A DNA stretch of 64,000 bases from an uncultured Chloroflexia bacterium. Lineage in GTDB: Bacteria > Chloroflexota > Anaerolineae > Anaerolineales > UBA4823. Below, in pieces: positions 1 to 64,000 of this stretch (positions within the stretch are counted from its first letter, which is position 1; the number at the start of each line of letters is the position of its first letter). A model generated the notes under the pieces. The model did no database searches. It saw nothing but the letters and a program-made list of their open reading frames with translations, and was not told the origin of the DNA. The translations under genes and the position numbers were made by a program. The stretch spans positions 195,479-259,478 of the forward strand of contig CAWBYY010000004.1 in the NCBI GenBank assembly GCA_963793095.1. The letters are read 5' to 3'.

Positions 1-1
1 C

Positions 2-1654
2 ACTTTTGCAGCTGTTGAGCGAGTTATCCACCACCAACCTCTCGAACCAATTCCGGTGGATATTAATTCGAATACCCTGGTCGTCGGAGGTGGTATAGCC
101 GGTATCAGCGCTGCATTGGAACTGGCAGATGCCGGATACCACGTTTACCTGGTTGAGCGAGAGCCATCCATCGGCGGTCATATGGCCCAATTAGACAAAA
201 CTTTCCCAACCCTCGATTGTTCAGCCTGTATCTTGACTCCAAAAATGGTTGATGTTGGTCAGCATCCCAACATCACCCTCCTGACCTACAGCGAAGTCGA
301 GGCGGTTGAAGGTTACCTAGGAACCTACACTGTTACAGTTCGCAAGAAAGCCCGTTACGTGGATGAGGAACACTGCACCGGTTGTGGGATCTGTATTGAA
401 AAATGTCCTTTCAAGGTAATCGATAACGTCTTTGAAGCTGGATTAGGCGAACGCAAGGTTATTTACAGGCCTTTCCCGCAGTCAGTTCCAAAATATCCGG
501 TAATCGATACAGAAAACTGTGTGTATTTCCAAAGAGGTAAATGTAAAGCCTGCCAGTTATTCTGCCCTACTGAACCAAATTCAATTGATTTTGAACAGGA
601 AGACCAAATTATCCAGATGGAAGTTGGAAATATAATACTCGCTACTGGATATGATTTATTTGATGTAGGCAAAATTCCCCAATATGGTTACGGCAAACTG
701 GCGAATGTATTTACAAGCCTCGAATTCGAACGCATGGTAAATGCATCCGGACCAACCGATGGAAAAATCGTAATGCGGGATATGGAAACCCCGCCAAAAA
801 GTGTTGCGATCGTACACTGTGTTGGTTCACGGGATGAGAATTATCATAAATATTGCTCAAAAGTCTGCTGTATGTATTCCCTGAAATTTGCGCATCTGGT
901 TCACGAACGCATTCCAGAAGCAGAGGTATACAACTGTTATATCGATATGCGTACTCCAGGTAAGGGATATGAAGAATTCTACGACCGGCTACTAGAAGAA
1001 GGTACCCATTTTATTCGAGGAAAAGTTGCCGAAATAACCGATGTGGCCCGAATTCCCCAGGAAGAAGGGAAGCTGGTAGTTCAGGTGGCCGATACCCTTA
1101 TCGGCAAGCAGCGCCGGATTCCAGTGGATATGGTCATATTGAGTCCTGCAATGGAGGCAAAGCCTGATTCACGTGAAGTATCACAGCTCTTCAAAATGGG
1201 TTGTGACTTTGATGGCTTTTTTGTTGAACGCCACCCCAAGCTTGATCCGGTTGCGACCATGACCGAAGGAATCTACGTAGTAGGCGCATGCCAGGGTCCT
1301 AAAGATGTGCCCGAAAGTGTCGCCCAGGGCGCAGCAGCCGCCGCACGGGTTGCAAGCCTTATAAGCCGCGGTACTGTAATGATGGAACCTGTCCGGGCTA
1401 GTATAAATCAGGAAGAGTGCTCTGGATGCCGGATTTGCAACAATATGTGCCCCTACAATGCGATTATATTCCATGAAGATCGACAGGTCTCAGAAGTAAT
1501 CACAGCGCTTTGCCAGGGTTGCGGTACCTGTGTTGCTGCATGTCCAAGTGGGATTATAACTGGTGCGCACTTTACAAATGACCAGCTATTTTCCCAGATC
1601 GAAGGAATATTGTGGGATGTTCGTACTGAGTCCGAACTGGTGCCTGGAGATTAG
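2..1654 (+). CDS. hdrA: Heterodisulfide reductase subunit A-like flavoprotein (HdrA). The 5' end runs off the window.
   Basis: The frame is open from base 2 (TFAAVERVIHHQPLEPIPVD...), so the GTG at 56 is probably internal. It has a GGGIAG FAD fold, the DKTFPTLDCSACILTPKM HdrA signature and several CxxCxxCxxxCP ferredoxin motifs. Confidence 0.85.
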   Translation, partial: TFAAVERVIHHQPLEPIPVDINSNTLVVGGGIAGISAALELADAGYHVYLVEREPSIGGHMAQLDKTFPTLDCSACILTPKMVDVGQHPNITLLTYSEVEAVEGYLGTYTVTVRKKARYVDEEHCTGCGICIEKCPFKVIDNVFEAGLGERKVIYRPFPQSVPKYPVIDTENCVYFQRGKCKACQLFCPTEPNSIDFEQEDQIIQMEVGNIILATGYDLFDVGKIPQYGYGKLANVFTSLEFERMVNASGPTDGKIVMRDMETPPKSVAIVHCVGSRDENYHKYCSKVCCMYSLKFAHLVHERIPEAEVYNCYIDMRTPGKGYEEFYDRLLEEGTHFIRGKVAEITDVARIPQEEGKLVVQVADTLIGKQRRIPVDMVILSPAMEAKPDSREVSQLFKMGCDFDGFFVERHPKLDPVATMTEGIYVVGACQGPKDVPESVAQGAAAAARVASLISRGTVMMEPVRASINQEECSGCRICNNMCPYNAIIFHEDRQVSEVITALCQGCGTCVAACPSGIITGAHFTNDQLFSQIEGILWDVRTESELVPGD

Positions 1655-1664
1655 GAGATTAATT

Positions 1665-2150
1665 ATGAGTGAACAATTTGAACCTGTTATCGTAGGATTT
1701 TTATGCAATTGGTGTTCATATCGTGCAGCAGATTTAGCCGGAACCGCCCGGATTCACTATGCGCCTAATATGCGCCCTATCCGGGTGATGTGCAGTGGCC
1801 GGGTTGATCCGCAGTTCGTGTTGAAGGCGCTTAGAGAGGGTGCCGATGGAGTTATGATCGCTGGCTGTCATCCCGGTGAATGTCATTATGTCTCCGGTAA
1901 TATCAAAGCCCTCCGCCGCTTTATTTTATTAAAGAAAATGCTCAAGCAATTGGGGGTTGAAGAAGAACGGGTCCAGATTGTGTGGGCATCTGCTTCAGAA
2001 GGCATAATATTAGCCGAAGCAGTGAATAAAATGACCGAACAGATTAGAAAATTGGGTCCGCTAAATTGGAACCAGACCGTACTGGGTGGCGGAAATGGGC
2101 ACGGAAAAATGGCGCCAGTTGAAGTAGAAACTGAAGCGGAGGAGGTGTAA
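1665..2150 (+). CDS. mvhD: Methyl-viologen-reducing hydrogenase delta subunit (MvhD)
   Basis: ATG at 1665 is preceded by AGGAGA (1653-1658). Motifs: FLCNWCSY...MCSGRVD...AGCHPGECHY. The ORF-track start at 1563 overlaps hdrA and was rejected. Confidence 0.85.
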   Translation: MSEQFEPVIVGFLCNWCSYRAADLAGTARIHYAPNMRPIRVMCSGRVDPQFVLKALREGADGVMIAGCHPGECHYVSGNIKALRRFILLKKMLKQLGVEEERVQIVWASASEGIILAEAVNKMTEQIRKLGPLNWNQTVLGGGNGHGKMAPVEVETEAEEV

Positions 2151-2151
2151 T

Positions 2152-3180
2152 ATGTCGGAGAATGGAAAACCAAAATTAGGAATGTACTGGGCTTCCTCTT
2201 GTGGTGGTTGTGAAATATCTATTTTGAATATCCACGAGCATATCCTGGTTGTTGATGAAGTTTTCGACATTGCTTTCTTCCCATGCATTGCTGATTTTAA
2301 AACAAAAGACGTGAAAAATTACCCGGATGGATATATTGATGTCTGTCTTTTCAATGGCGCCATCCGGAATTCTGAAAATGAAGAGATGGCAAAACTGTTA
2401 CGCCAGAAATCAAAAGTTCTTGTTGCCTACGGTTCTTGCTCATATGAAGGTTGTATCCCTGCTCTTTCCAATCTAACAACCAAAGAAGCAACATTGAACA
2501 AAGTATTTCTTGATAATCCTTCAATCGATAATCCTGATGGCATCCTGCCGCAGCCTTTGTATGAAGTCCCGGAAGGGGAATTAGAAATACCTTTCTTTTA
2601 TCACACAGTAAAATCCCTCGACCAGGTTGTTGATGTGGATTACTATCTCCCGGGATGCCCGCCAGAACCTCCCCAAATTTGGGCAGTTCTCCAGGTTGTT
2701 GTGGCAGCGCTCACAGAAGGGGCTCCATTACCTCCCCCGGGTTCAATAGTCGGGGCTCGTAATGTCGCAGTCTGTGAAGAATGCCCATTGGTAAAAGAGG
2801 AAAAATCAATTACAAGGTTTTTCCGCCCTTACGAAATAACACCTGAACCTGGTATATGTCTGCTCGAGCAGGGTTTAGTCTGTATGGGGCCTGCAACCCG
2901 AGCAGGTTGTGGGTCATTATGCCCTCAAGTCAGTATGGGCTGCCGGGGTTGTTATGGCCCGTTGCCCGGTGTTGAAGACCAGGGAGCCAAGATGCTATCA
3001 GCAATAGCCTCTGTAATTGGCGTAGGAAATCCTGAAATGGAAGAAGATGAACTCGAGCGAGAAATTGAAGCTGTAGTGGATACTATTGCTGATCCTGCTG
3101 GCACATTTTACCGGTTCAGCATGGCGCATTCCCTTCTTCGCCGAGCGAACTTAAATGGTGATGTACAAGGAGTTGACTGA
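2152..3180 (+). CDS. mvhG: [NiFe] hydrogenase small subunit, F420-non-reducing (MvhG-like)
   Basis: N-terminal SSCGGCEISILN motif and C-terminal Cys clusters (CEECP, CMGPATRAGCGSLCP, CRGCYGP). It sits directly upstream of the large subunit, and its stop overlaps the next start (TGATG). Confidence 0.8.
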   Translation: MSENGKPKLGMYWASSCGGCEISILNIHEHILVVDEVFDIAFFPCIADFKTKDVKNYPDGYIDVCLFNGAIRNSENEEMAKLLRQKSKVLVAYGSCSYEGCIPALSNLTTKEATLNKVFLDNPSIDNPDGILPQPLYEVPEGELEIPFFYHTVKSLDQVVDVDYYLPGCPPEPPQIWAVLQVVVAALTEGAPLPPPGSIVGARNVAVCEECPLVKEEKSITRFFRPYEITPEPGICLLEQGLVCMGPATRAGCGSLCPQVSMGCRGCYGPLPGVEDQGAKMLSAIASVIGVGNPEMEEDELEREIEAVVDTIADPAGTFYRFSMAHSLLRRANLNGDVQGVD

Positions 3181-4670
3181 TGAAAAGAGTCACTATCGAT
3201 CCAATTACCCGACTTGAAGGGCATGGAAAAATTGAAATATTCCTCGATGATGCTGGTGATGTGGAAAACGTCTATTTTCAAATCCCGGAGTTACGTGGAT
3301 TCGAGCAGTTTTCAATCGGCAGACCTGCCGAGGAGATGCCCCGGATTACCAACCGGATTTGCGGTGTATGCCCGGAAGCCCATCACATGGCAGCAACCAA
3401 GGCATTAGACGCCCTTTTCCATGTTGAACCTCCTTCAGCTGCAAAAAAGATCCGCGAGATGTTCTATATGTCGTTTTACTGCACTGACCACACAGTCCAT
3501 TTCTACGCCTTGGGCGCTCCGGACTTCGTTATTGGCCCGCAGGGTCCCCCTGCTGAAAGGAATATTCTTGGAGTGATCCATAAAGTCGGATTGGAAATTG
3601 GAAAAGAAGTTATCGCCTGTCGAAAACGGAACCACGAAGTGATTGCGATGTTAGGCGGTCGCGGGATTCATCCTGTAGCAGGTCTTCCGGGTGGGTGGAG
3701 CAAAGCAATCAACGAGGAAGAGCGAGCAGAGATCGAACAAGTTGCCAAGGAAAATATTGATTTTGGTTTGTTCAGTCTAAAACTCTTTGAGGATGTCGTT
3801 CTCAGCAACCAGGAATATGTTGATTTGATCCTCTCAGATGCATACACCCACAACACCTATTACATGGGCACCGTCGATGAAAATAACCATGTCAATTTCT
3901 ACGACGGGATGATCCGGGTTACCGATCCCGAAGGTAGTGAATTTGTTAAGTATGAAGCCAAGGAATACGCCAAGCATATTGCTGAACGGGTTGAACCTTG
4001 GACATATTTAAAGTATCCGTATCTGAAGGAAGTCGGATGGAAGGGTTTTGTGGATGGAATGGACAGCGGCGTTTACTGCGCAACACCCCTTTCCAGGTTG
4101 AATGCATCTGATGGAATGGCTACCCCCAAAGCCCAGGAATTTTTTGAAAAGTTCTATGAAACCCTGGGAAGCGAAAAAGTAAATGGGCGGTATAAACCAG
4201 TTCATCACAGGCTGGCGACACACTGGGCACGGCTCGTGGAGTTGCTGTATGCAGCAGAGCGGATGCTAGAACTGGCGACCGATCCTGAAATTACTGACCC
4301 GAATGTTCGTGCCCCAGTAACCGAAACACCCGATGAAGGCATTGGTTGTGTTGAAGCGCCGCGAGGAACCCTGACCCACCACTATAAGACCGATAAGAAT
4401 GGGATCTTAACGGATGTTAATTTAATTGTTGGGACTACGAATAATTATGCTCCCATCACTATGTCAGTTAAGAAAGCTGCCGAGTCCCTTATCAATAAGG
4501 ATACCGAAGTGACTGAAGGGTTATTGAATATGGTGGAAATGGCGTTCCGCAATTACGATCCCTGCATGTCATGTGCGACCCATTCTCTCCCTGGGCAGAT
4601 GCCTTTAGAAATAATCATCCGCGATACTGAAGGAAATAAGATCAAAAGATTAAGCCAGTTTATAGAATAA
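3180..4670 (+). CDS. mvhA: [NiFe] hydrogenase large subunit (MvhA-like, group 3)
   Basis: RLEGHGKI, the N-terminal Ni-binding RICGVCPEAHH motif and the C-terminal DPCMSCATH motif, followed by a cleavable extension. Confidence 0.9.
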   Translation: MKRVTIDPITRLEGHGKIEIFLDDAGDVENVYFQIPELRGFEQFSIGRPAEEMPRITNRICGVCPEAHHMAATKALDALFHVEPPSAAKKIREMFYMSFYCTDHTVHFYALGAPDFVIGPQGPPAERNILGVIHKVGLEIGKEVIACRKRNHEVIAMLGGRGIHPVAGLPGGWSKAINEEERAEIEQVAKENIDFGLFSLKLFEDVVLSNQEYVDLILSDAYTHNTYYMGTVDENNHVNFYDGMIRVTDPEGSEFVKYEAKEYAKHIAERVEPWTYLKYPYLKEVGWKGFVDGMDSGVYCATPLSRLNASDGMATPKAQEFFEKFYETLGSEKVNGRYKPVHHRLATHWARLVELLYAAERMLELATDPEITDPNVRAPVTETPDEGIGCVEAPRGTLTHHYKTDKNGILTDVNLIVGTTNNYAPITMSVKKAAESLINKDTEVTEGLLNMVEMAFRNYDPCMSCATHSLPGQMPLEIIIRDTEGNKIKRLSQFIE

Positions 4671-4679
4671 ATTTGAAAT

Positions 4680-4722
4680 TCAACCTTGCGAAATCTGGCG
4701 AATAACCTATTCGCAAGGTTGA
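4680..4722 (+). promoter_or_regulatory. Perfect 13-bp inverted repeat (TCAACCTTGCGAA / TTCGCAAGGTTGA) between mvhA and the protease gene
   Basis: Stem arms at 4680-4692 and 4710-4722 with a 17-nt loop and no trailing T-run. The 3' arm abuts the GAAGGA ribosome binding site of the protease gene. Confidence 0.4.
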
Positions 4723-4731
4723 AGGATTATT

Positions 4732-5226
4732 ATGAAAACAATCATTGTCGGTTTGGGGAATCCAATTCTTTCAGATGACGGCGTGGGCGTTCTCTGTGCA
4801 AATGAAATCAAGAAATTAATACCGCGCAAGATGGAGGAGGATGTTGAAATTACAGAAGCATGTGTTGGCGGTATCCGACTTATGGAATTATTGGTTGGCT
4901 ACGACAGGGCGATTATTATTGATGCGATAAAAAGCAATAACGGGCACAGTGTCGGTGCCATCCGCAAAATGTCACTTAATGATTTACGTGAAATAAGTCC
5001 GACCCAGCACAGCTCATCCGCTCACGATACTTCGCTGGTCACTGCAATCGATTTCGGCAAGAAACTGGGATTACGCCTCCCTTTTGAGTATTATATATAT
5101 GCCATCGAAGTGGACAATATATCTGATTTTAGTGAGAACCCAAGTCATGAGGTATCCCTGGCTATTCCAATGGTATCTGAGATGGTTCTTAATGATCTCA
5201 AGGACTATTCAAATGCCAATGGATAA
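4732..5226 (+). CDS. Hydrogenase maturation endopeptidase (HycI/HoxW/FrhD family)
   Basis: N-terminal IIVGLGNPILSDDGVGV motif and conserved His region. It lies downstream of the large subunit. Confidence 0.8.
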   Translation: MKTIIVGLGNPILSDDGVGVLCANEIKKLIPRKMEEDVEITEACVGGIRLMELLVGYDRAIIIDAIKSNNGHSVGAIRKMSLNDLREISPTQHSSSAHDTSLVTAIDFGKKLGLRLPFEYYIYAIEVDNISDFSENPSHEVSLAIPMVSEMVLNDLKDYSNANG

Positions 5227-5293
5227 GAAGCCATTTATGAATATCAATAATAAAATAATAATTTTTTTTATGTAAGGAATTTGGAGGATTGTA

Positions 5294-5791
5294 ATGATAT
5301 CACCAGAAGTGCTGCGCAGATTCCCGTTTTTCTCCCGTTTGAGTTTAGCGCAAATCCAGATCCTGTCTAAACTTGCAACGGAGCAGAAATTCGAACCCGA
5401 CCACTCCTTTTTTCGTGAAGATGAGGACGCGGAAAGTTTTTATTTATTACTGGAGGGAGCAGTTGCAATCATATTTGAACTGCCCGTAAGGGATGTCGAA
5501 CACAAATTATCAGACCAGTTTTCCCGAGAATTAAAAACAAAAGATGTTGTTATAAGCACTGTAGGTCCTGGGGATGTGTTTGGCTGGTCAGGAATAGTCC
5601 CTCCCCATAAAGCGACGTCTGGAGCTAAATCTTTGACAACCTGCCGGGTTATAGCTTTTGACTGCAAAGCACTTGCTGAGGAATTTGAGAAGGATTGTGG
5701 TTTTGGATACATCATGATGCAAAAAGCAGCCCAGGTTATCAGCGAAAGACTGCGCGACCTCAGGATTGAGTCACTAGCATACGCAGCCTGA
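5294..5791 (+). CDS. Cyclic nucleotide-binding domain protein
   Basis: cNMP-binding beta-barrel pattern (FFSRLS...FFREDEDAESFYLLLEG...GPGDVFGW). No DNA-binding domain follows it. Confidence 0.7.
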   Translation: MISPEVLRRFPFFSRLSLAQIQILSKLATEQKFEPDHSFFREDEDAESFYLLLEGAVAIIFELPVRDVEHKLSDQFSRELKTKDVVISTVGPGDVFGWSGIVPPHKATSGAKSLTTCRVIAFDCKALAEEFEKDCGFGYIMMQKAAQVISERLRDLRIESLAYAA

Positions 5792-5810
5792 TTAATGGTA
5801 TAGATTTCTT

Positions 5811-5841
5811 AACCTTCCCTTTTTAAGGGAAGGTTTTTTTA
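5811..5841. terminator. Bidirectional intrinsic terminator
   Basis: AACCTTCCC-loop-GGGAAGGTT hairpin flanked by T-run/A-run, between convergent genes. Confidence 0.6.
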
Positions 5842-6510
5842 TTTAATCGATTCCATTTTGTAAAAATTTCTGAGGCTCCTGAAACAATAGATACTCAATT
5901 TATGGCCGACATCATCCTCACAGTAAGTTACATCCGCACCCGCCTTTTGAAGTAGATTTACTGATTCCCTTGCTTTTTCTACTCGCACATATTGATCTCT
6001 GGTCCCGTGAGCAATGAAAATACGTTTTCCCGCCAAAGGCTGGTCATCAACGAACAATTCAAAATTTTCTGGTAAAAACCCAGATAGCCCTGCAATAGAT
6101 CTGATAGCACCAGGTTTTAATAACCCTAATGTATACCCCAATGCTGCTCCCTGACTGAAACCTAGAATTGATATTTTTGATTTATCTCCCCCGTAGTCAT
6201 TTATTCTCTCAAACAACGGAAATAACCCTTCTACAGCCGGTTTGAACCTCTCCAGATTCGGCAATTCATAATTAAGATCTTCGAGCCAGCCGTAACCTCC
6301 TGAACCATATTCGAAAATCCCCCTGGGTGAAACTAAAAGCGTCTCACCAGGCAATCGACCTGAAAATATCCACATGGAATCCTCATTACCAGTCCAGCCA
6401 TGAAGCATAATTATTACTGGATGTGGTCCCGAACAATCCGGAATAAGAATTCGCACTATAAGACCGTTTATTGTAATGATTTCGGTGTTATATAAATAAT
6501 CATTTTTCAT
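5839..6510 (-). CDS. Alpha/beta hydrolase (phospholipase/carboxylesterase family)
   Basis: GFSQGA nucleophile elbow, HGTRD and a GH catalytic His near the C-terminus. Confidence 0.7.
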   Translation of the reverse strand: MKNDYLYNTEIITINGLIVRILIPDCSGPHPVIIMLHGWTGNEDSMWIFSGRLPGETLLVSPRGIFEYGSGGYGWLEDLNYELPNLERFKPAVEGLFPLFERINDYGGDKSKISILGFSQGAALGYTLGLLKPGAIRSIAGLSGFLPENFELFVDDQPLAGKRIFIAHGTRDQYVRVEKARESVNLLQKAGADVTYCEDDVGHKLSIYCFRSLRNFYKMESIK

Positions 6511-6720
6511 TGTCAGTTTCTTCGCCGGTCAAGATATTTATGCCATCAAACCCGATCAGATATTTTTTTCCTTACACGAACCGGTTCCCCGATTATCTAC
6601 AATCTCACCAGAGATCAGGCAAGTGTGAATAATTTCTCAACATCTGCATCTACATTTAATTAGAACACACTGATTATATTCAAAACCTATCAATCTTATC
6701 TAATAAGGTAAAATTATATA

Positions 6721-7065
6721 ATGTCTCAAAAATTTCAATGGGAGCGGGATTTTTCCAAAGAAATTGAAAATGCCAGATATTCTCGAGAAGCGGGAAATGA
6801 AGGCCGTGCGAGGGTATCTGCCCGTCGGGCAGCAGGAATCGCTGCAGGTGTATATCTCTCCCAGATTATGCCTGATTATAAAATAAAAGGCGCCCTGGAA
6901 AATTTATCTGATCTTCAATCTCACCCAGATGTTCGGGATAATATTAAAGAACTGGTAAATATTTTCCTTATCCGTGTTGATTATGACCACAATCTTCCAA
7001 TCGAAGCTGATTTAATTGAACAAGCGATTAATTTAAAGAATTTACTATTAACACCGGAAGAGTAA
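6721..7065 (+). CDS. Hypothetical protein
   Basis: Clean ORF with no family I can recognise. It forms a tight three-gene run with the next two ORFs. Confidence 0.4.
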   Translation: MSQKFQWERDFSKEIENARYSREAGNEGRARVSARRAAGIAAGVYLSQIMPDYKIKGALENLSDLQSHPDVRDNIKELVNIFLIRVDYDHNLPIEADLIEQAINLKNLLLTPEE

Positions 7066-7069
7066 AAAT

Positions 7070-7396
7070 ATGAATGATTTTCAATATATCTCCGACCTGA
7101 ATAAATTAGTCACTGATTTACAACCAGACAGCATCCTGAGCCGGACTATCCATAACGAAAATGGAGTGAAGATAATTTTATTTGTCTTTGCCAGCGGACA
7201 GGCGCTTACTGAACATACCTCTGCATCAAAAGCGTTTATTCATGTAATCTATGGGAAAGCCGAAATCAAAGTGCAAGATTTCTCCGAGACCGTAGAACCT
7301 GGTGCCTGGTTTTATTTACCTGCAGAGGTCCCCCACAGTATTTCTGCGCTTACAGAAATGCGAATGCTGTTATATCTTTTCAAATCTGGTGATTAA
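7070..7396 (+). CDS. Cupin domain protein
   Basis: Cupin metal motif pattern (GQALTEHTS...PAEVPHS). Confidence 0.65.
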   Translation: MNDFQYISDLNKLVTDLQPDSILSRTIHNENGVKIILFVFASGQALTEHTSASKAFIHVIYGKAEIKVQDFSETVEPGAWFYLPAEVPHSISALTEMRMLLYLFKSGD

Positions 7397-7413
7397 AGGT
7401 TTCAGGCAGATTT

Positions 7414-8175
7414 ATGAAAATTCTGGCAATTATTTCTGGCGAATATGGTAAAAGGCATGTTTCTAACATCCAAACTCATAGACCTTCAAACTGGGAAGTT
7501 CAGATATGGCAGGCACCTGAATCTTTCCCAATAGTGATCGATTACCCAGAAGAGTATATTCCAGCAAATTTACCAGAAACAGATTTACTTTTATCCTTTG
7601 GCGAACATCGCGGTGTAGCTGAATTAATTCAGGAGATCGCCATACAAACAGGCTCAAAATCTGTAATTGCCCCTGTGGACAATGAAAGTTGGCTTCCGCG
7701 AGGATTGGCGAGACAGCTGCGGAACTGGATGAAAGATATAAATGTTGTCTGTGTCACTCCTAAGCCGCTCTGTTCTCTCACTGAAACTGATTATCTCGAA
7801 TCCAGGTTTAAAAGAATCAGCTACAGTGACCCACTGATCACTGAATTTGCTGGATTTTTTGGACAACCAGAGATTCAGCTAACAATTGACCAAAAAAACC
7901 GGAAAATAACACACGCAAATATAATTAGAGATGCTGTATGTGGTTGCGCTCGTTTTGCAGCAGAAGGTTTAATTGATGTACCAGTTGATGATGCAGAAGA
8001 AAAAGCTGGTTTGCTCCATCACCATTTCCCGTGTCTTGCCTCAATGGGAAAGGATTCGGATTTTGGAGATACATTAATGCATATCTCAGGCAATTTACTT
8101 AAAGAGAATATAAATAAACAGGTGAAAGCTTATAAAGATGTCCGGTTTTTCACTCCAGGGAAACGAAGTGAATAA
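7414..8175 (+). CDS. Conserved Cys-containing protein, possibly DUF166-like
   Basis: About 250 aa with an MKILAI N-terminus and CGC / FPCLASMGKD motifs. The family assignment is from memory only. Confidence 0.4.
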   Translation: MKILAIISGEYGKRHVSNIQTHRPSNWEVQIWQAPESFPIVIDYPEEYIPANLPETDLLLSFGEHRGVAELIQEIAIQTGSKSVIAPVDNESWLPRGLARQLRNWMKDINVVCVTPKPLCSLTETDYLESRFKRISYSDPLITEFAGFFGQPEIQLTIDQKNRKITHANIIRDAVCGCARFAAEGLIDVPVDDAEEKAGLLHHHFPCLASMGKDSDFGDTLMHISGNLLKENINKQVKAYKDVRFFTPGKRSE

Positions 8176-8194
8176 TCAATCCTCTTAGTTTCAC

Positions 8195-8545
8195 CTATAG
8201 GGGAACAATCTGCGATCGAATAGGTCTTGTTATATCTTCATGAGACCTGGATTTTTCCTGTCTGAATATTTTAATCGCGCCAATTACTGTAAAAACTGCC
8301 CTGATGCCAGTAAGTAAAATGATAATTACGCTTGTAACTCCCGCGAAGAGTAAAAATCCATATCTAAGGAATTTTGGCAAGGTTAATCTCCACCCTGGAT
8401 AGGAGAGTAAATCTAATTTTAATTTATCCCGAAACTCAGTTTGCGGATTTATCATGTGAAAAATTTTCTGCAGTTCAAATTCAATCAGATTGAGGTCATT
8501 TCCAGAATCTGATGATTGAGTTGAATTATCCATGAATGAAGTCAT
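8195..8545 (-). CDS. Single-pass membrane protein, putative anti-sigma factor
   Basis: Lies immediately downstream of the ECF sigma gene and has one hydrophobic segment (FLLFAGVTSVIIILLTGI). Start chosen at MTSFMDN. Confidence 0.35.
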   Translation of the reverse strand: MTSFMDNSTQSSDSGNDLNLIEFELQKIFHMINPQTEFRDKLKLDLLSYPGWRLTLPKFLRYGFLLFAGVTSVIIILLTGIRAVFTVIGAIKIFRQEKSRSHEDITRPIRSQIVPL

Positions 8546-8627
8546 AATTCCTCCACTGGGTAAGCGATAATACATGAAGTTCCTGTAACTGAATTTGCAG
8601 AAATACTTGTTGATATTCCAGTCATTA

Positions 8628-9200
8628 TTAATTCATCTTCTTCAGCTGAATGTCTTTGGATTTCACCATTTCTTCCCGCAGAGCTATCAAAGTCCGGTGG
8701 TAAAGACTCTTTATTGCACCTTCAGTCCTTCCCATTATTCGTCCAATCTCCGCATTTGAGAGATGTTCGACATATTTTAAAAATAATAATTGCTGCCGTT
8801 CAGGGGGGAACGATTGGACAATCTCCAACATTATTTGGTGCTCCTCGGTAAAAAGTAATTCCTGTTCAGGATAATTATGAGAATCAGTTGAAAATACTCC
8901 ATCTTCAAGTTGAATTTCTTTACGACGGCTGTTATCACGGTACCAGTTTGCTACAAGGTTATGCGCAATACGGTACAACCAGGCAGAAAATGGTAGGCCT
9001 CTGTTATCATAGTTGACAATATGCCGTAACGCCCTATAAAAAACCCTTTCGGTCAGGTCCTCCGCATCGTTTCGATTTCCAGTTCGATAATAAATATACG
9101 AATATATCTTGCTGATGTAACGTTCATACAGCAATCCGAATGCTTCGCGGTCACCATTTGATGCAAGATTCAGAAGCTCATCATCGCTTCTTCCAGGCAT
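8628..9200 (-). CDS. RNA polymerase sigma-70 factor, ECF subfamily
   Basis: Region 2 (FGLLYERY...DAEDLTERVFYRA) and region 4 HTH (LSNAEIGRIMGRTEGAIKSLYHR). ATG at 9200 has a GAAGGAAC ribosome binding site. The upstream ORF-track start was rejected. Confidence 0.8.
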   Translation of the reverse strand: MPGRSDDELLNLASNGDREAFGLLYERYISKIYSYIYYRTGNRNDAEDLTERVFYRALRHIVNYDNRGLPFSAWLYRIAHNLVANWYRDNSRRKEIQLEDGVFSTDSHNYPEQELLFTEEHQIMLEIVQSFPPERQQLLFLKYVEHLSNAEIGRIMGRTEGAIKSLYHRTLIALREEMVKSKDIQLKKMN

Positions 9201-9337
9201 TTTTTGTTCCTTCAATTGTGGAGTTTGCGACGATCGCGAAAGAATGCCACTAAATCTTTGCATTTTTCTTGCATGTAGAAACCCCAACTGAATATAAAAG
9301 TTTCTTTGAGTATATCATGTCAAAATTTGATCAATAT

Positions 9338-9366
9338 TTTAGTATTTAGAATAAAATTGGTATAAT
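9338..9366 (+). promoter_or_regulatory. Putative ssrA promoter (TTTAGT-N17-TGgTATAAT)
   Basis: Extended -10 TGGTATAAT ends 8 nt before the tmRNA 5' GGGG. Confidence 0.4.
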
Positions 9367-9374
9367 ATCATTAC

Positions 9375-9773
9375 GGGGATGAAAGGTCTCGACGGGAGAG
9401 GCTGGCCCCGGATTGCGAGCCGAGAGGCGCCGATCTCGTAAAATCAGCGCAAACAAAAAGTGCCAATCGCACTGAATACGCTGCTCTCCCGCTTGCTGCA
9501 TAAGCGAGCCTAGGAGCGCATGATCCTCAAAGTAGGGTCACGTCCTCTTGCTCCGAACTCCGATCGGGAGCAGATGCAGGGCGACAAAAAGATTGGAGTG
9601 CTGCACGTCCATATCGCTAAACGTGAATAAGAGAAGCTTTCGGGCTTCAGCGGTTAGCCAACCGGCTTCCTTTGTTGGTCCGGGGCTGGCAGGCGAATAA
9701 CACAGATCAACTACGCTCGTAGATATCCGAGGGACGAATCTTTCGGACTCGGTTCGATTCCCGACATCTCCAC
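9375..9773 (+). ncRNA. ssrA: tmRNA (SsrA); tag reading frame GCC...TAA at 9462-9503 encodes ANRTEYAALPLAA
   Basis: 5' GGGGATG pairs with 3' CATCTCC (G3:U pair), followed by discriminator A. T-arm GGTTCGATTCCCGAC. The resume region resembles the E. coli layout (CTCGTAAAA...GCAAA...GCC). CCA is not encoded. Confidence 0.9.
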
Positions 9774-9775
9774 TA

Positions 9776-9815
9776 TACTCACTGTGGTTCTTTTTTGGGC
9801 AGTGAGTATTTTTTA
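9776..9815 (+). terminator. Intrinsic terminator of ssrA
   Basis: TACTCACTG ... CAGTGAGTA stem followed by TTTTTTATTT. Confidence 0.7.
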
Positions 9816-9855
9816 TTTAAACAGTTTTTATGTATGCAATGTCTAATTAAATATC

Positions 9856-11064
9856 TTAAATAATGCCAATCTTTTTACCCGCTTCTTCAATATCATTCAT
9901 AGCCTTGGAAATATCCTCAGGATCATGAGCAGCTGTGATGGTTGCCCTCAATCTTGCCAACCCTGGTGGTACAGCCGGGGAAACAACAGGCAAAACAAAT
10001 GAACCTTTGTGCTGTACTTCCCTGGTCATACTGTAAGCATTTTCATCACTTCCGCATACAATCGGGACAATTGCTGTTTCTGTAAGAAGGGTATCAAAGC
10101 CTCTTTCCTTTACTCCAGATATAAACTGATTTGTATTTGTATTCAGTTTTTCAACCCTCCATGGTTCATCCATAATTACTTTGAAGGCTTCATTTGCTGC
10201 AGCTGCCTGTGCAGGCGGTAGAGCCGCCGAAAATATATATGCCCGGCTGGTATGGCGAAGATATTCGATCAGGTCTCTCTTACCAGCAACATACCCGCCA
10301 ACCGAAGGGATCGTCTTGCTTAAGGTACCCATTTTTACATCGATTACACCTTCCAGTCCAAAGTGTTCTTCAATTCCGCGACCATTTTTTCCCAGTACGC
10401 CTACAGAATGGGCTTCATCGATCATTATCCAGGCGCTATACTTGTTGCAGATATCGACCAGTTTTGGAAAATCAATAATATCCCCATCCATGCTGAACAC
10501 AGAATCTGCCACAACAAGCTTTGTCGCCTCAGAAGGAATCTTTTCAAGCCTCTTTTCCAATGCATCCATATCATTATGTGTAAACCTGACAAATTTCGCT
10601 CCGGACATGATGCATCCATCGACAATACTTGCATGGTTAAGCTTGTCACAGATCACATAATCGCCGCGGCCCAGAAGTGTTGAAATAACAGTTAAATTTG
10701 TGGCATATCCAGAAGAGTAAGTCACAGCATCTTCTGTACCCTTGAATTCTGCAATCGTTTCTTCCAGTTCCTGGTGAATTGTTAGTGAGCCTGCCAGTAA
10801 ACGGACACCATGGGTTCCTGTCCCATATTTATCCAATGCATCTTTTGCGGCCGCGTTTATCCTCGGATGGCCAACAAGGCCAAGATAACTGTAAGATGCA
10901 TACATCCCCATTTCCCGCCCATTTACAATCACTCTAGAACCTCCCCTGAGTTCTGAAATTGGCTGGTTATAAAAATATAAATCGTTCTTCCGGATTTGTT
11001 CCACCCTATTTTTCATAAATAAAACCCGCTGGGTTATCATATCTTTTTCGTTACTGAAATCCAT
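9856..11064 (-). CDS. PLP-dependent alpha-oxoamine synthase family acyltransferase (BioF/Kbl/serine palmitoyltransferase-like)
   Basis: GTHGVRLLAGS, DEAHSVGVLG and the GTLSK PLP-lysine motif; 402 aa. Confidence 0.8.
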   Translation of the reverse strand: MDFSNEKDMITQRVLFMKNRVEQIRKNDLYFYNQPISELRGGSRVIVNGREMGMYASYSYLGLVGHPRINAAAKDALDKYGTGTHGVRLLAGSLTIHQELEETIAEFKGTEDAVTYSSGYATNLTVISTLLGRGDYVICDKLNHASIVDGCIMSGAKFVRFTHNDMDALEKRLEKIPSEATKLVVADSVFSMDGDIIDFPKLVDICNKYSAWIMIDEAHSVGVLGKNGRGIEEHFGLEGVIDVKMGTLSKTIPSVGGYVAGKRDLIEYLRHTSRAYIFSAALPPAQAAAANEAFKVIMDEPWRVEKLNTNTNQFISGVKERGFDTLLTETAIVPIVCGSDENAYSMTREVQHKGSFVLPVVSPAVPPGLARLRATITAAHDPEDISKAMNDIEEAGKKIGII

Positions 11065-11109
11065 TGCCTTCTCCCTAGTTCTTATCTCATTTTCAGAAAT
11101 TTGGTTGTA

Positions 11110-13161
<2,052 letters not shown>

Positions 13162-13182
13162 TCAAACAACTTGTGGTTTCAG

Positions 13183-14124
13183 CTAATTATCCAGGGCTAT
13201 ATTTTTAGAAGTAAGCGCCTTTCCTTGAAATGAAATTGCAAATAATAATACAAAAAGAATCCAGAGCAGGTCTGCAAAAAATAGGTGAACTATTTGCATC
13301 CACACCGGCGCTAAAAGAAGTAGATTCAATAAACCTGCAAGTAATTGAAGTACTACGATAAATATCAAAATTAATGAAAAACGTTTGATCCATAATTCTT
13401 CGTAAAACATTCTCAACAATAAACCGATAGACATTAAATAAAACCCAACTATCACCGCCAGAATAGGATGCCATACTCGCAATCGGACCAGAAAATGGGC
13501 TGAGGGGGAAAAATCCACTCGAATCCCTTCCATTAACGATTCTGATCTGAATAAGGTATCCCCCAATGCAGTTACAGCCCCACTTATCCCAATTAAAATA
13601 ATTCCGATGAATCCGATTGAATAAATGACAATTAACAAATTTCTATTCTTAATCGAAACAGCGGTATTCGTTGAAGCCCACCAGCTTGTCAGCGTTAAAC
13701 ATGCCAGCAAAATAAATGTATTTATTAAATGTAAAGAAATAGATATCACCCGTCCGGAAGACATATCCCCTGCTACCCACTCAAAAATAACCAATCCCGC
13801 CCCAACAAGGGCTTCGGTGATAATAAAGATCATTGATAGCAGCGCACCTTTACGAATAATATGCCCCTTTGGATATTTTCGGTAGGCCCAGACCAGCAAT
13901 ATCAAAACCAGAATCAATGCGAATCCTGATGTCAATCGATGGATGAATTCGATGATGGTTTCTAATTGTGGTGTGCGGGGAATAACAACACCATTGCATA
14001 GGGGCCAATGGCTTCCACAACCCGCTCCGGAACCAGTTGCCCGTACATATGCCCCCCATAGGATAACTCCCATATTGTATGCCAGCACAAACCAGGAAAA
14101 TTTCGTAAACCGATTTAATCTCAT
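13183..14124 (-). CDS. ctaA: Heme A synthase (COX15/CtaA family)
   Basis: Multi-pass membrane protein with GAYVRATGSGAGCGSHWPLCNG and HR motifs. Confidence 0.8.
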   Translation of the reverse strand: MRLNRFTKFSWFVLAYNMGVILWGAYVRATGSGAGCGSHWPLCNGVVIPRTPQLETIIEFIHRLTSGFALILVLILLVWAYRKYPKGHIIRKGALLSMIFIITEALVGAGLVIFEWVAGDMSSGRVISISLHLINTFILLACLTLTSWWASTNTAVSIKNRNLLIVIYSIGFIGIILIGISGAVTALGDTLFRSESLMEGIRVDFSPSAHFLVRLRVWHPILAVIVGFYLMSIGLLLRMFYEELWIKRFSLILIFIVVLQLLAGLLNLLLLAPVWMQIVHLFFADLLWILFVLLFAISFQGKALTSKNIALDN

Positions 14125-14139
14125 AGATAATTTTTCCTA

Positions 14140-14952
14140 CTATGTATCTTGAAATAATTTCGACTGGATTGGAAATCTGTAGTCAGCTGGATGAAATCCA
14201 GCGATTTTTTTGAATTCAATCGCAGTTTGTGGAGAAAATCCAGAGTAGTCATTATTGAAATAACCGTAAATGCTCATTATTCCTGCATTTAATTCGTTCA
14301 ACCTCTTAAACCATTCATTTAATTCTGTCTGCCTCTCGATCGATACTTTTGTAAAATTACTGAATGTCCCGTGTTTCCCTATCCAACGAATATATAGAAA
14401 GTCAGTTGTTGGATAGATTTTATTCGGCACACCTGGATATTCAGTAGCAGCCCAGCATATATCATAGTTTCTCAGGAGATCGACTAATTTTGGAGTCTGG
14501 GTATTTTTATCGAATTCAAACCATAATTTATTACGTACTTCAAGCGCATATCGGGTGCCAACTGGTAGTGATTTTAAAAATTGATCCAAAGTCTCAATCA
14601 ATTCCACGCTGAAAAATGGCGGCATTTGTATAAGAATGATCCCAAGTTTTTGACCTAATATGTGAACCGCATCAATAAATTTATTTGTTTCGTATTCAAC
14701 ATTCTTCAAACCTGAATCGTGGGTGATCGAACGAGGCATTTTTAAACTGATCTGGAATCCTGAAGGTGTGCTTGATTTCCAACGTAATAAAGTACTGCTA
14801 TTTGGTGTGCCATAGAAGGTTGAATCTATTTCAACGCTGTTAAAAAAACGGCTATAATAACTTAATAATCTATCCTGGTTTATCCCACTTGGATAGAAAA
14901 CACCAATCCAGTCTTGGAAACTGAACCCCATTGTCCCGATAAACCAATTCAT
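14140..14952 (-). CDS. DUF72 family protein
   Basis: IGTMGFSFQDWIGVFYP...YYSRFFNSVEIDSTFYG pattern. Start moved to MNWFIG, because the longest ORF start overlaps the divergent gene's ATG. Confidence 0.75.
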   Translation of the reverse strand: MNWFIGTMGFSFQDWIGVFYPSGINQDRLLSYYSRFFNSVEIDSTFYGTPNSSTLLRWKSSTPSGFQISLKMPRSITHDSGLKNVEYETNKFIDAVHILGQKLGIILIQMPPFFSVELIETLDQFLKSLPVGTRYALEVRNKLWFEFDKNTQTPKLVDLLRNYDICWAATEYPGVPNKIYPTTDFLYIRWIGKHGTFSNFTKVSIERQTELNEWFKRLNELNAGIMSIYGYFNNDYSGFSPQTAIEFKKIAGFHPADYRFPIQSKLFQDT

Positions 14953-14971
14953 ACTTTCTGATGGAGAATTC

Positions 14972-15220
14972 ATGCTTGATGAGAAAATTGTATTTTACGG
15001 AGTAAATTGGTGCTGGCAGAGCCGGCGCGCCCGCCGGTTCCTGGATAAGAATAATGTACCATACAAATTTGTGAATATTGACAAAGATACGGAAGGCGAA
15101 ATGTTTGTAATTAAAACAAACCAAGGAATGAGAAGCGTCCCAACCATTGTTTTTGAGGATGGCTGCATTTTAGTTGAACCAACTAACTCCCAGATCGCAG
15201 AAAAGTTAAATCTATTATAG
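14972..15220 (+). CDS. Glutaredoxin-like protein (CxxS active site)
   Basis: 82 aa thioredoxin fold with IVFYGVNWCWQSRRARRFL and SVPTIVF motifs. Confidence 0.7.
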   Translation: MLDEKIVFYGVNWCWQSRRARRFLDKNNVPYKFVNIDKDTEGEMFVIKTNQGMRSVPTIVFEDGCILVEPTNSQIAEKLNLL

Positions 15221-15267
15221 ATATTTTAGATTTTGAATATACATTACTCGTCAGCAGGTTAATCCTT

Positions 15268-15544
15268 ATGGCAGATACTATTCTGGTCGTTGAAGATGAT
15301 CAAACACTTGAAAGAAACGCTTGTCTACAACCTCGATAAACAAGGTTATAAGGTTCTGTCCAGTGCTGATGGTAAATCCGCCATCGACATGGCGCGTGAA
15401 AATAAACCAGGCTTGATTGTTCTGAATATTATGCTGCCAATCATTGATGGTTTTGAAGTCTGCCGGGTTCTTCGCCAAGAAATGAATGTACCAATATTGA
15501 TGCTCACCGCAAAAGACGAAGAAATTGACCGGGTAATTGGATAG
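15268..15544 (+). pseudogene. Remnant of an OmpR/PhoB-type response regulator (receiver domain only, frameshifted and truncated)
   Basis: MADTILVVEDD reads in one frame. After an AAA run near 15315 the sequence continues as ETLVYNLDKQGYKV...LMLTAKDEEIDRVIG in another frame. The phospho-acceptor position reads LNIMLP (Asn instead of Asp). There is no DNA-binding domain. Confidence 0.7.
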
Positions 15545-15573
15545 GATAAAACATAGTTGCAACAATCGATATT

Positions 15574-16041
15574 ATGCAGCCAATAATGGCTTACGATTTG
15601 TGGTTGATTAAATCCATACTGGAAGTTGATTCTGAATTTGAACGATTGGATGATTATAGAAAAATTATTTCTAAGATTTACTTAATAATTAGTACTCAAC
15701 CCCGTATTAAACCACTGATTGATATCCCTCCTATGGCTGATTTAATTATTAATATAATCCGCAGGGCGATAGGTGCTTATGTAAATCGAGATGGAGAGAC
15801 TACTCTTCTGAACCCTATAGATGTTCATAAAATGGATGCACTGGATAACCAAGTGTATCGCGCCTAAAAATTGTAATTTTTTCCAATCTAGACATAATAG
15901 ATCGGGAAAATATCCTGTATTGGCTGCCCATCACCCGGTATGTCTGATTGAACGGGTTATCAACATTTTAAGAGATTGATCTCTGTAATATCTGGTAATC
16001 TAACGTTGTTAACTGCATCGAATGATGAATTATACAATTGA
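15574..16041 (+). pseudogene. Decayed phoU paralog lacking the N-terminal third, with in-frame stop codons
   Basis: QPIMAYDLWLIKSILEV...PLIDIPPMADL...ALDNQVYR aligns with residues from about 72 onward of the intact PhoU at 20682. The tail (KRLISVISGNLTLLTASNDE) is still recognisable across several stop codons. Confidence 0.75.
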
Positions 16042-16186
16042 TAAAGAATAATCGTCACCAAATTTTCATAAATATTCATTAAATCTTGTTGATAACTAGG
16101 TTCTAAATTTTCTTAACATCAATAGAAAATCATTAGAAAATATTTCATCTTTTCTATTAGAAATTTTGTCCTCATATGTAATTGTT

Positions 16187-16955
16187 TCATCCGACACGGC
16201 CGGTGATATAACTTTCTGTTGTTTCCTTTTTCTGGCCGGGTGAATAATTTTTCAGTATTTGAAAATTCAATTAATTCCCCTAACCAGAATAATCCGGTGA
16301 AATCAGATACCCTTGCTGCCTGCTCCATGTTGTGGGTAACAATAATCACAGTGAATCTTTTCTTAAGATCGTCAATCAATTCCTCAAGTGTTGCCGTCGC
16401 CATTGGGTCCAATGCTGAGGCAGGCTCGTCCATTAATATCACTTCCGGTTGAACTGCAACAACCCTCGCAACACACAATCTTTGCTGCTGCCCGAGGGAT
16501 AGGCTGAGAGCATTTTCGTTCAGAATATCTTTCACTTCCTTCCATAAACCAACGCTTTTTAAGCTAAATTCGACCAATTCTTTCAGCTTGTTTCTGTTGG
16601 ACACTAACCCCAATCTCCGGGGTCCATAAGCCACATTTTCAAATATTGATTTTGTGAATGGATTAGGTTTTTGAAAAACCATCCCTACTCTTTGCCGTAA
16701 GTTCGGCAGGTTGATATCTGGATCGTAAATATTCTTCCCATCAAGCAATATTTTCCCTGAAAGCGAGGTGTTTGGGATTGTATCGTTCATACGGTTTAAG
16801 CATCTGAGAAAAGTTGATTTTCCACACCCGGATGGACCAATCAATGCAGTAACCTGGTTTTTAAAAATATTAATATTAATGCCGCTAAGAGCTTTGTTTT
16901 CCCCGTAATAAAAACATAAATCTTCAATAATAAATTTTAAATCCTTATTTATCAT
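16187..16955 (-). CDS. pstB: Phosphate ABC transporter ATP-binding protein PstB (canonical copy) with a C-terminal frameshift as sequenced
   Basis: Walker [35 protein letters not shown]. The canonical ending [10 protein letters not shown]-stop (stop at 16187-16189) is in the +1 frame after an A5 run (16227-16231). The as-sequenced ORF instead runs on to 16119. Confidence 0.85.
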
Positions 16956-17017
16956 AAAAAGAATTTTACTAGATAATCAATTTTACATACCAGGACAAAC
17001 ACACTTTTGCCTATTAC

Positions 17018-17046
17018 TTGTCTTGCATTTTGTTTATAGATATAAT
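17018..17046 (+). promoter_or_regulatory. Putative pstS promoter TTGTCT-N17-TATAAT
   Basis: The -10 ends 7 nt before the pstS ATG (17054) and no Shine-Dalgarno sequence is present, so the transcript may be leaderless. Confidence 0.35.
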
Positions 17047-17053
17047 CGCACAG

Positions 17054-17947
17054 ATGGATAAATTGAGAATTTGCTTTATCCTGGTTGTTACACTGATAAT
17101 TTGGGGTTGTTCCGATCCCAGCAAAAATGCTGGGAATATTAATTCAGGCACATCAGATATATATATTGAGAATAAAGGCTCAGACACGATTGTAAATCTT
17201 GCGCTAGCCTGGGCTGAAGCGTACCATTTAATCCATCCAGAAATCAACATTTCCGTGACAGGTGGAGGTTCAGGTACTGGTATTGCGGCTTTAATTAATG
17301 GAACAGTGGATATCGCCAACGCTTCGAGAAAAATCAAAGACGAAGAATTTCAAAATGCAAATGATAATGGTGTAGAACCTGTTGAGCATGTAATAGCAAA
17401 AGATGCCATTGCCGTAATTGTAAATCAATCGAATCCCATAAAAAAACTTACCCTGCAACAAATTTCAGATATATACTCAGGAAAAATTGATAATTGGAAA
17501 GAAATTGGTGGGTTCGATCGCCCAATAGTACTCCTTTCCCGTGAGACTAATTCAGGAACGCATGTATATTTTCTGGAAGAAGTTCTGAGGCTCGGTGATA
17601 ATAATAACAAGACACTCTTCGCACGTGAAACTCTTCTCCTCCCTTCTTCAGAAGGTATAAGCTCTGAAATACGGTTAAATCCTAATGCCATTGGATATGA
17701 TGGATTGGGATACGTAACCCCTGATCTAAAAGTAATCGCAATTTCTGAAAATGAGGTTAATGGATACATCTATCCCACCCAGGAATCGGTGTTAAACAAT
17801 ACATATCCGATAGCGCGTGATCTTTATATGTATACCAATGGTTATCCGTCAGGTGCGATAAAGGAATATATCGATTGGATTTTTACTCCTGAAGCTCAAA
17901 ACATCGTTTCTGAACTTGGATTTGTACCAATAACAAATCCCAGATAG
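17054..17947 (+). CDS. pstS: Phosphate ABC transporter substrate-binding lipoprotein PstS
   Basis: Signal peptide with a lipobox (LIIWGC) and PBP motifs (GSDTIVNLA, GGGSGTGIAAL, SRETNSGT). Confidence 0.85.
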   Translation: MDKLRICFILVVTLIIWGCSDPSKNAGNINSGTSDIYIENKGSDTIVNLALAWAEAYHLIHPEINISVTGGGSGTGIAALINGTVDIANASRKIKDEEFQNANDNGVEPVEHVIAKDAIAVIVNQSNPIKKLTLQQISDIYSGKIDNWKEIGGFDRPIVLLSRETNSGTHVYFLEEVLRLGDNNNKTLFARETLLLPSSEGISSEIRLNPNAIGYDGLGYVTPDLKVIAISENEVNGYIYPTQESVLNNTYPIARDLYMYTNGYPSGAIKEYIDWIFTPEAQNIVSELGFVPITNPR

Positions 17948-18069
17948 ATGATTTTCACAATTAAATTTCTTCAATTTTTGGGAATTGACTTGATCAGAAG
18001 AAAGTTCTAATTCAACGTTTATTAGTAAAAATAAACGGATTACACCCAAATATTCGTTGAGAAAAGACA

Positions 18070-18966
18070 ATGAGAAAAAACAGCTATATTTTTGAATTTT
18101 TTATTACCCGGTTAATTAAGTTCACGGGTTATTCAGCAATAATCTTTGTAATTTTGATTTTTTTCTTTTTGGTCAATGAAGGATTGCCAACTTTTTTCCA
18201 AGTTCAATTCAGTTCGCTCTTTAGTAACCGTTGGTATCCAATCGAGGAGTATTTCGGTATATTCCCTCTAATTAGTGGATCTCTGGTTGTTACAGTGGGA
18301 GCGACAATAATTGCAATACCAGTTGGGTTGTGTACGGCAGTTTTCATATCCGAAATTGCTCCTGGTTGGGCAAGAGATATTCTCAAACCCTCTTTCGAAA
18401 TCTTAGGAGGTATCCCTTCTGTCGTCCTTGGTTTTCTGGGAATAATTATTCTTTCTCCATACCTAAGAGAATTATTTAATTTACCCACCGGACTTTCAGC
18501 GTTTACTGGTTCGATTTTACTGGCAGCGATGTCCCTCCCAACAATCGTATCAATTGCAGACGATTCGCTGGATGCAATTCCCCGTTCATATAGAAATGCG
18601 TCGATAGCCCTCGGGGCTACAGACTGGCAAACAATCTGGCACGTCACAGTTCCTGCAGCGCGCTCGGGTATTCTTACTGCCTTTATGCTGGGGATTGGAA
18701 GGACAATCGGAGAAACCATGACAGTTATGATGGTTACTGGTAATGCGCCTGTTTCATTTAAAGGATTAAACTCTTTCTTTTTCCCTGTCAGGACTATGAC
18801 TGCAACGATCGCCGCTGAAATGGGGGAAGTGGCTACCGGAAGTGTGCATTACCATGTCTTATTTTTCGTGGGATTGATCCTCTTTTTGTTTTCTCTTTTT
18901 ATCAATCTCGCTGCTTCGGCTGTGGTTTTCAGACAGAGTAAACGATCTGAACGATTATTATCTTAA
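18070..18966 (+). CDS. pstC: Phosphate ABC transporter permease PstC
   Basis: Multi-pass permease with an EAA-like loop (ALGATDWQTIWHVTVPAA). Confidence 0.85.
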   Translation: MRKNSYIFEFFITRLIKFTGYSAIIFVILIFFFLVNEGLPTFFQVQFSSLFSNRWYPIEEYFGIFPLISGSLVVTVGATIIAIPVGLCTAVFISEIAPGWARDILKPSFEILGGIPSVVLGFLGIIILSPYLRELFNLPTGLSAFTGSILLAAMSLPTIVSIADDSLDAIPRSYRNASIALGATDWQTIWHVTVPAARSGILTAFMLGIGRTIGETMTVMMVTGNAPVSFKGLNSFFFPVRTMTATIAAEMGEVATGSVHYHVLFFVGLILFLFSLFINLAASAVVFRQSKRSERLLS

Positions 18967-18992
18967 TTTTATACACTTGGAATCGATAATTA

Positions 18993-19865
18993 ATGATAAG
19001 AGAATATTTATCAACGCCTAGGATCAGACTCGGAATCCAGCGTTTCGGTTATATATTTCTCACACTAATCGCTGCAGCCACGTTGATCCCGGTTTTAGCT
19101 ATCGTAGTTCATATTTTTATCGAGGGGATTTCTACAATAACATGGGATTTCCTTACAGGTTATCCCAGGGATGGGATGCGAGCTGGCGGTATCTTCCCTG
19201 CAATAATTGGAACTCTATTGTTGACAATAGGAACAGCATTGTTTTCTATTCCGATTAGTCTCGGTGCTGCAATTTATCTTGCTGAATACGCACCCGATAA
19301 CCGCTGGACCAGAATGATCAGGATCGCAATAATAAATTTAGCAGGGATACCATCAGTAGTTTATGGATTATTTGGATTAGGCCTTTTTGTTATTTTTCTA
19401 CAATTTGGTACAAGCATATTGGCTGGTTGTCTTACACTTTCTATTATGACTTTACCGGTTTTTATCAGCACAGCTGAAGAGGCTATGCGAACGGTTCCAA
19501 GATCTTTCCGAGTTGTCAGCATTTCTTTAGGCGCCAGCCAATGGCAGACTATTAGGCGTATTGTCCTTCCTCAAGCACAACCTGGAATTTTAACTGGTAT
19601 CATCCTTGGTTTAGAAAGAGCAGTTGGTGAAACAGCGCCAATATTATTTACCACGGCAGCATTTTTCCTGCCTCAATTGCCAAATTCTCCTTTTGATGCA
19701 ACTATGGCCCTACCTTATCATCTGTTTGTGATTTCTACCCAAATTCCCGGAATGCCATTAAATCTTCAATATGGAACTGCTCTTGTATTGCTGTTATTCA
19801 TCCTTGGTATGAATATTCTCGCTACAATCATCAGGTCAAAAGCACGTGCCAAGCGCCAATGGTGA
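18993..19865 (+). CDS. pstA: Phosphate ABC transporter permease PstA
   Basis: SLGASQWQTIRRIVLPQA loop; position in the operon. Confidence 0.85.
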   Translation: MIREYLSTPRIRLGIQRFGYIFLTLIAAATLIPVLAIVVHIFIEGISTITWDFLTGYPRDGMRAGGIFPAIIGTLLLTIGTALFSIPISLGAAIYLAEYAPDNRWTRMIRIAIINLAGIPSVVYGLFGLGLFVIFLQFGTSILAGCLTLSIMTLPVFISTAEEAMRTVPRSFRVVSISLGASQWQTIRRIVLPQAQPGILTGIILGLERAVGETAPILFTTAAFFLPQLPNSPFDATMALPYHLFVISTQIPGMPLNLQYGTALVLLLFILGMNILATIIRSKARAKRQW

Positions 19866-19882
19866 CTGAATAAATTGCTATT

Positions 19883-20653
19883 ATGGAAAAACTAATAATT
19901 GAGGGGTTAAATCTTAAATATTCAGATGGCGTGGAAGCTTTACGCAATGTTAATATGAAAATTCCAGCCAACAGAATTACAGTAATTTTCGGACCTTCGG
20001 GTGGTGGAAAATCATCATTATTACGTGTAATTAATCGGTTAAACGATTTAACTGATGTCGCTAGTGTAACAGGAAAAGTAATGTTGGCGGACGAATATAA
20101 TCAACTCACAAATATTTTAGATCCGAATATAAATGTCATCAACTTACGCAGAAGGATCGGTATGGTTTTCGCAAGACCTGTGGTTCTTCCCCTGGATATT
20201 CGCAGCAATATCACATTTAGCCTGGAAATGTCAGGAGTCAAGGAAAAGAATAGGCTTGATACGAGCGTTGAATCGGTTCTAAGGCAAGCAGCCTTGTGGG
20301 ATGAAGTCAAATCGCGTTTAGATGAACCTGCCATTGCGCTCTCAGGTGGTCAACAACAACGCCTCTGCTTAGCTCGCAGTCTAGCTCTCGAACCAGAGTT
20401 GATTCTTCTTGATGAACCAACCTCCGGTCTGGACCCCATATCTACAGGATATATAGAAGCCACGTTACAGACTTTAAAGCAACAATATACAATAATATTG
20501 GTTCCCCATTCAGTTCAGCAAGCAGCACGAACTGCAGATTATGCCGCATACTTTTTACAGGGTGAATTAATTGAACATGGTCCTGGCGATAATCTCTTTA
20601 TTAATCCTCAGGATGAACGTACATCTAATTATATTGAAGGTCGTTTTGGATAA
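19883..20653 (+). CDS. pstB: Phosphate ABC transporter ATP-binding protein, divergent second PstB
   Basis: GPSGGGKSS, LSGGQQQRLCLAR, LLDEPTSGLDP, C-terminal YIEGRFG. Clearly more diverged than the copy at 16187-16955. Confidence 0.8.
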   Translation: MEKLIIEGLNLKYSDGVEALRNVNMKIPANRITVIFGPSGGGKSSLLRVINRLNDLTDVASVTGKVMLADEYNQLTNILDPNINVINLRRRIGMVFARPVVLPLDIRSNITFSLEMSGVKEKNRLDTSVESVLRQAALWDEVKSRLDEPAIALSGGQQQRLCLARSLALEPELILLDEPTSGLDPISTGYIEATLQTLKQQYTIILVPHSVQQAARTADYAAYFLQGELIEHGPGDNLFINPQDERTSNYIEGRFG

Positions 20654-20681
20654 TTAAAGAAAGTTTCTCAGGAGGTAATTA

Positions 20682-21374
20682 ATGTCCTCAAGAGTTCAAT
20701 TGGATAAAAAGATCCGCCATTTACTGGACGAAATCTTGATAATGAACAGTATGGTAGAAAATGCAACTCTGGAAGCCATAAACGCATTAAAAAACCGCGA
20801 TACTGATCTGGCGTTGAACGTTTATAGGAACGATAGTATGATCAATGATAAACGTTTTAAATTAGAAAATGACATTATTGTCACCATCGCAACGGTCCAA
20901 CCTATTATGGCGGGAGATTTACGTTTAATAGCTTCAATCTTGGAAATTGTTGGCGAGCTAGAAAGGATGGGCGATTATGCAAAAGGCATCGCTAAGATCT
21001 GCCTGAAAATCGGATCTCAGCCCCATGTAAAACCGCTTATTGACATTCCCCGAATGGCAGATATAGCGGTAGATATGCTGCACAGAGCAATCGGAGCATT
21101 TGTAGAACAGGATTCCGAGACAGCCAGTTTAATTCCCCAAGATGATCAACAAGTGGATGCTTTATACAACCAGGTGTATCGTGAGCTTGTAACCGTGATG
21201 TTGGCTAATCCTGCAACAATAGACCGTGCTAATATGCTCATGTGGGCTGCCCATAACCTCGAACGAATGGCTGACCGTGTTACTAACATTTGCGAGAGGA
21301 CCATTTTCGTTGCAACAGGTGACCTTATAGAACTAGCCGCATCCGATGATGAATTTAAAATTGATGAAGAATAA
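20682..21374 (+). CDS. phoU: Phosphate signalling complex protein PhoU
   Basis: Two PhoU repeats (ELERMGDYAKGIA and NLERMADRVTNICE). Confidence 0.9.
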   Translation: MSSRVQLDKKIRHLLDEILIMNSMVENATLEAINALKNRDTDLALNVYRNDSMINDKRFKLENDIIVTIATVQPIMAGDLRLIASILEIVGELERMGDYAKGIAKICLKIGSQPHVKPLIDIPRMADIAVDMLHRAIGAFVEQDSETASLIPQDDQQVDALYNQVYRELVTVMLANPATIDRANMLMWAAHNLERMADRVTNICERTIFVATGDLIELAASDDEFKIDEE

Positions 21375-21398
21375 CCATTCCTTCCTAAATTCTATTAG

Positions 21399-21429
21399 TC
21401 TGTGCATTATCTTATGCACAGATTTTTTT
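21399..21429 (+). terminator. Intrinsic terminator after phoU
   Basis: TCTGTGCAT-TATCTT-ATGCACAGA followed by T7. Confidence 0.7.
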
Positions 21430-21520
21430 ACCTGTAAAAATAATAACAATAATTATAGGTAATAAATCAGTTGCGCGCAGTTATAAGACAGGATAAACTA
21501 TAAAAGGAAGCGAGGTCTAT

Positions 21521-21889
21521 ATGGATGTAATTAAGATTATCCTTTATATTGCAGCGGCGATATTAATATTTTTTGGGGTTCTATTTATATGGGGCGCTTT
21601 CGGTCCAGAAGGTTCAACAGGTTGGATACCTGTGGGAATCATCAGTGTGGCGATTGGATTTGGTTTAATCTGGTTAGGGAGTCGCAGAGCTAGGCAATCT
21701 GAGGCTGAAGGTTCTTCTATAACTTACCAGGTCGACCTGCCAGGTAATATCGAACTCGATCAATTCAGCTGTAAATCATGTGGCGGGGCTTTAAAAACCG
21801 ACAATATTGAGATGGTTGCTGGAGCGCCGGTAGTCAATTGCCCATATTGTGGTACTTCATACCAGTTAAGTGAAGAACCAAAATGGTGA
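21521..21889 (+). CDS. Two-TM membrane protein with a C-terminal CxxC...CxxC zinc ribbon
   Basis: Two hydrophobic helices, then CKSCGG ... CPYCG. AAGGAAGCGAGG ribosome binding site. First gene after the phoU terminator. Confidence 0.5.
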   Translation: MDVIKIILYIAAAILIFFGVLFIWGAFGPEGSTGWIPVGIISVAIGFGLIWLGSRRARQSEAEGSSITYQVDLPGNIELDQFSCKSCGGALKTDNIEMVAGAPVVNCPYCGTSYQLSEEPKW

Positions 21890-21956
21890 CCTTCCGGTTG
21901 TTAGAACATTTGACCATTCATAAATAATTTAGAATATTCATCTTGCTGGAGTGCTT

Positions 21957-22637
21957 ATGAAAAAGTTATTCGTCAGCATGGTTGTTTTGAGCATTATCTT
22001 GGTTATCCCGATTCAAGTTGCCGCTCAAACGTATCTTTTCAGCCTGGATAAGTTGGATGTACATGTATTTATAGATGAGGATGGAACATATGCAATCGAC
22101 TACATTCTGGTTTTTACAAATAATCCGGCTGCTTCTCCGATCGATTTTATAGATCTTGGCTTACCAAATCCCAATTTTGATATAAACCTGATCAGCGCTG
22201 AAATCAATGGGACACCCGTGGCGGATATTTCCAAAGGAGACTATCAGGGCACCGGATCCGGCGTTGCGCTTGCTCTGGCGCAGGATTCAATTCAACCCGG
22301 AGATTCGGGAGAGGTTCATGTATATATCGAAGGTGTCAGGAGAGTGTTGTATCCGGACAGCGAAAATAATGAATACGCCAGCGCTGTATTTTCACCCGTT
22401 TATTTTGGTTCCCAATTTGTAGAGGGCGACACGGATATAACAGTGACATTCCACCTGCCTCCCGGCGTTGAGCCTGATGAACCAAAATGGCATTCAGCTC
22501 CCCAGGGTTTTCCATCTGAACCTGTAACTGGTGTTGATGGTGACGGCAGAATCACTTACACCTGGTCAAATTCACAGGCCTCTGGAGACCAGCAATACAA
22601 ATTTGGAGCTTCTTTCCCATCCAAGATACGTCTCTGA
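21957..22637 (+). CDS. Exported beta-rich protein resembling the DUF2207 N-terminal ectodomain; probably the 5' part of a gene split from 22646-23650
   Basis: Signal peptide (LFVSMVVLSIILVIPIQVAAQ). The Y.F...LDV.V.I.EDGT..I.Y pattern is typical of DUF2207-like ectodomains (from memory). It ends 8 nt before the next ORF, whose frame is open upstream. Confidence 0.5.
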   Translation: MKKLFVSMVVLSIILVIPIQVAAQTYLFSLDKLDVHVFIDEDGTYAIDYILVFTNNPAASPIDFIDLGLPNPNFDINLISAEINGTPVADISKGDYQGTGSGVALALAQDSIQPGDSGEVHVYIEGVRRVLYPDSENNEYASAVFSPVYFGSQFVEGDTDITVTFHLPPGVEPDEPKWHSAPQGFPSEPVTGVDGDGRITYTWSNSQASGDQQYKFGASFPSKIRL

Positions 22638-22645
22638 AGATAGCA

Positions 22646-23650
22646 TTGTCAGATCCGATACAAATTTCCTTAGTCTTCTGGGTATTGGCACTGAAGCGGT
22701 CTGCCCGCAAATATTCTGTTGTGGGTCAATTCTTACTTGTAGCTGGTGGAATTTATCTGTCCTACCGGAATACCAGCAAGAGAAAACTGCAGTATCTCCC
22801 GCCAAAAATTGCAATTGAAGGACATGGAATAAAGCGCGGGCTTACCGCAGTTGAAGCCGCAATTTTATTGGAACAACCGATGGAAAAGATTTTGACCATG
22901 ATTCTTTTTTCAGCAATAAAAAAAGGCGCAGCTGTTGTCGTTGAACAAGATCCCCTTACCTTACAGGTGAGTGATCCGCCTCCGGATGGATTGTATAAGT
23001 ATGAAACCGATTTCCTTGAAGCTATGCAGATGGAGAATAAGCTAGCGCGCAGAAAAGCAATGCAGGATGGGATGATCGACCTTGTAAACAGTGTAGCGAA
23101 AAAAATGAAGGGATTCAGCAGAAATGAGACCATCGCATATTATAAAGATATAGTCAATCGCGCCTGGATCCAGGTTGAAACTGCAGAGACACCTGAAGTG
23201 AAAAGCGAGAAGTTTGAAGAAAATATGGATTGGACCATGCTTGATGAGGAATACGAAGATCGCACCAGAGATATATTCCGAACGGGTCCGGTCTTCATCC
23301 CCACCTGGTGGCCCCGCTATGATCCTGGCTATGGCCAGCATATACCTTCATCACCTAGACCAGCAGGAGCGCCATTACCTTCCACCGGTACACCTGGAGC
23401 TCCTTTGCCGCAGTTACCCGGTTCGGTTTTTGCTGCCTCAATTGTCAACAGTGTTCAGAATTTTTCTAGTGAGGTGGTCGGGAATATTACCGATTTTACC
23501 AATGGAGTGACTCAGAAGACAAACCCGGTCCCTCTCGCAAGCCGGGGACGAGGAGGCAGCGGTCGAAGTTTTTCCAGCGGTGGATGCGCCTGCGCCTGTG
23601 CGTGTGCCTGCGCAGGATGCGCATGTGCCTGCGCTGGCGGCGGCAGGTAG
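22646..23650 (+). CDS. Membrane protein with a DUF2207-like cytoplasmic segment, a Pro-rich region and a C-terminal poly(Cys-Ala) tail
   Basis: TM segment GQFLLVAGGIYLSY, then KRGLTAVEAAILLEQP..., a PRPAGAPLPSTGTPGAPLP stretch, and the ending SSGGCACACACACAGCACACAGGGR. The annotated start is TTG with no ribosome binding site. Confidence 0.55.
   Translation: MSDPIQISLVFWVLALKRSARKYSVVGQFLLVAGGIYLSYRNTSKRKLQYLPPKIAIEGHGIKRGLTAVEAAILLEQPMEKILTMILFSAIKKGAAVVVEQDPLTLQVSDPPPDGLYKYETDFLEAMQMENKLARRKAMQDGMIDLVNSVAKKMKGFSRNETIAYYKDIVNRAWIQVETAETPEVKSEKFEENMDWTMLDEEYEDRTRDIFRTGPVFIPTWWPRYDPGYGQHIPSSPRPAGAPLPSTGTPGAPLPQLPGSVFAASIVNSVQNFSSEVVGNITDFTNGVTQKTNPVPLASRGRGGSGRSFSSGGCACACACACAGCACACAGGGR
23579..23647 (+). 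repeat. Coding low-complexity (TGY-GCN)n tract encoding GG-(CA)5-G-(CA)3-GGGR
   Basis: Read directly: ggt gga tgc gcc tgc gcc tgt gcg tgt gcc tgc gca gga tgc gca tgt gcc tgc gct ggc ggc ggc agg. Synonymous codons are mixed. Confidence 0.9.
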
Positions 23651-23683
23651 GATTCTAAGTTATTGAGAAGGATTAACCCACAG

Positions 23684-25030
23684 ATGAATCGTTTTCTGTC
23701 AAACATTAAAAACCGATTGCGAAATTCACAATCGGATTATGCACAACCAGGTTTGTTTCAGTACCGGAGGGAAAATATAGGTGAATCCTCCAAAATCCAT
23801 CTGCGCGTTGACAGTGATGGTTCTGGCCTTCTCATTGTTAATGCAAATAGGGTTATGCATCTGAATCCAACGGCCGCGTTTATGGCTAGATTATTTTTGG
23901 AAAACACTTCGACTGAAACTTCAATACATTTGATTAAATCCCGTTACAGAACCACTCTCGATGAAGTAAATTCTGATTATATTCAATTTAAGGACCAGAT
24001 AGAGGAATTAATCCGACCAGATGGAGCCTGTCCAATTCATGATCTTAATCTGGAAATAAACCCTCCGTTTCATGTCAAGCCAACTGCTCCATACAGGATG
24101 GATCTTGCGCTTACCTACCGGTGCAACAATGATTGCCCGCATTGTTACAACGCACGCCCCAGGAATTTTATGGAATTAGATACTCAAGAATGGAGGCAGA
24201 TCATCAGTAAACTCTGGGAGATAGGCATTCCCCACATAGTTTTTACTGGAGGTGAGCCCACGTTAAGAGGCGATTTATGTGAATTAATCTCACACGCAGA
24301 GAAGATTGGTCAGATTTCAGGATTAAACACCAATGGTCGCCGGCTTCAGGATAAGGCTTATGTCAGGGATCTGGTAAATGCTGGCCTTGACCATGTCCAG
24401 ATAACCCTGGAATCGCACCATGCCGCTATCCATGATCAAATGGTTGCATCCAGGGGCGCCTGGAATCAAACGGTAGCAGGGATAAAAAATGCCCTTGATA
24501 GCCCGCTTTATGTGATGACCAATACTACCCTCTTACAACCTAACCGCGAAGACCTGGCAGATACTATTAATTTTCTGGCGAAGTTAGGCGTTCCCACTGT
24601 TGGGATGAATGCACTCATCTACTCAGGAAAAGGTAAAAGTGTTCACACTGGGATAGACGAACGGGAATTACAGCCTTTTCTGGAAACCGCCCGTTCACTG
24701 ACACAGAAAAATAATCAAAAATTGATCTGGTACACACCAACTCAATACTGCAATTTTGATCCGGTTCAAATGGAATTAGGTGTAAAAGGTTGCACTGCTG
24801 CCCGCTACAATATGTGCATCGAACCGGATGGCAATGTACTTCCATGCCAATCTTATTACAAAACGCTCGGTAACCTCCTTTTTGATGAATGGGATTCAAT
24901 CTGGAACCATGAACTGGCAGTTACGTTGAGGGAACGAACAAATCTCCCTGACAAATGTTACCAGTGTGCGCTTTTATCTGAATGTGGTGGCGGCTGCCCA
25001 CTATATCATCAACATCTCAAAAACAACTGA
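23684..25030 (+). CDS. Radical SAM/SPASM domain enzyme with an N-terminal PqqD/RRE-like domain
   Basis: CNNDCPHC (CxxxCxxC, 24122-24145), GIPHIVFTGGEPTLR, and SPASM cysteines (CIEPDGNVLPC ... CYQCALLSECGGGC). The N-terminal roughly 110 aa resemble a PqqD-like peptide-binding domain. ATG at 23684 has a GAGAAGGA ribosome binding site. Confidence 0.85.
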   Translation: MNRFLSNIKNRLRNSQSDYAQPGLFQYRRENIGESSKIHLRVDSDGSGLLIVNANRVMHLNPTAAFMARLFLENTSTETSIHLIKSRYRTTLDEVNSDYIQFKDQIEELIRPDGACPIHDLNLEINPPFHVKPTAPYRMDLALTYRCNNDCPHCYNARPRNFMELDTQEWRQIISKLWEIGIPHIVFTGGEPTLRGDLCELISHAEKIGQISGLNTNGRRLQDKAYVRDLVNAGLDHVQITLESHHAAIHDQMVASRGAWNQTVAGIKNALDSPLYVMTNTTLLQPNREDLADTINFLAKLGVPTVGMNALIYSGKGKSVHTGIDERELQPFLETARSLTQKNNQKLIWYTPTQYCNFDPVQMELGVKGCTAARYNMCIEPDGNVLPCQSYYKTLGNLLFDEWDSIWNHELAVTLRERTNLPDKCYQCALLSECGGGCPLYHQHLKNN

Positions 25031-25086
25031 TATTCCAGTATTGTTTTAACTGAAATCGATCTAACCAATTAAATCTGGGACGGAAA

Positions 25087-26241
25087 ATGCAAAGAATAAC
25101 CAAATCCTTTAAGAAATCAATATCTCCTGAAAAAATTGTTCAACCCGGGATTTACCAGTATCTATCACCTGCTGATGATCCTAGAAATTACCGACTGCAC
25201 TTAAGGATCGAGGTGGATGGGAATGGAATCCTGATAATTAATGCCAGCACAATCCTGCATTTAAACACGACCGCAACAGAATATGCCTATTTTCTGATAA
25301 AGAATACATCTCCAGAAATTGTAGCAAAAGAAATCTCCAGAAGGTATAAAGTTCAACCTTCTACTGCCAAAAGAGATTATCTTGATCTATCTGAAAGGAT
25401 TCAGGATCTTATAAATACACCTGATCTTGATCCTGTTTCTTTTCTGGATATGGAGCGGATTTTGCCATATAGTGGACATATCTCTGCTCCATACAGATTG
25501 GATTGTGCAATAACATATCGCCTGCCAGCATTGGATGACCCGAATTTTGCTCCCTCTGACAGGGTAGGTAAAGAATTGGACACAACAGAATGGTTAAAGA
25601 TTATTGATAAAGCATGGTCAGTTGGTATCCCACATATTGTTTTTACCGGAGGCGAACCAACCCTGAGGGATGATCTTCCGCAGCTTTTACAGCAAACCGA
25701 GAATAATGGCCAGGTGTCAGGATTGCTAACAGATGGCATCCGACTCTCGGAACCTGATTATTTAAATGAATTATTGCTCACAGGATTGGATTATGTGATG
25801 ATTGTTTACAACGACAAAAAAGAAGTAAGGGACGGACTGCAGGCATGTTTGTTGGAAGACTTATTTGTATCGGTTCATTTAACTCTTGCGGAAAATAATT
25901 TAGATGACATTACAAGTTCTATTGAAAATTTTAAATTAATCGGAGTAAAGGGAATTTCCCTCAGTGCCCAGACCCAAAACCTGGCTCCCCAGCTTGAAAA
26001 TCTTCGCAATAAGATAGCTGAGCATCAGCTTGATTTGATATGGAACCTTCCGGTCCCATATTCATCATTTAATCCAGTAAAATTTGAAACAAATTACAGG
26101 GGAAAAGAATCGGGGGAAGGTAGTGGCTGGCTTTATATAGAACCTGATGGAGATGTTTTACCTGCTCAGGGAATAAATCAGGTTCTGGGTAATTTCCTTA
26201 AGGATGATTGGAGGACTATCTGGAAAGGGCATTCTGATTGA
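25087..26241 (+). CDS. Pseudo-radical-SAM paralog lacking the CxxxCxxC and SPASM cysteines
   Basis: Collinear with the previous protein, including an identical GIPHIVFTGGEPTLR. LPALDDPN replaces CNNDCPHC and LPAQ replaces LPCQ. It ends before the CxxCx5Cx3C block and has only 2 Cys in 384 aa. Confidence 0.7.
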   Translation: MQRITKSFKKSISPEKIVQPGIYQYLSPADDPRNYRLHLRIEVDGNGILIINASTILHLNTTATEYAYFLIKNTSPEIVAKEISRRYKVQPSTAKRDYLDLSERIQDLINTPDLDPVSFLDMERILPYSGHISAPYRLDCAITYRLPALDDPNFAPSDRVGKELDTTEWLKIIDKAWSVGIPHIVFTGGEPTLRDDLPQLLQQTENNGQVSGLLTDGIRLSEPDYLNELLLTGLDYVMIVYNDKKEVRDGLQACLLEDLFVSVHLTLAENNLDDITSSIENFKLIGVKGISLSAQTQNLAPQLENLRNKIAEHQLDLIWNLPVPYSSFNPVKFETNYRGKESGEGSGWLYIEPDGDVLPAQGINQVLGNFLKDDWRTIWKGHSD

Positions 26242-27044
26242 CCCCAACTTTAACCGAATGGCATAATCGTTTCCGGCAGCAAGCCGGGTGGACCGCTGCA
26301 GTCAGGGAATATCTCTTCAATAGAATACCGGATTATTCCAATTTAAAAATCCTTGAAGTGGGAAGCGGAACAGGGGCGGTACTGGGACACTTTAGGGATG
26401 AAATCATAAATTCAAACCCAAATAATTTTACTGGCATGCAAAGCGCAAATCTGGTTGGGGTCGATATAAATCAAGAATTCCTTGCATTCGCAAAGGTTCA
26501 TTACCCATTTGTTTTTTATACTTTAGCCGATGGAATTACATTACCGTTCAATGACAATACATTTGACCTATCTTATACCCATTTTTTTCTGATGTGGTTG
26601 AGTGAACCTGTTAAAGTTCTCAAGGAGATTGTAAGAGTAACGAAACCAGGTTGTCCTGTACTCTCACTTGCAGAACCTGATTATGGCGGTCGAATTGATT
26701 ATCCCGATGATTTTAAGCCAATTTCAAAAGCGCAGAGTAATTCTCTTCAAATGCAAGGCGCAGATCCCTTCTTTGGCCGGAAATTAACTGCACACTTGGT
26801 CAAGGCAGGCCTGGTGGATATTGAAACCGGTGTATTGGGGGGAAATTGGAATAGAACGGAATTGATAAAAGATTTCAAAATTGAATGGCAATTTTTAATC
26901 TCAGATTTGCAAATGGTCAATTCAGATTTAGATTTGGAAGCGTTTCGTTTGAAAGAAGAAAAGTACCGCCAGGAAGGAGAGCGGGTATTATTCGTTCCCA
27001 CTTTTTATGCATCCGGTAAGAAACCGGATAGAGTCGCGACTTAG
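26238..27044 (+). CDS. Class I SAM-dependent methyltransferase
   Basis: ILEVGSGTGAV motif I and a downstream acidic loop. Its TTG start overlaps the previous stop (TTGA). Confidence 0.75.
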   Translation: MTPTLTEWHNRFRQQAGWTAAVREYLFNRIPDYSNLKILEVGSGTGAVLGHFRDEIINSNPNNFTGMQSANLVGVDINQEFLAFAKVHYPFVFYTLADGITLPFNDNTFDLSYTHFFLMWLSEPVKVLKEIVRVTKPGCPVLSLAEPDYGGRIDYPDDFKPISKAQSNSLQMQGADPFFGRKLTAHLVKAGLVDIETGVLGGNWNRTELIKDFKIEWQFLISDLQMVNSDLDLEAFRLKEEKYRQEGERVLFVPTFYASGKKPDRVAT

Positions 27045-27388
27045 GTTTTTAGAAATCCAATTTCTATATTATTATTTCGAATCCTGACAGGATAAGCGCA
27101 AATATCTATTACAGCCGGCAAAGATACTGCCTTCCCAGTCCGGATATCAAAACGGGCTCCGTGGCGTGGGCATATTATGTTGTCTCCTTCCAGATCACCC
27201 TCACCCAGAGGGCCATCATCATGGCTGCAAATGTCATCTACGGCGAAGTAATCGCCATTTATCCTGAACAATACAATCTGTTTATCATCAACTTCAAGAA
27301 ATAGTCTTTCCCCTTCATTTATCTCACCAATTGAACAAATTTCAATAAATTCGAAAGTATCAGGGTCATATTTAGTATCATCAAGCAT
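27041..27388 (-). CDS. Rieske [2Fe-2S] ferredoxin domain protein
   Basis: CSHDDGPL ... CPRHGARF motif. Last gene of the suf operon. Confidence 0.8.
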   Translation of the reverse strand: MLDDTKYDPDTFEFIEICSIGEINEGERLFLEVDDKQIVLFRINGDYFAVDDICSHDDGPLGEGDLEGDNIICPRHGARFDIRTGKAVSLPAVIDICAYPVRIRNNNIEIGFLKT

Positions 27389-27436
27389 AATTGTTTACTA
27401 TTTTTCAGAAAATGACCTTATAGTTTGGATTTCCGT

Positions 27437-27823
27437 TCATTCACCAATACTTTCACCAACACCATAAATGCCAGCTTTGAGGACCTTCAATGAAAGTAAG
27501 GCACATTTTATACGTGCTGGTCCTAATTCTAGACCCAGCATTTCAAGTAAATCCTCTTTTGTATACTCTTTAATTTCTTCCAGCGATTTTCCCTGGATGG
27601 ATTCAACAAGCAGATCTGCGGATGCCTGTGATATCGCGCATCCATAGCCGTCAAATGCTGCATCAGTAACAACACCTTCTTCATCTATGCGCAAATCTAT
27701 CCTTATGTGATCTCCGCACAGCGGATTGTCATCTTCAAAGGATATATCGTGTGGATCTAATTCCCCCTTAAATTGTGGGTTTTTATAACGGTCAATGATG
27801 ATTTCTCTGTATAAATCTTCCAT
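27437..27823 (-). CDS. sufU: SUF system Fe-S scaffold, SufU/NifU-like
   Basis: NPLCGD, GCAIS and a C-terminal RIKCALL motif. Confidence 0.8.
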   Translation of the reverse strand: MEDLYREIIIDRYKNPQFKGELDPHDISFEDDNPLCGDHIRIDLRIDEEGVVTDAAFDGYGCAISQASADLLVESIQGKSLEEIKEYTKEDLLEMLGLELGPARIKCALLSLKVLKAGIYGVGESIGE

Positions 27824-27857
27824 GTTTTAATTTTAATAATTATTTTTTGTCGGTAAT

Positions 27858-29123
27858 TTATATTCCGAATATATCTAGCACCGAATATAATCCTTCAGCC
27901 AGTTTATCAATTTCATCCCTTGTATTGTACAGGTAGAAACTTGCCCGCGCTGACGCAGGTATGTTCAATTTTTGATGCAGAGGCATAGCGCAGTGATGAC
28001 CAGCTCTTATGGCAATTCCTTCATTGTCCAATATCTGGGCGATATCATGCGGGTGCGAACCACTCATAGTAAAAGATACAACACCCCCTTTTTGCCTGGC
28101 ATCTGGACCATAGATTTTCAAACCGGGGACTTCAGTTAACCGCTCAATCGCATAACTTACAATATCCTGTTCGTGCTCAAAGATCTTTTCCATTCCGATT
28201 GATCCTAGATAATCAACTGCAGCGCCAAAACCAACCACTTCCGCAATTGCCGGGGTTCCGGCTTCAAATTTATATGGCAGGTCGTTTGCAGAGAATTCCC
28301 GCAACTTCACTTGCTTTATCATGTCCCCGCCTCCCAGGAATGGAGGCATCTTTTCCAGTAAATCCCGTTTACCGTATAAAACGCCAATTCCACTGGGTCC
28401 GCACATTTTATGCCCTGAAAATGCCAAAAAATCCATATCCAAGGCCTGAACATCCACAGGGAAATGCGGTACTGACTGGGCTCCATCGACAATGGTTGTT
28501 GCTCCAGCATTGCGAGCCATTTGTATTATTTCAGAGGCAGGAGTGACCGTTCCAAGTACATTTGACATTTGTGTGAAGCTAACCGCTTTCGGATTTAATT
28601 TCAACAGCTGTTCATATTCTTCAAGATCAAGCAGCCCTTCTTCTGTTACCGTGATGAACTCCAAATTTATATCGATAAATTCGGACAACAACTGCCATGG
28701 AACCAGGTTCGAATGGTGTTCCATCTCGGTCAAAATTACAGTATCACCCGGTTTCAAATTTGTTCGGCCCCAACTTTGAACGATCAAATTTATAGATTCA
28801 GTAGTATTACGGGTGAATATGATTTGTTCTGGTGATGGGGAATTGATAAATTCAGAAATTTTATTTCGGGCGCTTTCATATTGCTCAGTAGCATCCTCCG
28901 CCAGTTTATGGATTCCGCGGTGAATATTGGCATATGAATTTTTATAGAGGTGATCCATTGCATCCAGAACCTGTTCAGGTTTTTGACTCGTCGCAGCTGA
29001 ATCAAGATAAACCAGTGGGACACCTGGTTTTATATCCAGTGCCAGGATTGGAAAGTCTTTTCGGTAGCGGAGAAAATTAGAATCATTATCAGCGTGTGAT
29101 GTAAGTATCATAAAGTCTTCCAA
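27858..29123 (-). CDS. sufS: Cysteine desulfurase SufS (class II)
   Basis: HHSNLVPW, SGHKMCGPSGIGVLYG (PLP Lys) and RAGHHCA (active-site Cys). Confidence 0.9.
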   Translation of the reverse strand: MEDFMILTSHADNDSNFLRYRKDFPILALDIKPGVPLVYLDSAATSQKPEQVLDAMDHLYKNSYANIHRGIHKLAEDATEQYESARNKISEFINSPSPEQIIFTRNTTESINLIVQSWGRTNLKPGDTVILTEMEHHSNLVPWQLLSEFIDINLEFITVTEEGLLDLEEYEQLLKLNPKAVSFTQMSNVLGTVTPASEIIQMARNAGATTIVDGAQSVPHFPVDVQALDMDFLAFSGHKMCGPSGIGVLYGKRDLLEKMPPFLGGGDMIKQVKLREFSANDLPYKFEAGTPAIAEVVGFGAAVDYLGSIGMEKIFEHEQDIVSYAIERLTEVPGLKIYGPDARQKGGVVSFTMSGSHPHDIAQILDNEGIAIRAGHHCAMPLHQKLNIPASARASFYLYNTRDEIDKLAEGLYSVLDIFGI

Positions 29124-29162
29124 TTCCCTGTCAGTATAAATTAATAAGCACAGATGTATATC

Positions 29163-29447
29163 TTATATGGTTTGTCTTTTTCTCTTACGACGAAGAGGTC
29201 TGCGCAAATTTTGTGAATCTTTTGGACACCACAATACATGATCTGGAACCATCCAGCCATCAGTGAGGTAAACGTTTTCTTTAAATTGGACTGCGATCAT
29301 TTTTGGATCAACCTGTACTACTGTGCCTTCCAACCAATCACGAATTCGATCGGTGTTATCTTCGTGATCGCAATACACCTCAACTCGATCGCCGACTTTG
29401 AAACCTCTTTCTTCATCTGGATCTCTAGTAAAAAAAACTCCTGACAA
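29163..29447 (-). CDS. Small hypothetical protein with a basic tail, embedded in the suf operon
   Basis: 94 aa with an SH3/Tudor-like look (GDRVEVY...GTVVQV) and a C-terminal RRPLRRKRKRQ. Preceded by a 189-nt AT-rich gap. Confidence 0.4.
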   Translation of the reverse strand: MSGVFFTRDPDEERGFKVGDRVEVYCDHEDNTDRIRDWLEGTVVQVDPKMIAVQFKENVYLTDGWMVPDHVLWCPKDSQNLRRPLRRKRKRQTI

Positions 29448-29636
29448 TTTCTTCTCCTTATTTATAGTGCTTTTTATTTTTATAGTATCCCAACCAGTTC
29501 AAATTTAAGGATTCCCCACTTAAATTTTTATTTTTTTCTACTAATACACCGCAGTTGTGAAGGATAGATGTAATATTTTACTTTATCTGAGGTACAGTTC
29601 AAATTTTATTCGAAATTAAATTTACATATCAGAAAA

Positions 29637-31001
29637 TTAATAATCTGTCTTTAACCTGATCGCCTCTTGCAGGCGGTTCCGCACTCCTTCGTAAGGAATA
29701 CGCTGCATGATTGGATCAAAGAAACCCTCGATAACCAGTTTCTCAGCATCTTTTTTCGGAATGCCTCTTGTCTCCAGATAAAAAACCTGCTCAGGATCAA
29801 TTTTTCCGACAGTCGCACCATGTGTACAGCGTACATCGTCTGCAAGAATTTCTAAGCCGGGAATTGAATCAGCCCGGGACGACGCATCCAAAATTAGATT
29901 CCGGTTTGCCTGGTAGCCATCTGATTTTTGAGCGCCGGGCGCAACATAAATCATGCCCTGCCACACCGACCTGCTTTTCTCTCGTAATGCTCCTTTAAAG
30001 AGTAAATCACTGGTTGTATCGGGTGCAAAGTGGTTCTGCTGGGTATCATGATCGAGGTGCTGCTCACCATCTGTAAAATAAAAACCTGACATTCTACCTG
30101 TCGAACCTCTGCCAATCAGATCGATATCGGAAAAATTTTTTGTGAGCCGGCTTCCAATTGCGCCAAATATCCAATCGATGCTGGCATCGCGCTCTACTTT
30201 GGCGCGCTCATGGCTGAAATTCCAAACATGTTCTCCCCATGATTGCAATTCCACAAACGCTTAAATTAGAACCGGAACCTACATAAATTTCAACCACACC
30301 TGCATGTAAAGTTGAATGGTCCGGTACGGTCGGGGAGGCAGCCTCGTGCACATAGGTGGCTGATGAACCCTCTTCCAGGTAAACCATCAGATGGGTGAAG
30401 AACGCCAGCTTATCACCCGGACCCCATAAAATACTGTGTAATGGCAACTCAAGATCTACACCTCTTGGAACATAAAGCAAAACACCATTTTGTGAAAGAG
30501 CAGAGGCCAGCGCAGCAAATTTTCCTTCGTCGGATTTGACAATTTCGCCCATAATATTCTTCAGTTTTTCGGGATGCCGTTTCCGGGCTGTATTCAAATC
30601 TGTAAAGATCACTCCTGTCTCTTCAAGTTGCAGGTTGCTGTCGATTTTCACGCCTGTGGGTGTAAATATAATTTGGCCACCGTGTGTGGTTCCCGCAAGA
30701 GGCCGAAGCAATTCTTCCGGTACTGCCGGCAATTCTGATTTCATCAATCTTCTGCAATTCTGGCAGAAGGAAATCCCCTGCAGGTAATGACCTCAAATCG
30801 GTTCTGCGCCATGCTTCTTCCTGGGTGGTAGGTATCGGAATATTGATAAAATCGTTCCAGGCTCTAGCGCGAATATTCTTTAAAAAATTCTGGGGTTTCG
30901 CCGTTCCCCGAGATTGTGGTGAACATTTCCCTGGTAAAGGGAAAATGTTTTTGTACTGATGTTGAACTTTTCTTTCTGGTAATTACTTTCTTATTCGCCA
31001 T
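29637..31001 (-). pseudogene. sufD: Fe-S cluster assembly protein SufD, split by 3 frameshifts as sequenced
   Basis: ATG at 31001 lies 2 nt after the sufB stop. Pieces read in four frames: MANKKV...PEFF / IRARAWNDFINIPIPTTQEEAWRRTDL / ORF 30208-30747 / ORF 29637-30254. Junctions include a T6 run (about 30875) and a TTT run (30255-30257). Confidence 0.8.
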
Positions 31002-31003
31002 TA

Positions 31004-32408
31004 TTAACCAATAGATCCTTCCATTTGCAGTTGTATCAAGCGGTTCATTTCGATTGCATATTCCATTGGTAATTCTTTAACCAGCGGTTCAATGAAACCA
31101 GAAACAACCATTGTCGTCGCTTCTTCCTCGCTCAATCCCCGACTCATCAGGTAAAATAGCTGTTCTTCACCGACTTTCGAAACAGATGCTTCATGCCCAA
31201 TTGTTACATCGTCCTCATCAATTTCGATATATGGATATGTATCTGATCGGGAATGTTCATCCAGCAATAATGCATCACACACTACATTTGAACGAACATT
31301 TTTAGCACCTTTATGTACTTTCAATAATCCCCTGATATGAGGCGCGTCCAGAGCCTTTGCTGATTGATTTTGAGGTGATTTTGCTGCTCGTGTTAGGAGC
31401 AAAATGAATCACTTTCCCACCAGCGTCCTGATGTTGTCCTTCCCCGGCAAATGCCATTGAAAGAATTTCACCATGCGCTCCCGGACCTAATAGATAACAA
31501 GATGGGTATTTCATCGTCATTTTTGAACCCAAATTTGCATCAACCCATTCCATTGTAGCGCCTTCATACACCAGTGCACGTTGGGTCACCAGGTTATATA
31601 CATTAGTAGACCAATTCTGGATGGTTGTGTATCGCACACGAGCATTCTTCTTCACAATGATCTCAATCACCCCGCTGTGGAATGAATCAGTCGTATAAAT
31701 TGGAGCAGTGCAGCCCTCAACATAGTGAACTTGTGCACCTTCATCAGCGATGATTAAAGTTCGTTCAAATTGTCCGATATTGGCGATATTCAACCGGAAA
31801 TATGCCTGCAAAGGCAAATCCACCTTTACACCTTTGGGAATATAAATAAATGAGCCACCAGACCAGACCGCACTATTTAAAGCTGCAAATTTATTATCTT
31901 CAATTGGAATTACCGTACCAAAGTATTCTCGAAAAAGTTCTGGATGTTCACGCAAACCATCTTCGATGCTCAGAAAAATTACTCCCTGTTCTTCCAGGTG
32001 CTCCTGTACCTGTGGTAAACCATTTCGGATTCATATTGCGCTCCAACACCAGCAAGAAATTTCTGTTCAGCTTCGGGGATTCCCAAGTTTGTCAAAAGTA
32101 TTCTTTATTGTTTCAGGAACATCATCCCAGCTATTACTTTCTGCTTCAGTGGGTTTGACATAGTAGTAAATATCATCCAGGTCCAGTGATGATAGATCAG
32201 CCCCCCAGCCTGGCATGGGTCGCACCATAAAATGTTCGAGAGCTTTCATGCGGAATTCCAGCATCCATTCTGGCTCTCCCTTCATGGCTGAAATTTGTGC
32301 GACAATTTCTTGATCCAGACCTTTCCGTGATTTAAAAACATAAGTTTCGGGATCTTTAAACCCGTATTGATATTCTCCTATACCTTCCAAAATTTGAGCA
32401 TCGCTCAT
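31004..32408 (-). pseudogene. sufB: Fe-S cluster assembly protein SufB, split by 3 frameshifts as sequenced
   Basis: GGAGG ribosome binding site before the ATG at 32408. The sequence is highly conserved ([48 protein letters not shown]). Breaks are at a GGG run (32082-32084), near 32008-32016, and at a GGGG run (31329-31332). Confidence 0.85.
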
Positions 32409-32459
32409 CAAGAAACCTCCGGGCAACAATAAAATTGGGAATATCGAAATTGTGTGGTG

Positions 32460-33233
32460 CTACTGTGGGAATCTTCCGCTTTTTTGTTTAATCCAGTCAT
32501 ATCCTTGTTCTTCAAGCTGCAGGGCGAGTTCAGGTCCCCCAGTTTCAACTACCTGCCCATCCAGCATGATATGGACAAAATCTGGTTTTATGTAATTTAA
32601 TATTCTCTGGTAATGTGTAATAACAAGCACTCCAAATTCAGGACGATCGAAGAGCATTAACACCTTCGGAGACAATTCTTAATGCATCGATATCCAAGCC
32701 AGAATCTGTTTCATCCATCAATGCAATTTCGGGCTGCAATGTTGCCATCTGTAGCACTTCAGCTCTTTTCTTCTCACCACCAGAAAACCCTTCATTCAGA
32801 TAGCGGCCGGCGAAAGAATGATCCATTTTTAACAAATCCATTTTCTGCTTTAATGTTTTCGAAATTCTGGGATCGGAATTCCTTTATCATCTGGATCATC
32901 AGCTTTCCGCTCCGCGTTAATAGCAGTTCTTAAAAAATTCGCAACTGAAACTCCCGGAATTGCAACAGGATATTGAAATGCAAGAAATAGTCCCAAGTGG
33001 GCACGTTCATTTGGTTCCAATTCAATAATATTTTGACCTTTGAACCATACTTCTCCAGTTGTTACTTCATAATTGGGATGTCCCATAAGCGAGTATGCCA
33101 GGGTGGACTTCCCGGTTCCGTTTGGTCCCATGAGCGCGTGGACTTCGCCTTGTCTTACTGTAAGATTTACACCTTTTAGAATCTCTTTATCTTCGACACT
33201 TACATGAAGATCATTAATTACTAATTCAGACAT
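32460..33233 (-). pseudogene. sufC: Fe-S cluster assembly ATPase SufC, split by 2 frameshifts as sequenced
   Basis: Walker [43 protein letters not shown]. Breaks are near 32849-32855 and 32640-32647. Confidence 0.85.
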
Positions 33234-33277
33234 ACATACTCCTGAACTTATACTTTTTTTAATTTTTTAACCAGCAG

Positions 33278-33306
33278 ATTATAGCAATTGTGCCATTTAC
33301 TGTCAA
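33278..33306 (-). promoter_or_regulatory. Consensus sigma-70 promoter for the suf operon (TTGACA-N17-TATAAT on the minus strand)
   Basis: tgtcaa at 33301-33306 and attata at 33278-33283 on the plus strand with a 17-nt spacer, about 45 nt upstream of the sufC ATG. Confidence 0.5.
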
Positions 33307-33367
33307 TATTTAGCATAAAAATCTAATTTATTTGCCCATTATATCAAAATCACAGCTGTAAGTCAAT

Positions 33368-33395
33368 AATATTTAGGATAATAATCTTAAATATT
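33368..33395. promoter_or_regulatory. Imperfect palindrome AATATTTAGGAT-AATA-ATCTTAAATATT, candidate SufR operator
   Basis: 12-4-12 inverted repeat with one mismatch. It overlaps the -35 of the plus-strand promoter. The TAAATATTGACA motif is also present at the minus-strand promoter. Confidence 0.4.
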
Positions 33396-33422
33396 GACAA
33401 AATTAATTCGCCATAGTATACT
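33394..33422 (+). promoter_or_regulatory. Sigma-70-like promoter for the SufR-like gene (TTGACA-N17-TATACT)
   Basis: TTGACA at 33394-33399 and TATACT at 33417-33422. Confidence 0.5.
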
Positions 33423-33482
33423 CTCAACCAGATAAAGGAATATATTCTAAGCACAACAAACAAATAAAAGAGTCAACATTCC

Positions 33483-34139
33483 ATGGACATATATGAGGAT
33501 TCAGCTAAATCCACCCGTGAACGAGTGTTACAGACACTCTTAATTCATAACAAATGTACAATCAATGAACTGGCTGATGAGGTTGAAATCAATCCTATTT
33601 CCGTTCGCCACCATATCACAAAATTAGAAGCTGAGGGTTTGGTAGTTTCTGTTGAGGAACGGCATGGGGTAGGAAGGCCACGCCGGCTATACTTTTTATC
33701 TGAAAAAGGTAGAGAACAATTTCCCAGACGCTATTTAAGACTGGTACTCAGACTGCTGGATCAATTGAAACATATATTACCCGACCACAAGGTTGATGAA
33801 TTGTTTTCTGAGATGGCAAGAGATTTGGCTGAAGAGCATAAGGGTGGTCTCAGGGGTATGAATATCGAACAAAAGCTCGATCTGATTACCTCCCTGCTTT
33901 CCGAGGAGGGTTTTACAGTAGATTGGGAATCCAAAGATGATGCATACTATATCAATGAATCGAATTGCCCGTATATTCATGTAGGTCATGACCACCCTGA
34001 AATCTGTTCAATTGACCGTACATTGATTGCAACGATACTTGATTTACCTACCAAGAAAATCAACTGTAAATTACATGGGGATTCACATTGCACTTATATT
34101 GTCCCTAAGCCCCAGATACTGGAGACTGCCCGGTTATGA
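33483..34139 (+). CDS. ArsR/DeoR-type winged-helix regulator with a C-terminal Cys cluster (SufR-like)
   Basis: wHTH (CTINELADEVEINPISVRHHITKLEAEGLV), C-terminal C-x12-C-x19-C-x7-C. Divergent from sufC. Confidence 0.65.
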   Translation: MDIYEDSAKSTRERVLQTLLIHNKCTINELADEVEINPISVRHHITKLEAEGLVVSVEERHGVGRPRRLYFLSEKGREQFPRRYLRLVLRLLDQLKHILPDHKVDELFSEMARDLAEEHKGGLRGMNIEQKLDLITSLLSEEGFTVDWESKDDAYYINESNCPYIHVGHDHPEICSIDRTLIATILDLPTKKINCKLHGDSHCTYIVPKPQILETARL

Positions 34140-34492
34140 CTTCCAATGACAAAAGCAGCAGTGAATCAAGATTATTCTGGCAGGCGGAACAAACGCATCC
34201 AGACCTGGTTGAACCAGTTAAAGAAAAACTCAGAGAAGTAATCGATCCAGAAATTGGTCTCAATGTAATTGAACTCGGTTTGATCAGGGATTTAAAGGTC
34301 AATGACCAAGACGCTGAAATCACAATGATCCTGACCACACCTTTCTGCCCATATGCCCCGGCGTTGATGGAAATGGTGCGTAAAAACAGCGAAGAGGTGC
34401 TGGAACGACCCGTGTCCGTAGAAATGGGCATGCAAATGTGGGATCTTTCGATGATGGAAGAAGGCGCTGGTGCGGATTGGGGAATCTTTTAG
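34136..34492 (+). CDS. DUF59/MIP18 family Fe-S assembly protein (SufT-like)
   Basis: VIDPEIGLNVIELGLI ... LTTPFCP motif. ATGA overlap with the upstream gene. Confidence 0.75.
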   Translation: MTSNDKSSSESRLFWQAEQTHPDLVEPVKEKLREVIDPEIGLNVIELGLIRDLKVNDQDAEITMILTTPFCPYAPALMEMVRKNSEEVLERPVSVEMGMQMWDLSMMEEGAGADWGIF

Positions 34493-34514
34493 TATAAAAT
34501 AACCACCTTTCCTG

Positions 34515-34546
34515 GCTGACCGGGACACACCTGGTCAGCTTTTTTA
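34515..34546 (+). terminator. Intrinsic terminator
   Basis: GCTGACC...GGTCAGC stem followed by TTTTTT. Confidence 0.6.
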
Positions 34547-34764
34547 ATTAATTGAGTCGTATCCACTGGCATACAATTTGCATTACAGTAAAATTGTCAA
34601 ATGTATTTTGAATTTATAAATATCCCTTTCATAACATTTTATCCGTTCTAACAAATTGGCGGAGATACTCTTTGTAAAAGTGACCCAGGAAAATAACCAG
34701 AAGGCGACCTCATCGAAAAATAATGGCTTCTTCTACCAGTTAAAAATTATTCTGGGAGTCGCTT

Positions 34765-35463
34765 TTGTATTGGCGAAGTCTATTCTCAATGTGGACTCCA
34801 GGTATAAAAACCCAGGTTAATTCGTGGGAAGGAGTAAATTTAGAACCTGTACCCACAAAACTGGAAATCAAAAATGAAAATGATTCTCCTGCTCTGACAC
34901 CCTCAGTTGGAATTGTGGCAGGTCACTGGGGAAACGACTCTGGTGCGGTTTGCAGTGATGGTTTAACTGAAGCCGAGGTCAATCTTAATATAGCCACGAT
35001 TGTCCAGAAATATCTGGTAGAAGAAGGGTTTGAAGTTGATCTGTTAAAGGAATTTGATGAAGATTTGGCTGGATATAACGCAACTGCGCTTATTTCAATT
35101 CATGCGGATTCCTGCGATTTTGTTAACAACCTTGCCACCGGATTCAAAGTCGCCCAGGCTATGGCGAATAAACGTCCAGAACGGACTACCAGGTTAACGG
35201 CTTGCTTGAGAAATCGATATACTGAGGCGACAGGATTACCGTTGCACAGCACCAGCGTGACTGAGGATATGACCAGTTACCACGCATTCAGTGAAATCGA
35301 CGAAGGTACACCGGCTGTCATTATTGAAACTGGATTCTTAAACCTCGACCGCCAATTGCTCACCCAGACCCCTGAAATTGTTGCACAAGGGATTGCATCT
35401 GGTATCATTTGTTTCATTAGAAACGAAAGCATAACCGCGACGCCAGAAGCATTTTCCCAATGA
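34765..35463 (+). CDS. N-acetylmuramoyl-L-alanine amidase (Amidase_3 family)
   Basis: VAGHWGNDSGA, EAEVNL and SIHADS motifs. A TM-like N-terminus (GFFYQLKIILGVAFVLA) is encoded from GTG 34680 in another frame, so the 5' end may be affected by an indel near 34770. Confidence 0.8.
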   Translation: MYWRSLFSMWTPGIKTQVNSWEGVNLEPVPTKLEIKNENDSPALTPSVGIVAGHWGNDSGAVCSDGLTEAEVNLNIATIVQKYLVEEGFEVDLLKEFDEDLAGYNATALISIHADSCDFVNNLATGFKVAQAMANKRPERTTRLTACLRNRYTEATGLPLHSTSVTEDMTSYHAFSEIDEGTPAVIIETGFLNLDRQLLTQTPEIVAQGIASGIICFIRNESITATPEAFSQ

Positions 35464-36536
35464 ACAATGAAAATTCCATCTACGATACGTACCTGCAGAG
35501 AGCTTTTCACTCCCTAAAACTTGGAGATAAATCAAGCGCAAGAATATGGGGGATGAAGGCTGCCCAAAATAATCCAGAACGGGAAGAAGCCTGGCTTGTT
35601 CTTGCGGGGCTTACGACACCGCGGGCTAGCATAAATTATCTGAAACATGCTCTCGAAATCAACCCTGACAGTGTCCAGGCCCGCAAAGGGATGCATTGGG
35701 CAATTCAGCAGTTGCGATCTGAAAATTCTTCGATAAATCAAATTCAGTCACCCGTCTCTACAACCGAATACAGTGTCAAACCTTTTGAGAAGAAATCAAA
35801 CATACCCTTTTTCGCATGGTTATTTGTCCTCCTGATTGTGCCCGGGTTTATCCTGTCATGGCTTCGGTTTCCAGGTTTCACCCAGGCTCTGAACAGCAGG
35901 AATATGAATATTCTTCAAGGCCAATCCATTCCAAAGGCTTCCAGAACAGCCACATCAACCCAAACTTTTACACCAACATTCACTCTTACTCTTACACCAA
36001 CCCATACTAATACACCAACTTCAACCCCGACTTTAACCCCGACCGATACACCTACTTTAACTCCTACTCAAACACCCACTTTCACACCAACTTTCACAAG
36101 CACACCTCCCCCACCCACCGAGGTCGAATCACAACCAACGGAAATTGAAGTAAAAGTTAATCGCCCGGAAGGCGTCAAGAAAAATGAACGCTGGATAGAT
36201 GTTGTTTTATCTCGACAGAGATTATTTGTTTACCAGGGAGATGAGTTGATTGAGAAATTTATTGTATCAACAGGAATAGCAAAATATCCCACAGTTAAAG
36301 GAATATTTAATATATATGTAAAATACAAATTCGCTGACATGCGGGGGGACGATTACTTCCTGGAGGATGTGCCTTTTGTCATGTATTTTTATGAGGATTA
36401 CGGCATTCATGGTACATACTGGCATAATAATTTTGGAACGCCGATGAGTCACGGTTGTGTAAATCTTCGAACCGAAGATGCAAAGTGGTTATTTGATTTT
36501 GTCAATGTGGGAACGAAAGTTAGAGTCCGACGCTAA
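35460..36536 (+). CDS. L,D-transpeptidase (YkuD domain) with an N-terminal TPR-like region, a TM segment and a Thr/Pro linker
   Basis: C-terminal HGTYWHNNFGTPMSHGCVNL catalytic motif; TM segment FFAWLFVLLIVPGFILSW. Confidence 0.8.
   Translation: MNNENSIYDTYLQRAFHSLKLGDKSSARIWGMKAAQNNPEREEAWLVLAGLTTPRASINYLKHALEINPDSVQARKGMHWAIQQLRSENSSINQIQSPVSTTEYSVKPFEKKSNIPFFAWLFVLLIVPGFILSWLRFPGFTQALNSRNMNILQGQSIPKASRTATSTQTFTPTFTLTLTPTHTNTPTSTPTLTPTDTPTLTPTQTPTFTPTFTSTPPPPTEVESQPTEIEVKVNRPEGVKKNERWIDVVLSRQRLFVYQGDELIEKFIVSTGIAKYPTVKGIFNIYVKYKFADMRGDDYFLEDVPFVMYFYEDYGIHGTYWHNNFGTPMSHGCVNLRTEDAKWLFDFVNVGTKVRVRR
35945..36118 (+). repeat. Coding Thr/Pro-rich repeat linker (TPTxTPTxT)n
   Basis: TFTPTFTLTLTPTHTNTPTSTPTLTPTDTPTLTPTQTPTFTPTFTSTPPPP. 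Confidence 0.85.
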
Positions 36537-36615
36537 AATGCGGGTAAATTTATACAATTTTTATATTGTTTACCTGAGTCTTGAATATAATAGTATCGGA
36601 AGCAGTCAAAATCTT

Positions 36616-37039
36616 ATGCCAAAAAAACCCCTTTTTGATGGATTAGTAATCGATGAGCAGGATAGAGTCGTTGAAGTCATTTACGTCGGCGACGAACCTT
36701 GCTATGTCGTCGATGATATTGGATTTCGCCGGCATATACCTGCAGAGCAGGTTGACCGGCAGGTTTTAAAGTCAATGAGTGAGATGATTGAAGGTCATGA
36801 AGAATTTCTAAGTGAACAAACCGCTAAAATGCTCGGCCAGGAGGATATTTTTTCTCAGGCGATGATTTCCTCCCAACTGAAAAATATCGATAAACAATTT
36901 GAAAACCTGATCCAGACTGGCATTCCAGAAGATACCAGGAGCATATATGGGGATGATGGGGTTTTATATCCGGATCAATGTTCACGGAGATGTTGTGGAA
37001 ATTGAACAACCTGGAGTAATTGATCCAGATGAAGAATAA
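36616..37039 (+). pseudogene. Hypothetical conserved-looking protein with a probable frameshift near 36945
   Basis: ATG at 36616 (MPKKPLFDG...). The as-sequenced frame ends in CSRRCCGN, but another frame reads MGMMGFYIRINVHGDVVEIEQPGVIDPDEE-stop. The first 46 aa of the ORF-track call overlap the previous gene and were rejected. Confidence 0.4.
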
Positions 37040-37115
37040 CGTTTGAGAGAATTTTTTAAAATAGTGTTAGATAATAAATCTTTTGAAGTTGTGAATTAAA
37101 CAATTTTTTTATTTT

Positions 37116-37622
37116 CTACCCTGAATAACTCCAGCCAATTTTTGGCAGTGAAAGCGTGTCCTCGGCTGAGCCTGGTTTCCTCACCCCTGCACCAACAATC
37201 TCTCCTACAACAATATTGTGATCTCCACCAACATCCTGAATACTTCTTACCCTGCATTCAAGGTAAGCAGCGGCGTCATCAAGAATTGGACAACCGGTTT
37301 CTGCCCCGGGTTTATAGTCCAGATTTTTCATCTTTTCTGGGTTTTTCTTCCGTCCCTTTGTAATTGGTATAACAGCATCTGCATCCTCAATATTAAAAAC
37401 GTTCAAAACAAAGACTTTCCCTTTTTCAATCAAATGGTAAGAGAAAGATGTTTTTTGGACGGCTATTGCAATTAACCTGGGTTCAAATGATACCTGGGTC
37501 ATCCAATTCAAAACCATTGCATTTTCTTCATCACCGAATTTGGAAGTGATGCTATAAAACCCGTAAGGCAATCTTCGCAGAACCTCTTTTATGTTGTCAT
37601 TAGACATTTTTACATCCTCCAA
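37116..37622 (-). CDS. Flavin reductase-like FMN-binding split-barrel protein
   Basis: LPYGFYSITSKFGDEENAMVLNWMTQVSFEPRLIAIAV pattern. The start may be the MSNDN Met at 37607. Confidence 0.7.
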   Translation of the reverse strand: MEDVKMSNDNIKEVLRRLPYGFYSITSKFGDEENAMVLNWMTQVSFEPRLIAIAVQKTSFSYHLIEKGKVFVLNVFNIEDADAVIPITKGRKKNPEKMKNLDYKPGAETGCPILDDAAAYLECRVRSIQDVGGDHNIVVGEIVGAGVRKPGSAEDTLSLPKIGWSYSG

Positions 37623-37867
37623 TCATTTTCCGAAATCTTATAAGTCAATTGTTAGGAAAAATAACTAGAGATCATTTTAATTAATAGCACTTACCATATC
37701 CATAAATTCTTTGTTAGAACTGGAAATTATCTTAAATCCAAATTCCTGATTGTATGCCAGCGTCTGATCCATAAAACCAAGGAAACCAGAATAGATTCAA
37801 AATGACGTTATAATCAAAATCCTGCATAAATATTACTTGAATCCTATTAAATGAGAACAAATATCCT

Positions 37868-39025
37868 ATGGTGATACAAGAACAATTTGATCCTGATTCT
37901 GCAGTAAAGTTAATTGAAAATTTTCTTTCACCCTGGGAAGCATCCCTGGAGAATCCTGAACAATCTCAATTTCAGGTACTTGAAAAATTGATACAAGATT
38001 ATTCCAAGACTGGATATGGAAAAATTCAAGGTGTCCAAAATGTTGACAATATTCAGGATTATAGACGAATATTCCCTGCTGCCACTTACGAGGATTTTAA
38101 GCCATATCTCGATTTAGTAATGGCAGGTGATTTTGAACAATTGCTGCCTGAAGAACCAGTCGGATGGGCTATCACCAGGGGAACAACTAAAGGTGAATCA
38201 AAATTTATTCCAATGACCCCAACCGATTTACATATGCGTGTCAGCGCTGGCAGGGCAATGCTGGTTTATGTATTGATGAATAAAAAATTCAACTTGTTTT
38301 CAGGAGTCAATTTAAATCTAAACTTCCCTTCGATCGTTGGAACAATTACAGTCGGTAACCAGGAAATTAATTACGGATATAGTTCTGGGATTTATGCAAA
38401 ATATGTCTCTGCTCAAACACCAATTCAATCTGTACCTTCTCAAGAAGAAATCGATGCATTGGGGGGCGGAAAATCGGTAACAGACTGGGAAAACAGATTT
38501 GAACTCGCCTATCAGTCATGCAAAGATAAAAATGTGACCTTGGTGGGCGGGGTATTTAACACTGCTTACCGGTTTGCCCGCTACTTAAAAAAGATTCATA
38601 ATTTATATCCAAAAGATATTTGGAAAACCCAGATAATGACATTGGGCAGTGTGCCGGGAATCAATACTAAGCATCAGCCCGTATTGCAATCGTTATATGG
38701 TGATGTCGTTATCCGGGAGATTTACGGCGCGACGGAAGGTATGTTCGGCCAGCAGCGGGACCAAAACAGGGCGTGGGTTCCAAATTACGATCAATTCTTT
38801 TTTGAGGTGGCTACCAGAACAGGTACAAAATTGTTACACGAGATGACCCCCGGAGAATCCGGTGGACTAATTGTTTCAACACCTGTATTTCCACGTTACA
38901 GGATCGGAGATATCATCCGTGCATACCAACCACCATATTTCCGCTGTTTAGGGCGCGAAAGCTGGTGGGTTCCGATTCAATACGCCTGGGATGAATTATT
39001 CTCTTTAAATTTTGGCCGACTTTAA
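37868..39025 (+). CDS. GH3-family adenylate-forming enzyme homolog
   Basis: ENPEQSQ..L.KLI...YGK, P..TYEDFKPY and TRGTTKGESKFIP resemble bacterial GH3 proteins (from memory). At 385 aa it is shorter than typical members. Confidence 0.5.
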   Translation: MVIQEQFDPDSAVKLIENFLSPWEASLENPEQSQFQVLEKLIQDYSKTGYGKIQGVQNVDNIQDYRRIFPAATYEDFKPYLDLVMAGDFEQLLPEEPVGWAITRGTTKGESKFIPMTPTDLHMRVSAGRAMLVYVLMNKKFNLFSGVNLNLNFPSIVGTITVGNQEINYGYSSGIYAKYVSAQTPIQSVPSQEEIDALGGGKSVTDWENRFELAYQSCKDKNVTLVGGVFNTAYRFARYLKKIHNLYPKDIWKTQIMTLGSVPGINTKHQPVLQSLYGDVVIREIYGATEGMFGQQRDQNRAWVPNYDQFFFEVATRTGTKLLHEMTPGESGGLIVSTPVFPRYRIGDIIRAYQPPYFRCLGRESWWVPIQYAWDELFSLNFGRL

Positions 39026-39035
39026 AAATTTAAAC

Positions 39036-39500
39036 TTATTCTCTTTTCCTCGTAATTCCACGAAGTAAGATCGATAATCCAACCGCAATCAAAATCAAAG
39101 GCCATATCAAAATCCAATTTAAACCAATAATTGAGTTTAAACCGATTGCGATGAGTATAAAAGCAAAAATCAACGTCCCACCTACAGGTCTTCGATATGC
39201 AGGTATGATTAATCTTAAAAACACTTCAAACAAAAATAAACAGCCTGCACCTATTAAAATAATCGGCCATGCGCTGATTGTTTTATCAATCGACTCTATA
39301 CCGGTACTGAATGTCAGTGTCTGTAGGAATTGATCTAGCAGACCCAGGTTGCTTAAAAGCAATACTATTCCCGCCCAGATAAAAATTAACGCCCATATTA
39401 TCGGAGTTAGTGGATCTCTGCTCCATTTTTCATCCCAGCTCTTTTCAGCGCTTTTTTCACTTTCCTTTTCATCAAATTTTTCATCTTTTTCACCCGGCAT
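39036..39500 (-). CDS. Membrane protein with an acidic Lys/Glu-rich N-terminus
   Basis: Four hydrophobic segments; no family recognised. Confidence 0.4.
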   Translation of the reverse strand: MPGEKDEKFDEKESEKSAEKSWDEKWSRDPLTPIIWALIFIWAGIVLLLSNLGLLDQFLQTLTFSTGIESIDKTISAWPIILIGAGCLFLFEVFLRLIIPAYRRPVGGTLIFAFILIAIGLNSIIGLNWILIWPLILIAVGLSILLRGITRKRE

Positions 39501-39561
39501 TTTTTCCTCCCGTTAGTTTGGTTTCTCAATAATTGAATAACATTTCTCAAATATTAATAAA

Positions 39562-41916
39562 TTATATCCCTGAATTCAGGATTTCAATATCAATATCTTT
39601 CAGGTAATTCCTGTATGCATTCGTTTCTTCAATTAGCAACTCGATCTGATTCATTAATAACTCTGATTCATCAGTTTTTAGGAATTCATTCCTTGTTGCA
39701 ATCTCGAAAGTTCCCTCAATGCTGGGCATAATATAACCCTTGGAAATAATCCAATCCAGTCCTTTACGAATGGTTATCTCCCTCTGCCCCAGATAGCTAG
39801 CCATTTTCTGGACATCTAAAATACCATTATTAGCATTTATTCCAAACTTAACCATACCCATGAGTTGTTTCACAAAGGAATGAAAGTCGAGGGAGTTTGG
39901 ATTAACACAAAAGAATATAAGTTCTGTTGGAGATAATTGTTCAATAACATGGCGCAATTCCCATCTTCCCGGCGGTGTTGTCCAGATTACAAGTCTCGAC
40001 GCTGGTTTGATGTTGTATCTGTCTACCAGAGCAGCCTCAATTTTTCTATGGATCCCTTTTGTTCTTAACTCACTATCTCCACCCGCTTCGATCCAGATTT
40101 GCGTTTCTTCCCCGATCTCCAGCTGGATTAATTTTTCAAGTTTTGAATGAATTTTTCGAAAATCACGGATTTTCCAAATTCGGCTCGGCTCCAGATTGGT
40201 AATTTTCTTTTCGATAACCTGGAAATCAACCCACTCCAGTTGTACACTTTTTGATCCTCGGAAAGAAGAAGAACGTGCAGTGTATACCAGATTGAATCGA
40301 GAATTTTCCAAAATTTTTTTATCAAATTCATCAGCTCCATTCCACCAGATCAATCTATATTTGGTTTCCTCTCGATCAGATACTGTTATTGAAATATGTT
40401 CATCTTCACGTCCTAACGTTGTATAGTTCTGAAATTTTAGATCCTCACTCATAAATATTAACTGCCGGTTTCCAGGTCCAAATGGAGCCAATCTTTCGAC
40501 ATCTTCAATAAATCCCATGCTTATCTCCCCCAGATCGATAGTACCATCAAATACTGCTTCTTTTACATCCGGTATATCTAAAGCAACAACATAATCAGAG
40601 ATTGATTTTGTGAAATCCTCAATTTTTGCGGGATCAATTTTTAAGCCAGCAGCCATTGGGTGCCCGCCATATTCCAATAAAAATCTGCTGCTGTCCCGGA
40701 TTGCAGCTGAGATATCAACTCTTTCCACAGACCTGGCAGACCCCTTTCCCGCATGACCGTCAGCTGTTGAAATCAGGATAACAGGTTTATTGTATTTCTC
40801 TACAAGTTTACTGGCGACAATGCCGATAATTCCTGGCGGCCAGGTTGGATTTGATATTACAATTACTTTGTTTTCCATCAATCCAGGGTTTTTTTCAATT
40901 CCAGACAAAGCTGCCTGGTACACCTGGTTTGTTAGCAATTTCCTGCGGGAATTAAATGTCTCAAGTTCCAGAGCAAGTATCCGTGCTCTTGCCATATTAT
41001 CGGTTAATAATAGCTCTACTCCCTTTGCAGCATCATCCAGCCTCCCGACTGCATTCAGGCGGGGTCCAATAATAAAACCTATATGTTCTTCTGAAATTAA
41101 GTTTGGATCTAATTCAATTAATTCATACAATGCCTGCAGTCCCGGTCGTTCTGCCTGGCGCAGTTTTTTAATCCCGGATTGAAGCAAATAACGGTTGTCT
41201 TTCGTAATCATAACAACATCCGATACTATACCCAATGCAACCAGGTCCAGGAATTGATCCACTTCATCATTTAGGCCAATCCGGGTATACAGACCTTCAA
41301 TGAGTTTGTATGCCACACCCACGCCTGGCAGGTTGCGGAGTGGATGATCTTCAGCCAACATTTTAGGATTCAGGATAGTTTCTGCATCTGGCAGCTTTTC
41401 CGGTAAATCATGGTGATCTGTGATTATCACGTCCACCCCGGATTGGTTTGCGAATTTAATCGCTTCGTGAGAAGCAATGCCGGTATCACAGGTAAGCAGC
41501 AGGTTTATTTTAGGATGGTGGTCGTCCCCAATTATCTTTTCTAAGAATGGAATGTTTACCCCATGCGATTCAATATCCCTCAAAGGGACATGATAGACCG
41601 TATCAATATTAATATTACGCAGAGCAGAGATTAATAGGGCGGTGGAGGTTTGCCCATCTACATCAAAGTCGCCCCAAACACAAACTGTTTCCCCTTTCTC
41701 CAATGCTTTGATCAATCGGGATACAGCTTTTTCTAATCCAGGAATATCACTGGATGGAGATGCTTTAAATAAATCCGGATTCAGAAACGACAGGGCTTCC
41801 TGAGGATTTCTTAATCCACGCCGGTATAGAGTGTGCGCTACAACCGGATGACCACCTACGATTTTTATAAAGTCATCCGGGACTTCTACCGGTTCAGGTT
41901 CAATCCAGGCTGCCAT
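39562..41916 (-). CDS. recJ: Single-stranded-DNA-specific exonuclease RecJ (long form, 784 aa)
   Basis: DHH family motifs (GDFDVDGQTS, TCDTG, ITDHH), DHHA1 GGHPMAAG, and a C-terminal extension of about 200 aa. Confidence 0.9.
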   Translation of the reverse strand: MAAWIEPEPVEVPDDFIKIVGGHPVVAHTLYRRGLRNPQEALSFLNPDLFKASPSSDIPGLEKAVSRLIKALEKGETVCVWGDFDVDGQTSTALLISALRNINIDTVYHVPLRDIESHGVNIPFLEKIIGDDHHPKINLLLTCDTGIASHEAIKFANQSGVDVIITDHHDLPEKLPDAETILNPKMLAEDHPLRNLPGVGVAYKLIEGLYTRIGLNDEVDQFLDLVALGIVSDVVMITKDNRYLLQSGIKKLRQAERPGLQALYELIELDPNLISEEHIGFIIGPRLNAVGRLDDAAKGVELLLTDNMARARILALELETFNSRRKLLTNQVYQAALSGIEKNPGLMENKVIVISNPTWPPGIIGIVASKLVEKYNKPVILISTADGHAGKGSARSVERVDISAAIRDSSRFLLEYGGHPMAAGLKIDPAKIEDFTKSISDYVVALDIPDVKEAVFDGTIDLGEISMGFIEDVERLAPFGPGNRQLIFMSEDLKFQNYTTLGREDEHISITVSDREETKYRLIWWNGADEFDKKILENSRFNLVYTARSSSFRGSKSVQLEWVDFQVIEKKITNLEPSRIWKIRDFRKIHSKLEKLIQLEIGEETQIWIEAGGDSELRTKGIHRKIEAALVDRYNIKPASRLVIWTTPPGRWELRHVIEQLSPTELIFFCVNPNSLDFHSFVKQLMGMVKFGINANNGILDVQKMASYLGQREITIRKGLDWIISKGYIMPSIEGTFEIATRNEFLKTDESELLMNQIELLIEETNAYRNYLKDIDIEILNSGI

Positions 41917-41937
41917 AAATCCAATAACCGTTATTGC

Positions 41938-42774
41938 TTAAAATTCAATTTCTACTATTTGATCAAAATCATATTCATATTGTGCGGATTCTTCAGAGAA
42001 TATTAATTCATTTGCCTCTCCATCCTGCCCTGGTAAATCTCCCCTCTCACAGAGTGCCCGGTAAACACAAAATTTACACTTAACTTCCTGATCGGTTTTT
42101 AAAAATTCTTCAGGATTCATCCCAGAAATTTTCTCTATTGTGTTTCCAATCTCATCTTTTGCCTGAGTCAATTTATATTTATCGAATTCGAATATCTCCA
42201 TATTCCAGGGATATTCCGCAAACCAGTAGATCATTTTTAGCTGGTCAGGTTCGATCCTTTTCGAGGGACATAAATGTTTGCCCGCACAGAATAGAATATA
42301 AGGATAAACTTTTGATTGAAAGTGCTCGCCAAGAACTCCGCTTTTATATCTAATTTTAGAGGTTTTCCAATCATAAATTATCCAGCGCCCATCTGGCTTG
42401 ATGGCAACCAGATCTAATTTCGCGATTACCCGGAAACCCTGGATAACCGAGTAAAGTCTCACTTCCGGAAGGAATTTATCCGCTTCATCAAGATTCTTTA
42501 TAATGGAAATTTTAAAATTATCCCACCATTTTTTTAATGAGGAATCCACTAAATAATCTTCAATTTTTTCCTCAGATACTCCGGCAAAGTATTGGTGGAC
42601 AGCCCGGTGGAAATCTGCCCCGGATTTAGCACGTAATTCGAGTTCATTAACTGGATCTAATTCGACAGCAGGCCAATTAATCCTGTCAATGTAACGGTAT
42701 TTAAACAGCCTCCTGCAGTAAACGAAATCTTGCAAGCTTTTTTGACTGTAATTGAAATTCTCGGGTAGTATCAT
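41938..42774 (-). CDS. PD-(D/E)XK nuclease with a Cas4/AddB-type Cys cluster
   Basis: DLVAIKPDGRWIIYDWKTS core. One N-terminal Cys (FVYCRR) plus a C-terminal CKFCVYRALC. ATG at 42774 chosen because the TTG at 42828 overlaps the upstream gene. Confidence 0.7.
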   Translation of the reverse strand: MILPENFNYSQKSLQDFVYCRRLFKYRYIDRINWPAVELDPVNELELRAKSGADFHRAVHQYFAGVSEEKIEDYLVDSSLKKWWDNFKISIIKNLDEADKFLPEVRLYSVIQGFRVIAKLDLVAIKPDGRWIIYDWKTSKIRYKSGVLGEHFQSKVYPYILFCAGKHLCPSKRIEPDQLKMIYWFAEYPWNMEIFEFDKYKLTQAKDEIGNTIEKISGMNPEEFLKTDQEVKCKFCVYRALCERGDLPGQDGEANELIFSEESAQYEYDFDQIVEIEF

Positions 42775-42793
42775 TTTTAAAATATACGACAAT

Positions 42794-45041
42794 TTATTCT
42801 GGATAAGCTTTTTTTTGGGTTGATTCAAGCAGTTTGATAAGCGCTAATGCCGCCGAATTTTTTCCATTTCTACCGTTGTTCCAGGTGACTACCAGTTCCT
42901 TCTTTGCGCGAGTAATGCCTACATATAATAATCGTAACCTTTCACGGGCAAAGTTCAACCGTGCCTGATTTGTCGCAAATCCCCTCCTGATACCATTCGT
43001 AAGGTTTCTCCAAAAAAATTGTCTCCAGCTGTGCAAGTGTCTCTGCTTGCAGGTTCAACCTGTCACGGATGAAATATTTTTCATCAAAATAGACCTCCTC
43101 CGGGTAGCCAGTTGGAAAATTGTAATTGTTGGCTGACATTAGATAAACCCGGTCCCACTCCATACCCTTGGCTTTATGCATCGTAGATATTACAACTACT
43201 CCTTTATGTTTTTCGGGATGAAAACCAGTATCTGAATCGCTTAAACCAAGAAAACTTCTCCGGTTTTTAAGAATAATTTCGAGCTCGGCTGAATAATCTT
43301 CAACTCTCCAACCCGGATTGAATCGTCCTGCCTGACGCATTATCAGTGCAAGTTTATAAGCCAGCGCTAAATCCTCAGGTTTCTTGAATATCTCTTTTGA
43401 AATGGTTAAAACCATCTGGTCAATTGGGATTGTCACAGATGGCCCCCACCGCTGAATTTCTTCCCGGAATTGTAAATAAAACTGGTATTCCTGCTCGTTC
43501 TCCAGAGAATTGTGGACACCTTCCAGCCAATCACGGCCAGGTTCTGGCTGGAAAAAATCCTCGATATGCGGCACTTTTTTTATCCTTCGGGATGATTTCT
43601 CAGGTTCAAATTTAAGTTCTTCATTCTGGGCTTTCAGCGCCAGCCAATCTTCGTATACTTTTGATAATTGTGAGGCAGATTCAGGGTTAGCGAAGAACTT
43701 CAACAAGTTATTTATTATTCCAACCGTCCTGCGGGTATGTGAAGTGACCTTCAATAGGTCATCATTATAGGAAATATTTGCCTTTTGCAGTTCAATTGCA
43801 AGAGCCGACCCGCGATCGTTTCTCGGTACCAGAACTGCCACTGTCTCATTTTTATGATCAGGCAGCCATCCAGCAATTGAATTTACAACGACCTCCATTT
43901 CCTTTTCGGGTCTGTGATTGATATGGCTTATAAAAATCTTTGAGAGATAATCTGGAGGATTTGGTTGAGGATCGTCCTGGGTAGCAGGCTCGATAAGCGG
44001 TGGGTGAGTCAAGCCGCTTCTAACTTCAATAATAGGATGATTGTGAGCTGTCCATGTGACCAGATTATTTGCCAAGTCGATAATACTCTGCGTCGACCGC
44101 CCTGATACAGATAGATATTTTTCTGTTACATCCTCACGGATAATGAAATTTCGCAAATATTCAGGATTGGCTGTCGTAAATGTTTCAAAGATCGCCTGGT
44201 TCGGATCGCCCACTCTGACCCAGTTACCGTTCCTCTCAGAAAGCAGCTTTAAAATTTTTTCCTGAAGCCGGCTGCTGTCCTGAGCTTCATCTTCAAGAAT
44301 ATATGGCCAGCGGTCTTGAAGCCTATCTGACAGGTATTCATCATTTTCCAGAGCAACCAGCGCATAGGATATGAGATCATCAAAATCTATCGCCCCGCGG
44401 TAATTTAAACTACGTTCGTAATCTCTGTAAATTTCATTTCCCATTTCAAGGAGCGGCATCTCAACCGGGATTTCTTCAAGACGTGCACGGATTTGGGATG
44501 ATGTCAGACGTTTGTCTTTTACACTCCGGATAAACCCTATCGCGATATCCCGAAAATATTCAGGGACTTTGTCTCTGATTGTTCTGCCACGCCAATATTC
44601 CTCCATCTCAGGGTTGATATATTCACTCAATATTCCAGAATTGGAATGAATCCATGCCCTGGCTGCATCTTCTATGATCTTATTAGTCTCCATTTCATCA
44701 ACAATAATAAAATCCTCACCAATCCCAACCAGGTCGGGTCTTTCTTTCACAATATCATGCGCCAGTCCATGGAGTGTCCTAACCCGAAATCCAAGCGGCA
44801 GCAGAGCTTTCTGGGAACAAAACCTGGTAACCTGGCTATAAAAATTGTCCACTGCAGAATTTACCAGGGTCACAATCAACACTTCTTGATGCTCCTGTAA
44901 TAACCCCCGGTTTATAATTTCTGCAGCCAGCAATGAAAGTGTCCAGGTTTTTCCACTGCCTGGGACAGCCGATATCCCAATCTTCCCCTTTTTATAATTA
45001 AGAATTTCCTCTTGCTCAGGTCGTAGTCTGATTTCACTCAT
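42794..45041 (-). pseudogene. UvrD/Rep-family helicase with one frameshift near its 3' end as sequenced
   Basis: Walker A AVPGSGKTW, motif II ILEDEAQDS. Motif [17 protein letters not shown] lies in ORF 42794-43036. The frames join if the GGGG run at 42981-42984 is read as GGG. Confidence 0.8.
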
Positions 45042-45069
45042 TATTAATGTTTTCCAGCACCAGGTCCCG

Positions 45070-47200
45070 CTACCCGGGGAAATTAGCAGTATCTATTAAA
45101 AGTCGTTGTACTGCTCGAATAAATAGACCCTGTGATTCAAAACCTCTTTCGTTCAATTCACATAACCCAAAATAAACCTTGTTCCTGCACCTGCGCAGCA
45201 ATCCAGTTGTCACCCGGCTCAGCGTATCTTTTCCATAGGCAAATTCTTCTTTATCGGTCCATTTTTGTTCGCGGTTCCAAGACCGGCTCAGTACATATGG
45301 TTGGGTTAAGGGCTGGTTCAAGCGTTCATGCCACCCACGGCTGCCAGTATCCAGCCAGATCTGATATTCCACCGGCCGATTATGCATCAAAAAAGTGTAC
45401 GCAGGCGCGATATATACCGCATCCCTGGGAACCTCCTGCCACTGCTGGACATATTGCGCCGCTATCACTCCCTCCTGAACCATATAGAAGAATTCCTTCC
45501 CCATCTGGCTGCGGTTCCCTTCAATGCTGTCTGAAGTTGCCCATCTGAATTTTTTGATCAACTCGACAAAATTTGCCACAATTTGACTGGAATTTATATC
45601 CAGGTACAGACCAAAACCAGGCTGGGATAGTATTTCCCCGAACAATTTACTGACAAATACATCTAAATTCTCATCCATGGATTGATTTTCCAGCAGCCAG
45701 ATGCGTAACTTCTCATACTTTTCTCCAAATCTGTAAGTTATTCGCTCCTGCATTTCCGGTTTGATCAGAATAAATTCGGATAAATCCGGTGGGTTATGTT
45801 TATCCCTGTAAACAATTTTGGTCAGTAGATTCGCCCGGATAATGTCTAATCCCTGGATAGCAGTAATCAATGCATTGGTTACTTCAGTTTTAGTAGGTGG
45901 ATATCCCCAATTCGGGTATGAAAGCGCTATCAAGGTTAAAAGACACCTGATCACAGGCTCATCCCGGAGTGCCCGGGAAGGCCGGTGGGTATAAAAAGGT
46001 ATTCCAGCGCTTTTAAACCTTTCCGTCAACATAAAACTCAGTGAATCAGAAATATATGGAGCAATAATAACAATCTCCCCCGGCGAAGTTCCATCTCTGA
46101 TAAGGCAATTCGCCATTTCAACTGACCAATCCAGCATTTCCGGAAAATATCTGTTGACGCCGATTTCAAAAGCATTTTTCGGATTGATTCGGGGTCCTTT
46201 ATCAATGGGTTTTATTTTATCTGGCGAAGGAAAAGAGACATCGGGTTTAATCTGTTGCGCCAGCAGTTGGTTAAATCCATCAATCTCTTTCGACATTACA
46301 AATGAATGCTCGAATTGAATTAAACTCGAACAAATTACTTTCAGTTCACAGGCTGATTCCGGGTCAGCGCCTAAAAAATTTCTGAATCCAGAATTGGAAT
46401 CATATACAAATAAAAGCGAATTCCATTATAGGCGCCCATGACCGGATAATTTTGTGGGTAACCGGTGTATCTTCTTCAATATTATCCGCTATCAGGTGTT
46501 TATAAGTCCGGGAAAATAAATTTTCGAACTCTGGCATGTGTATGATGTATCGGTGAAATATTTCCACCTGAAGTGAATAATCCAGCAGATTGTTCTCAAG
46601 ACAGTGCTGCCGGAATAAATTCACACACTTCTGGACATCATTGTATACATTTACCTGGCCTGGATCCCCGCTCCAGGCTGCCTCTAAAATTGAACCAATT
46701 TCAGTGTAATCAAAACCCACCAGAGCAGATTTGTTTAAGTTGTCAAGTATCTGGCTGTAAAGCCTGTTTCTCTCAAGCGTGACGGAATCAAATAACCCTT
46801 CTTTGAAGAACGGCTGGATAATTTTTGATAGAAAATATTGGGCCGTTTCCAGGGTTAAGAAGATGGGGTTCTTCCCTTTGGAAATGAATCCTGCTTTCTC
46901 CGCAATCTCAGGCCAGAACAGATCGATCATTCTCCTGGCGATGCCAGCGATTGTCACTATCGTCACCTCCCCTCCAGCCATCACTCCAGGATGCTGAACT
47001 GCATCCCAATATGGATTTCCAAGTGTTCTCTGGGGGATCAGGACTAGAATTGAATCTCCTGGAACTCCCTGTTCCATTAAGAAAAGAAGTCGCTCGACTG
47101 CGGTTGTAGTCTTTCCCGTGCCAGCTGGGCCCTCAAGAAATATCTTGCTCTTTACTGGTTTTTGGATAACCTCTACCTGCTGCTCCGATAATCTGACCAT
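45070..47200 (-). pseudogene. AddB-like helicase-fold protein (Walker A retained, degenerate motif II), with one frameshift as sequenced
   Basis: GPAGTGKTT and LIADNIEEDTP. ORFs 46400-47200 and 45070-46296 join as ...APIMEFALFVYDSNSGFRNFLGADPES... if one T is removed from the TTTT run near 46410. No nuclease motif was found. Confidence 0.6.
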
Positions 47201-47240
47201 TCTTTCCTAATATTATTCAAATTCAAAGGGATCAAAATAT

Positions 47241-47558
47241 TCAGACGAAAAAAGCCAGCAATACCCAAAGGACAATCATACCGATTGCTACAGTCAGGAT
47301 AGGGCTTTTTGTCTTCCAGGCTACAAGGACCGCGATTATGCTCGCAATCAAGCGGAAATTTCCAAAATTTAGCTGCAGTTCATCCCCGCTGTACAGAACC
47401 TCTGGCAGGATAATGGCAGTTAATACTGCTGGGGGTACAAAGTACAATCCGGTTTTAATATCACCCGGGATTTCCCTATCTCCAACCAGAAGGATAAAGG
47501 ATAACCGCAGACCATATGTGATCGCTCCAGCGATGATCATAATCAGCCACAGATTCAT
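47241..47558 (-). CDS. azlD: Branched-chain amino acid transport protein AzlD
   Basis: About 105 aa with three or four TM segments, overlapping the azlC stop. Confidence 0.75.
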   Translation of the reverse strand: MNLWLIMIIAGAITYGLRLSFILLVGDREIPGDIKTGLYFVPPAVLTAIILPEVLYSGDELQLNFGNFRLIASIIAVLVAWKTKSPILTVAIGMIVLWVLLAFFV

Positions 47559-48292
47559 AATCGTTTTTTCAAGATTACCCCAACTGTGATACCAACAAAT
47601 GCGGCTGCAACCAGGCCGATTTTATACGGCAATGCATAAGCAAACACAGAAATTAAACCAGCAACTAAGGCTGCCATCAAACTGGCTCGATCGTCGAAGG
47701 TTGGGACCACAAGCGCAATTAAAGTCAAGGCGAGGGTAAAATCCAGAGACCAGCTTTCCGGGATTATTGCACCAAGAAAGATGCCTGCTGCGGTGGATAT
47801 CTGCCAGATACTCCACAGCCCAAACCCAGCCCCAAGATAATAAAAATTTTTGTATGTATATCTGTCGTTTAAGATTTTAGGAATCCTTTCACCTGGATTG
47901 AAGGCTTCCAGGTCTTTTTCAAGTTTTCTGAAATGAGCTATCGCTACTGCATATGCTTCATCGGTTAGAAAATAAGCCAGAAAGAATTTCCACTTTTTTG
48001 ATAGATTTATAAAATACGGTGCGATTGATGCGCTGTAAAGCAAATGGCGCAAATTGACTACTGCAATTGTGAATACGATAACAAACCCGAAGACACTGTT
48101 GCCAATCAGTTGTGTGGCGATAAACTGGGATGAACCTGCAAAAACGATTGATGACATCGCCTGGGCTTGCACTGGCAGCATTCCAGCATCCAGGGCAAGC
48201 ACTCCATAAATCATCCCGAAGGGAATCACACCAATAAGTATCGGGAGGACAGCCTTAAAACCGGATATAAACTCGGAAACCTGTGGGCGCAT
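47555..48292 (-). CDS. azlC: AzlC family branched-chain amino acid permease
   Basis: Typical AzlC N-terminus (F..G.K..LPI.IG..PFG...G) and multi-pass topology. Confidence 0.8.
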   Translation of the reverse strand: MRPQVSEFISGFKAVLPILIGVIPFGMIYGVLALDAGMLPVQAQAMSSIVFAGSSQFIATQLIGNSVFGFVIVFTIAVVNLRHLLYSASIAPYFINLSKKWKFFLAYFLTDEAYAVAIAHFRKLEKDLEAFNPGERIPKILNDRYTYKNFYYLGAGFGLWSIWQISTAAGIFLGAIIPESWSLDFTLALTLIALVVPTFDDRASLMAALVAGLISVFAYALPYKIGLVAAAFVGITVGVILKKRL

Positions 48293-48327
48293 CCAATGAT
48301 CAAAAAATCTCTGTATTCAACTCATGC

Positions 48328-49780
48328 TCATTGGTTCTCAAGCTGGCTGATAATCCTGTTGAGCTCTTCTTTAAGGTCTGGTTCAAGCGGTTCCGGATTG
48401 TATTCCTTCAATATTTTTTGGGCTTTTTTCCTTGCCCATTCTCTGGCGCCAGATTTATCTTTCTCCCACGCCTCGTATGAACGCCTGTCCATAAGATTCG
48501 GCTGCCAGCGTTTTCGCATATTATTACGGGTGTGTTTCTGACTCAAATAATTGCCTCCTGGTCCAACATCCTTAATGACATCAACAGCAAGCTTATCAGC
48601 ATCAACAACAATCCCCTTAAACATTGACTCCAGGATACTCCAGATTTCCGAATCCATCAGCAGCATCTCAAAAGAGAAAATGCGCGAACCATGCAGTAAG
48701 CCAGCGCCAAGCAGCATGTCGGATAATGTCGAAACAGCCATGAATGAAGAAAAACTATTATCAACTGCGGCCTGCCAATCCGGTTGCTTGGCGCCGGTGG
48801 CAAATGCGCCCATTGAAAGCGGGATATTATAAAAATCAGCCAGAACATTTGTCGCTGCACCAAACAGAAAATCCTCCGGTCCTCCTCCAGTGTATGCCCC
48901 GGTTCGAAAGTCTATGGATGTTTGCGCAGCGGCATAAAAAAATGGACTCCCGGGAGCAGTCATTTGCATAAGAGTCAGGGCTGAAATCACTTCCGCATTT
49001 CCGACAACCAGGTTGCCTGCTAATGTAACTGGCCCGCTTGAACCGCACGAAGCCATTGTCATATAGCCAACCGGGATGCCAGCTCTGGCACAGACAAGAC
49101 CCGCCTCAATGCTGCCCCCATCATGGCCCAAAGGACTGATTGTGCACTGCATGATTGAAAGCACTGGCCTTCTCCGTAGTTCCTCCCCTGCCGCCAGCCA
49201 TGGCTGACGCCATTTCCGCTGCGGCAATCATTTCACGTTCAGTGACAATTGATTCTGTTTGCAGGTGTTTTTTGCTGACTGACCAAACCGCTTCCAGTTC
49301 ATGCAAGCCCCTGCTCTCGGGTGGACAATCCTGGGCGGAAAGGGCTACCCAGTGAAATGCAATTTCCTCAAGATAGTCCGCAACTCTGGCCACATCCTGC
49401 ACATCCTTTTTCAGCGATCTGCTTTTATCTCCAGTAAAAACATCGATTATCTCAACCCCACATCCATCTGTTCCCAGGTAACTGTGGTTGCCATCTAATG
49501 GCAGATCAAGGTCTGAATCCATCGCCGCTAAATCATACACAGGCGGGGCAAGTGCTATGAATTCTTCGACGATCTCCCCAGGGATACGGGCGACTTTAGC
49601 TGCCCGGTCTACGCTTGCCCCGTGATCCTCGAGAACATCCAATGCCTTTTCGGATGGGAATTTAACGCCTACCGATTCGATCACATCCAATGTTGCCGTA
49701 TGGATTTTATTGACATCTTCAGGGGTTAAAATTTCCAGTTTTAGTTTAGGGTTTTCAACGCTCTTTATTTTATTTCCCAT
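48328..49780 (-). pseudogene. MttB-superfamily (non-pyrrolysine) methyltransferase with one frameshift as sequenced
   Basis: The N-terminal ORF (MGNKIKS...) and the C-terminal ORF join as AMAGGREELRRRPVLSIMQC if the GGGG run (49185-49188) is read as GGG. No in-frame TAG. Confidence 0.75.
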
Positions 49781-49818
49781 GGTTTTCCCTTTGGTAATTA
49801 AAAAGATGGGTTTAATAT

Positions 49819-51315
49819 TCAACCAACGATTGTATTCGATTGCATTTCGATCGGGTTGTATGTGAAAGGCAGCGACTGTAATCCAAATCTGCTGGCCTCA
49901 GTTTCCGCAATCTTCTTCAATTCAGAACGGATATCCTCGTCTAAAACAGGCGCCTGGTATGAATTGATTAAATGTTCAACCCGGCTTGAAGCCCGTTCAA
50001 CGACTGATCTGGCTCCACTCAAATCCCATGAGTTATACGACCCGCGGTCAATAATTTCCGAGGGGATATAAAATTCATCTTTATACCACTTTCGTGTATG
50101 GGGGTTTGAAAGGTAGCCCGAATGATGACCCATCTCCCTGATTAAATCCATACCGATAGGATCATCCCGTTTCTGAATACCCTGAACAAATCGTTTTGCC
50201 AGCCCAATTATTTCTGCATCGATCACAAGTTTTTCAATACTCTGGCAGCTTTCAAAATCCAGCATCCCCGCACCGGAAATCATGTTTGCGCCAGTAAGAG
50301 CGGCTGCCAGTGCGCCCCCCATCGATTCAAATCCGCATTGAGCGTCAATAATTTTGGCATCGCTCATCCCCATGTAAACATGAGTTGGAATATTCAGGCT
50401 CTTTCCAATCTCAACATAGGCTGCATCGATCAGCCATGTCCCGGCTGCGCCCATCGGCGTGGTCCCGTTTTTCATGTCAAAAATTGAGGGCGAGCCGCCC
50501 CAGATAACCGGCGCCCCAGGGTTTGTAAGCTGGTGAATGACAATCCCACTCAAACTTTCAGCTGCATGCTGTACCACTGCGCCTGCAAGCGTAACCGGGG
50601 CGGTTGCCCCTGCCAGCGGCATTGATACCAGCTCAGCTGGAATTCCAGTCCTGGCGCAGTCCATCAAATTCTGGCAGGTCAGATTACTCCACAACAACGG
50701 TGGAGATGGACATACATCAAAAACAGCGATCGGTTTTGAAGCCAGCTCCAGGTCTCCTCCGGAGACTGCTGAAAGCATTTCCTTCATAACCCACCAGGTG
50801 TCTATTCCGAAAGCGCCAGTAATGACCGGTTTTTTCATAAAGTTTAGTGCCAGGTATAAACGGTACCAGTCACCCATCCCTTCCGGGACATCAGAAGGGA
50901 TAAGTGCGGTACTCTGGGCATCGATCTGCGGAAGCGTTTCTACAATTTTTACAAATTTAATTAAATCCTGGGTTACAGGCTGGCGGTGTTTCCCGGTTTT
51001 TGTGTCCAGATAAAATATCGCGGTAGAACCAGGGTCAAAATGGATATTATCCCCACCATAGGTAACGACAGGTTTACCTTCCAAATCATAAAGATAGAAA
51101 ACATCTGGAGCAGTTGCGACTGCATCAAAAACCACCTTTTCAGGGATTCTGGCGACTGAAAGGCTTTTATCAATAGATCCGCCAGAGTCTGCAATGAGGT
51201 TGAGTGCTCCCTCGTTTTTGATCCTCACACCCGGATCCATCAAAACACTTACAGCCTCGCTTATTATTTTTGATTTAAAATCATTTTCTAGCACCTCTAT
51301 TTTTATTTCGTCCAT
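49819..51315 (-). CDS. MttB-superfamily (non-pyrrolysine) methyltransferase, intact paralog
   Basis: 498 aa TIM-barrel family pattern (FDVCPSPPLLW, MPLAGATAPVTLAG, GAGMLD). No in-frame stop. Confidence 0.8.
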   Translation of the reverse strand: MDEIKIEVLENDFKSKIISEAVSVLMDPGVRIKNEGALNLIADSGGSIDKSLSVARIPEKVVFDAVATAPDVFYLYDLEGKPVVTYGGDNIHFDPGSTAIFYLDTKTGKHRQPVTQDLIKFVKIVETLPQIDAQSTALIPSDVPEGMGDWYRLYLALNFMKKPVITGAFGIDTWWVMKEMLSAVSGGDLELASKPIAVFDVCPSPPLLWSNLTCQNLMDCARTGIPAELVSMPLAGATAPVTLAGAVVQHAAESLSGIVIHQLTNPGAPVIWGGSPSIFDMKNGTTPMGAAGTWLIDAAYVEIGKSLNIPTHVYMGMSDAKIIDAQCGFESMGGALAAALTGANMISGAGMLDFESCQSIEKLVIDAEIIGLAKRFVQGIQKRDDPIGMDLIREMGHHSGYLSNPHTRKWYKDEFYIPSEIIDRGSYNSWDLSGARSVVERASSRVEHLINSYQAPVLDEDIRSELKKIAETEASRFGLQSLPFTYNPIEMQSNTIVG

Positions 51316-51587
51316 CTACAATCTCCAGCTATAGATTTTTTATTGCCCAGGATTATTAAAAGTACTTGAACTATCTTTACGTTTTTCTGTATTATTTATA
51401 TAATGTTCAAATCCAAATCTTATGGTGTGTTATATTTCAAGCGAGATTTGAAAAAGAGAATTTTATTAAAATTTAATAGGAGGTGATAACATCCAGTATT
51501 ATACAATGGTTACCATTTCAAAAACATGACGGCCCAAAAAATTCTTCCTATCAATCAACCAATTAGTAATTCTCAAGGAGGAGAAAT

Positions 51588-53363
51588 ATGTCGCACTTTA
51601 AGCGAATCAGATGGTTACTGTTTATTCTGGTTGTAGTAAGTCTAATTCTGGCTTCCTGCGCACAACCAGCCGCTCCACCCACGGAAGAACCGGCTGCTGA
51701 GGAACCGGCAGCAGAAGAACCAATGGAAGAGGAACCTGTGGCAGAAGAGCCTGTGGAAGAAGAACCAGCAGCCGAGGAACCAGCCGAGGAAGAACCCGTC
51801 GCACCCCCGGAAGATCGTAAAGTCGCCACATTCATTTTCACCCAGGAATTTGACACCCTCAACCCAGCTTATACAAACATGTGGTTTTCTCTGATCACAC
51901 AGCAGTTATGGAACTGCTGGGCATGGACATTTGATGATCAGAATCAACTTATACCGGACCTTGTTGCGGAAATACCCAGTACTGAAAATGGAGGTATTTC
52001 TGAAGATGGAAAAATAATAACATTGACCCTGCGTGATGACATCGTCTGGTCTGATGGCACACCAATTACAGCCGACGATTTTATTTTCACCTATGAAATG
52101 TACATTGATCCAGCCAACACGGTTGCTCAGGTTTCACCTTACGACCAAATTGAAAGCATGGAAGCCCCTGATCCCCAAACAGTTGTGATGAATTTCAGTG
52201 AACCTTATGCTCCCTGGGCAGGATCGCTGTGGAAAGGTATTCTTCCCGCCCATGTATTAAAACCAGTTTTTGAAGCGGAAGGTACAATCGATACCGCAGA
52301 CTGGAGTCGAGAGCCTACTGTAGGTTGTGGTCCCTATGTTTTTGATGAATGGGAATCAGGCAGTTTTACCCGTTTCGTCGCAAACGAGAACTACTGGCTG
52401 GGCAAACCTAACATCGATGAAATATTCATCCGGTTCGTTCCAGATGATGCCTCCCAGGTAGCTGCTCTGATCGCTGGAGATGGCGATTTAGGTACTTTCT
52501 TCGCATATTCCGACATGCCAGCATTGGAAGAAGCTGGGGTGATTCTTTACAAGGTTCCTTCTGGTTATAATGAGGGCTGGTTCTTAAACCTTGGGGAGAA
52601 AGGTCACCCAGCGCTGAAAGATCAAAAAGTTCGCCAGGCGCTGGCTTATGGATTTGACCGGTTCTCGCTGAACAGGGACCTCAACTACGACAAGACTGTC
52701 CCGGCAATCACATACTGGGATAATATGGGTTTCAACGATCCATCACTGACAGAACCCTATCCCTTCGATCCTGCAATGGCAAACCAGCTACTTGATGAAG
52801 CCGGCTGGGTTGACACCAATGGAGACGGAGTCCGTGACAAAGATGGGGTTGAATTGGTTCTGAGATATGGGACTACAACCCGGGAAGTCCGGATCGATAC
52901 CCAGGCGGTAGCCCAGCAGCAGCTTGCGGAAGTAGGAGTCCAGCTGGATCTTTTGAACTTCGAATTAGACATTTTCTTCTCAGGCTACGGCGAGGGTGGG
53001 CCCTGCGCCTCCGGTGAACTCGACATTTGTGAATTCTCTACCAATCCGAATTTCCCGGATCCAGATGCTATGGATTGGCTCTGTAGTGAGATTCCCTCAG
53101 ATGAATCACCGGGCGGCACAAACTGGTCAGCTCTATGTGATGAAGATCTAGATGGGCTGTTCCTGCTGCAGACTACCCAGGTTGATCCTGCTGAGCGCCA
53201 GCAAACATTCAATCAAATTACTAAGTTGATCTTTGACCAGGCATACTGGATTGGCATCTGGCAGGATCCTGACTGGTTTGCTACCAGCGACAAGCTCTCA
53301 GGTGTAAAATTCTCTGGAGCAACTCCCTTCTACAATATCATGGAATGGGAAATGGTAGAATAA
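51588..53363 (+). CDS. ABC transporter substrate-binding lipoprotein, peptide/nickel family (family 5)
   Basis: Lipobox LILASC and an acidic EEPAA linker, then an SBP_bac_5-type body. Confidence 0.85.
   Translation: MSHFKRIRWLLFILVVVSLILASCAQPAAPPTEEPAAEEPAAEEPMEEEPVAEEPVEEEPAAEEPAEEEPVAPPEDRKVATFIFTQEFDTLNPAYTNMWFSLITQQLWNCWAWTFDDQNQLIPDLVAEIPSTENGGISEDGKIITLTLRDDIVWSDGTPITADDFIFTYEMYIDPANTVAQVSPYDQIESMEAPDPQTVVMNFSEPYAPWAGSLWKGILPAHVLKPVFEAEGTIDTADWSREPTVGCGPYVFDEWESGSFTRFVANENYWLGKPNIDEIFIRFVPDDASQVAALIAGDGDLGTFFAYSDMPALEEAGVILYKVPSGYNEGWFLNLGEKGHPALKDQKVRQALAYGFDRFSLNRDLNYDKTVPAITYWDNMGFNDPSLTEPYPFDPAMANQLLDEAGWVDTNGDGVRDKDGVELVLRYGTTTREVRIDTQAVAQQQLAEVGVQLDLLNFELDIFFSGYGEGGPCASGELDICEFSTNPNFPDPDAMDWLCSEIPSDESPGGTNWSALCDEDLDGLFLLQTTQVDPAERQQTFNQITKLIFDQAYWIGIWQDPDWFATSDKLSGVKFSGATPFYNIMEWEMVE
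51667..51815 (+). repeat. Coding acidic (E-E-P-A/V-A)n linker repeat
   Basis: PTEEPAAEEPAAEEPMEEEPVAEEPVEEEPAAEEPAEEEPVAPPE. Confidence 0.85.
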
Positions 53364-53391
53364 CGTCAACCAGTCTTTTCTTATCGAAATT

Positions 53392-53431
53392 GAGCCGGGG
53401 GATTGTAATTCTCCCGGCTCGGTTTTTTTTT
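53392..53431 (+). terminator. Intrinsic terminator/attenuator between the binding-protein and permease genes
   Basis: GAGCCGGG ... CCCGGCTC stem followed by T9. Confidence 0.65.
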
Positions 53432-53502
53432 CTGAATTTTTACTCAAATTTTTTCAACAGAAATATTTTGAAAACGGCATGGCTGAGTAGAAGGAGTAAT
53501 AG

Positions 53503-54537
53503 ATGACCCGATATATCATTCGACGTCTGCTTCAGGGAATCCCCCTTCTATTTATTATCAGTGTTATTTTGTTCTTTTTAATGCAAAACCTGGGTGACCC
53601 TGTCGCAACCATGGGCGGTAGGAATGTTACCCGGTCACAGGATAGAGAACGTCTTACCCGCCAGCTTGGCCTGGATAAACCAATATACGTGCAGTATATT
53701 TACTGGTTAATCGGAAATGATTGGACCAAATCTGATATGGATGGCGATGGAATCCCGGAGACCCAGGGAAGACGCAAAGGCGTATTTCGGGGAGATTTTG
53801 GTACCTCGCTGGTCAATCGCGGCCGTCCGGTAACCGAAGTTATCTGGGACCGGCTGCCTAATACACTCCTGCTTATGCTGACTGCTGAAGCAGTGATTAT
53901 ATTCGGAGCGGTACTCATCGGAATTTATTCAGCCCTTCACCAGTACTCTCTGGTTGATAACACTGTTACAGCCTTAACCTTCGCTTTATATTCCATGCCA
54001 GTTTTCTTCTTTGGACTGCTTGGGATGTATATTTTTGCTGTCAACTTCAAACAATTTGGTTTGCCCTATCTGCCCACAGTGGGGATGTTCGAACCGGAAG
54101 CTGGAAAAACTACCTCCCAGATTGCATGGCACATGATACTGCCTGTTGCCACGCTGGCATTCCCATTTTTCGCCACTTACAGCCGTTATACCCGCAGTTC
54201 AATGCTGGAAGTCCTCAGCCAGGATTATATCCGTACGGCTAAATCAAAAGGTCTGCCGCGCCGGGAAGTGATATTCGTGCACGGTTTGAAAAACGCCGCT
54301 TTACCTCTGGTTACATTGATAGGGCTTGACCTGCCAATATTATTGGGCGGCGCGATCGTCACCGAAAGGATATTCGCCTGGCCAGGCATGGGTCGTTTGT
54401 TCCTGGATCACCTTTCCAGGTCAGATACTCCGGTCGTAATGGGAATATTAATGCTGATTGCAGCGGCGGTGATCGTTTTTCAAATTATTACCGATATAAC
54501 TTATGCCTGGCTAGATCCCCGTATTCGATATGATTGA
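53503..54537 (+). CDS. Peptide ABC transporter permease (DppB/OppB-like)
   Basis: YIRTAKSKGL EAA loop; multi-pass. Confidence 0.85.
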   Translation: MTRYIIRRLLQGIPLLFIISVILFFLMQNLGDPVATMGGRNVTRSQDRERLTRQLGLDKPIYVQYIYWLIGNDWTKSDMDGDGIPETQGRRKGVFRGDFGTSLVNRGRPVTEVIWDRLPNTLLLMLTAEAVIIFGAVLIGIYSALHQYSLVDNTVTALTFALYSMPVFFFGLLGMYIFAVNFKQFGLPYLPTVGMFEPEAGKTTSQIAWHMILPVATLAFPFFATYSRYTRSSMLEVLSQDYIRTAKSKGLPRREVIFVHGLKNAALPLVTLIGLDLPILLGGAIVTERIFAWPGMGRLFLDHLSRSDTPVVMGILMLIAAAVIVFQIITDITYAWLDPRIRYD

Positions 54538-54549
54538 TCGGAGTTGAAA

Positions 54550-55497
54550 ATGGAAACCACACCCGACGCAATCCCTCTTTTGATACATGATGAACTTGAA
54601 ACACCACCGCTGTCTCTCTGGCAGCTTGCCTGGCGCAGATTCAAACGCCACAGGATGGCTATTTTCGGGACTATATGCCTGCTGGGAATTTGTGCTTACT
54701 CACTCGGCGGCGCACTTTTTTATTCTGAAGCCTATGCAAACTACACCGAGACAGGCCTCAGGTTGAATAGCCCATCCGCTGCGCATCCATTCGGCACTGA
54801 TACGGTTGGCAGGGATATCCTTGCCCGCACGATTTATGGCGGTCAAATTTCATTGTTGATCGGGGTTACTGCAATGCTGGTGATGGTGATTATTGGTGTT
54901 CTGATTGGTGCTGTATCTGGCTATTTTGGAGGTAAGATCGACAGCCTGCTGATGCGGTTTACCGAGGCGGTATTAATCATTCCCCAAATATTCCTGCTTC
55001 TGGTGATAGCAAAATTCTTCAGTGGAACAATTCCTGATATCACCCTGCTGGGACGTACTTTCAGCGGGAGTGTGGTTGTGATCGTTTTGATCATTGGCGC
55101 TACAAGCTGGCCTTACCTGGCGCGTATTGTCCGGGCGGAGTTCCTATCCTTAAAAGAAAATGAATTTATCCTCGCCGCTCGCTCCACCGGAACTCCAACA
55201 AACCAGATAATTTTCAAACACATTCTTCCTAACTGCATGGCTCCAATCATTGTAGCTGCTACGCTTGGCGTTGCTAATGCAATAACACTCGAAGCATATA
55301 TCAGTTTTCTCGGTCTTGGGGTTAAACCTCCCACAGCTACCTGGGGAAATATGCTGGATGGAGCCCATAATTATATCGAAACCGCTTACTGGTTGTGGCT
55401 CTTCCCGGGATTATTAATAACTTTGATTGTTCTCAGCATCAACTTTATCGGCGACGGTCTTCGTGATGCGCTTGACCCGCGCAGTCGTTCAGTATAG
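54550..55497 (+). CDS. Peptide ABC transporter permease (DppC/OppC-like)
   Basis: PFGTDTVGRDILAR motif and EAA loop (FILAARSTG). ATG at 54550 preferred over TTG at 54544. Confidence 0.85.
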   Translation: METTPDAIPLLIHDELETPPLSLWQLAWRRFKRHRMAIFGTICLLGICAYSLGGALFYSEAYANYTETGLRLNSPSAAHPFGTDTVGRDILARTIYGGQISLLIGVTAMLVMVIIGVLIGAVSGYFGGKIDSLLMRFTEAVLIIPQIFLLLVIAKFFSGTIPDITLLGRTFSGSVVVIVLIIGATSWPYLARIVRAEFLSLKENEFILAARSTGTPTNQIIFKHILPNCMAPIIVAATLGVANAITLEAYISFLGLGVKPPTATWGNMLDGAHNYIETAYWLWLFPGLLITLIVLSINFIGDGLRDALDPRSRSV

Positions 55498-55513
55498 TAA
55501 ATTCGAGATTAGC

Positions 55514-56501
55514 ATGGGACATTTACTCAAGGTTGATAATCTGGTCACCAAATTTCACACCCCTGAGGGAATTGTGCACGCTGTTAATGGAGTTTCTTTT
55601 CATGTTGATGATGGCGAAACGCTGGCTGTAGTTGGAGAGAGTGCCTGCGGTAAAACCGTGACGATGTTATCGATCCTCGGTTTAATCCCAATCCCTCCCG
55701 GTGAAATTTCCTCCGGATCCGCTCTTTACACCAACCGGGATTTGCTGCAGTTATCAGAAGAGGAGATTAGAGTCAATTCGTGGCCGCGAGATAGCCATGA
55801 TTTTTCAGGATTCAATGACCTCATTGAATCCTGTGTTAACAATTGGCCGGCAGATGACCGAGTCCCTGATCGTCCACCTGGGCTTCAGCCACGAAAAAGC
55901 TGTTGAGCGGGCAATTGAGATGCTGACTGCAGTCGGCATACCAGATGCAAAAAACCGCCTTGGCGAATACCCGCACCAATTCTCGGGAGGCATGCGCCAG
56001 CGTGTTATGATCGCAATGGCATTAAGCTGCGCACCCAGTCTGGTCATAGCAGATGAGCCCACAACCGCACTGGATGTTACCATTCAATCTCAAATCGTTG
56101 AACTGGTTATCCGGTTTCAGGAAGAATTGGGGATGTCTTTAATTTGGATAACCCACGATCTTGGTGTGGTCGCCGGTGTAGCGGATAGAGTGATCGTAAT
56201 GTACTCGGGAATTATCCTTGAAGAAGCTGTTGTGGATGAATTATACGAAGCTCCCCTGCATCCATACACCAATGCTCTCCTGGCTGCCCTTCCTCGCATT
56301 GATCAAGAGACCCACGAACCTCTCCTCTCGATCCCAGGCGCACCTCCAAACCTGCTTATTAAACCGAAATACTGTCCATTTGCACCGCGTTGTAAATACG
56401 TTCGAGATATTTGCCGGCAGAGCATCCCCCCATTGGAAATGGTAGACGTTAATCACCAAGTTGCTTGCTGGGTAAATATTGAAACAGGTGAACTTAGATG
56501 A
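55514..56501 (+). pseudogene. Peptide ABC transporter ATP-binding protein (DppD/OppD-like) with one frameshift as sequenced
   Basis: Walker A GESACGKT. The frames join as LSEEEIRVIRGREIAMIFQD if one A is removed from GTCAATTCG near 55775. FSGGMRQR, IADEPTTALD. Confidence 0.8.
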
Positions 56502-57484
56502 ACGAAAATAATCCGATTGTCAGGGTCGAGAAATTGAAAAAACACTTCCCGATAATTAAGGGATTGGTTTTTGATAAACAGGTCGGCGCTGTAAAAGCAG
56601 TTGACGGGGTAACTTTCGATATATACCCCGGTGAAACACTTGGATTGGTTGGCGAAAGCGGTTGTGGCAAGACAACTGTAGGAAGGACAATGCTCGGTTT
56701 ATATCCGCCCACTGCGGGAAAGGTAATCATTGATGGCCATGATATCCAGAATAGTGCTTCTGATAATATCATGGCCATCAGAAGAAAAGCTCAGATGATC
56801 TTCCAGGATCCTTACGCATCCCTGAATCCGCGCTGGACAGTAAATTCGATAGTCAGCGAACCTATGCGCGTTCATAAACTTTATCCGGACAAGAATGAAA
56901 GGACAGAAAAAGTAAAGGAACTGCTGTCCCTGGTGGGATTAAGCAGCCGTCTGGTTAACCGCTTCCCGCATGAATTTTCTGGCGGCCAGCGCCAGAGGAT
57001 CGGCATTGCCAGGGCGCTCGCTTCGGAACCGGATTTTATCGTCTGTGATGAACCAATCTCCGCCCTGGATGTTTCTATCCAGGCTCAGGTGGTCAATTTG
57101 CTTGAGCATTTGCAGGACCGCTTCAACCTTTCTTATTTATTTATAGCTCACGATCTGAGCATGGTGCGCCATATCTGTGATCGGGTGGCGGTAATGTACC
57201 TGGGGGTCATTGTCGAACTTGCCGACCGGAACAGACAGTATGGTAATCCCCTTCACCCTTACTCGAAAGCACTAGTCTCCGCAGTGCCAATCCCGGACCC
57301 CAAAAAAGATCGCGCCAGAAAACGAATTGTACTCAGCGGGGAAATACCCAGCCCAATTAATCCCCCTTCAGGATGCCGCTTTCACCCGCGCTGCCCAATC
57401 GCGATGGAAATTTGTTCACAGGAAATTCCGAAATGGCGTGAGGTTACAAGCGACCACTGGGTTGCCTGCCATGCGGTTGAATAA
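56498..57484 (+). CDS. Peptide ABC transporter ATP-binding protein (DppF/OppF-like)
   Basis: GESGCGKTT, FSGGQRQRIGIARAL, CDEPISALD and a C-terminal oligopeptide-type Cys motif. Confidence 0.85.
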   Translation: MNENNPIVRVEKLKKHFPIIKGLVFDKQVGAVKAVDGVTFDIYPGETLGLVGESGCGKTTVGRTMLGLYPPTAGKVIIDGHDIQNSASDNIMAIRRKAQMIFQDPYASLNPRWTVNSIVSEPMRVHKLYPDKNERTEKVKELLSLVGLSSRLVNRFPHEFSGGQRQRIGIARALASEPDFIVCDEPISALDVSIQAQVVNLLEHLQDRFNLSYLFIAHDLSMVRHICDRVAVMYLGVIVELADRNRQYGNPLHPYSKALVSAVPIPDPKKDRARKRIVLSGEIPSPINPPSGCRFHPRCPIAMEICSQEIPKWREVTSDHWVACHAVE

Positions 57485-57523
57485 CAATAATAAAGTTATT
57501 AAATATTTTCCAAAATTCCCAAA

Positions 57524-58264
57524 TTATTTAAACATATTCACTAATTTCACCCCCGCTCTGTGAACCTGGCGGAAATTTCCTCCCTGAGAAATAACCCGGA
57601 TGACTGCTTGAATGTTTTCAACCAGTGCGCCAGAAATAACATCGACGCCGTAATCAAATAACACCGGACTCAACGGAGCGCTGGGTCCTAATACCATTAC
57701 AAAAGCCTCAGGTGGACACAATCCCAGCAGGTTATCGAAGGTATTATTGATCAATGCCATTCCGGTTATTGCGACCACATCCGCCTGTGGGATGATTTCA
57801 ACCGCTTTTTCAGGTGGATAATCTCCTGGCTCAGGATTCTGGTCAATCACTGCCAGTTCCCCAACTTGTGTTTTCAACCGATTTGAAAATGGGAATCTCC
57901 CAATAAGGGCAATTTTTTTATCTTTTCCACGTTCAGCTAAAACTTCAGCTGCGTTTGATTCTTCAAACTTCTGGATATCAGGAGTGATAGAGGCGTTCAG
58001 CGCTGCGATCCCAACACTTCGTAGAGTAGGGTTGTCAGATAATGAAAATTGAGCAAGCTCTATGTTTGAAAAATCTTCAAAATTTCCCGCCGGTTCGATT
58101 CTGGGTTCCTCTGAATGTTTATGGCTCTGGATTAATGTTGAAGCAATTCCACATTGTTCAACACCATCACGGGTGACTTCTACCGCAGTCCAGTTCAACC
58201 CGATACAGACTCTTAATACTTCGGAAGGTTGTATTGTCTCCAGTAAATCAGTTAATATTTTCAT
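57524..58264 (-). CDS. DUF364/DUF4213-like Rossmann-type protein (putative heavy-metal chelation domain)
   Basis: MKILTDLLE...CIGLNWTAVEV N-terminus and a Rossmann-like C-terminal half. The family call is from memory. Confidence 0.5.
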   Translation of the reverse strand: MKILTDLLETIQPSEVLRVCIGLNWTAVEVTRDGVEQCGIASTLIQSHKHSEEPRIEPAGNFEDFSNIELAQFSLSDNPTLRSVGIAALNASITPDIQKFEESNAAEVLAERGKDKKIALIGRFPFSNRLKTQVGELAVIDQNPEPGDYPPEKAVEIIPQADVVAITGMALINNTFDNLLGLCPPEAFVMVLGPSAPLSPVLFDYGVDVISGALVENIQAVIRVISQGGNFRQVHRAGVKLVNMFK

Positions 58265-58497
58265 GATAATTTATTTTACTTTGAATTCTTAATTTTAGAT
58301 TTCATCGATAATTTAAAATTCAAATCAAATTTATCAGCTTGAACAACCCTTATTTTCTATATTCAGTAACAGAAAAATGTATTCTTTTGACCAGCCCTGA
58401 TTATTAAAAAAACCAACAAGTCAATAAAATTAAGATAAAATAAGTTTCAATAATCAGAAACGGTGTAACGATTTAAGAAAACAAAAAGGAGTGAGTA

Positions 58498-59298
58498 ATG
58501 AGAAAGTATATGTGGGTGTTTGCTCTATTAACTTTGGCGAGTGTTTTATTTGCTGCTTGTGCACCGCCGGCTACTGAGGTACCTGCTGGAGGTGAAACTG
58601 CATTGGGACTCCCAGACCTTGGTGGAAATACCGTGACAGTAGCCATAGAAAACGCTTACCCGCCATTCAATTACATCGATGAAGAAACAGGCGATGGTGT
58701 TGGGTGGGATTATGACGTTGTCAGTGAGATTTGTAATCGTCTTAACTGTGTACCTGAATTTAAAGAGTCATCGTGGGATGGCATCTTCCCCGCTATGGAA
58801 GCTGGTGAATATGATTGGTTAGCTGACGGCGTTACTGTCACCGCCGAACGCGATAAGATCATCGATTATTCTATTCCATACGTCACCATTGGTCAGGTTT
58901 TGCTGGTTCAGGAGGGTGAAACCAGATCTGTAGAAGATATGCAAGGGGATAGCGCAGCATTGATCGGAACCCAAATAGGAACTACCAATGAAATCGTTGC
59001 CAAGGAAACTTTCCCCGACAAGGAACTCAAATTGTTTGAAGATTTTCCTGCTGCAACCTTAGCCTTAATGGCTGGTGACGTGGATGGAATAGTGATAGAT
59101 ACAGTATCTGCAGTTGGTTTTATGGATGCAAACCCGGGTGAAATGGCGATTGCTGGTCAAATTACATCTGATGAATTACTTGCCTTTGTTTTCCCACCAG
59201 GAAGTGATCTCCAACATGCAGTCAACTATGCACTTGTATCCATGAAAGAAGATGGTACGCTTGCTGAATTTAATAAAAAGTGGAAACTTGAAGAGTAA
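58498..59298 (+). CDS. Amino acid ABC transporter substrate-binding lipoprotein (family 3)
   Basis: Lipobox LFAAC; PBP type 2 motifs (YPPFNY, GFDYD-like WDYDV, GTTN). Confidence 0.8.
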   Translation: MRKYMWVFALLTLASVLFAACAPPATEVPAGGETALGLPDLGGNTVTVAIENAYPPFNYIDEETGDGVGWDYDVVSEICNRLNCVPEFKESSWDGIFPAMEAGEYDWLADGVTVTAERDKIIDYSIPYVTIGQVLLVQEGETRSVEDMQGDSAALIGTQIGTTNEIVAKETFPDKELKLFEDFPAATLALMAGDVDGIVIDTVSAVGFMDANPGEMAIAGQITSDELLAFVFPPGSDLQHAVNYALVSMKEDGTLAEFNKKWKLEE

Positions 59299-59377
59299 AG
59301 AATTATCCTTGAGCCGTTTCTGAGAAATTAAAAGTACAGAACAGTTATTTAAACTAAACAGTACTGAGATTTCAATT

Positions 59378-59411
59378 CCTCCCGCAGAGAAAATACATCT
59401 CCTGCGGGAGG
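59378..59411 (+). promoter_or_regulatory. Intergenic 10-bp stem hairpin (CCTCCCGCAG / CTGCGGGAGG) without a T-run
   Basis: Lies between the binding-protein and permease genes. Likely an mRNA stability or processing element. Confidence 0.4.
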
Positions 59412-59448
59412 ATAATGAATATCTAATTGATTAATTACGGGTTAATTT

Positions 59449-60318
59449 ATGGAGACTACACGAAAAACAGGGGAACCATCAATCCCAAGACCGCTTGATA
59501 TTCAACTTTCAAAACTACCCTGGTGGATATTAATTATTATTGCAACCGGCATATTAATTATCTGGTTTATTTTTACAGATGCAAATTATTATGAAACATT
59601 CAAATTCTTGCTGGTAGGTGTAAAAACAACATTACGCATCACTCTGATCGCGTTTCCCATTTCGATTGTGATCGGATTAATCACCGGTCTGATGCGATTA
59701 TCGAAGAACACATTTTTATACACCATATCAACATTGTACGTGGAAATTATACGCGGAATTCCAATGGTGGTGCTTCTGCTTATGGTTGCTTTTGCGTTTA
59801 TTCCAATAATTGTCGAACTTATAAACAATCTCGGGGAATGGGGACTTTATTTTTTTGATAGCTCTATACTTTATAACATTTCATATCGTATGGCAGAATT
59901 CAGTATCCGGACGATCCCGATGGAACTGCGGGCAATCATCGCATTGGCGATAGGTTATGGCGCTTTTGAGGCTGAAGTTTTTCGGGCTGGCATACAATCC
60001 ATCAGCAAGGGGCAGATTGAAGCATCCCGCTCTCTGGGTATGAGTTATTTCCAATCAATGAGGTATATAATTCTTCCGCAAGCAGTTCGAAGGGTACTGC
60101 CTCCCTTAGGTAATGATTTTATAGCGCTCCTGAAGGACTCATCCCTGGCAACAGTCCTTGCGGTTGCAGAACTGACCCAGCTCACCAGGATCAGAAAGGC
60201 GAGCACATTCCGGGTGATGGAAACGTTTTTCGTCGCTGCTTTTCTTTATTTATCTCTGACATTAATTCTTTCAGCGGCTGTCCGCTTTTTAGAAAAAAGA
60301 ATGAAAATTGTAGAATAA
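59449..60318 (+). CDS. Amino acid ABC transporter permease (His/Glu/Gln/Arg/opine family)
   Basis: EASRSLGMSYFQSMRYIILPQA EAA loop. No cognate ATPase gene follows it. Confidence 0.8.
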   Translation: METTRKTGEPSIPRPLDIQLSKLPWWILIIIATGILIIWFIFTDANYYETFKFLLVGVKTTLRITLIAFPISIVIGLITGLMRLSKNTFLYTISTLYVEIIRGIPMVVLLLMVAFAFIPIIVELINNLGEWGLYFFDSSILYNISYRMAEFSIRTIPMELRAIIALAIGYGAFEAEVFRAGIQSISKGQIEASRSLGMSYFQSMRYIILPQAVRRVLPPLGNDFIALLKDSSLATVLAVAELTQLTRIRKASTFRVMETFFVAAFLYLSLTLILSAAVRFLEKRMKIVE

Positions 60319-60341
60319 AAAACCCTGGAGTTCATCCAGGG
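60316..60341 (-). terminator. Intrinsic terminator downstream of tRNA-Leu; may also stop the convergent permease transcript
   Basis: CCCTGGA-GTTCA-TCCAGGG hairpin. On the minus strand it is followed by TTTTTTA. Confidence 0.5.
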
Positions 60342-60347
60342 CTGTAA

Positions 60348-60429
60348 TGCGCTGGGAGGGAGTTGAACCCTCACGCCTTGCGGCACATGGCCCTCAACCA
60401 TGCCTGTCTGCCAATTCCAGCACCAGCGC
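60348..60429 (-). tRNA. tRNA-Leu, anticodon GAG
   Basis: Hand-folded cloverleaf: acceptor GCGCTGG/CCAGCGC, anticodon stem CATGG/CCATG with loop TTGAGGG, a 13-nt variable arm, T-arm GAGGG-TTCAACT-CCCTC, discriminator A. CCA is not encoded. Confidence 0.9.
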
Positions 60430-60498
60430 ATATACTCCGGTATTATAATCTGCCCTTGATCATTGTCAAGAATACCCAATTTTCCATAAGGAGACGCC

Positions 60499-61530
60499 AT
60501 GCGAATTGCCCTGGATGCAATGGGAAGCGACGACTGCCCCCTGCCTGAGATTCAGGGAGCCATACAGGCTGCCCAGCAGTTTGAGGATGAAATACTATTA
60601 ATCGGCCCCGAAGAATTGATCCGCACAGGATTGCCTGACAGGCAGTTGGAAGGCTTACCAATCCAGATCATACATGCATCCGACGCGATTACAATGGAGG
60701 ACAAAGGTCTCCAGCTGGCATTAAAAGCAAAACGCAGGGAAGCCCAAACAACAATGGCGGTCGGTATGGATATGCTCAAAACCGGTCAGGCGGATGTTTT
60801 TATCACCGCCGGAAATACAGGTGGGGCGCTCGCGACCGCCTTTTTCCGGCTTGGCACCATTCCTGGAGTCGAACGGCCTGCTCTGACCGCTTTATTTCCG
60901 GTTATGGGTGGTCACTGTACGGTCCTGGATATCGGTGCAAACCCGGATTGCGAACCGGAACATATCGTCCAGTTTGCAATTATGGGATCAGTGTACGCCA
61001 ACAAAGTTCTGGATATCCGGGATCCTAAAGTTGGACTTTTGGCTAACGCTGAAGAAAAGGGTAAAGGCAATGAACTTGTCAGAGCTGCTTTTCCCTTATT
61101 GGAAAACAGTGACATCAATTTTGTCGGTAACATTGAGGGAAAAGAATTATTCGGGGGTAAGGTAGATGTTGTAGTTACAGATGGTTTCACCGGGAATGTG
61201 GTCCTGAAAATCAGCGAGGCTGTTGCGAAAATGTTTGCCGATATTCTCCGAATGGAATTAACCAGCAGTTTCAGGACCAAAATTGGGGCTCTGCTGGCTA
61301 AACCGGCATTTGACCAGATTAAAAAAACCCTGGATCCCTCCGAAATTGGAGCCGCGCCGCTGTTGGGAATTAATGGCTTGGTCTTTATCGGTCATGGCCG
61401 GTCGAATCAACGTGCAATCGTCAGTGCAGTCAGGTCTGCCCGCCAGGCGGTCAAATCAAATTTGCTGGTTGAGATCAACGACGCCATTCAAAATAGGGTT
61501 GGAAACCAGGGAGCAAGAAATAACAGATGA
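60499..61530 (+). CDS. plsX: Phosphate acyltransferase PlsX
   Basis: MRIALDAMGSD N-terminus, TAGNTGA-like motif (AGNTGGA) and DGFTGNV. Confidence 0.9.
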   Translation: MRIALDAMGSDDCPLPEIQGAIQAAQQFEDEILLIGPEELIRTGLPDRQLEGLPIQIIHASDAITMEDKGLQLALKAKRREAQTTMAVGMDMLKTGQADVFITAGNTGGALATAFFRLGTIPGVERPALTALFPVMGGHCTVLDIGANPDCEPEHIVQFAIMGSVYANKVLDIRDPKVGLLANAEEKGKGNELVRAAFPLLENSDINFVGNIEGKELFGGKVDVVVTDGFTGNVVLKISEAVAKMFADILRMELTSSFRTKIGALLAKPAFDQIKKTLDPSEIGAAPLLGINGLVFIGHGRSNQRAIVSAVRSARQAVKSNLLVEINDAIQNRVGNQGARNNR

Positions 61531-62135
61531 ATATTTATCGCAATGAAAGCTTAATCAAGCGAAATGCAAAAATCGCCCAGTTCACGTTATTTGGTGGGTT
61601 ATTAGTGCTTGCAGGTGGGATGTACCTCTCTTTTCGTTATCCAGACCAGTTCTATTATTCACTTTTAGCTCTGGTGTTTGGTTTTATTCTCTCACAAATT
61701 GGAATTTATTTCAGCAATCGCTGGTCAAGAAAACCCCGACCGGATGAAATTTTGGATCAAGCCCTTAAAGGTCTTGATGATAAATACTATCTTTACCATT
61801 TCCTTTCACCAGTTTCACATTTATTGATCGGACCATGTGGAGTCTGGAATTTGCGTACATATCATCAAAAAGGTTTGATAACTTACCGGGATGGTCGCTG
61901 GCGACAAAAGGGCGGCAGCTTATACATGAAAATATTTGCCCAGGAAAGCCTGGGCAGACCGGAACTTGAAATCCAGGCAGATGAAACTCGTTTATCAAAA
62001 TTTTTAGCTGAAAATTTTAAAGATAACTCTGTTCCGGAGATCTTCTCATCGCTTGTTTTCACGAATTCGGCTGTCCAGATTGAGCTTTCTGAAAACGAAC
62101 CTCCCCCGCCGAGACTGTTTACGTGGCGAAATTGA
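61527..62135 (+). CDS. Two-TM membrane protein with a NERD-like domain; the 3' end is probably frameshifted
   Basis: The YYLYHFLSPVSHLLIGPCGVWNL pattern resembles NERD. After a C5 run near 62100, other frames read TVYVAKLKD and VRKFAKSKTLSVEKIDQIVNILQK-stop (about 62216). Confidence 0.45.
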   Translation: MNIYRNESLIKRNAKIAQFTLFGGLLVLAGGMYLSFRYPDQFYYSLLALVFGFILSQIGIYFSNRWSRKPRPDEILDQALKGLDDKYYLYHFLSPVSHLLIGPCGVWNLRTYHQKGLITYRDGRWRQKGGSLYMKIFAQESLGRPELEIQADETRLSKFLAENFKDNSVPEIFSSLVFTNSAVQIELSENEPPPPRLFTWRN

Positions 62136-62282
62136 AGGATCTGTCAGGAAATTCGCAAAATCCAAAACGCTTTCTGTAGAAAAAATCGACCAGATAGTCA
62201 ATATCCTGCAGAAATAAATAAATCCCTCCATATTTCAATAAAAAGACGGGATTTATTATAAATTTCTATTTTCTTACAGATA

Positions 62283-63352
62283 TTATCCGCCGAGAAATTC
62301 CTCAAGGGCTTCTTTGCTTATCCGGTATGCGTTTCCGATTTTTCTGGCTTTAAGGTCTCCAGCATCTATCGCCGCTATAACATCTTCTTCCGAAACTTTC
62401 AGATGGCTTGCTGCTTCAGCAGGGGTCATAACAGGTGGGAAACCACCAGCAGGGCCGCTGGATTGAGGATGGCTGCAGTCTGTTGTCCGCCTGCTGCTGC
62501 CGCCCCGGTCATGCCCTGTAAAGATTGGCTGATCACGCTCGCCCACGCCCATTCCAGCCCCGATTCCAGCGGTAAGCCCCGCTCCACCGCTCGGATTTTG
62601 GGCGGCATCCCTCATCGCATCCGCTGCCTGGAGCTGGGTATATGTTTGCATGTCCAACATACCCATCGCCCGTAGTTCCTCTGCAGATTTACTTGAGGGT
62701 TTCAGGTTTGAAATATAAAAGCTCTTTAATGTCAATCCGAGTGCAAGAAAATCGTCCTGGGATTTGGCGCGCACGCCTGCACCAAGTTCTTCGGTCAAGC
62801 CAATCAATCTCAGGCACATCATGTTCTGAGGCAGTCTCGCCAAGTAAATCTTGCAGTTTAGAGAGCAGCATCGATCGCAGCCGGCTTTCTATCTCATTCA
62901 TCCGGTACATCCCCCGCGATCCAACTACCTGGGTTGACAAATTGTTGCGGATCTTTTATCTGAAAGCTGTAAGTGCCAAAACCCTGCAGCAGCGCTACTC
63001 CTAATCCCATATTCGGATTGCGCACAATTATTGGCTGCGGGGTGCCCCACTTCCGGTCAACAAATTCTCGCATCGCAACAAAAAAACCTCAGCTGGGAAA
63101 GGGGATTTTTCATCAAACAGTCGCCCTAATAGGTCAATGAGTAATGGAATATTGCAGTAACAATTGTGTGTCGTCCTGGACCAAAAACATCCAAGTGCGT
63201 TGCCATCCCGGAAAAAGATTGCTGATTGCGATTCACGGACAATCACCTGTGAGCCAATTCTGAAAATTGCCAGGTCCGACTTCCGGAAACCGGTGGACGA
63301 TTTCATCCGCCATTTCATTTGGATATTCAACTACATCAAATACTCTTGCCAT
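62283..63352 (-). pseudogene. SPFH/band-7 (YdjI/COG4260-like) protein with a C-terminal excisionase-type HTH, broken by many frameshifts
   Basis: GGAGAG ribosome binding site before the ATG at 63352. Fragments read MARVFDVVEYPNEMADEIVHRFP / IGSQVIVRESQSAIFFRDG / DVFGPGRHTIVTANIPLL / KWGTPQPIIVRNPNMGLGVALLQGFGTYSFQIKDPQQF / ...MTPAEAASHLKVSEEDVIAAIDAGDLKARKIG, in alternating frames. Confidence 0.6.
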
Positions 63353-63939
63353 TTTTTCTCTCCTGCGTTTTCTCTTTACAACTTATATAATTGTTATCCT
63401 GGTTATAATCTAATGCTTCTCCACCAAGAATTGCTTCTTCCCGCCTATCGTAAACATCAATGCATTCCTGCGATACACTTCGCAGGTGACGAATAGAGGC
63501 CGGTAAGTCCATCGCTGCCAATTGATACTTCTACATTATCAACCGCCCGGCTTACTTCATCAACCAGATCCAGCATCTGGGAGTCGTACTTGTAGAGTAA
63601 ACCGAGTTCTTCCTCGTTTATCTTGACCGCATCAAAAAGTCCTGAATAACCTCTGGTCGCCCGCCTGATTCGGTCAGCAAACGTGCGAAGTTTTATGGCG
63701 GAGACTTCAAGATCATCCACATATGACAATTTCACCAGCGCTGATTAGATCTCGCTGTAATGATGATATTCGTTGATAAATTGCTGTTCAAAACGGTCAG
63801 CAATCATCTCTCGTCAGCAACTTGTCAGAATCACGCCGTTTTTGCCGTTCGATATAACCTCTGAACCGGGAATCTTTTCTACAATCTTTTTAAATGGATC
63901 TAGATCGGAGTCCACCTTACCATATACTTGATCACTCAT
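63336..63939 (-). pseudogene. Coiled-coil hypothetical protein upstream of the SPFH gene, broken by several frameshifts
   Basis: AGGAGATAGTG then ATG at 63939. Fragments read MSDQVYGKVDSDLDPFKKIVEKIPG / YIERQKRRDSDKLL / IADRFEQQFINE / DDLEVSAIKLRTFADRIRRATRGYSGLF... / ASIRHLRSVSQECIDVYDRREEAILG, across frames. Confidence 0.4.
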
Positions 63940-64000
63940 CACTATCTCCTGAAAATCTCCCTCAATTTATTTTTGATTATAGCATCAGTTTTTCATAATT

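Follow-up and report, generated by a model that had tools for sequence, protein, structure and literature searches.

The window, a 64,000-nucleotide stretch of DNA, carries a radical SAM (rSAM) enzyme gene beside a membrane protein gene that ends in a Cys-Ala repeat, and it raises the question of what this enzyme acts on. Enzymes of the RRE-rSAM-SPASM type are known for producing small secreted peptides and a few cofactors. In this cassette, such an enzyme was apparently dedicated to the C-terminus of a large membrane protein. At 50% identity, the family comes to approximately 1,100 representative clusters from both prokaryotic domains, but none of Pfam, NCBIfam and the literature that was searched has a name for it.

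Gene organization of the cassette

Six ORFs were found on the + strand. Intergenic gaps were 67, 8, 33, and 56 nt, followed by a 4-nt overlap, when the ATG starts at 21957 and 23684 were used. These gaps reproduced those of a first-pass annotation of the sequence, which had placed a run of same-strand ORFs right after the phoU terminator. The terminator-like hairpin divides the cassette from the pst-phoU operon. That annotation had counted six genes. Because ORF2 and ORF3 are one gene in relatives, the cassette consists of five: a 2-TM zinc-ribbon protein, the tail protein, an RRE-rSAM-SPASM enzyme, its Cys-less paralogue, and a class I methyltransferase (Table 1).

Table 1. Features of the cassette and their positions in the window
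Feature	Position	Strand	Description
Terminator-like hairpin after phoU	21397..21424	+	stem of 11 pairs, then T-run
2-TM zinc-ribbon protein, core gene 1	21521..21889	+	122 aa; two N-terminal TM helices, RRAR stretch, cytoplasmic CxxC...CxxC zinc ribbon
Tail protein, core gene 2	21957..23650	+	563 aa when intact; split here into ORF2 (21951-22637) and ORF3 (22646-23650), middle in third frame (22531-22818)
Locally divergent patch with both frameshifts	22424..22801	+	~10% divergence vs ~0.15% elsewhere
Leader-like conserved segment	23408..23533	+	residues 484-525 of intact protein; LPxLPGSxFAAS...NFSS..VGN..DFT.GVT.KTNPVP
Core tail CACACACACAGCACACAGGGR and stop codon	23585..23650	+	proposed modification site
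RRE-radical SAM-SPASM enzyme (ORF4), core gene 3	23684..25030	+	448 aa from ATG 23684; longest ORF from TTG 23663
PqqD-like RRE of rSAM enzyme	~23834-24004	+	PqqD profile
CX3CX2C (CNNDCPHC) of rSAM enzyme	24122-24145	+	residues 154-161
SPASM region of rSAM enzyme	~24749-24997	+	8 invariant Cys including CX2CX5CX3C
Pseudo-rSAM (ORF5), accessory	25087..26241	+	384 aa; Cys-less rSAM paralogue, RRE-like N-domain and GGEP SAM-binding motif kept
Class I SAM methyltransferase (ORF6), accessory	26238..27044	+	268 aa; start overlaps previous stop by 4 nt

In relatives, ORF2 and ORF3 formed one gene of approximately 560 aa. It was a single intact 563-aa gene on L005, L006, and L007, three contigs that are nearly identical and come from independent samples. 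This meant that the signal-peptide ectodomain protein and the membrane protein, previously annotated separately, were one polypeptide. Compared with these contigs, the window had two 1-nt insertions, at ~22619 and ~22735. Removal of both inserted bases restored a 563-aa ORF that was identical to L005 at 549 of 563 residues. The divergent patch held 37 of the 45 differences from L005/L006 over the 5.5 kb compared, and it spanned the end of the ectodomain and the TM helix (~22696-22768). The substrate gene in the window was either mis-assembled or recently inactivated.

The tail protein and its Cys-Ala terminus

The tail protein was composed of a signal peptide, a beta-sandwich ectodomain, one TM helix, a cytoplasmic domain, the leader-like segment, a Gly/Ser linker, and the (Cys-Ala)n tail. 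In the topology prediction, the TM helix was flanked by five K/R residues after it and one before it. The tail is thus predicted to be cytoplasmic, the compartment where rSAM enzymes act. The ectodomain was modelled with pLDDT >90, and its top fold matches were ribophorin I/Ost1 and the N-domain of M1 aminopeptidases, ribophorin I being the best (8pn9_E, E = 2.7e-8). This match was limited to a generic beta-sandwich, with a whole-chain rmsd >20 Å. Ribophorin I/Ost1 and DUF2207-type proteins share the signal peptide, beta-sandwich ectodomain, single TM helix, and cytoplasmic domain with the tail protein. However, they have no Cys-Ala tail, and membership by sequence was absent. The resemblance to DUF2207 proposed earlier was not borne out, as 0 of 42 members matched it in Pfam. 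No Pfam family at E ≤ 0.1 was common to these 42 members, and the full-length L002 and L004 proteins had no Pfam match at E ≤ 10. The family comprised 4559 clusters at 90% identity and 1088 representatives at 50% identity. The 480 residues before the tail, including the ectodomain and a universal cytoplasmic module, were strongly conserved.

The window encodes the tail GGCACACACACAGCACACAGGGR* at 23579-23650. All 120 of the 120 top homologues, 54-92% identical overall, terminated in CACACAGCACACAGGGR. The final 10 residues were identical in 78 loci and were encoded by 75 distinct DNA versions, which used all synonymous codons, including CGN and AGR for Arg. Variants of the tail were (CA)2-5-G-(CA)3-4 or (CA)5-6. 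Residues between the Cys were almost always Ala and occasionally Val. The tail was kept even in proteins sharing only 24-30% identity overall. These sequence comparisons indicated that the tail is invariant across phyla and under amino-acid-level selection.

Tandem Repeats Finder reported a period-6 array at 23585-23613. This would fit a tail that is a chance, functionless product of a TG/CA-rich DNA repeat. Since one decapeptide came from so many DNA versions, the tail is not low-complexity noise, and its conservation among such distant proteins also argues against a chance origin. The probability of this explanation was negligible, and it was rejected on the codon diversity behind the invariant decapeptide.

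The radical SAM enzyme

ORF4 matched the Pfam families Radical_SAM (PF04055; 91.7 bits vs a gathering threshold of 29.5) and SPASM (PF13186 / TIGR04085; 38.4 bits vs 21.5), and it belongs to both. The CX3CX2C motif was invariant in 49 homologues, and SPASM cysteines 363, 377, 385, 395, 432, 435, 441, and 445 were all invariant. The PqqD match of the window enzyme was below the Pfam threshold (20.6 vs 23.4 bits); PqqD/RRE was detected in 45 of 49 family members, with a best E of 1.4e-9. The RRE-fused rSAM/SPASM enzyme of the first-pass annotation was therefore recovered, with an RRE that is sub-threshold in the window copy. By sequence the enzyme has the RRE-fused architecture of RiPP maturases, and peptide binding by its RRE is proposed. 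The best folds matching its model were the RiPP maturases SkfB (6efn, E = 1.9e-13), SuiB, and CteB (5why), with 411-469 aligned columns. anSME was also among the fold matches (4k37, E = 1.4e-9).

By E-value, the best NCBIfam matches of the window enzyme were NirJ2, PqqE, GeoRSP, and AhbD, and TIGR04347 was also among the matches. Taken at face value, these would make the rSAM pair a cofactor-biosynthesis enzyme of the AhbC/AhbD, NirJ or PqqE type, lying beside the tail by incidental synteny. However, the scores were far under the curated cut-offs for NirJ2 (134/500), PqqE (TIGR02109; 125.1/381), and AhbD (114/500), as they were for AhbC (107.5/650) and NirJ (104.7/515). Archaeal and planctomycete homologues were likewise below the heme and heme d1 cut-offs. 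An AhbD/NirJ-type identity had been named at the outset as what would speak against a new cassette; AhbD, NirJ, and PqqE gave 105-134 bits against 381-515. An N-terminal RRE was present, no tetrapyrrole or PQQ genes were found near the cassette, and the enzyme was linked to the tail in bacteria and archaea and in two gene orders. The cofactor-enzyme explanation was effectively refuted.

Peptide-maturase families gave a similar result. The window enzyme was under the NCBIfam cut-offs for AlbA (64.7/850), SkfB (72.8/300), StsB (87.5/625), and mycofactocin MftC (TIGR03962; 88.4/265). PapB was not among its 25 best families, and the Heimdall homologue L070 scored 72.5/340 against PapB. Because no sactipeptide, ranthipeptide or anSME model in NCBIfam reached its cut-off, the chemistry is not transferable by homology. 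The recognition motif of anSME, which converts Cys/Ser to formylglycine, is C/S-x-P/A-x-R; C-x-[PA]-x-R was not found in the tail (...CACACAGGGR). In PADLOC, only similarity to the viperin core (58 bits, rSAM barrel) and a generic methyltransferase match were obtained, below defence-system membership. The earlier view that no described system has this architecture was supported by the Pfam, NCBIfam, and PADLOC searches, in which no model for the system scored above its cut-off, and by the literature searches, which yielded no account of it.

Partner proteins

The small 2-TM zinc-ribbon protein, present where it had been annotated, belongs to the core. A homologue immediately preceded the tail gene or the rSAM gene in 35 of 43 full-flank loci, and Heimdallarchaeota had diverged equivalents.

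ORF5 shared 34% identity with ORF4 over 410 aa. It had only 2 Cys and no CX3CX2C, all cluster cysteines being gone, in agreement with the paralogue described initially. Against the pseudo-SAM/SPASM model TIGR04347 it scored 40.3 bits vs a cut-off of 525. TIGR04347 proteins, and PqqD with PqqE, also place a non-catalytic partner (cluster Cys lost, or RRE only) beside an rSAM/SPASM enzyme. In contrast to these, the window pseudo-rSAM arose recently as a paralogue of the enzyme that it accompanies, and it has retained an RRE of its own. The pseudo-rSAM was found in 29 of 43 full-flank loci and was absent from archaeal loci; order-B loci had an analogous Cys-poor rSAM-like gene.

ORF6 matched Methyltransf_11 in Pfam (59.4 bits), which confirmed the annotated class I SAM methyltransferase overlapping the preceding stop. 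Its best solved relative was LahSB (6uak, E = 1e-10), over the SAM-binding core only. The methyltransferase was present in 26 of 43 full-flank loci, archaeal ones included. Both proteins are frequent accessories and not core components.

Distribution and gene linkage

Sampling from the tail gave 74 genome loci in more than 10 phyla of bacteria and archaea, 43 of them with full flanks. An rSAM gene with CX3CX2C was located within 6 kb in 39 of these 43. When loci were sampled from the rSAM enzyme, the tail motif and stop codon were upstream on the same strand in 64 of 66, mostly 10-142 nt ahead of the rSAM match. The enzyme's neighbour in these loci thus nearly always carried the Cys-Ala tail. 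The tail protein, zinc-ribbon protein, and rSAM enzyme were co-located in Chloroflexota, Planctomycetota, Myxococcota, Acidobacteriota, Fermentibacteria, Methanomassiliicoccales, Nanoarchaeia, and Heimdallarchaeota. The system was not confined to Chloroflexota. Two gene orders were found, Zn-Tail-rSAM and Zn-rSAM-pseudo-Tail, and the rSAM tree followed tail type, not host taxonomy. With the invariant tail, this linkage upheld the initial proposal of an undescribed cassette tied to a Cys-Ala tail. The proposed trio of rSAM, pseudo-rSAM, and methyltransferase was conserved in part: the rSAM-tail link stood, whereas the other two enzymes were only frequent.

The leader-like segment had many invariant positions and is a candidate for the sequence that the RRE domain recognises. 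The motif F(T/S)xx(V/I)TxxTNP(V/P)P was common to order-A and archaeal systems. In order-B systems, it was replaced by LSGxDxxTG(D/E)xF; the segment therefore co-varied with the rSAM clade.

A few loci (L047, L080, and L066) had an intact tail and no rSAM within 7 kb. The tail may thus function unmodified, or those genomes may encode the enzyme at a different locus. Persistence of the tail at such loci would fit a metal or iron-sulfur element (metallothionein-like, or a cluster or sulfur carrier), which the rSAM, pseudo-rSAM, and methyltransferase use or load with no peptide cross-linking. For example, these enzymes might take a cluster or sulfur from the tail, or assemble a metallocofactor there. 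Five to seven strictly spaced Cys are a hallmark of thiolate metal sites, and the partner protein is a Zn ribbon. The Chloroflexota cassette also adjoined the suf/NifU/SufS operon; however, this synteny was specific to the lineage and did not extend to other phyla. If the tail were purely a metal site, more variation than the near-constant Ala would be expected between the Cys. The RRE and SPASM layout of peptide maturases and the co-variation of the leader-like segment with the enzyme clade also argue against this explanation, which we consider rather unlikely.

No protease or transporter/exporter family recurred across phyla beside the system. A few loci had inserted peptidase genes: L012 and L046 an M28 gene, and L047 and L080 a neighbouring M32 carboxypeptidase. 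These, the leader/linker/core arrangement at the C-terminus, and the RiPP-maturase architecture of the enzyme would be expected of a classical secreted RiPP, in which the tail, once modified, is cleaved from the membrane protein and leaves as a small natural product, the protein being only a carrier or leader. However, a mere leader would not need some 480 strongly conserved residues upstream. Most RiPP families have diversified cores, whereas the core of the cassette is invariant. Classical RiPP clusters combine a short precursor of their own with a leader protease, an exporter, or both; the precursor here is a 563-aa membrane protein. Release of the tail as a secreted product is improbable.

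Proposed function

We lean narrowly towards the reading that the cassette is a conserved, so far unnamed protein-maturation module, in which the rSAM enzyme acts in cis on the cytoplasmic tail and the protein retains the product. Neither the databases nor the papers searched contain a description of this module, so that it is probably an uncharacterised system of protein modification. The role of the tail as substrate is inferred from gene neighbourhood and architecture only. The substrate would be a type-I membrane protein whose beta-sandwich is extracytoplasmic and is followed by one TM helix and a conserved domain in the cytoplasm. The C-terminus, also cytoplasmic, appears to be built like a RiPP precursor, with the leader-like segment, the Gly/Ser linker, and the core (Cys-Ala)n...CACACAGGGR-COOH. 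The enzyme, with its N-terminal PqqD-like RRE, radical SAM barrel, and SPASM domain predicted to hold two auxiliary clusters, would dock on the leader-like segment and direct 5'-deoxyadenosyl radical chemistry at the Cys-Ala core. In the favoured reaction, several thioethers derived from Cys would cross-link to the carbons of neighbouring Ala. The adjacent Cys/Ala spacing differs from the ring patterns known in sactipeptides, which counts against this chemistry. The Cys-less paralogue, with its RRE kept, is probably a non-catalytic partner or chaperone. The methyltransferase might add a methyl group, possibly on the carboxylate of the invariant C-terminal Arg or on a thiol, and the 2-TM zinc-ribbon protein may be the membrane partner of the substrate. 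Since no protease or exporter travels with the system, the modified tail would stay attached to the membrane protein. The thioether chemistry, methylation site, and physiological role are speculative.

A strictly alternating Cys-x pattern is also the expected look of a metal-thiolate site, and it counts against the favoured reading.

SkfB, CteB, AlbA, and PapB, which are RRE sactipeptide/ranthipeptide maturases, share the RRE-radical SAM-SPASM layout, and their substrates are likewise Cys-rich with a leader upstream of the core. Those systems modify a peptide of 30-60 aa, whereas the substrate here is the C-terminus of a 563-aa membrane protein. In addition, the core repeats Cys-Ala with a strict period of 2, protease and exporter are missing, and a Cys-less paralogue and a membrane Zn-ribbon partner are added. 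Some rSAM/SPASM enzymes act on full-size proteins, and the product stays on the protein, as with anSME on sulfatases and QhpD on QhpC. In Haft's FxsB / FXSXX-COOH system, the presumed target is a C-terminal motif. However, family-level sequence membership with anSME, QhpD, and FxsB was absent, and the target in the cassette is membrane-embedded with a repeat as its motif. QhpD joins Cys to Asp or Glu, whereas the tail has neither. The catalogued, uncharacterised ACGX-repeat system (TIGR04340) also places a short-period Cys repeat beside a dedicated rSAM/SPASM enzyme, and the CXXX-repeat and SCIFF systems are further Cys-repeat peptides paired with such enzymes; where the chemistry of these systems is known, it is thioether formation. 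These are small free peptides, unlike the period-2 repeat on a membrane protein. The rSAM_ACGX family was not among the 25 best of the window enzyme and gave 55-79 bits vs 400 in archaeal and planctomycete homologues.

A further suggestion, possible and in our view doubtful, is that the rSAM enzyme turns the (Cys-Ala)n tail into a prosthetic group that remains bound to the protein, is multiply cross-linked or binds metal, and faces the cytoplasm below a type-I membrane receptor. Such a group would represent a new class of cofactor derived from a protein, or a PTM-dependent transmembrane device, in a module inherited from Chloroflexota/Planctomycetota to Methanomassiliicoccales/Asgard archaea. 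It would also be the first example of RiPP-type machinery that acts in cis on a protein integral to the membrane.

If the maturation module is as proposed, the substrate scope of peptide maturases reaches integral membrane proteins. Its strictly periodic invariant core (CACACA-G-CACACA-GGGR) would be ideal for mechanistic enzymology, and the natural rSAM/pseudo-rSAM pair would allow the study of non-catalytic partners. It would also add a conserved unknown component to the cell envelopes of anaerobes, Asgard archaea included. The cultured Ornatilinea apprima P3M-1 carried the complete five-gene set, and the question is therefore directly testable.

The tail-protein gene is split in the window

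Six ORFs were found on the + strand with the boundaries reported in the first-pass annotation, and its gaps were reproduced given ATG starts at 21957 and 23684. The terminator that it placed after phoU corresponded to a terminator-like hairpin. Its domain calls were confirmed by profile-HMM searches of the window proteins. A zinc ribbon was detected in ORF1. ORF4, the RRE-radical SAM-SPASM enzyme (rSAM), gave Radical_SAM at 91.7 bits and SPASM at 38.4 bits, whereas its PqqD match, at 20.6 bits, stayed below the threshold of 23.4 bits. ORF5 showed a weak Radical_SAM match (39.3 bits) with the cluster motif absent, and ORF6 was a class I methyltransferase. ORF2 and ORF3 had zero matches in Pfam and NCBIfam.

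The number of genes was five, not six as annotated. The supposed signal-peptide ectodomain protein (ORF2) and membrane protein (ORF3) were halves of a single polypeptide, the tail protein, a type-I membrane protein ending in a (Cys-Ala)n core. In relatives with an rSAM 64-69% identical, one gene of ~560 aa occupied the place of ORF2 and ORF3. Three contigs from independent samples (L005, L006 and L007), whose rSAM was 100% identical to that of the window, each carried one intact 563-aa gene. The window differed from them at 45 positions over 5.5 kb, 37 of which fell within a patch of ~380 nt. The patch was ~10% divergent from the three contigs, compared with ~0.15% elsewhere, and it contained two 1-nt insertions. 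Removing both inserted bases gave a 563-aa ORF, 549/563 identical to L005. The single gene in relatives and the frame restored by these deletions indicated that ORF2 and ORF3 were one polypeptide. Either mixed strains were mis-assembled at the window gene, or the gene lost its function recently. Candidate origins of the patch itself are a mixture of strains in the assembly, recombination of the allele and new pseudogene formation.

Coordinates of features in the window and at homologous loci (L numbers)
Feature	Locus	Position	Remark
tmRNA gene	window	9375-9775	+ strand
pst-phoU side flanking operon	window	18993-21374	
Terminator-like hairpin	window	21397-21424	after phoU
Divergent patch of tail gene	window	22424-22801	
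1-nt insertions	window	~22619, ~22735	
FCCG codons	window	~22720-22735	
Tail GGCACACACACAGCACACAGGGR and stop	window	23579-23650	
rSAM C123 codon	window	24029-24031	
suf side flanking operon	window	27041-30254	
tRNA-Leu (GAG)	window	60347-60430	- strand
~335-aa protein	L009	6254-7258	
~335-aa protein	L010	4219-5232	
~335-aa protein	L013	10382-11413	
~335-aa protein	L046	9389-10489	
~335-aa protein	L018	11757-12773	
~335-aa protein	L019	7966-8979	
M28 peptidase gene	L012	10018-11121	
M28 peptidase gene	L046	7982-9037	
M32 carboxypeptidase	L047	4081-5583	
M32 carboxypeptidase	L080	4013-5515	
Tandem tail-protein paralogues	L054	5043-8824	
Two-system locus	L064	4995-8124	

The tail is conserved as a peptide

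Clustered at 90% identity, the relatives of the intact tail protein numbered 4559; every one was unnamed, and none had a Pfam domain. The 120 relatives listed all ended in CACACAGCACACAGGGR, at an overall identity of 54-92%. HMMER, run exhaustively against 1.84 billion representatives, gave 1088 family members at E <= 1e-3. Those of full length had the tail or a near variant of it, for example CACACACASCACACAGGGR or forms in which Val replaced Ala. Ala between the Cys residues was as invariant as Cys itself, and Val was the sole substitute tolerated. The last ten residues, CACACAGGGR, were identical over 78 loci and were encoded by 75 different DNA versions. Every synonymous codon was used, and both CGN and AGR codons occurred for the terminal Arg. 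This meant that selection acted on the peptide and not on a DNA repeat, which excluded a low-complexity or DNA-repeat artefact.

Topology of the tail protein

A signal peptide (1-23), an ectodomain (24-245) and a single TM helix (247-270) were predicted. Five K/R residues followed the helix and one preceded it, which predicted a cytoplasmic location for the tail and the rest of the ~290 residues beyond the helix. The AlphaFold2 model of the ectodomain was a confident beta-sandwich (pLDDT above 90), with ribophorin I/Ost1 and the N-domain of M1 aminopeptidases as best fold matches. The ectodomain was duplicated in tandem in six homologues of 766-774 aa (P0181, P0236, P0237, P0241, P0243 and P0247), with the cytoplasmic part and tail unaltered. 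An FCCG sequence was present inside the TM helix, and its C254 was invariant in 42 homologues. The suggested DUF2207 membership was dismissed, since Pfam matched 0 of 42 members scanned.

A juxtamembrane cytoplasmic module, Y-LPP...G-G-IKRGLT..EAA..LLE.P...LT..LF...KKG, was common to bacterial and archaeal members. The C-terminal ~80 residues resembled a RiPP precursor: a conserved segment, LPxLPGSxFAAS...DFTxGVTxKTNPVP, was separated from the core behind it by a Gly/Ser-rich linker. The segment was shared by archaeal systems and those of gene order A (Zn-ribbon, tail protein, rSAM, optional pseudo-rSAM and methyltransferase). Order B (Zn-ribbon, rSAM, Cys-poor rSAM-like gene, tail protein, methyltransferase) had LSGxDxxTG(D/E)xF instead. 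The segment thus co-varied with the enzyme clade, as expected of a recognition sequence.

Enzymes of the cassette

The rSAM carried CX3CX2C (CNNDCPHC) and eight invariant C-terminal Cys, CX2CX5CX3C among them. PqqD was matched in 45/49 family members (best E = 1.4e-9). The best fold matches to its AlphaFold2 model (pLDDT 74.9) were SkfB, SuiB and CteB, with 411-469 columns aligned; PqqE, BlsE and anSME came next. An extra invariant Cys, C123 (DGACPIH), was located in the low-confidence RRE-barrel linker, outside the three canonical cluster motifs.

Neither the window rSAM nor its archaeal and planctomycete homologues reached the cut-off of any NCBIfam equivalog. On this basis the rSAM was not AhbD, NirJ, PqqE, MftC, AlbA, SkfB or PapB. 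Cofactor-type enzymes (AhbD, NirJ, PqqE) were rejected with scores 3-5 times under the curated cut-offs; a match to AhbD or NirJ had been named as the finding that would count against a new system. A defence role was also rejected, as the similarity to the viperin core was only generic.

ORF5 and ORF4 were paralogues sharing 34% identity across 410 residues, and ORF5 had lost the cluster cysteines, both as annotated. The two Cys left in this pseudo-rSAM were not at cluster positions, and an RRE-like domain and GGEP motif were retained. The best solved relative of the methyltransferase was LahSB, a lanthipeptide C-terminal carboxyl O-methyltransferase (PMC11285071). The match was confined to the SAM-binding core, so LahSB was a weak lead to its target.

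Distribution and gene linkage

Scanning for the tail across GTDB, with each species represented by a single genome, gave 74 loci. Most were in Anaerolineae or other Chloroflexota. The other bacterial loci were in Acidobacteriota, Aminicenantes, Hydrogenedentales, Fermentibacteria (Sabulitectum), Planctomycetota, Myxococcota, delta-proteobacteria and Pseudomonadota, and the archaeal ones in Methanomassiliicoccales, other Thermoplasmatota, Nanoarchaeia, Heimdallarchaeota and Hodarchaeota. The complete gene set was present in cultured Ornatilinea apprima P3M-1 (L034).

Gene orders were obtained by searching six-frame ORFs of the tail loci with the window proteins. The count of neighbours within 6 kb covered the 43 loci where the tail gene had 4 kb or more of sequence on each flank. 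The linkage of tail and rSAM raised in the first-pass annotation was seen from both sides. An rSAM with CX3CX2C was present at 39/43 loci, and in 64/66 metagenome loci (those with enough upstream sequence among 80 sampled via rSAM) the rSAM match was preceded on its own strand by the tail motif and a stop codon, in most cases at a distance of 10-142 nt. The proposed trio was conserved for its rSAM and less widely for the Cys-less paralogue (29/43) and the methyltransferase (26/43). The Zn-ribbon protein was found at 35/43 loci, in addition to diverged equivalents in Heimdallarchaeota.

In a neighbour-joining tree, rSAMs clustered by tail type and gene order and not by host, with L049 as an exception. 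The Chloroflexota rSAMs of L052 and L054 and the second rSAM of L064 grouped with enzymes from planctomycetes and myxobacteria in the clade of order B. The tails paired with the L052 and L054 enzymes were of the n+4 type; the tail scored for L064 belonged to its other, type-I system. At L064, a type-A tail gene with pseudo-rSAM was accompanied by an order-B-type rSAM on the opposite strand. L054 had two tail-protein paralogues in tandem, each with a (CA)n tail.

No rSAM was found beside the tail at L045, L047, L080 and L066 (locus only). The main rival to tail modification, binding of a metal or cluster by the tail, would also explain these few loci.

Neighbouring genes

Among proteases, exporters and regulators sought beside the cassette, no further gene family recurred across phyla. 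In Chloroflexota (the window, L002, L004, L005) the cassette consistently lay between pstA/pstB-phoU on its upstream side and, downstream of it, a convergent Rieske-NifU-SufS-SufD-SufB-SufC operon. A functional link to either operon was rejected as improbable: the synteny was lineage-specific, absent outside Chloroflexota, and a terminator followed phoU.

Inserts were limited to subclades and comprised a ~335-aa protein, an M28 peptidase and an alpha/beta hydrolase. The ~335-aa protein had a hydrophobic C-terminus and no Pfam match. In a Chloroflexota subclade its gene, with products 49-68% identical, was part of the cassette or directly followed it, and may be an extra accessory. The M28 peptidase gene lay between rSAM and pseudo-rSAM at two loci (L012 and L046), and an M32 carboxypeptidase was divergent from the Zn/tail pair in the rSAM-less L047 and L080. 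These peptidases could be a hint of C-terminal processing or a coincidence. Elsewhere in the window, a tmRNA gene (Rfam RF00023, 138.6 bits) and a sole tRNA were found.

Proposed function and relation to known systems

The best-supported reading was a protein-maturation module in which the rSAM modifies the tail in cis. Its target would be the (Cys-Ala)n tail, on the cytoplasmic side of the membrane protein, and the pseudo-rSAM, probably non-catalytic, and the methyltransferase would assist the enzyme. The modified tail would remain attached, since no protease or exporter was conserved with the system. SPASM maturases characterised on Cys-rich peptides mostly make thioethers. Multiple Cys-derived thioethers were therefore favoured as the product, speculatively; two thioether-forming enzymes among the closest folds of the rSAM model and the invariance of the intervening Ala pointed the same way. 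The latter suggests that Ala either participates in the chemistry or is constrained by a narrow active site.

The cassette would work like an RRE-dependent rSAM/SPASM maturase outside every named family. The judgement that no such system had been described was consistent with full-text literature searches, which returned neither motif nor system; coverage of subscription journals was partial, and absence is not proof. Conceptually close systems were the protein-substrate SPASM enzymes anSME and QhpD, the FxsB/FXSXX-COOH system and the catalogued Cys-repeat peptide systems ACGX, CXXX and SCIFF. In contrast to these, the cassette has an integral membrane protein as putative substrate, a strict period-2 repeat as core and a Zn-ribbon membrane partner, and it is found in both prokaryotic domains.

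What the first reader, a model, noticed from the sequence alone, without database searches (positions are those of the whole stretch)
23579..23647. C-terminal GG-(CA)5-G-(CA)3-GGGR tail encoded with mixed synonymous codons
Eight cysteines alternate strictly with alanine at the extreme C-terminus of a membrane-associated protein, after a Gly/Ser/Arg spacer (SRGRGGSGRSFSSGG). The DNA is not a pure microsatellite: Cys uses TGC and TGT, and Ala uses GCC, GCG, GCA and GCT. That argues for selection on the peptide rather than recent slippage. Such a tail could be a metal or Fe-S ligand array, a lipidation site, or a substrate for Cys-directed radical chemistry by the adjacent enzyme.
Basis: seen in the sequence. 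Interest (0 to 1): 0.7.

Follow-up and report, generated by a model that had tools for sequence, protein, structure and literature searches.

The report
Conserved Cys-Ala tail, radical-SAM cassette
The Cys-Ala tail is real: it is the most conserved part of an uncharacterised membrane protein found in bacteria and archaea, its gene nearly always sits beside a peptide-modifying radical-SAM enzyme, and it is therefore probably that enzyme's built-in substrate.

Summary
Window 23585-23647 encodes (CA)5-G-(CA)3-GGGR followed by a stop, with mixed synonymous codons. It is not a slippage tract. About 560-aa homologues exist in at least 833 clusters at 50% identity, across Chloroflexota, several other bacterial phyla, and Bathyarchaeia, Methanomassiliicoccales and Asgard archaea. 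They end in the same (CA)4-G-(CA)3-GGGR even at about 30% overall identity. The tail holds the only invariant columns of the protein. 66 identical tails are encoded by 65 different DNA sequences.

The window copy is split by two 1-nt insertions, so the annotated 334-aa ORF is only the C-terminal part of a signal peptide, beta-sandwich ectodomain, TM helix and cytosolic domain protein.

The gene sits in a conserved cassette: a 2-TM zinc-ribbon protein ending ...EEPKW, the tail protein, a PqqD-like (RRE) radical-SAM/SPASM enzyme, a cysteine-less dead paralogue of that enzyme, and a class I methyltransferase. A catalytic rSAM lies within 6 kb in 87 of 95 tail loci with enough flank.

Best reading (about 0.5): the tail is a protein-fused, RiPP-like core whose cysteines the rSAM modifies. 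Thioether cross-links are the leading guess for the chemistry, which is unproven.

The main rival is an unmodified metal or Fe-S binding tail. No Pfam or NCBIfam family and no paper covers it.

The parts
21521..21889 (+). ZnR122: a small protein with 2 TM helices and a cytosolic zinc ribbon. Its extreme C-terminus is the invariant motif YQ[LI]xE[EA]PKW. It is the conserved upstream partner of the tail protein.
   Evidence: 72 orthologues were found directly upstream of tail genes. C-terminus alignment. Archaeal variants are EEP[TL]W and N[IV]NW. Pfam gives only weak zinc-ribbon hits.
21957..23650 (+). Full tail-protein gene, about 562 aa if the frameshifts are repaired. Layout: signal peptide, beta-sandwich ectodomain, one TM helix, cytosolic winged-helix plus helical domain, conserved pre-tail segment, Gly/Ser/Arg linker, Cys-Ala tail.
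   Evidence: tblastn of the 93%-identical 563-aa homologue P0002 covers the region in three successive frames. AlphaFold model. Homologues are about 560 aa.
22623..22624 (+). First 1-nt insertion (A to AA), shifting the reading frame.
   Evidence: DNA alignment with L202: TCC-AGA versus TCCAAGA. Three-frame translation.
22728..22729 (+). Second 1-nt insertion (A to AA), shifting the frame again into that of ORF 22646..23650.
   Evidence: DNA alignment with L202: GTC-ATT versus GTCAATT. Three-frame translation.
23408..23533 (+). Conserved pre-tail segment (P-x-LPG-xx-FA...F...VT..TNPxP). It is predicted as low-confidence amphipathic helices and is a candidate leader-like recognition segment for the RRE domains. 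This role is inferred.
   Evidence: Consensus in the diverse alignment. Conserved columns P484 L486 P487 G488 F491 A492 F513 T514 T521 N522 P523 P525. pLDDT 50-68.
23534..23584 (+). Gly/Ser/Arg-rich linker of variable length and sequence.
   Evidence: Distance from TNP to the first Cys is at least 11 residues, median 17. Sequence is variable among homologues.
23585..23647 (+). Cys-Ala tail (CA)5-G-(CA)3-GGGR. The family-invariant core is (CA)4-G-(CA)3-GGGR at 23591-23647. The stop codon TAG is at 23648-23650.
23684..25030 (+). PqqD-like (RRE) domain + radical-SAM (CxxxCxxC) + SPASM (CX2CX5CX3C) enzyme. The ATG at 23684 matches the database protein P0270; a TTG at 23663 is also possible.
   Evidence: Pfam Radical_SAM 7.6e-26, SPASM 1.5e-9, PqqD 5.9e-4. 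Orthologues are named 'PqqD family peptide modification chaperone'. Model and Foldseek hits to SkfB, SuiB and PqqE. Profile search of the PDB.
25087..26241 (+). Catalytically dead paralogue of the rSAM. It keeps the PqqD-like N-terminal domain and the TIM-barrel remnant, but has no CxxxCxxC motif and no SPASM cysteines.
   Evidence: Pfam Radical_SAM 9.6e-10. 50/50 orthologues lack both Cys motifs, with a mean of 2.5 Cys. PqqD (weak) on the orthologue in L001.
26238..27044 (+). Class I SAM-dependent methyltransferase, the last gene of the cassette.
   Evidence: Pfam Methyltransf_11 5.4e-16. Present in most cassettes, including archaeal ones. The best PDB sequence hit is LahSB, a RiPP C-terminal carboxyl methyltransferase (E 1e-10; PMC11285071).

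Best explanation
The tail is the functional C-terminal module of a bitopic membrane protein. That protein has a Sec signal peptide, an extracytoplasmic beta-sandwich, one TM helix, and a cytosolic winged-helix/helical domain. It continues with a conserved pre-tail segment, a flexible Gly/Ser/Arg linker, and (CA)4-5-G-(CA)3-GGGR at the carboxyl end, facing the cytoplasm. The protein belongs to a conserved five-gene cassette: ZnR122, tail protein, RRE-rSAM/SPASM, dead RRE-rSAM paralogue, and methyltransferase. Proposed mechanism: the C-terminal roughly 80 residues behave like a RiPP precursor fused to a protein. The PqqD-like (RRE) domain of the rSAM, possibly helped by the dead paralogue acting as a chaperone, binds the conserved pre-tail segment. 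The linker then delivers the Cys-Ala core to the active site. 5'-deoxyadenosyl-radical chemistry modifies the cysteines or their Ala/Gly neighbours. Intramolecular thioether cross-links are the most likely chemistry: Cys-S to an alpha- or beta-carbon of Ala or Gly, as in sactipeptides and ranthipeptides. The methyltransferase may then cap a carboxylate. The product stays attached to the membrane protein. What is shown: the anatomy, extreme purifying selection on the tail, restriction of the tail to this family, the conserved neighbourhood across domains of life, and the RiPP-maturase architecture of the enzyme. What is inferred: that the tail, rather than the ZnR122 C-terminus, is the substrate (about 0.5); that the tail is cytosolic (from positive-inside residues and the signal peptide, with no topology predictor run); and the type of chemistry (about 0.25).
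For: Conservation. All 119 complete C-termini among the top 120 homologues (58-93% id) end in CACACACAGCACACAGGGR. Among 50%-identity cluster representatives, 108 carry a tail, 67 with the (CA)4-5-G-(CA)3-GGGR form and the rest close variants. In 88 diverse members (24% mean column identity), the only invariant columns are C554, C556, A557, C558, A559 and G561. Mean top-residue frequency is 0.93 in the tail against 0.21-0.57 in every other region. 66 identical 19-aa tails have 65 distinct DNA sequences, all synonymous codons are used, and third-position identity is 0.43.

Exclusivity. Of 127 occurrences of the DNA pattern for CACACAGGGR-stop in 120 metagenome loci, 117 lie on family members. 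Eight of the other 10 are contig-edge fragments, and two sit on short ORFs that look like remnants of the family (one keeps the family's TNPPP motif).

Neighbourhood. A catalytic rSAM orthologue lies within 6 kb in 53/58 genome loci and 34/37 metagenome loci with enough flank, and ZnR122 in 56/58. Two further apparent exceptions prove to carry cassette genes beyond the 6-kb or identity limits: L147 the whole cassette, L130 only a pseudo-type paralogue and the methyltransferase. The cassette recurs with different gene orders and otherwise unrelated flanks. It is found in Zixibacteria, Aminicenantes, Acidobacteriota, Hydrogenedentales, Bathyarchaeia, Methanomassiliicoccales, Promethearchaeota and Hodarchaeales. 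Some loci have two tail-protein paralogues per single enzyme set, as RiPP precursors often do.

Enzyme. It has CxxxCxxC plus a full SPASM motif and a PqqD-like N-domain. Its nearest solved structures, by sequence and by fold, are the RRE-rSAM RiPP maturases SkfB (a sactisynthase), SuiB and PqqE.

Precedents. StsB makes a nested Cys-to-Gly sactionine ladder on a CxCxCx4GxGxG core (PMC10288494). TIGR04222 membrane proteins are remote relatives: 17/88 members hit the model below its cut-off, best E 4.4e-7. They carry Cys-containing low-complexity C-terminal tails and have been proposed as whole-protein substrates of a different Cys-modifying RiPP enzyme class, the MNIOs (PMC12452194).

Ala conservation. 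Ala is as invariant as Cys, which fits a reaction partner or a steric constraint better than a metallothionein-type site.
Against: There is no experimental or structural evidence of any modification. The cassette holds a second invariant C-terminus (ZnR122 ...EEPKW) that could be the true substrate. From the enzyme side the link is looser. Of 8 diverse rSAM-family members sampled, 4 had no tail gene within 6 kb: three Asgard and one Edwardsbacteria. Three tail loci (L061, L063, L133) have no rSAM nearby, yet carry a canonical tail. The PqqD hit on the window protein itself is below Pfam's cut-off (20.6 against 23.4 bits). The enzyme reaches no NCBIfam maturase cut-off. Thioether formation would consume the thiols, and no downstream function for such a product is evident. 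Variants without the central Gly, such as (CA)6GGGR and (CA)5GGGR, argue against one fixed hairpin topology.
Confidence: 0.5

Rival explanations
1. The tail is an unmodified thiolate ligand array. The alternating Cys-Ala strand or hairpin would present up to 7 thiols on one face and bind a metal (Cu, Zn, Cd, As) or Fe-S cluster(s) at the cytoplasmic face of the membrane. The neighbouring rSAM would then act on something else, for example the ZnR122 ...EEPKW C-terminus, or would use the tail only as a cluster or sulfur scaffold.
For: Seven invariant cysteines with CxC spacing resemble metallothionein-type motifs (general knowledge). The window cassette lies next to the suf Fe-S assembly operon. 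Canonical tails persist in three loci with no rSAM nearby. ZnR122 offers an alternative invariant C-terminal substrate, and Lys/Trp cross-linking rSAMs (SuiB, WgkB) are among the enzyme's relatives. Modified Cys tails in bufferins chelate copper (PMC12452194).
Against: The intervening Ala residues and the GGGR end are as invariant as the Cys, unlike the variable X of metal-binding CxC motifs. Linkage to suf and pst is seen only in close relatives, whereas linkage to the rSAM spans phyla and domains. RRE domains point to peptide substrates, and the tail region has the leader-linker-core layout.
Confidence: 0.3
2. The tail is a lineage-specific version of the generic low-complexity Gly/Ser/Cys tails of DUF2207/TIGR04222-type membrane proteins. 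Its role would be structural, such as a flexible tether, oligomerisation or disulfide formation, and the rSAM neighbourhood would reflect a shared pathway rather than direct modification.
For: 17/88 members give sub-threshold TIGR04222 hits and 9/88 give DUF2207_C hits. TIGR04222 proteins have unstructured Ser/Gly-rich C-termini with interspersed Cys, and many have no modifying enzyme nearby (PMC12452194).
Against: Generic low-complexity tails drift, whereas this one is invariant to the residue from Chloroflexota to Asgard archaea. The cassette composition is retained despite gene-order changes.
Confidence: 0.1
3. The tail is a lipidation (S-acylation) site that pins the C-terminus to the membrane.
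For: No tool result supports it.
Against: There is no acyltransferase or lipoprotein-processing gene in the conserved cassette. Strict Ala alternation and the GGGR end are not explained by this model.
Confidence: 0.03
4. The tail is a non-selected microsatellite or slippage tract, or an artefact.
For: There is a weak period-6 DNA repeat. The first CA unit varies among relatives.
Against: The peptide is identical across hundreds of divergent genomes with scrambled synonymous codons. It is always in frame and directly followed by a stop codon. None is expected by chance.
Confidence: 0.01

Closest known systems
Sactipeptide and ranthipeptide systems: StsA/StsB, SkfA/SkfB, and SCIFF/CteB (the last from general knowledge)
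   Same: A rSAM/SPASM enzyme with an RRE acts on a Cys-rich C-terminal core that follows a recognition segment. StsA's core CxCxCx4GxGxG has the same alternating-Cys design and small-residue acceptors (PMC10288494). SkfB is the top structural and sequence match of the window's rSAM.
   Different: Here the 'precursor' is the C-terminus of a roughly 560-aa membrane protein, not a small exported peptide. The cassette has no protease or exporter. The enzyme scores far below the NCBIfam cut-offs for StsB (87.5 against 625), SkfB (72.8 against 300) and AlbA (64.7 against 850). The core is (CA)n with 7 Cys. There is an obligatory dead rSAM paralogue and a zinc-ribbon partner.
TIGR04222 membrane proteins associated with MNIO (DUF692) enzymes (PMC12452194)
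   Same: These are membrane proteins with an unstructured low-complexity C-terminal tail containing Cys, genetically linked to a Cys-modifying RiPP-type enzyme, and proposed to be modified as whole proteins. The tail family gives sub-threshold TIGR04222 hits over its TM and winged-helix region.
   Different: The enzyme class differs (rSAM/SPASM rather than MNIO). The tail here is a fixed, invariant motif rather than a variable Ser/Gly/Cys stretch. It is predicted cytosolic, not periplasmic. The taxa differ (Anaerolineae and archaea against mostly Actinomycetota). Scores are below the model cut-off (at most about 19 bits in the members inspected, against 43). The TIGR04222-MNIO link is itself untested experimentally.
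DUF2207 (PF09972 / PF20990) membrane proteins
   Same: The overall layout is the same: N-terminal signal or TM segment, extracytoplasmic beta domain, TM helix, cytosolic segment, and low-complexity C-terminal tail. 9/88 members hit DUF2207_C weakly.
   Different: No member reaches the Pfam thresholds, and the window protein and its close relatives give no hit at all. From my own knowledge, DUF2207 tails are Gly-rich without the Cys-Ala motif.
QhpC/QhpD and anSME/sulfatase (general knowledge): rSAM/SPASM enzymes that modify Cys in real proteins
   Same: These are rSAM/SPASM enzymes acting on cysteines of a folded or large protein that retains the modification. anSME appears among the fold matches.
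   Different: The tail has no sulfatase CxPxR/CxAxR motif. There is no quinohaemoprotein context. Sequence similarity is only at superfamily level.
Metallothionein-type CxC metal-thiolate motifs
   Same: Dense cysteines with single-residue spacing.
   Different: The spacer residues are invariant Ala. It is a short terminal appendage of a membrane protein with a dedicated rSAM cassette. No metal-related gene is conserved in the cassette.

Membership tests
RRE-dependent radical-SAM/SPASM peptide-maturation (RiPP-type) system | Enzyme with a radical-SAM CxxxCxxC cluster motif | tested here: met
   CNNDCPHC is present in ORF 23663..25030. Pfam Radical_SAM E 7.6e-26. 65/71 orthologues carry the motif.
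RRE-dependent radical-SAM/SPASM peptide-maturation (RiPP-type) system | C-terminal SPASM domain with the CX2CX5CX3C auxiliary-cluster motif | tested here: met
   CYQCALLSECGGGC. Pfam SPASM E 1.5e-9. 69/71 rSAM-type orthologues carry the motif, 65 of them together with CxxxCxxC.
RRE-dependent radical-SAM/SPASM peptide-maturation (RiPP-type) system | RiPP recognition element (PqqD-like winged helix) fused to or next to the enzyme | tested here: met
   The window protein scores PqqD E 5.9e-4, 20.6 bits, below the 23.4 cut-off. About half of the 120 orthologues carry precomputed PF05402, and PGAP names several 'PqqD family peptide modification chaperone'. The model shows strands plus three helices at residues 23-109, and full-length alignment to the RRE-containing SkfB and SuiB.
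RRE-dependent radical-SAM/SPASM peptide-maturation (RiPP-type) system | Co-encoded substrate with a conserved core after a recognition segment | tested here: inconclusive
   The tail protein's C-terminus has the layout conserved segment, variable linker, invariant core, and is adjacent in about 92% of loci. However, it is fused to a 560-aa protein, and a second candidate (ZnR122 ...EEPKW) exists.
RRE-dependent radical-SAM/SPASM peptide-maturation (RiPP-type) system | Demonstrated enzyme-dependent modification of the core | not testable with these tools
   This needs co-expression and mass spectrometry.
Sactipeptide / ranthipeptide | Maturase belongs to a recognised sacti- or ranthisynthase family | tested here: not met
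   NCBIfam scores are far below the cut-offs: StsB 87.5/625, SkfB 72.8/300, AlbA 64.7/850. No equivalog model is reached.
Sactipeptide / ranthipeptide | Cys-to-carbon thioether cross-links in the product | not testable with these tools
   This rests on inference alone. The precedent is the StsA CxCxC...GxGxG core (PMC10288494).
TIGR04222 domain-containing membrane protein | Score at or above the NCBIfam cut-off (43 bits) for TIGR04222.1 | tested here: not met
   The window halves and P0002 give no hit. 17/88 diverse members hit below the cut-off, best E 4.4e-7, with 16-19 bits in the members inspected, over the TM and winged-helix region. This indicates a remote relationship, not membership.
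DUF2207 (PF09972 / PF20990) | Pfam gathering-threshold match | tested here: not met
   There are no hits for the window ORFs or for P0002, P0096 and P0045, even at E up to 10. 9/88 members hit DUF2207_C weakly (best E 1.2e-4) and 3/88 hit DUF2207.
Anaerobic sulfatase-maturase substrate | C/S-x-P/A-x-R motif around the target Cys | tested here: not met
   No Cys in the tail sequence CACACACACAGCACACAGGGR has Arg at position +4.
Microsatellite / low-complexity slippage tract | Uniform repeat unit at the DNA level, with length and frame polymorphism among relatives | tested here: not met
   Codons are mixed, TRF score is 37, and there are 65 DNA versions of one peptide. The tail is in frame with an adjacent stop codon in 78/81 loci scanned. 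Read-level polymorphism was not testable.

The most novel reading that the evidence does not exclude
This would be a previously undescribed class of protein-anchored, RiPP-like post-translational modification. An invariant (Cys-Ala)n C-terminal core on a bitopic membrane protein would be converted into a thioether ladder or another Cys-derived structure, possibly a new protein-bound metal-binding cofactor. The converting machinery would be an RRE-rSAM/SPASM enzyme working with a cysteine-less paralogue, a methyltransferase and a zinc-ribbon membrane partner. The system is conserved from Chloroflexota to Bathyarchaeia and Asgard archaea, so it would be a housekeeping function rather than a secondary metabolite.
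Probability: 0.35. Interest if true: 0.85.

Novelty: new variant of a known kind. Interest (0 to 1): 0.7.

Why it matters
If the tail is the rSAM's substrate, this is a widespread system: thousands of sequence clusters, several bacterial phyla and three archaeal lineages including Asgard. Radical-SAM RiPP chemistry would here be applied to the end of a full-size membrane protein rather than to a secreted peptide. That would add a second, independent example of an emerging theme: membrane proteins of the DUF2207/TIGR04222 type whose low-complexity Cys tails are targets of Cys-modifying enzymes. In Actinomycetota the proposed enzymes are MNIOs; here it is rSAM/SPASM. It also offers a very simple, fully defined 19-residue substrate for discovering what an uncharacterised rSAM subfamily and its dead paralogue do. 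Finally, it gives a handle on the function of a protein that appears to be near-universal in Anaerolineae.

Tried and rejected
- **Family assignment.** Pfam and NCBIfam scans of the window ORFs and full-length homologues gave no family, even at permissive E-values. A profile search of PDB sequences gave nothing.
- **Literature.** Full-text searches for CACACA with radical SAM, for CACACAGGGR, for EEPKW, and for cysteine-repeat terms found no description of the motif or the cassette.
- **Tail on other scaffolds.** I tested whether the tail is a mobile module found on unrelated proteins. It is not, in 120 metagenome loci.
- **suf/pst linkage.** I considered whether proximity to the suf and pst operons is functional. 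It is confined to close relatives, so it reflects local synteny.
- **Haem-pathway enzymes.** I considered reading the rSAM and its dead paralogue as haem or d1 enzymes (AhbC/D, NirJ), because these are the top NCBIfam hits. I rejected this: scores are 4- to 6-fold below the cut-offs, and the RRE domain plus the conserved partners point to a peptide substrate.
- **Reverse association.** The test from the enzyme side gave a mixed result, 4 of 8. It is reported as evidence against, not hidden.
- **Not possible here.** I could not reach tail-less relatives of the family, because search listings are capped at the closest hits.
Full report
**Observation.** Window 23579-23647 encodes GG-(CA)5-G-(CA)3-GGGR, followed by TAG, at the end of ORF 22646..23650 (+). 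The codons are mixed: TGC and TGT for Cys; GCC, GCG, GCA and GCT for Ala. Tandem Repeats Finder reports only a weak period-6 array (score 37). A (TGY GCN)x4 pattern occurs only here in the window, against none in 100 shuffles.

**The gene is larger than the ORF.** Homologues are about 560 aa. tblastn of the 93%-identical P0002 covers window 21957-23650 in three successive frames. Alignment with the DNA of that relative (L202) shows two single-A insertions in the window, at about 22623 and 22728. The 334-aa ORF, deposited as P0001, is therefore only the C-terminal 60%. Several long-read-style MAG loci show similar split genes. Assembly error is thus plausible, but a recent pseudogene is not excluded.

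**Architecture.** An AlphaFold model built from 106 homologues has these parts:
- a signal or TM helix at residues 2-21;
- a very confident beta-sandwich at 25-225;
- a TM helix at 245-276;
- a winged-helix domain at 293-337 and a helical region at 347-441;
- a disordered stretch;
- two low-confidence amphipathic helices at 487-521;
- a disordered tail.

The N-terminal signal peptide and the cluster of Arg/Lys residues after the TM helix place the tail in the cytoplasm. This placement is an inference; I ran no topology predictor. By Foldseek, the ectodomain resembles ribophorin I and the N-domain of M1 aminopeptidases. No Pfam, NCBIfam or PDB family is reached. Among 88 diverse members, 17 give sub-threshold TIGR04222 hits (best E 4.4e-7) and 9 give DUF2207_C hits, over the TM and winged-helix region. 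The family is therefore a remote relative of those 'low-complexity tail' membrane proteins, not a member.

**Selection on the tail.**
- All top-120 homologues (58-93% id) end in CACACACAGCACACAGGGR, except one deposited as partial, which stops inside the motif.
- An exhaustive HMMER search of 1.84 billion cluster representatives finds 833 clusters (E up to 1e-3).
- Of 108 of the listed representatives that carry a tail, 56 have (CA)4G(CA)3GGGR and 11 have (CA)5G(CA)3GGGR.
- The remainder are close variants: (CA)3G(CA)4, (CA)2G(CA)4, a single (CA)5 block, or three-block 10-Cys forms such as CVCACASCACACACVSCACACASGGAG.
- In an 88-sequence alignment with 24% mean identity, the only invariant columns of the whole protein lie in the tail.
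- Mean top-residue frequency is 0.93 in the tail against 0.21-0.57 in every other region.
- Across 66 loci with the identical 19-residue core there are 65 different DNA sequences. Every synonymous codon is used and third-position identity is 0.43.

This is purifying selection on the peptide, on the alanines and the GGGR end as much as on the cysteines.

**Distribution.** A scan of one genome per GTDB species returned 141 relatives, which is a lower bound. Most are Anaerolineae. Others come from Zixibacteria, Aminicenantes, Acidobacteriota, Hydrogenedentales, Armatimonadota, Methanomassiliicoccales, Bathyarchaeia and Promethearchaeota. A Hodarchaeales copy turned up later. A DNA pattern for CACACAGGGR-stop in metagenomes hit 127 sites in 120 loci. 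Of these, 117 lie on family members, and 8 of the other 10 are contig-edge fragments. The remaining two sit on short ORFs that look like remnants of the family; one keeps its TNPPP motif. In that sample the tail is specific to this family.

**Neighbourhood.** In the window the gene is preceded by a 122-aa protein with 2 TM helices and a zinc ribbon (21521-21889). It is followed by three genes:
- a PqqD-like + radical-SAM + SPASM enzyme (23684-25030);
- a paralogue lacking all Fe-S cysteines (25087-26241);
- a class I methyltransferase (26238-27044).

Among tail loci with enough flank, a catalytic rSAM orthologue lies within 6 kb in 53/58 genome loci and 34/37 metagenome loci. The zinc-ribbon protein is present in 56/58. 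Two further apparent exceptions carry cassette genes beyond my distance or identity limits. L147 has the whole cassette. L130 has only a pseudo-type paralogue and the methyltransferase. Three loci with no rSAM of either type nearby remain: L061, L063 and L133.

The pst/phoU and suf genes that flank the cassette in the window are shared only by close relatives. The cassette itself recurs in archaea and distant bacteria, with unrelated flanks and sometimes a different gene order (ZnR, rSAM, dead paralogue, one or two tail proteins, MTase). All 50 dead-paralogue orthologues lack both CxxxCxxC and the SPASM motif. 65 of 71 rSAM-type orthologues have both.

**The enzyme.** About half of its orthologues carry a precomputed PqqD domain, and PGAP calls several 'PqqD family peptide modification chaperone'. 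The window protein's own PqqD hit is just below the cut-off. Its model has a strand-plus-three-helix N-domain. By profile search and by Foldseek, its closest solved structures are the RRE-containing RiPP maturases SkfB (a sactisynthase) and SuiB, then PqqE and anSME. It reaches no NCBIfam equivalog cut-off. It is therefore an uncharacterised subfamily with RiPP-maturase architecture.

**Interpretation.** The last roughly 80 residues of the tail protein have the layout of a RiPP precursor: a conserved segment (P-x-LPG..FA...F...VT..TNPxP), a variable Gly/Ser/Arg linker (median 17 residues), and an invariant core. Two RRE-bearing proteins sit next door. Some cassettes carry two tail-protein paralogues per enzyme set.

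Two literature parallels fit this reading. StsB installs a nested Cys-to-Gly sactionine ladder on a CxCxCx4GxGxG core (PMC10288494). TIGR04222 membrane proteins, with Cys-bearing low-complexity C-termini, have been proposed as whole-protein substrates of MNIO enzymes (PMC12452194).

I therefore favour, at about 0.5, that the tail is a protein-fused core modified on its cysteines by the rSAM. Thioether cross-linking is the leading but unproven chemistry, at about 0.25. One geometric point supports this, as inference only. The single central Gly shifts the Cys/Ala register, so a hairpin centred on it places every Cys opposite an Ala or Gly.

The methyltransferase's best PDB sequence match is LahSB, a RiPP C-terminal carboxyl methyltransferase (PMC11285071). 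The match covers only the SAM-binding core, so it is a weak lead.

**Caveats and rivals.**
- The zinc-ribbon partner also has an invariant extreme C-terminus: YQ[LI]xE[EA]PKW in bacteria, EEP[TL]W in Bathyarchaeia, N[IV]NW in Asgard. It could be the real substrate or a docking motif.
- From the enzyme side, only 4 of 8 diverse rSAM-family members sampled had a tail gene within 6 kb. Three Asgard loci and one Edwardsbacteria locus did not, although the MTase stayed adjacent in two of them.
- An unmodified metal or Fe-S binding role (about 0.3) is not excluded. The invariance of the Ala spacers argues against a simple metallothionein-like site.
- A purely structural low-complexity tail (about 0.1), lipidation (about 0.03) and slippage (below 0.01) are unlikely.

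**Novelty.** No Pfam or NCBIfam model covers the tail protein, and the rSAM reaches no NCBIfam equivalog cut-off. No paper in the searchable library mentions the tail motif or the cassette, and the only papers containing the string EEPKW concern unrelated eukaryotic proteins. It is best filed as a new variant of a known kind: RRE-dependent rSAM/SPASM maturation with the core fused to a membrane protein. There is a real chance that it is a new protein-anchored modification system of wide phylogenetic reach.

Noticed in passing
window 22623-22624 and 22728-22729: There are two single-A insertions relative to the 93%-identical relative L202. They split the roughly 562-aa gene into ORFs 21951..22637, 22531..22818 and 22646..23650. 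The database entry P0001 (334 aa) is only the C-terminal piece. This is either an assembly indel or a recent pseudogene.
   Followed up: yes
window 21521-21889: A 122-aa protein with 2 TM helices and a zinc ribbon always sits just upstream of tail-protein genes. Its extreme C-terminus ...YQLxEEPKW is invariant in bacteria and becomes EEP[TL]W or N[IV]NW in archaea. It is a second candidate substrate or docking motif for the rSAM pair.
   Followed up: partly
window 25087-26241: This is a paralogue of the adjacent rSAM that has lost the CxxxCxxC motif and all SPASM cysteines in 50/50 orthologues, but keeps the PqqD-like N-domain. It is a conserved 'pseudo-rSAM', presumably a non-catalytic peptide-binding partner.
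   Followed up: partly
window 26238-27044: The class I methyltransferase closing the cassette has LahSB as its best PDB sequence hit. LahSB is a C-terminal carboxyl methyltransferase of lanthipeptides (E 1e-10, SAM-binding region only). The methyltransferase stays next to the rSAM even in Asgard loci that lack a nearby tail gene (L204, L205).
   Followed up: partly
window 17018-21374 and 27041-30747: The cassette is flanked by pstS-pstC-pstA-pstB-phoU upstream. Downstream, on the minus strand, lie a Rieske protein, an IscU/SufU-like protein, SufS-like and SufD/SufB-like genes. This synteny is shared only with close Anaerolineae relatives (L001/L059, L026).
   Followed up: partly
window 21957-22625 (ectodomain): The N-terminal extracytoplasmic beta-sandwich (pLDDT above 95) resembles the luminal domain of ribophorin I (OST complex) and the N-domain of M1 aminopeptidases by Foldseek. 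The similarity is of fold only.
   Followed up: no
window 23512-23706 (- strand): The antisense 64-aa ORF (…AQAHAHPAQAHAQAQAHPP…) is the mirror image of the Cys-Ala tract and is almost certainly spurious.
   Followed up: no
L004, L034, L071, L076, L116, L147 (related loci): Some cassettes contain two tail-protein paralogues in tandem, each with its own Cys-Ala tail. One subfamily has the permuted tail (CA)3-G-(CA)4 or (CA)2-G-(CA)4 and the gene order ZnR, rSAM, dead paralogue, tail protein(s), MTase.
   Followed up: partly
L203, L204, L205, L208 (related loci): These rSAM-family members (45-49% identical to the Asgard orthologue) have no tail-protein gene within 6 kb. Three are from Asgard archaea and one from Edwardsbacteria. 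Either the genes are unlinked there or the enzyme has another substrate.
   Followed up: partly

Follow-up and report, generated by a model that had tools for sequence, protein, structure and literature searches.

Radical SAM (rSAM) homologues that lack the CX3CX2C motif have been gathered in two curated families: TIGR04347, the haloarchaeal "pseudo-SAM/SPASM protein", and IPR026418, the pseudo-rSAM of the GG-Bacteroidales system, whose members are found together with a precursor peptide and a genuine rSAM enzyme (PMC10352776). A partnership with an rSAM enzyme has been hypothesised for pseudo-rSAM proteins, to which no function has been assigned experimentally, and beyond this remark on IPR026418 the searched literature yielded no characterised pseudo-rSAM partner (PMC10352776). 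The protein described here is likewise an rSAM homologue without CX3CX2C. An earlier note on the same DNA had called pairs of active and pseudo-rSAM proteins rare and poorly understood; with two such families already named, pseudo-rSAM partners are at least not unheard of.

The order RRE, rSAM barrel, SPASM domain is that of SkfB, SuiB, AlbA, CteB and PqqE/PqqD, and in sacti- and ranthipeptide systems the maturase gene lies right after a Cys-rich C-terminal core. In the PqqA/PqqE and MftA/MftC pairs an RRE-aided rSAM/SPASM enzyme acts on an invariant C-terminal sequence. The domain order and the gene arrangement both recur in the window (the whole 64,000-nucleotide stretch of DNA that was analysed), where the pseudo-rSAM gene belongs to a five-gene cassette that encodes a small TM/zinc-ribbon protein, a membrane protein of ~560 aa, an RRE-rSAM/SPASM enzyme, the pseudo-rSAM and a class I methyltransferase, and that occurs in Anaerolineae bacteria and Asgard archaea. 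Pseudo-rSAM differs from the maturases SkfB, SuiB, AlbA, CteB and PqqE in lacking every Fe-S ligand, and its active neighbour scores under all curated maturase cut-offs. Side-by-side rSAM paralogues that act jointly on Cys-containing substrates are also known, TrnC and TrnD of thuricin CD, and the paralogues are likewise paired here; both are called radical SAM enzymes in PMC12093266, whereas here one partner is dead.

The pseudo-rSAM gene (25087..26241, + strand) encodes a protein of 384 aa which, as the earlier note had claimed, aligns end to end with the product of the upstream ORF (23663-25030); in BLASTP the two share 34% identity across 410 columns (E 4e-78), spanning residues 1-379 of 384. 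The shared segments quoted in that note are all present in the pairwise alignment: APYRLDCAITYR pairs with APYRMDLALTYR, YIEPDGDVLPAQ pairs with CIEPDGNVLPCQ, and the 15-mer GIPHIVFTGGEPTLR is identical in both. Within the 15-mer 13 of 45 nucleotides differ, every one of them synonymously, which attributes the identity to selection and rules out gene conversion. The CX3CX2C cluster loop, CNNDCPHC in the active enzyme, is replaced by LPALDDPN (25522..25545, + strand), just as had been read from the letters, and the only two cysteines of the protein, C140 and C254, lie outside the cluster motifs. The loss of the SPASM cysteines was also seen correctly: the SPASM region contains none, a β-hairpin (EPDGDVLPAQ) and one helix are the SPASM/twitch remnant in the alignment and the AlphaFold2 (AF2) model (26119..26238, + strand), and the chain stops ~36 residues short of the CX2CX5CX3C block of the active paralogue. 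In Pfam, PF04055 matches residues 157-239 only (39.3 bits, cut-off 29.5), and PF13186 (SPASM) reaches 17.1 bits, under the cut-off of 21.5 for a SPASM/twitch assignment. The rSAM core has also lost two stretches of 14 residues each, one at the ESHDxxIHDxMVxxRGAW loop and one at the NALIYSGRGxxVGTG loop.

The 120 closest homologues of pseudo-rSAM are all ~380 aa long and none retains CX3CX2C, and no such motif was found among ~27 Cys-less family representatives down to 31% identity. With each of its three Fe-S sites gone, and with them two loops that contact SAM, pseudo-rSAM cannot generate a 5'-deoxyadenosyl radical; judged by its motifs, it cannot be a canonical radical-SAM enzyme, and in this sense the earlier description of the protein as non-catalytic holds. 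The GGE motif (25648..25656, + strand), which lies inside the shared 15-mer, is indeed kept here and in most members, but the SAM binding read into it does not follow, since other loops that contact SAM are deleted and GGE is not universal: it is replaced by YGDEPT in the L087 lineage and is absent from six distant representatives.

What is kept is an RRE, part of a TIM barrel and a short remainder of the SPASM domain. The AF2 model (pLDDT 87.5, pTM 0.85) shows an RRE, then a (β/α)6 barrel, then a hairpin, and its best PDB matches in Foldseek are PqqE (6c8v), SkfB (6efn) and SuiB (5v1q), with E values of 1e-11 to 4e-13. The N-terminal RRE-like domain that the earlier note had ascribed to the protein is well founded (PqqD-like, residues ~18-110; 25138..25416, + strand). 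In the model it consists of strands in residues 21-59 and three helices within 61-110; the profile of the family matches the RRE protein TfuB1 (6jx3, E 5e-5), and PqqD (PF05402) matches are precomputed on several orthologues, while the single sequence gave no Pfam RRE match at E<0.01. This domain is the best-conserved part of the family, its LHLNxTA strand and RLHLR being near-invariant in 42 sequences of at least 28% identity. In the same alignment, down to 28% identity, GIPHxxFTGGEPTLRxDL is at least 90% conserved. EPDGDVLPxQ is conserved in the family too, and C140 is present in 119 of 120 homologues. From their conservation, GIPHxxFTGGEPTLR and C140 could still bind a small molecule or metal ligand.

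The cassette begins with the small membrane protein (21521..21889, + strand), 122 aa with two predicted TM helices and a C-terminal CxxC...CxxC zinc ribbon, which has weak zinc-ribbon matches only in Pfam and NCBIfam; its gene lies upstream of pseudo-rSAM in 60 of 62 informative loci. The active rSAM/SPASM enzyme (23663..25030, + strand) probably starts at the ATG at 23684, which gives 448 aa, and carries an N-terminal PqqD-like RRE (PqqD 20.6 bits), Radical_SAM (91.7 bits) and SPASM (38.4 bits) domains and both the CX3CX2C and CX2CX5CX3C motifs. It stays under every NCBIfam family cut-off, the best matches being NirJ2 (134 bits) and PqqE (125 bits). The class I SAM-dependent methyltransferase (26238..27044, + strand; 268 aa, Methyltransf_11 59 bits) has a TTG start that overlaps the pseudo-rSAM stop codon (TTGA), and in 68 of 75 loci it follows pseudo-rSAM without a change of strand, 43 times at a distance of no more than 150 nt. 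Among the informative species-level loci, pseudo-rSAM is accompanied by the membrane protein in 61 of 62 and by the active enzyme in 57 of 62; in L069 it stands alone amid housekeeping genes. The pst/phoU and suf/Rieske neighbours were rejected as parts of the system, being conserved in just a subset of loci, and a known defence system was also rejected, as the PADLOC matches were to generic viperin and methyltransferase superfamily models only.

The earlier note missed what is probably the substrate of the system: the membrane protein whose gene lies just upstream ends in an invariant (CA)n tail. The gene of this protein (21951..23650, + strand) is split into three ORFs in the window by single-base insertions at 22619 and 22732 and is intact in the near-identical contig L001, where it encodes 563 aa. 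After a signal peptide and an extracellular β-sandwich the protein crosses the membrane with a single TM helix, and its cytoplasmic part comprises a helical domain and a disordered C-terminus. The ectodomain (AF2, pLDDT >90) is matched in Foldseek by ribophorin I/OST1 and by the N-terminal domains of M1 aminopeptidases, and no Pfam or NCBIfam family was found for the protein even at E<=5; a likeness to DUF2207 or TIGR04222 proteins, which have Gly/Cys-rich tails, found no confirmation and is not claimed. Near-invariant alignment columns define a segment that resembles a leader, LPGSxFAASxVxxVQNFSSxVxGNxTDFTxxVTxKTNPxP (23414..23533, + strand), which can be aligned with its Asgard counterpart xFSDSIVRGxENxSNxIVxNFxxFAxxIVxxVxP and may be the site where an RRE binds. 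A variable Gly/Ser/Arg linker follows, and the protein ends in the candidate core CACACACAGCACACAGGGR (23591..23650, + strand, stop codon included).

Of 75 genome loci ~72 have this tail in identical form, as do 118 of 120 protein clusters and the majority of the Asgard homologues. Its codons are scrambled, with TGT and TGC at ~1:1 and all four GCN, six Arg and three stop codons in use, which rules out conservation at the level of DNA or RNA. When metagenomes were scanned with a DNA pattern, the tail turned up nowhere but at the end of this membrane-protein family, and the motif had no match in the searched literature. An active rSAM gene starts directly 3' of the tail in 58 of the 80 loci with room to see. 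The order of leader-like motif, linker, invariant core and RRE-bearing rSAM gene would fit a RiPP-like maturation cassette, and a tail followed by an rSAM gene is a precursor-maturase layout. RiPP cores, however, are hypervariable, and here a large membrane protein takes the place of the precursor, with a tail that does not vary between two domains of life. The precursors of PQQ and mycofactocin are short peptides that are cleaved to a small molecule, in contrast to a membrane-protein carrier in a cassette without a protease. There is a likeness to the PQQ system in that PqqE is the top match, but pseudo-rSAM scores 63 bits against TIGR02109 (PqqE), whose cut-off is 381, and no pqq genes lie near pseudo-rSAM in the window.

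Nor does pseudo-rSAM fall into the curated pseudo-rSAM families. It scores 40.3 bits against TIGR04347, whose cut-off is 525, and, going by its name, that family keeps the SPASM domain that the family of this protein has lost. The best 25 of 33 NCBIfam matches included no family of the IPR026418 type, and the other matches were under 20 bits; no small peptide with a GG leader and no PCAT transporter were found in the context of pseudo-rSAM. Further differences from these families are the fused RRE, the Anaerolineae hosts and a presumed substrate which, instead of being a small peptide, forms the end of a 560-aa membrane protein. Pseudo-rSAM partners are thus a known kind, while this family, its substrate and its spread across domains have no curated family and no match in the searched literature.

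Asgard archaea (Promethearchaeota) have the same five-role cassette with the same tail. The small-protein orthologues of L093 and L094 (126-128 aa) occupy the same position, and the Asgard cassettes end with a methyltransferase orthologue. L094 has the active rSAM only, which makes a pseudo-rSAM accessory and not essential. L092 and L093 carry an extra Cys-less copy with 3 Cys, no CX3CX2C and no SPASM motif, which shares 49-50% identity with the active enzyme of Asgard archaea but only 28-30% with the pseudo-rSAM of Anaerolineae. By these identities the Asgard Cys-less paralogue is a separate, second origin, a convergent pair of active and dead enzymes, and this recurrence argues that a dead copy is useful. 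A single origin of all Cys-less lineages was rejected because pairwise identities put each dead copy nearest the active enzymes of its own domain; this applies to the Asgard and Anaerolineae copies. A crude NJ tree grouped some Cys-less lineages together. In other archaea (L089 and L090) a homologue of the membrane protein, which hhalign aligns across residues ~20-455 with probabilities of 99.4 and 98.6 (E 1.5e-21 and 1.1e-15), has neither the C-terminal region nor the tail, and its gene is overlapped at the end, or directly adjoined, by one for an rSAM-like protein without the Cys motif. Against TIGR04347 the related Cys-less proteins of archaea reach 28-106 bits.

The reading that we prefer, whose chances of being right or wrong we hold to be about even, makes pseudo-rSAM a non-catalytic, peptide-binding accessory subunit of a tail-maturase system, in keeping with the substrate-presenting or scaffolding role that the earlier note inferred from sequence. 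The target would be the cytoplasmic C-terminus of a single-pass membrane protein, made up of leader-like segment, Gly/Ser linker and core. The RRE of pseudo-rSAM would bind the leader-like segment or the cytoplasmic domain, and the Cys-rich tail would be held in the cofactor-less barrel and presented or chaperoned to the active rSAM/SPASM enzyme and the translationally coupled methyltransferase. The chemistry would most likely be Cys-derived cross-linking of the kind seen in sacti- and ranthipeptides, and Cys-to-formylglycine oxidation of the anSME type may be an alternative. A wider version of the proposal is possible, although we hold it to be doubtful: that Asgard archaea and Anaerolineae share an undescribed tail-maturation system in which the rSAM/SPASM enzyme and the methyltransferase modify (CA)4-G-(CA)3-GGGR, and for which a dead paralogue was recruited twice independently as peptide holder. 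The tail of the ribophorin-like membrane protein would then become a cross-linked hairpin (a thioether ladder) or one that binds a metal or cluster.

That pseudo-rSAM is instead a recent duplicate now decaying as a strain-specific pseudogene, or owes its form to assembly indels, might be suspected from the frameshifting single-base indels in neighbouring genes of the window. The gene itself, however, is intact, its product is 100% identical to the protein of three independent contigs, and the orthologues of 80 other genomes stop at the same place, so that the shortened C-terminus does not come from the indel errors. Cys-less copies of the same length (~380 aa) occur in at least 569 species-level genomes of Anaerolineales/Chloroflexota, and orthologues with CxxxCxxC, which the earlier note had named as the mark of a decay product, are missing from both the 120 homologues and the ~27 representatives. 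Purifying selection, for which the same note had proposed to look, is evident: dN/dS from unsaturated pairs is 0.034-0.246, in the same range as the 0.058-0.176 of the active paralogue. Together with the high-confidence AF2 model, these results rule out decay or artefact for practical purposes. The conserved GIPHxxFTGGEPTLRxDL, EPDGDVLPxQ and C140, and a 15-mer kept in common with the active paralogue through 13 nucleotide differences, speak for a protein that is still an enzyme or sensor, one that would bind SAM/SAH or another ligand cluster-free through the GGE strand and perform non-radical chemistry or act as a SAM-sensing gate. Canonical rSAM enzymes anchor SAM through the unique iron of their cluster, which this protein lacks; two more loops of the core are gone, the L087 lineage and several representatives have lost both GGE and EPDGDVLP with cassette and tail intact, and the cassette already encodes a dedicated methyltransferase. 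We hold an enzyme or sensor of this sort to be rather improbable.

Less easily set aside, though still unlikely in our view, is a pseudo-rSAM that serves the membrane protein as a cytoplasmic partner, regulator or structural subunit, bound to its conserved cytoplasmic helical domain at residues ~280-455, and presents no tail; the membrane protein would then be a signalling or assembly module, and the active rSAM would mature the tail as something added separately. The pseudo-rSAM gene is more tightly linked to that of the membrane protein than to that of the active enzyme (61 against 57 of 62 loci), which, together with the archaeal pairing with tail-less homologues in L089 and L090, suggests that the membrane protein may be the primary partner. 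Moreover, in L040, L042, L063 and L022 the pseudo-rSAM gene directly follows the membrane-protein gene, and the nearest active rSAM is divergent and several kb off. The archaeal contigs are short (6-9 kb), however, and an active enzyme could lie elsewhere in these genomes. Extended peptides are what an RRE, the domain that has been retained, is specialised to bind, and the leader-like segment is conserved as strongly as the cytoplasmic domain. The Asgard dead copy, for its part, derives from the same gene that supplies L094 with its only active maturase, an origin that fits a role in the same process.

The candidate substrate is clear and extremely constrained, a 19-residue tail that is invariant between bacteria and archaea. 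Cassettes without the dead paralogue, with a young full-length one and with an old truncated one provide natural controls for pseudo-rSAM function. If the tail is modified, it would represent a rare case of RiPP-type radical chemistry on a large, housekeeping-like membrane protein, and Asgard archaea and Anaerolineae would be connected by a cell-envelope module that they have in common, probably through horizontal exchange. Should the maturation-system reading prove true, the cassette would offer a natural model of pseudo-rSAM function. A member of the pseudo-rSAM family is assigned to Anaerolinea thermophila, a cultured species.

The earlier note held that the 384-residue product of the ORF at 25087-26241 (+), a Cys-less pseudo-rSAM, is an end-to-end paralogue of the enzyme encoded directly upstream by a 455-aa ORF (23663-25030, +). 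This is borne out by BLASTP, which aligned residues 1-379 of the pseudo-rSAM over 410 columns with 34% identity and 51% positives (E 4e-78, far beyond chance), and each of the motifs quoted in that note was found in the two proteins. The upstream product scores 91.7 bits for Radical_SAM and 38.4 bits for SPASM, with a weak PqqD match, carries both the rSAM cluster motif CX3CX2C and the SPASM block CX2CX5CX3C and is a bona fide rSAM/SPASM enzyme. The reported loss of Fe-S ligands from the pseudo-rSAM also holds: CNNDCPHC of the active paralogue is replaced by LPALDDPN, none of the eight SPASM-region cysteines is kept, and the C-terminus falls short of the CX2CX5CX3C block. A consensus comparison of 63 active and 83 Cys-less orthologues located two 14-residue barrel deletions in the Cys-less family, at the ESHDxxIHDxMVxxRGAW and NALIYSGRGxxVGTG loops. 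The paralogues share a 15-mer whose coding sequences differ at 13 of 45 nucleotides, all synonymously, so that it has been kept by selection; gene conversion as its source is ruled out by the same differences. Cys140 (25504-25506), in strand beta1 (APYRLDCA) just ahead of the lost cluster loop, is kept in 119 of 120 close homologues, and Leu occupies this position in the active paralogue.

The AlphaFold2 model of the pseudo-rSAM, built on a 42-sequence alignment and, like all models here, containing no cofactors, has a pLDDT of 87.5 and a pTM of 0.85. An N-terminal RRE-like (PqqD-like peptide-binding) domain, with strands at residues 21-59 and helices at 61-110, leads through a disordered linker into six beta/alpha units (residues 137-312) and a SPASM/twitch stub consisting of a beta-hairpin and one terminal helix. 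Foldseek matched the model in the PDB to PqqE (E 4e-13), SkfB (6e-13, TM 0.62) and SuiB (1e-11). A profile search of PDB sequences returned PqqE and SkfB, as well as the discrete RRE protein TfuB1 for residues 56-106; the modelled domain and this match agree with the RRE-like domain proposed earlier. Among family members as little as 28% identical, conservation peaks in the RRE (RLHLR, LHLNxTA) and in GIPHxxFTGGEPT.

None of the 120 database clusters closest to the pseudo-rSAM (54-100% identity) has CX3CX2C; they are 377-410 aa long, nearly all 377-391, and come from Chloroflexota or Anaerolineales wherever named. When 1.8 billion representatives were searched exhaustively without a profile, further members came up down to about 31% identity; these too lack CX3CX2C, at lengths of 369-404 aa, and six lack GGE as well. 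Some of the more remote Cys-less hits are archaeal. Scanning one genome per GTDB species found relatives in at least 569 genomes, the best 80 of which are, without exception, MAGs of Anaerolineales, Anaerolineae or Chloroflexota; Anaerolinea thermophila, Bellilinea and Brevefilum are among them. Simple pairwise Nei-Gojobori estimates, limited to pairs with unsaturated dS and to sequences nearly all MAG-derived, gave dN/dS of 0.034, 0.046, 0.065, 0.075, 0.109, 0.110 and 0.246 for the pseudo-rSAM; its active paralogue, compared across those genome pairs, has 0.058-0.176. Orthologues retaining the cluster motif, or dN/dS near 1, had been named as signs of a decay product; neither was observed, since the orthologues are motif-less and dN/dS is low (0.034-0.246). 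These values, together with motif-less homologues of steady length in so many genomes, rule out decay.

The pseudo-rSAM belongs to a five-gene cassette whose order is the same in three near-identical contigs and in two loci at about 57% identity. In tblastn counts over 80 species-level loci, restricted to those with enough flank (at least 4 kb upstream, 62 loci; at least 1.2 kb downstream, 75 loci), a membrane protein of about 560 aa (61/62), a 122-aa TM/zinc-ribbon protein (60/62) and the active rSAM (57/62) lie upstream on the same strand, and a class I methyltransferase lies downstream on the same strand in 68 of 75, within 150 nt in 43. The pseudo-rSAM stop and methyltransferase start overlap in the window (TTGA). 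No curated family covers the small TM/zinc-ribbon protein or the active enzyme. The cassette begins just downstream of a strong terminator-like hairpin that follows phoU (21397-21424, +; 11-bp stem, then a T-run) and is overlapped by a promoter-like site; the two elements suggest that it is transcribed apart from pstCAB-phoU. The pst/phoU and Rieske/suf genes, conserved in some loci only, were ruled out as members of the system. About a dozen genomes (loci L036, L028-L031, L034, L038, L044, L045, L058, L062 and L070) have a same-strand insert of about 2.3 kb between active and pseudo-rSAM (L036:5808-7966). Its ORFs, from reading the translations only, resemble a CDP-alcohol phosphatidyltransferase (206 aa), a lysophospholipid/lauroyl acyltransferase (303 aa) and a PAP2 phosphatase (207 aa), and may hint at a membrane-lipid link.

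The membrane protein (21951-23650, +) matches no Pfam or NCBIfam family. Its AlphaFold2 model comprises an extracellular beta-sandwich (21951-22637, pLDDT >90), one TM helix, a cytoplasmic helical domain and a disordered C-terminus. By Foldseek, with E-values of about 1e-7 to 1e-6, the structures nearest to the beta-sandwich are ribophorin I/OST1 and the N-terminal domains of M1 aminopeptidases. Ribophorin I/OST1 is part of the eukaryotic oligosaccharyltransferase, and the likeness is of some interest because the membrane protein is also present in Asgard archaea.

The membrane protein ends in the same 19 residues, CACACACAGCACACAGGGR, at about 72 of 75 genome loci and in 118 of 120 protein clusters, the remainder of these proteins being 43-85% identical. 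The tail codons are scrambled (TGT and TGC about 1:1; four Ala, all Gly, six Arg and three stop codons), so the constraint acts on the peptide. A conserved amphipathic segment precedes the tail across a variable Gly/Ser/Arg linker, apparently the layout of a recognition sequence and core. A degenerate-DNA scan of metagenome contigs found the tail at at least 120 loci; among those listed, each readable upstream ORF belongs to the membrane-protein family, and the active rSAM starts no more than about 260 nt past the tail in 58 of the 80 with at least 1.5 kb downstream. We infer that the tail is probably the substrate of the rSAM/SPASM enzyme. A signal peptide, together with a basic stretch (RNTSKRK) directly after the TM helix, places it in the cytoplasm, where the enzymes can reach it. 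Some genomes have, in tandem with the 560-aa protein, a second tail-bearing paralogue of 758-772 aa, in which the extracellular domain is duplicated and which also ends in CACACACAGCACACAGGGR (L036:2060-4378, L037:1902-4178, L021 near 51, L169, L192).

The cassette recurs in Asgard loci, with homologues named Lokiarchaeota, Promethearchaeota, Helarchaeales and Heimdallarchaeaceae. These contain a 126-128-aa TM/zinc-ribbon protein, one or more rSAM genes, an orthologous methyltransferase and a 629-657-aa membrane protein that ends in the identical tail and elsewhere is 24.6% identical to its Anaerolineae counterpart. Asgard locus L094 has one rSAM only, which is active; the pseudo-rSAM copy is accessory and dispensable to the system. 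In L092 and L093 an extra, full-length rSAM copy with three cysteines, lacking CX3CX2C and the SPASM motif, separates the membrane-protein gene from that of the active enzyme. This copy shares 49-50% identity with the active enzyme of L094, 41-42% with the co-resident active enzyme and only 28-30% with the Anaerolineae pseudo-rSAM, which is itself closest (34%) to its own active neighbour. Since each dead copy is nearer to its own active enzymes than to the other, the dead paralogue arose at least twice within this system. The neighbour-joining tree is a crude one. Such repeated origin argues for a selectable function of the non-catalytic copy.

The role that we judge most likely for the pseudo-rSAM, at roughly an even chance, is that of a cofactor-less, RRE-bearing adaptor. 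It would dock on the membrane protein, at the leader-like segment, the cytoplasmic domain or both, and hold the Cys-rich tail ready for the methyltransferase and the active rSAM/SPASM enzyme. The tail chemistry could be thioether formation, as SPASM maturases that work on Cys-rich cores suggest by analogy. Speculatively, with the single Gly as a hairpin turn, each Cys would face an Ala across the strands (putative pairs 3-15, 4-14, 5-13, 6-12, 7-11 and 8-10); alternatively, the Cys residues could be oxidised, or the seven thiols could bind a metal or a cluster.

The main rival to the tail-holding adaptor is that the rSAM lineage may have had its most ancient partnership with the cytoplasmic part of the membrane protein, as several variant loci suggest. 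In L040, L042, L063 and L022 the pseudo-rSAM comes straight after the membrane protein, and no active rSAM lies nearer than a divergent 562-aa rSAM/SPASM protein on the opposite strand (L040:10842-13423, minus, 41% identity; similar in the other three), beside a methyltransferase and a tail-less cytoplasmic-domain homologue. In L040 this enzyme has a Gly/Cys-rich C-terminal extension (GGGGCSGCSGSCATG...) and is preceded by the tail-less homologue, 298 aa long, which matches the TM and cytoplasmic domain. The pseudo-rSAM of L069 stands alone, without cassette neighbours, and that of L087, from a distant bacterial lineage, has lost GGE and EPDGDVLP with cassette and tail intact. The retention of GGE described in the earlier note is thus true of the window protein but not of L087 or the six distant members. 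In two-gene units of archaeal L089 (5745-8383) and L090 (1672-4754), membrane-protein homologues (hhalign probabilities 99.4 and 98.6) without the C-terminal region or tail are directly followed by a CX3CX2C-less rSAM-like protein; of these, P0210 retains CX2CX5CX3C and P0189 is fully degenerate.

Curated pseudo-rSAM families exist (TIGR04347, IPR026418), with function established for none (PMC10352776). The pseudo-rSAM falls below the cut-off of every one compared, scoring 40 bits against 525 for TIGR04347; for PqqE it scores 63 against 381. Full-text literature searches returned nothing for the tail motif. An rSAM maturase with a dead paralogue is thus known as a kind; what is new here is the unusual carrier of the substrate, the spread across two domains of life and the convergent origin of the dead paralogue.

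Besides a tmRNA at 9375-9775 (+) (Rfam RF00023, 138.6 bits) and a tRNA-Leu(GAG) at 60347-60430 (-), no structured RNAs were detected within the window. Compared with the 98.8%-identical contig L001, the window contains single-base indels, and mismatches cluster at the same spots. Indels at 22619 and 22732 split the membrane-protein gene into three ORFs, and others break sufD and sufB and fragment sufC (30259-32082; 32460-33233). Because essential SUF genes are affected, the indels are more plausibly errors of assembly or sequencing than marks of genuine pseudogenes. The pseudo-rSAM ORF itself is untouched by them.
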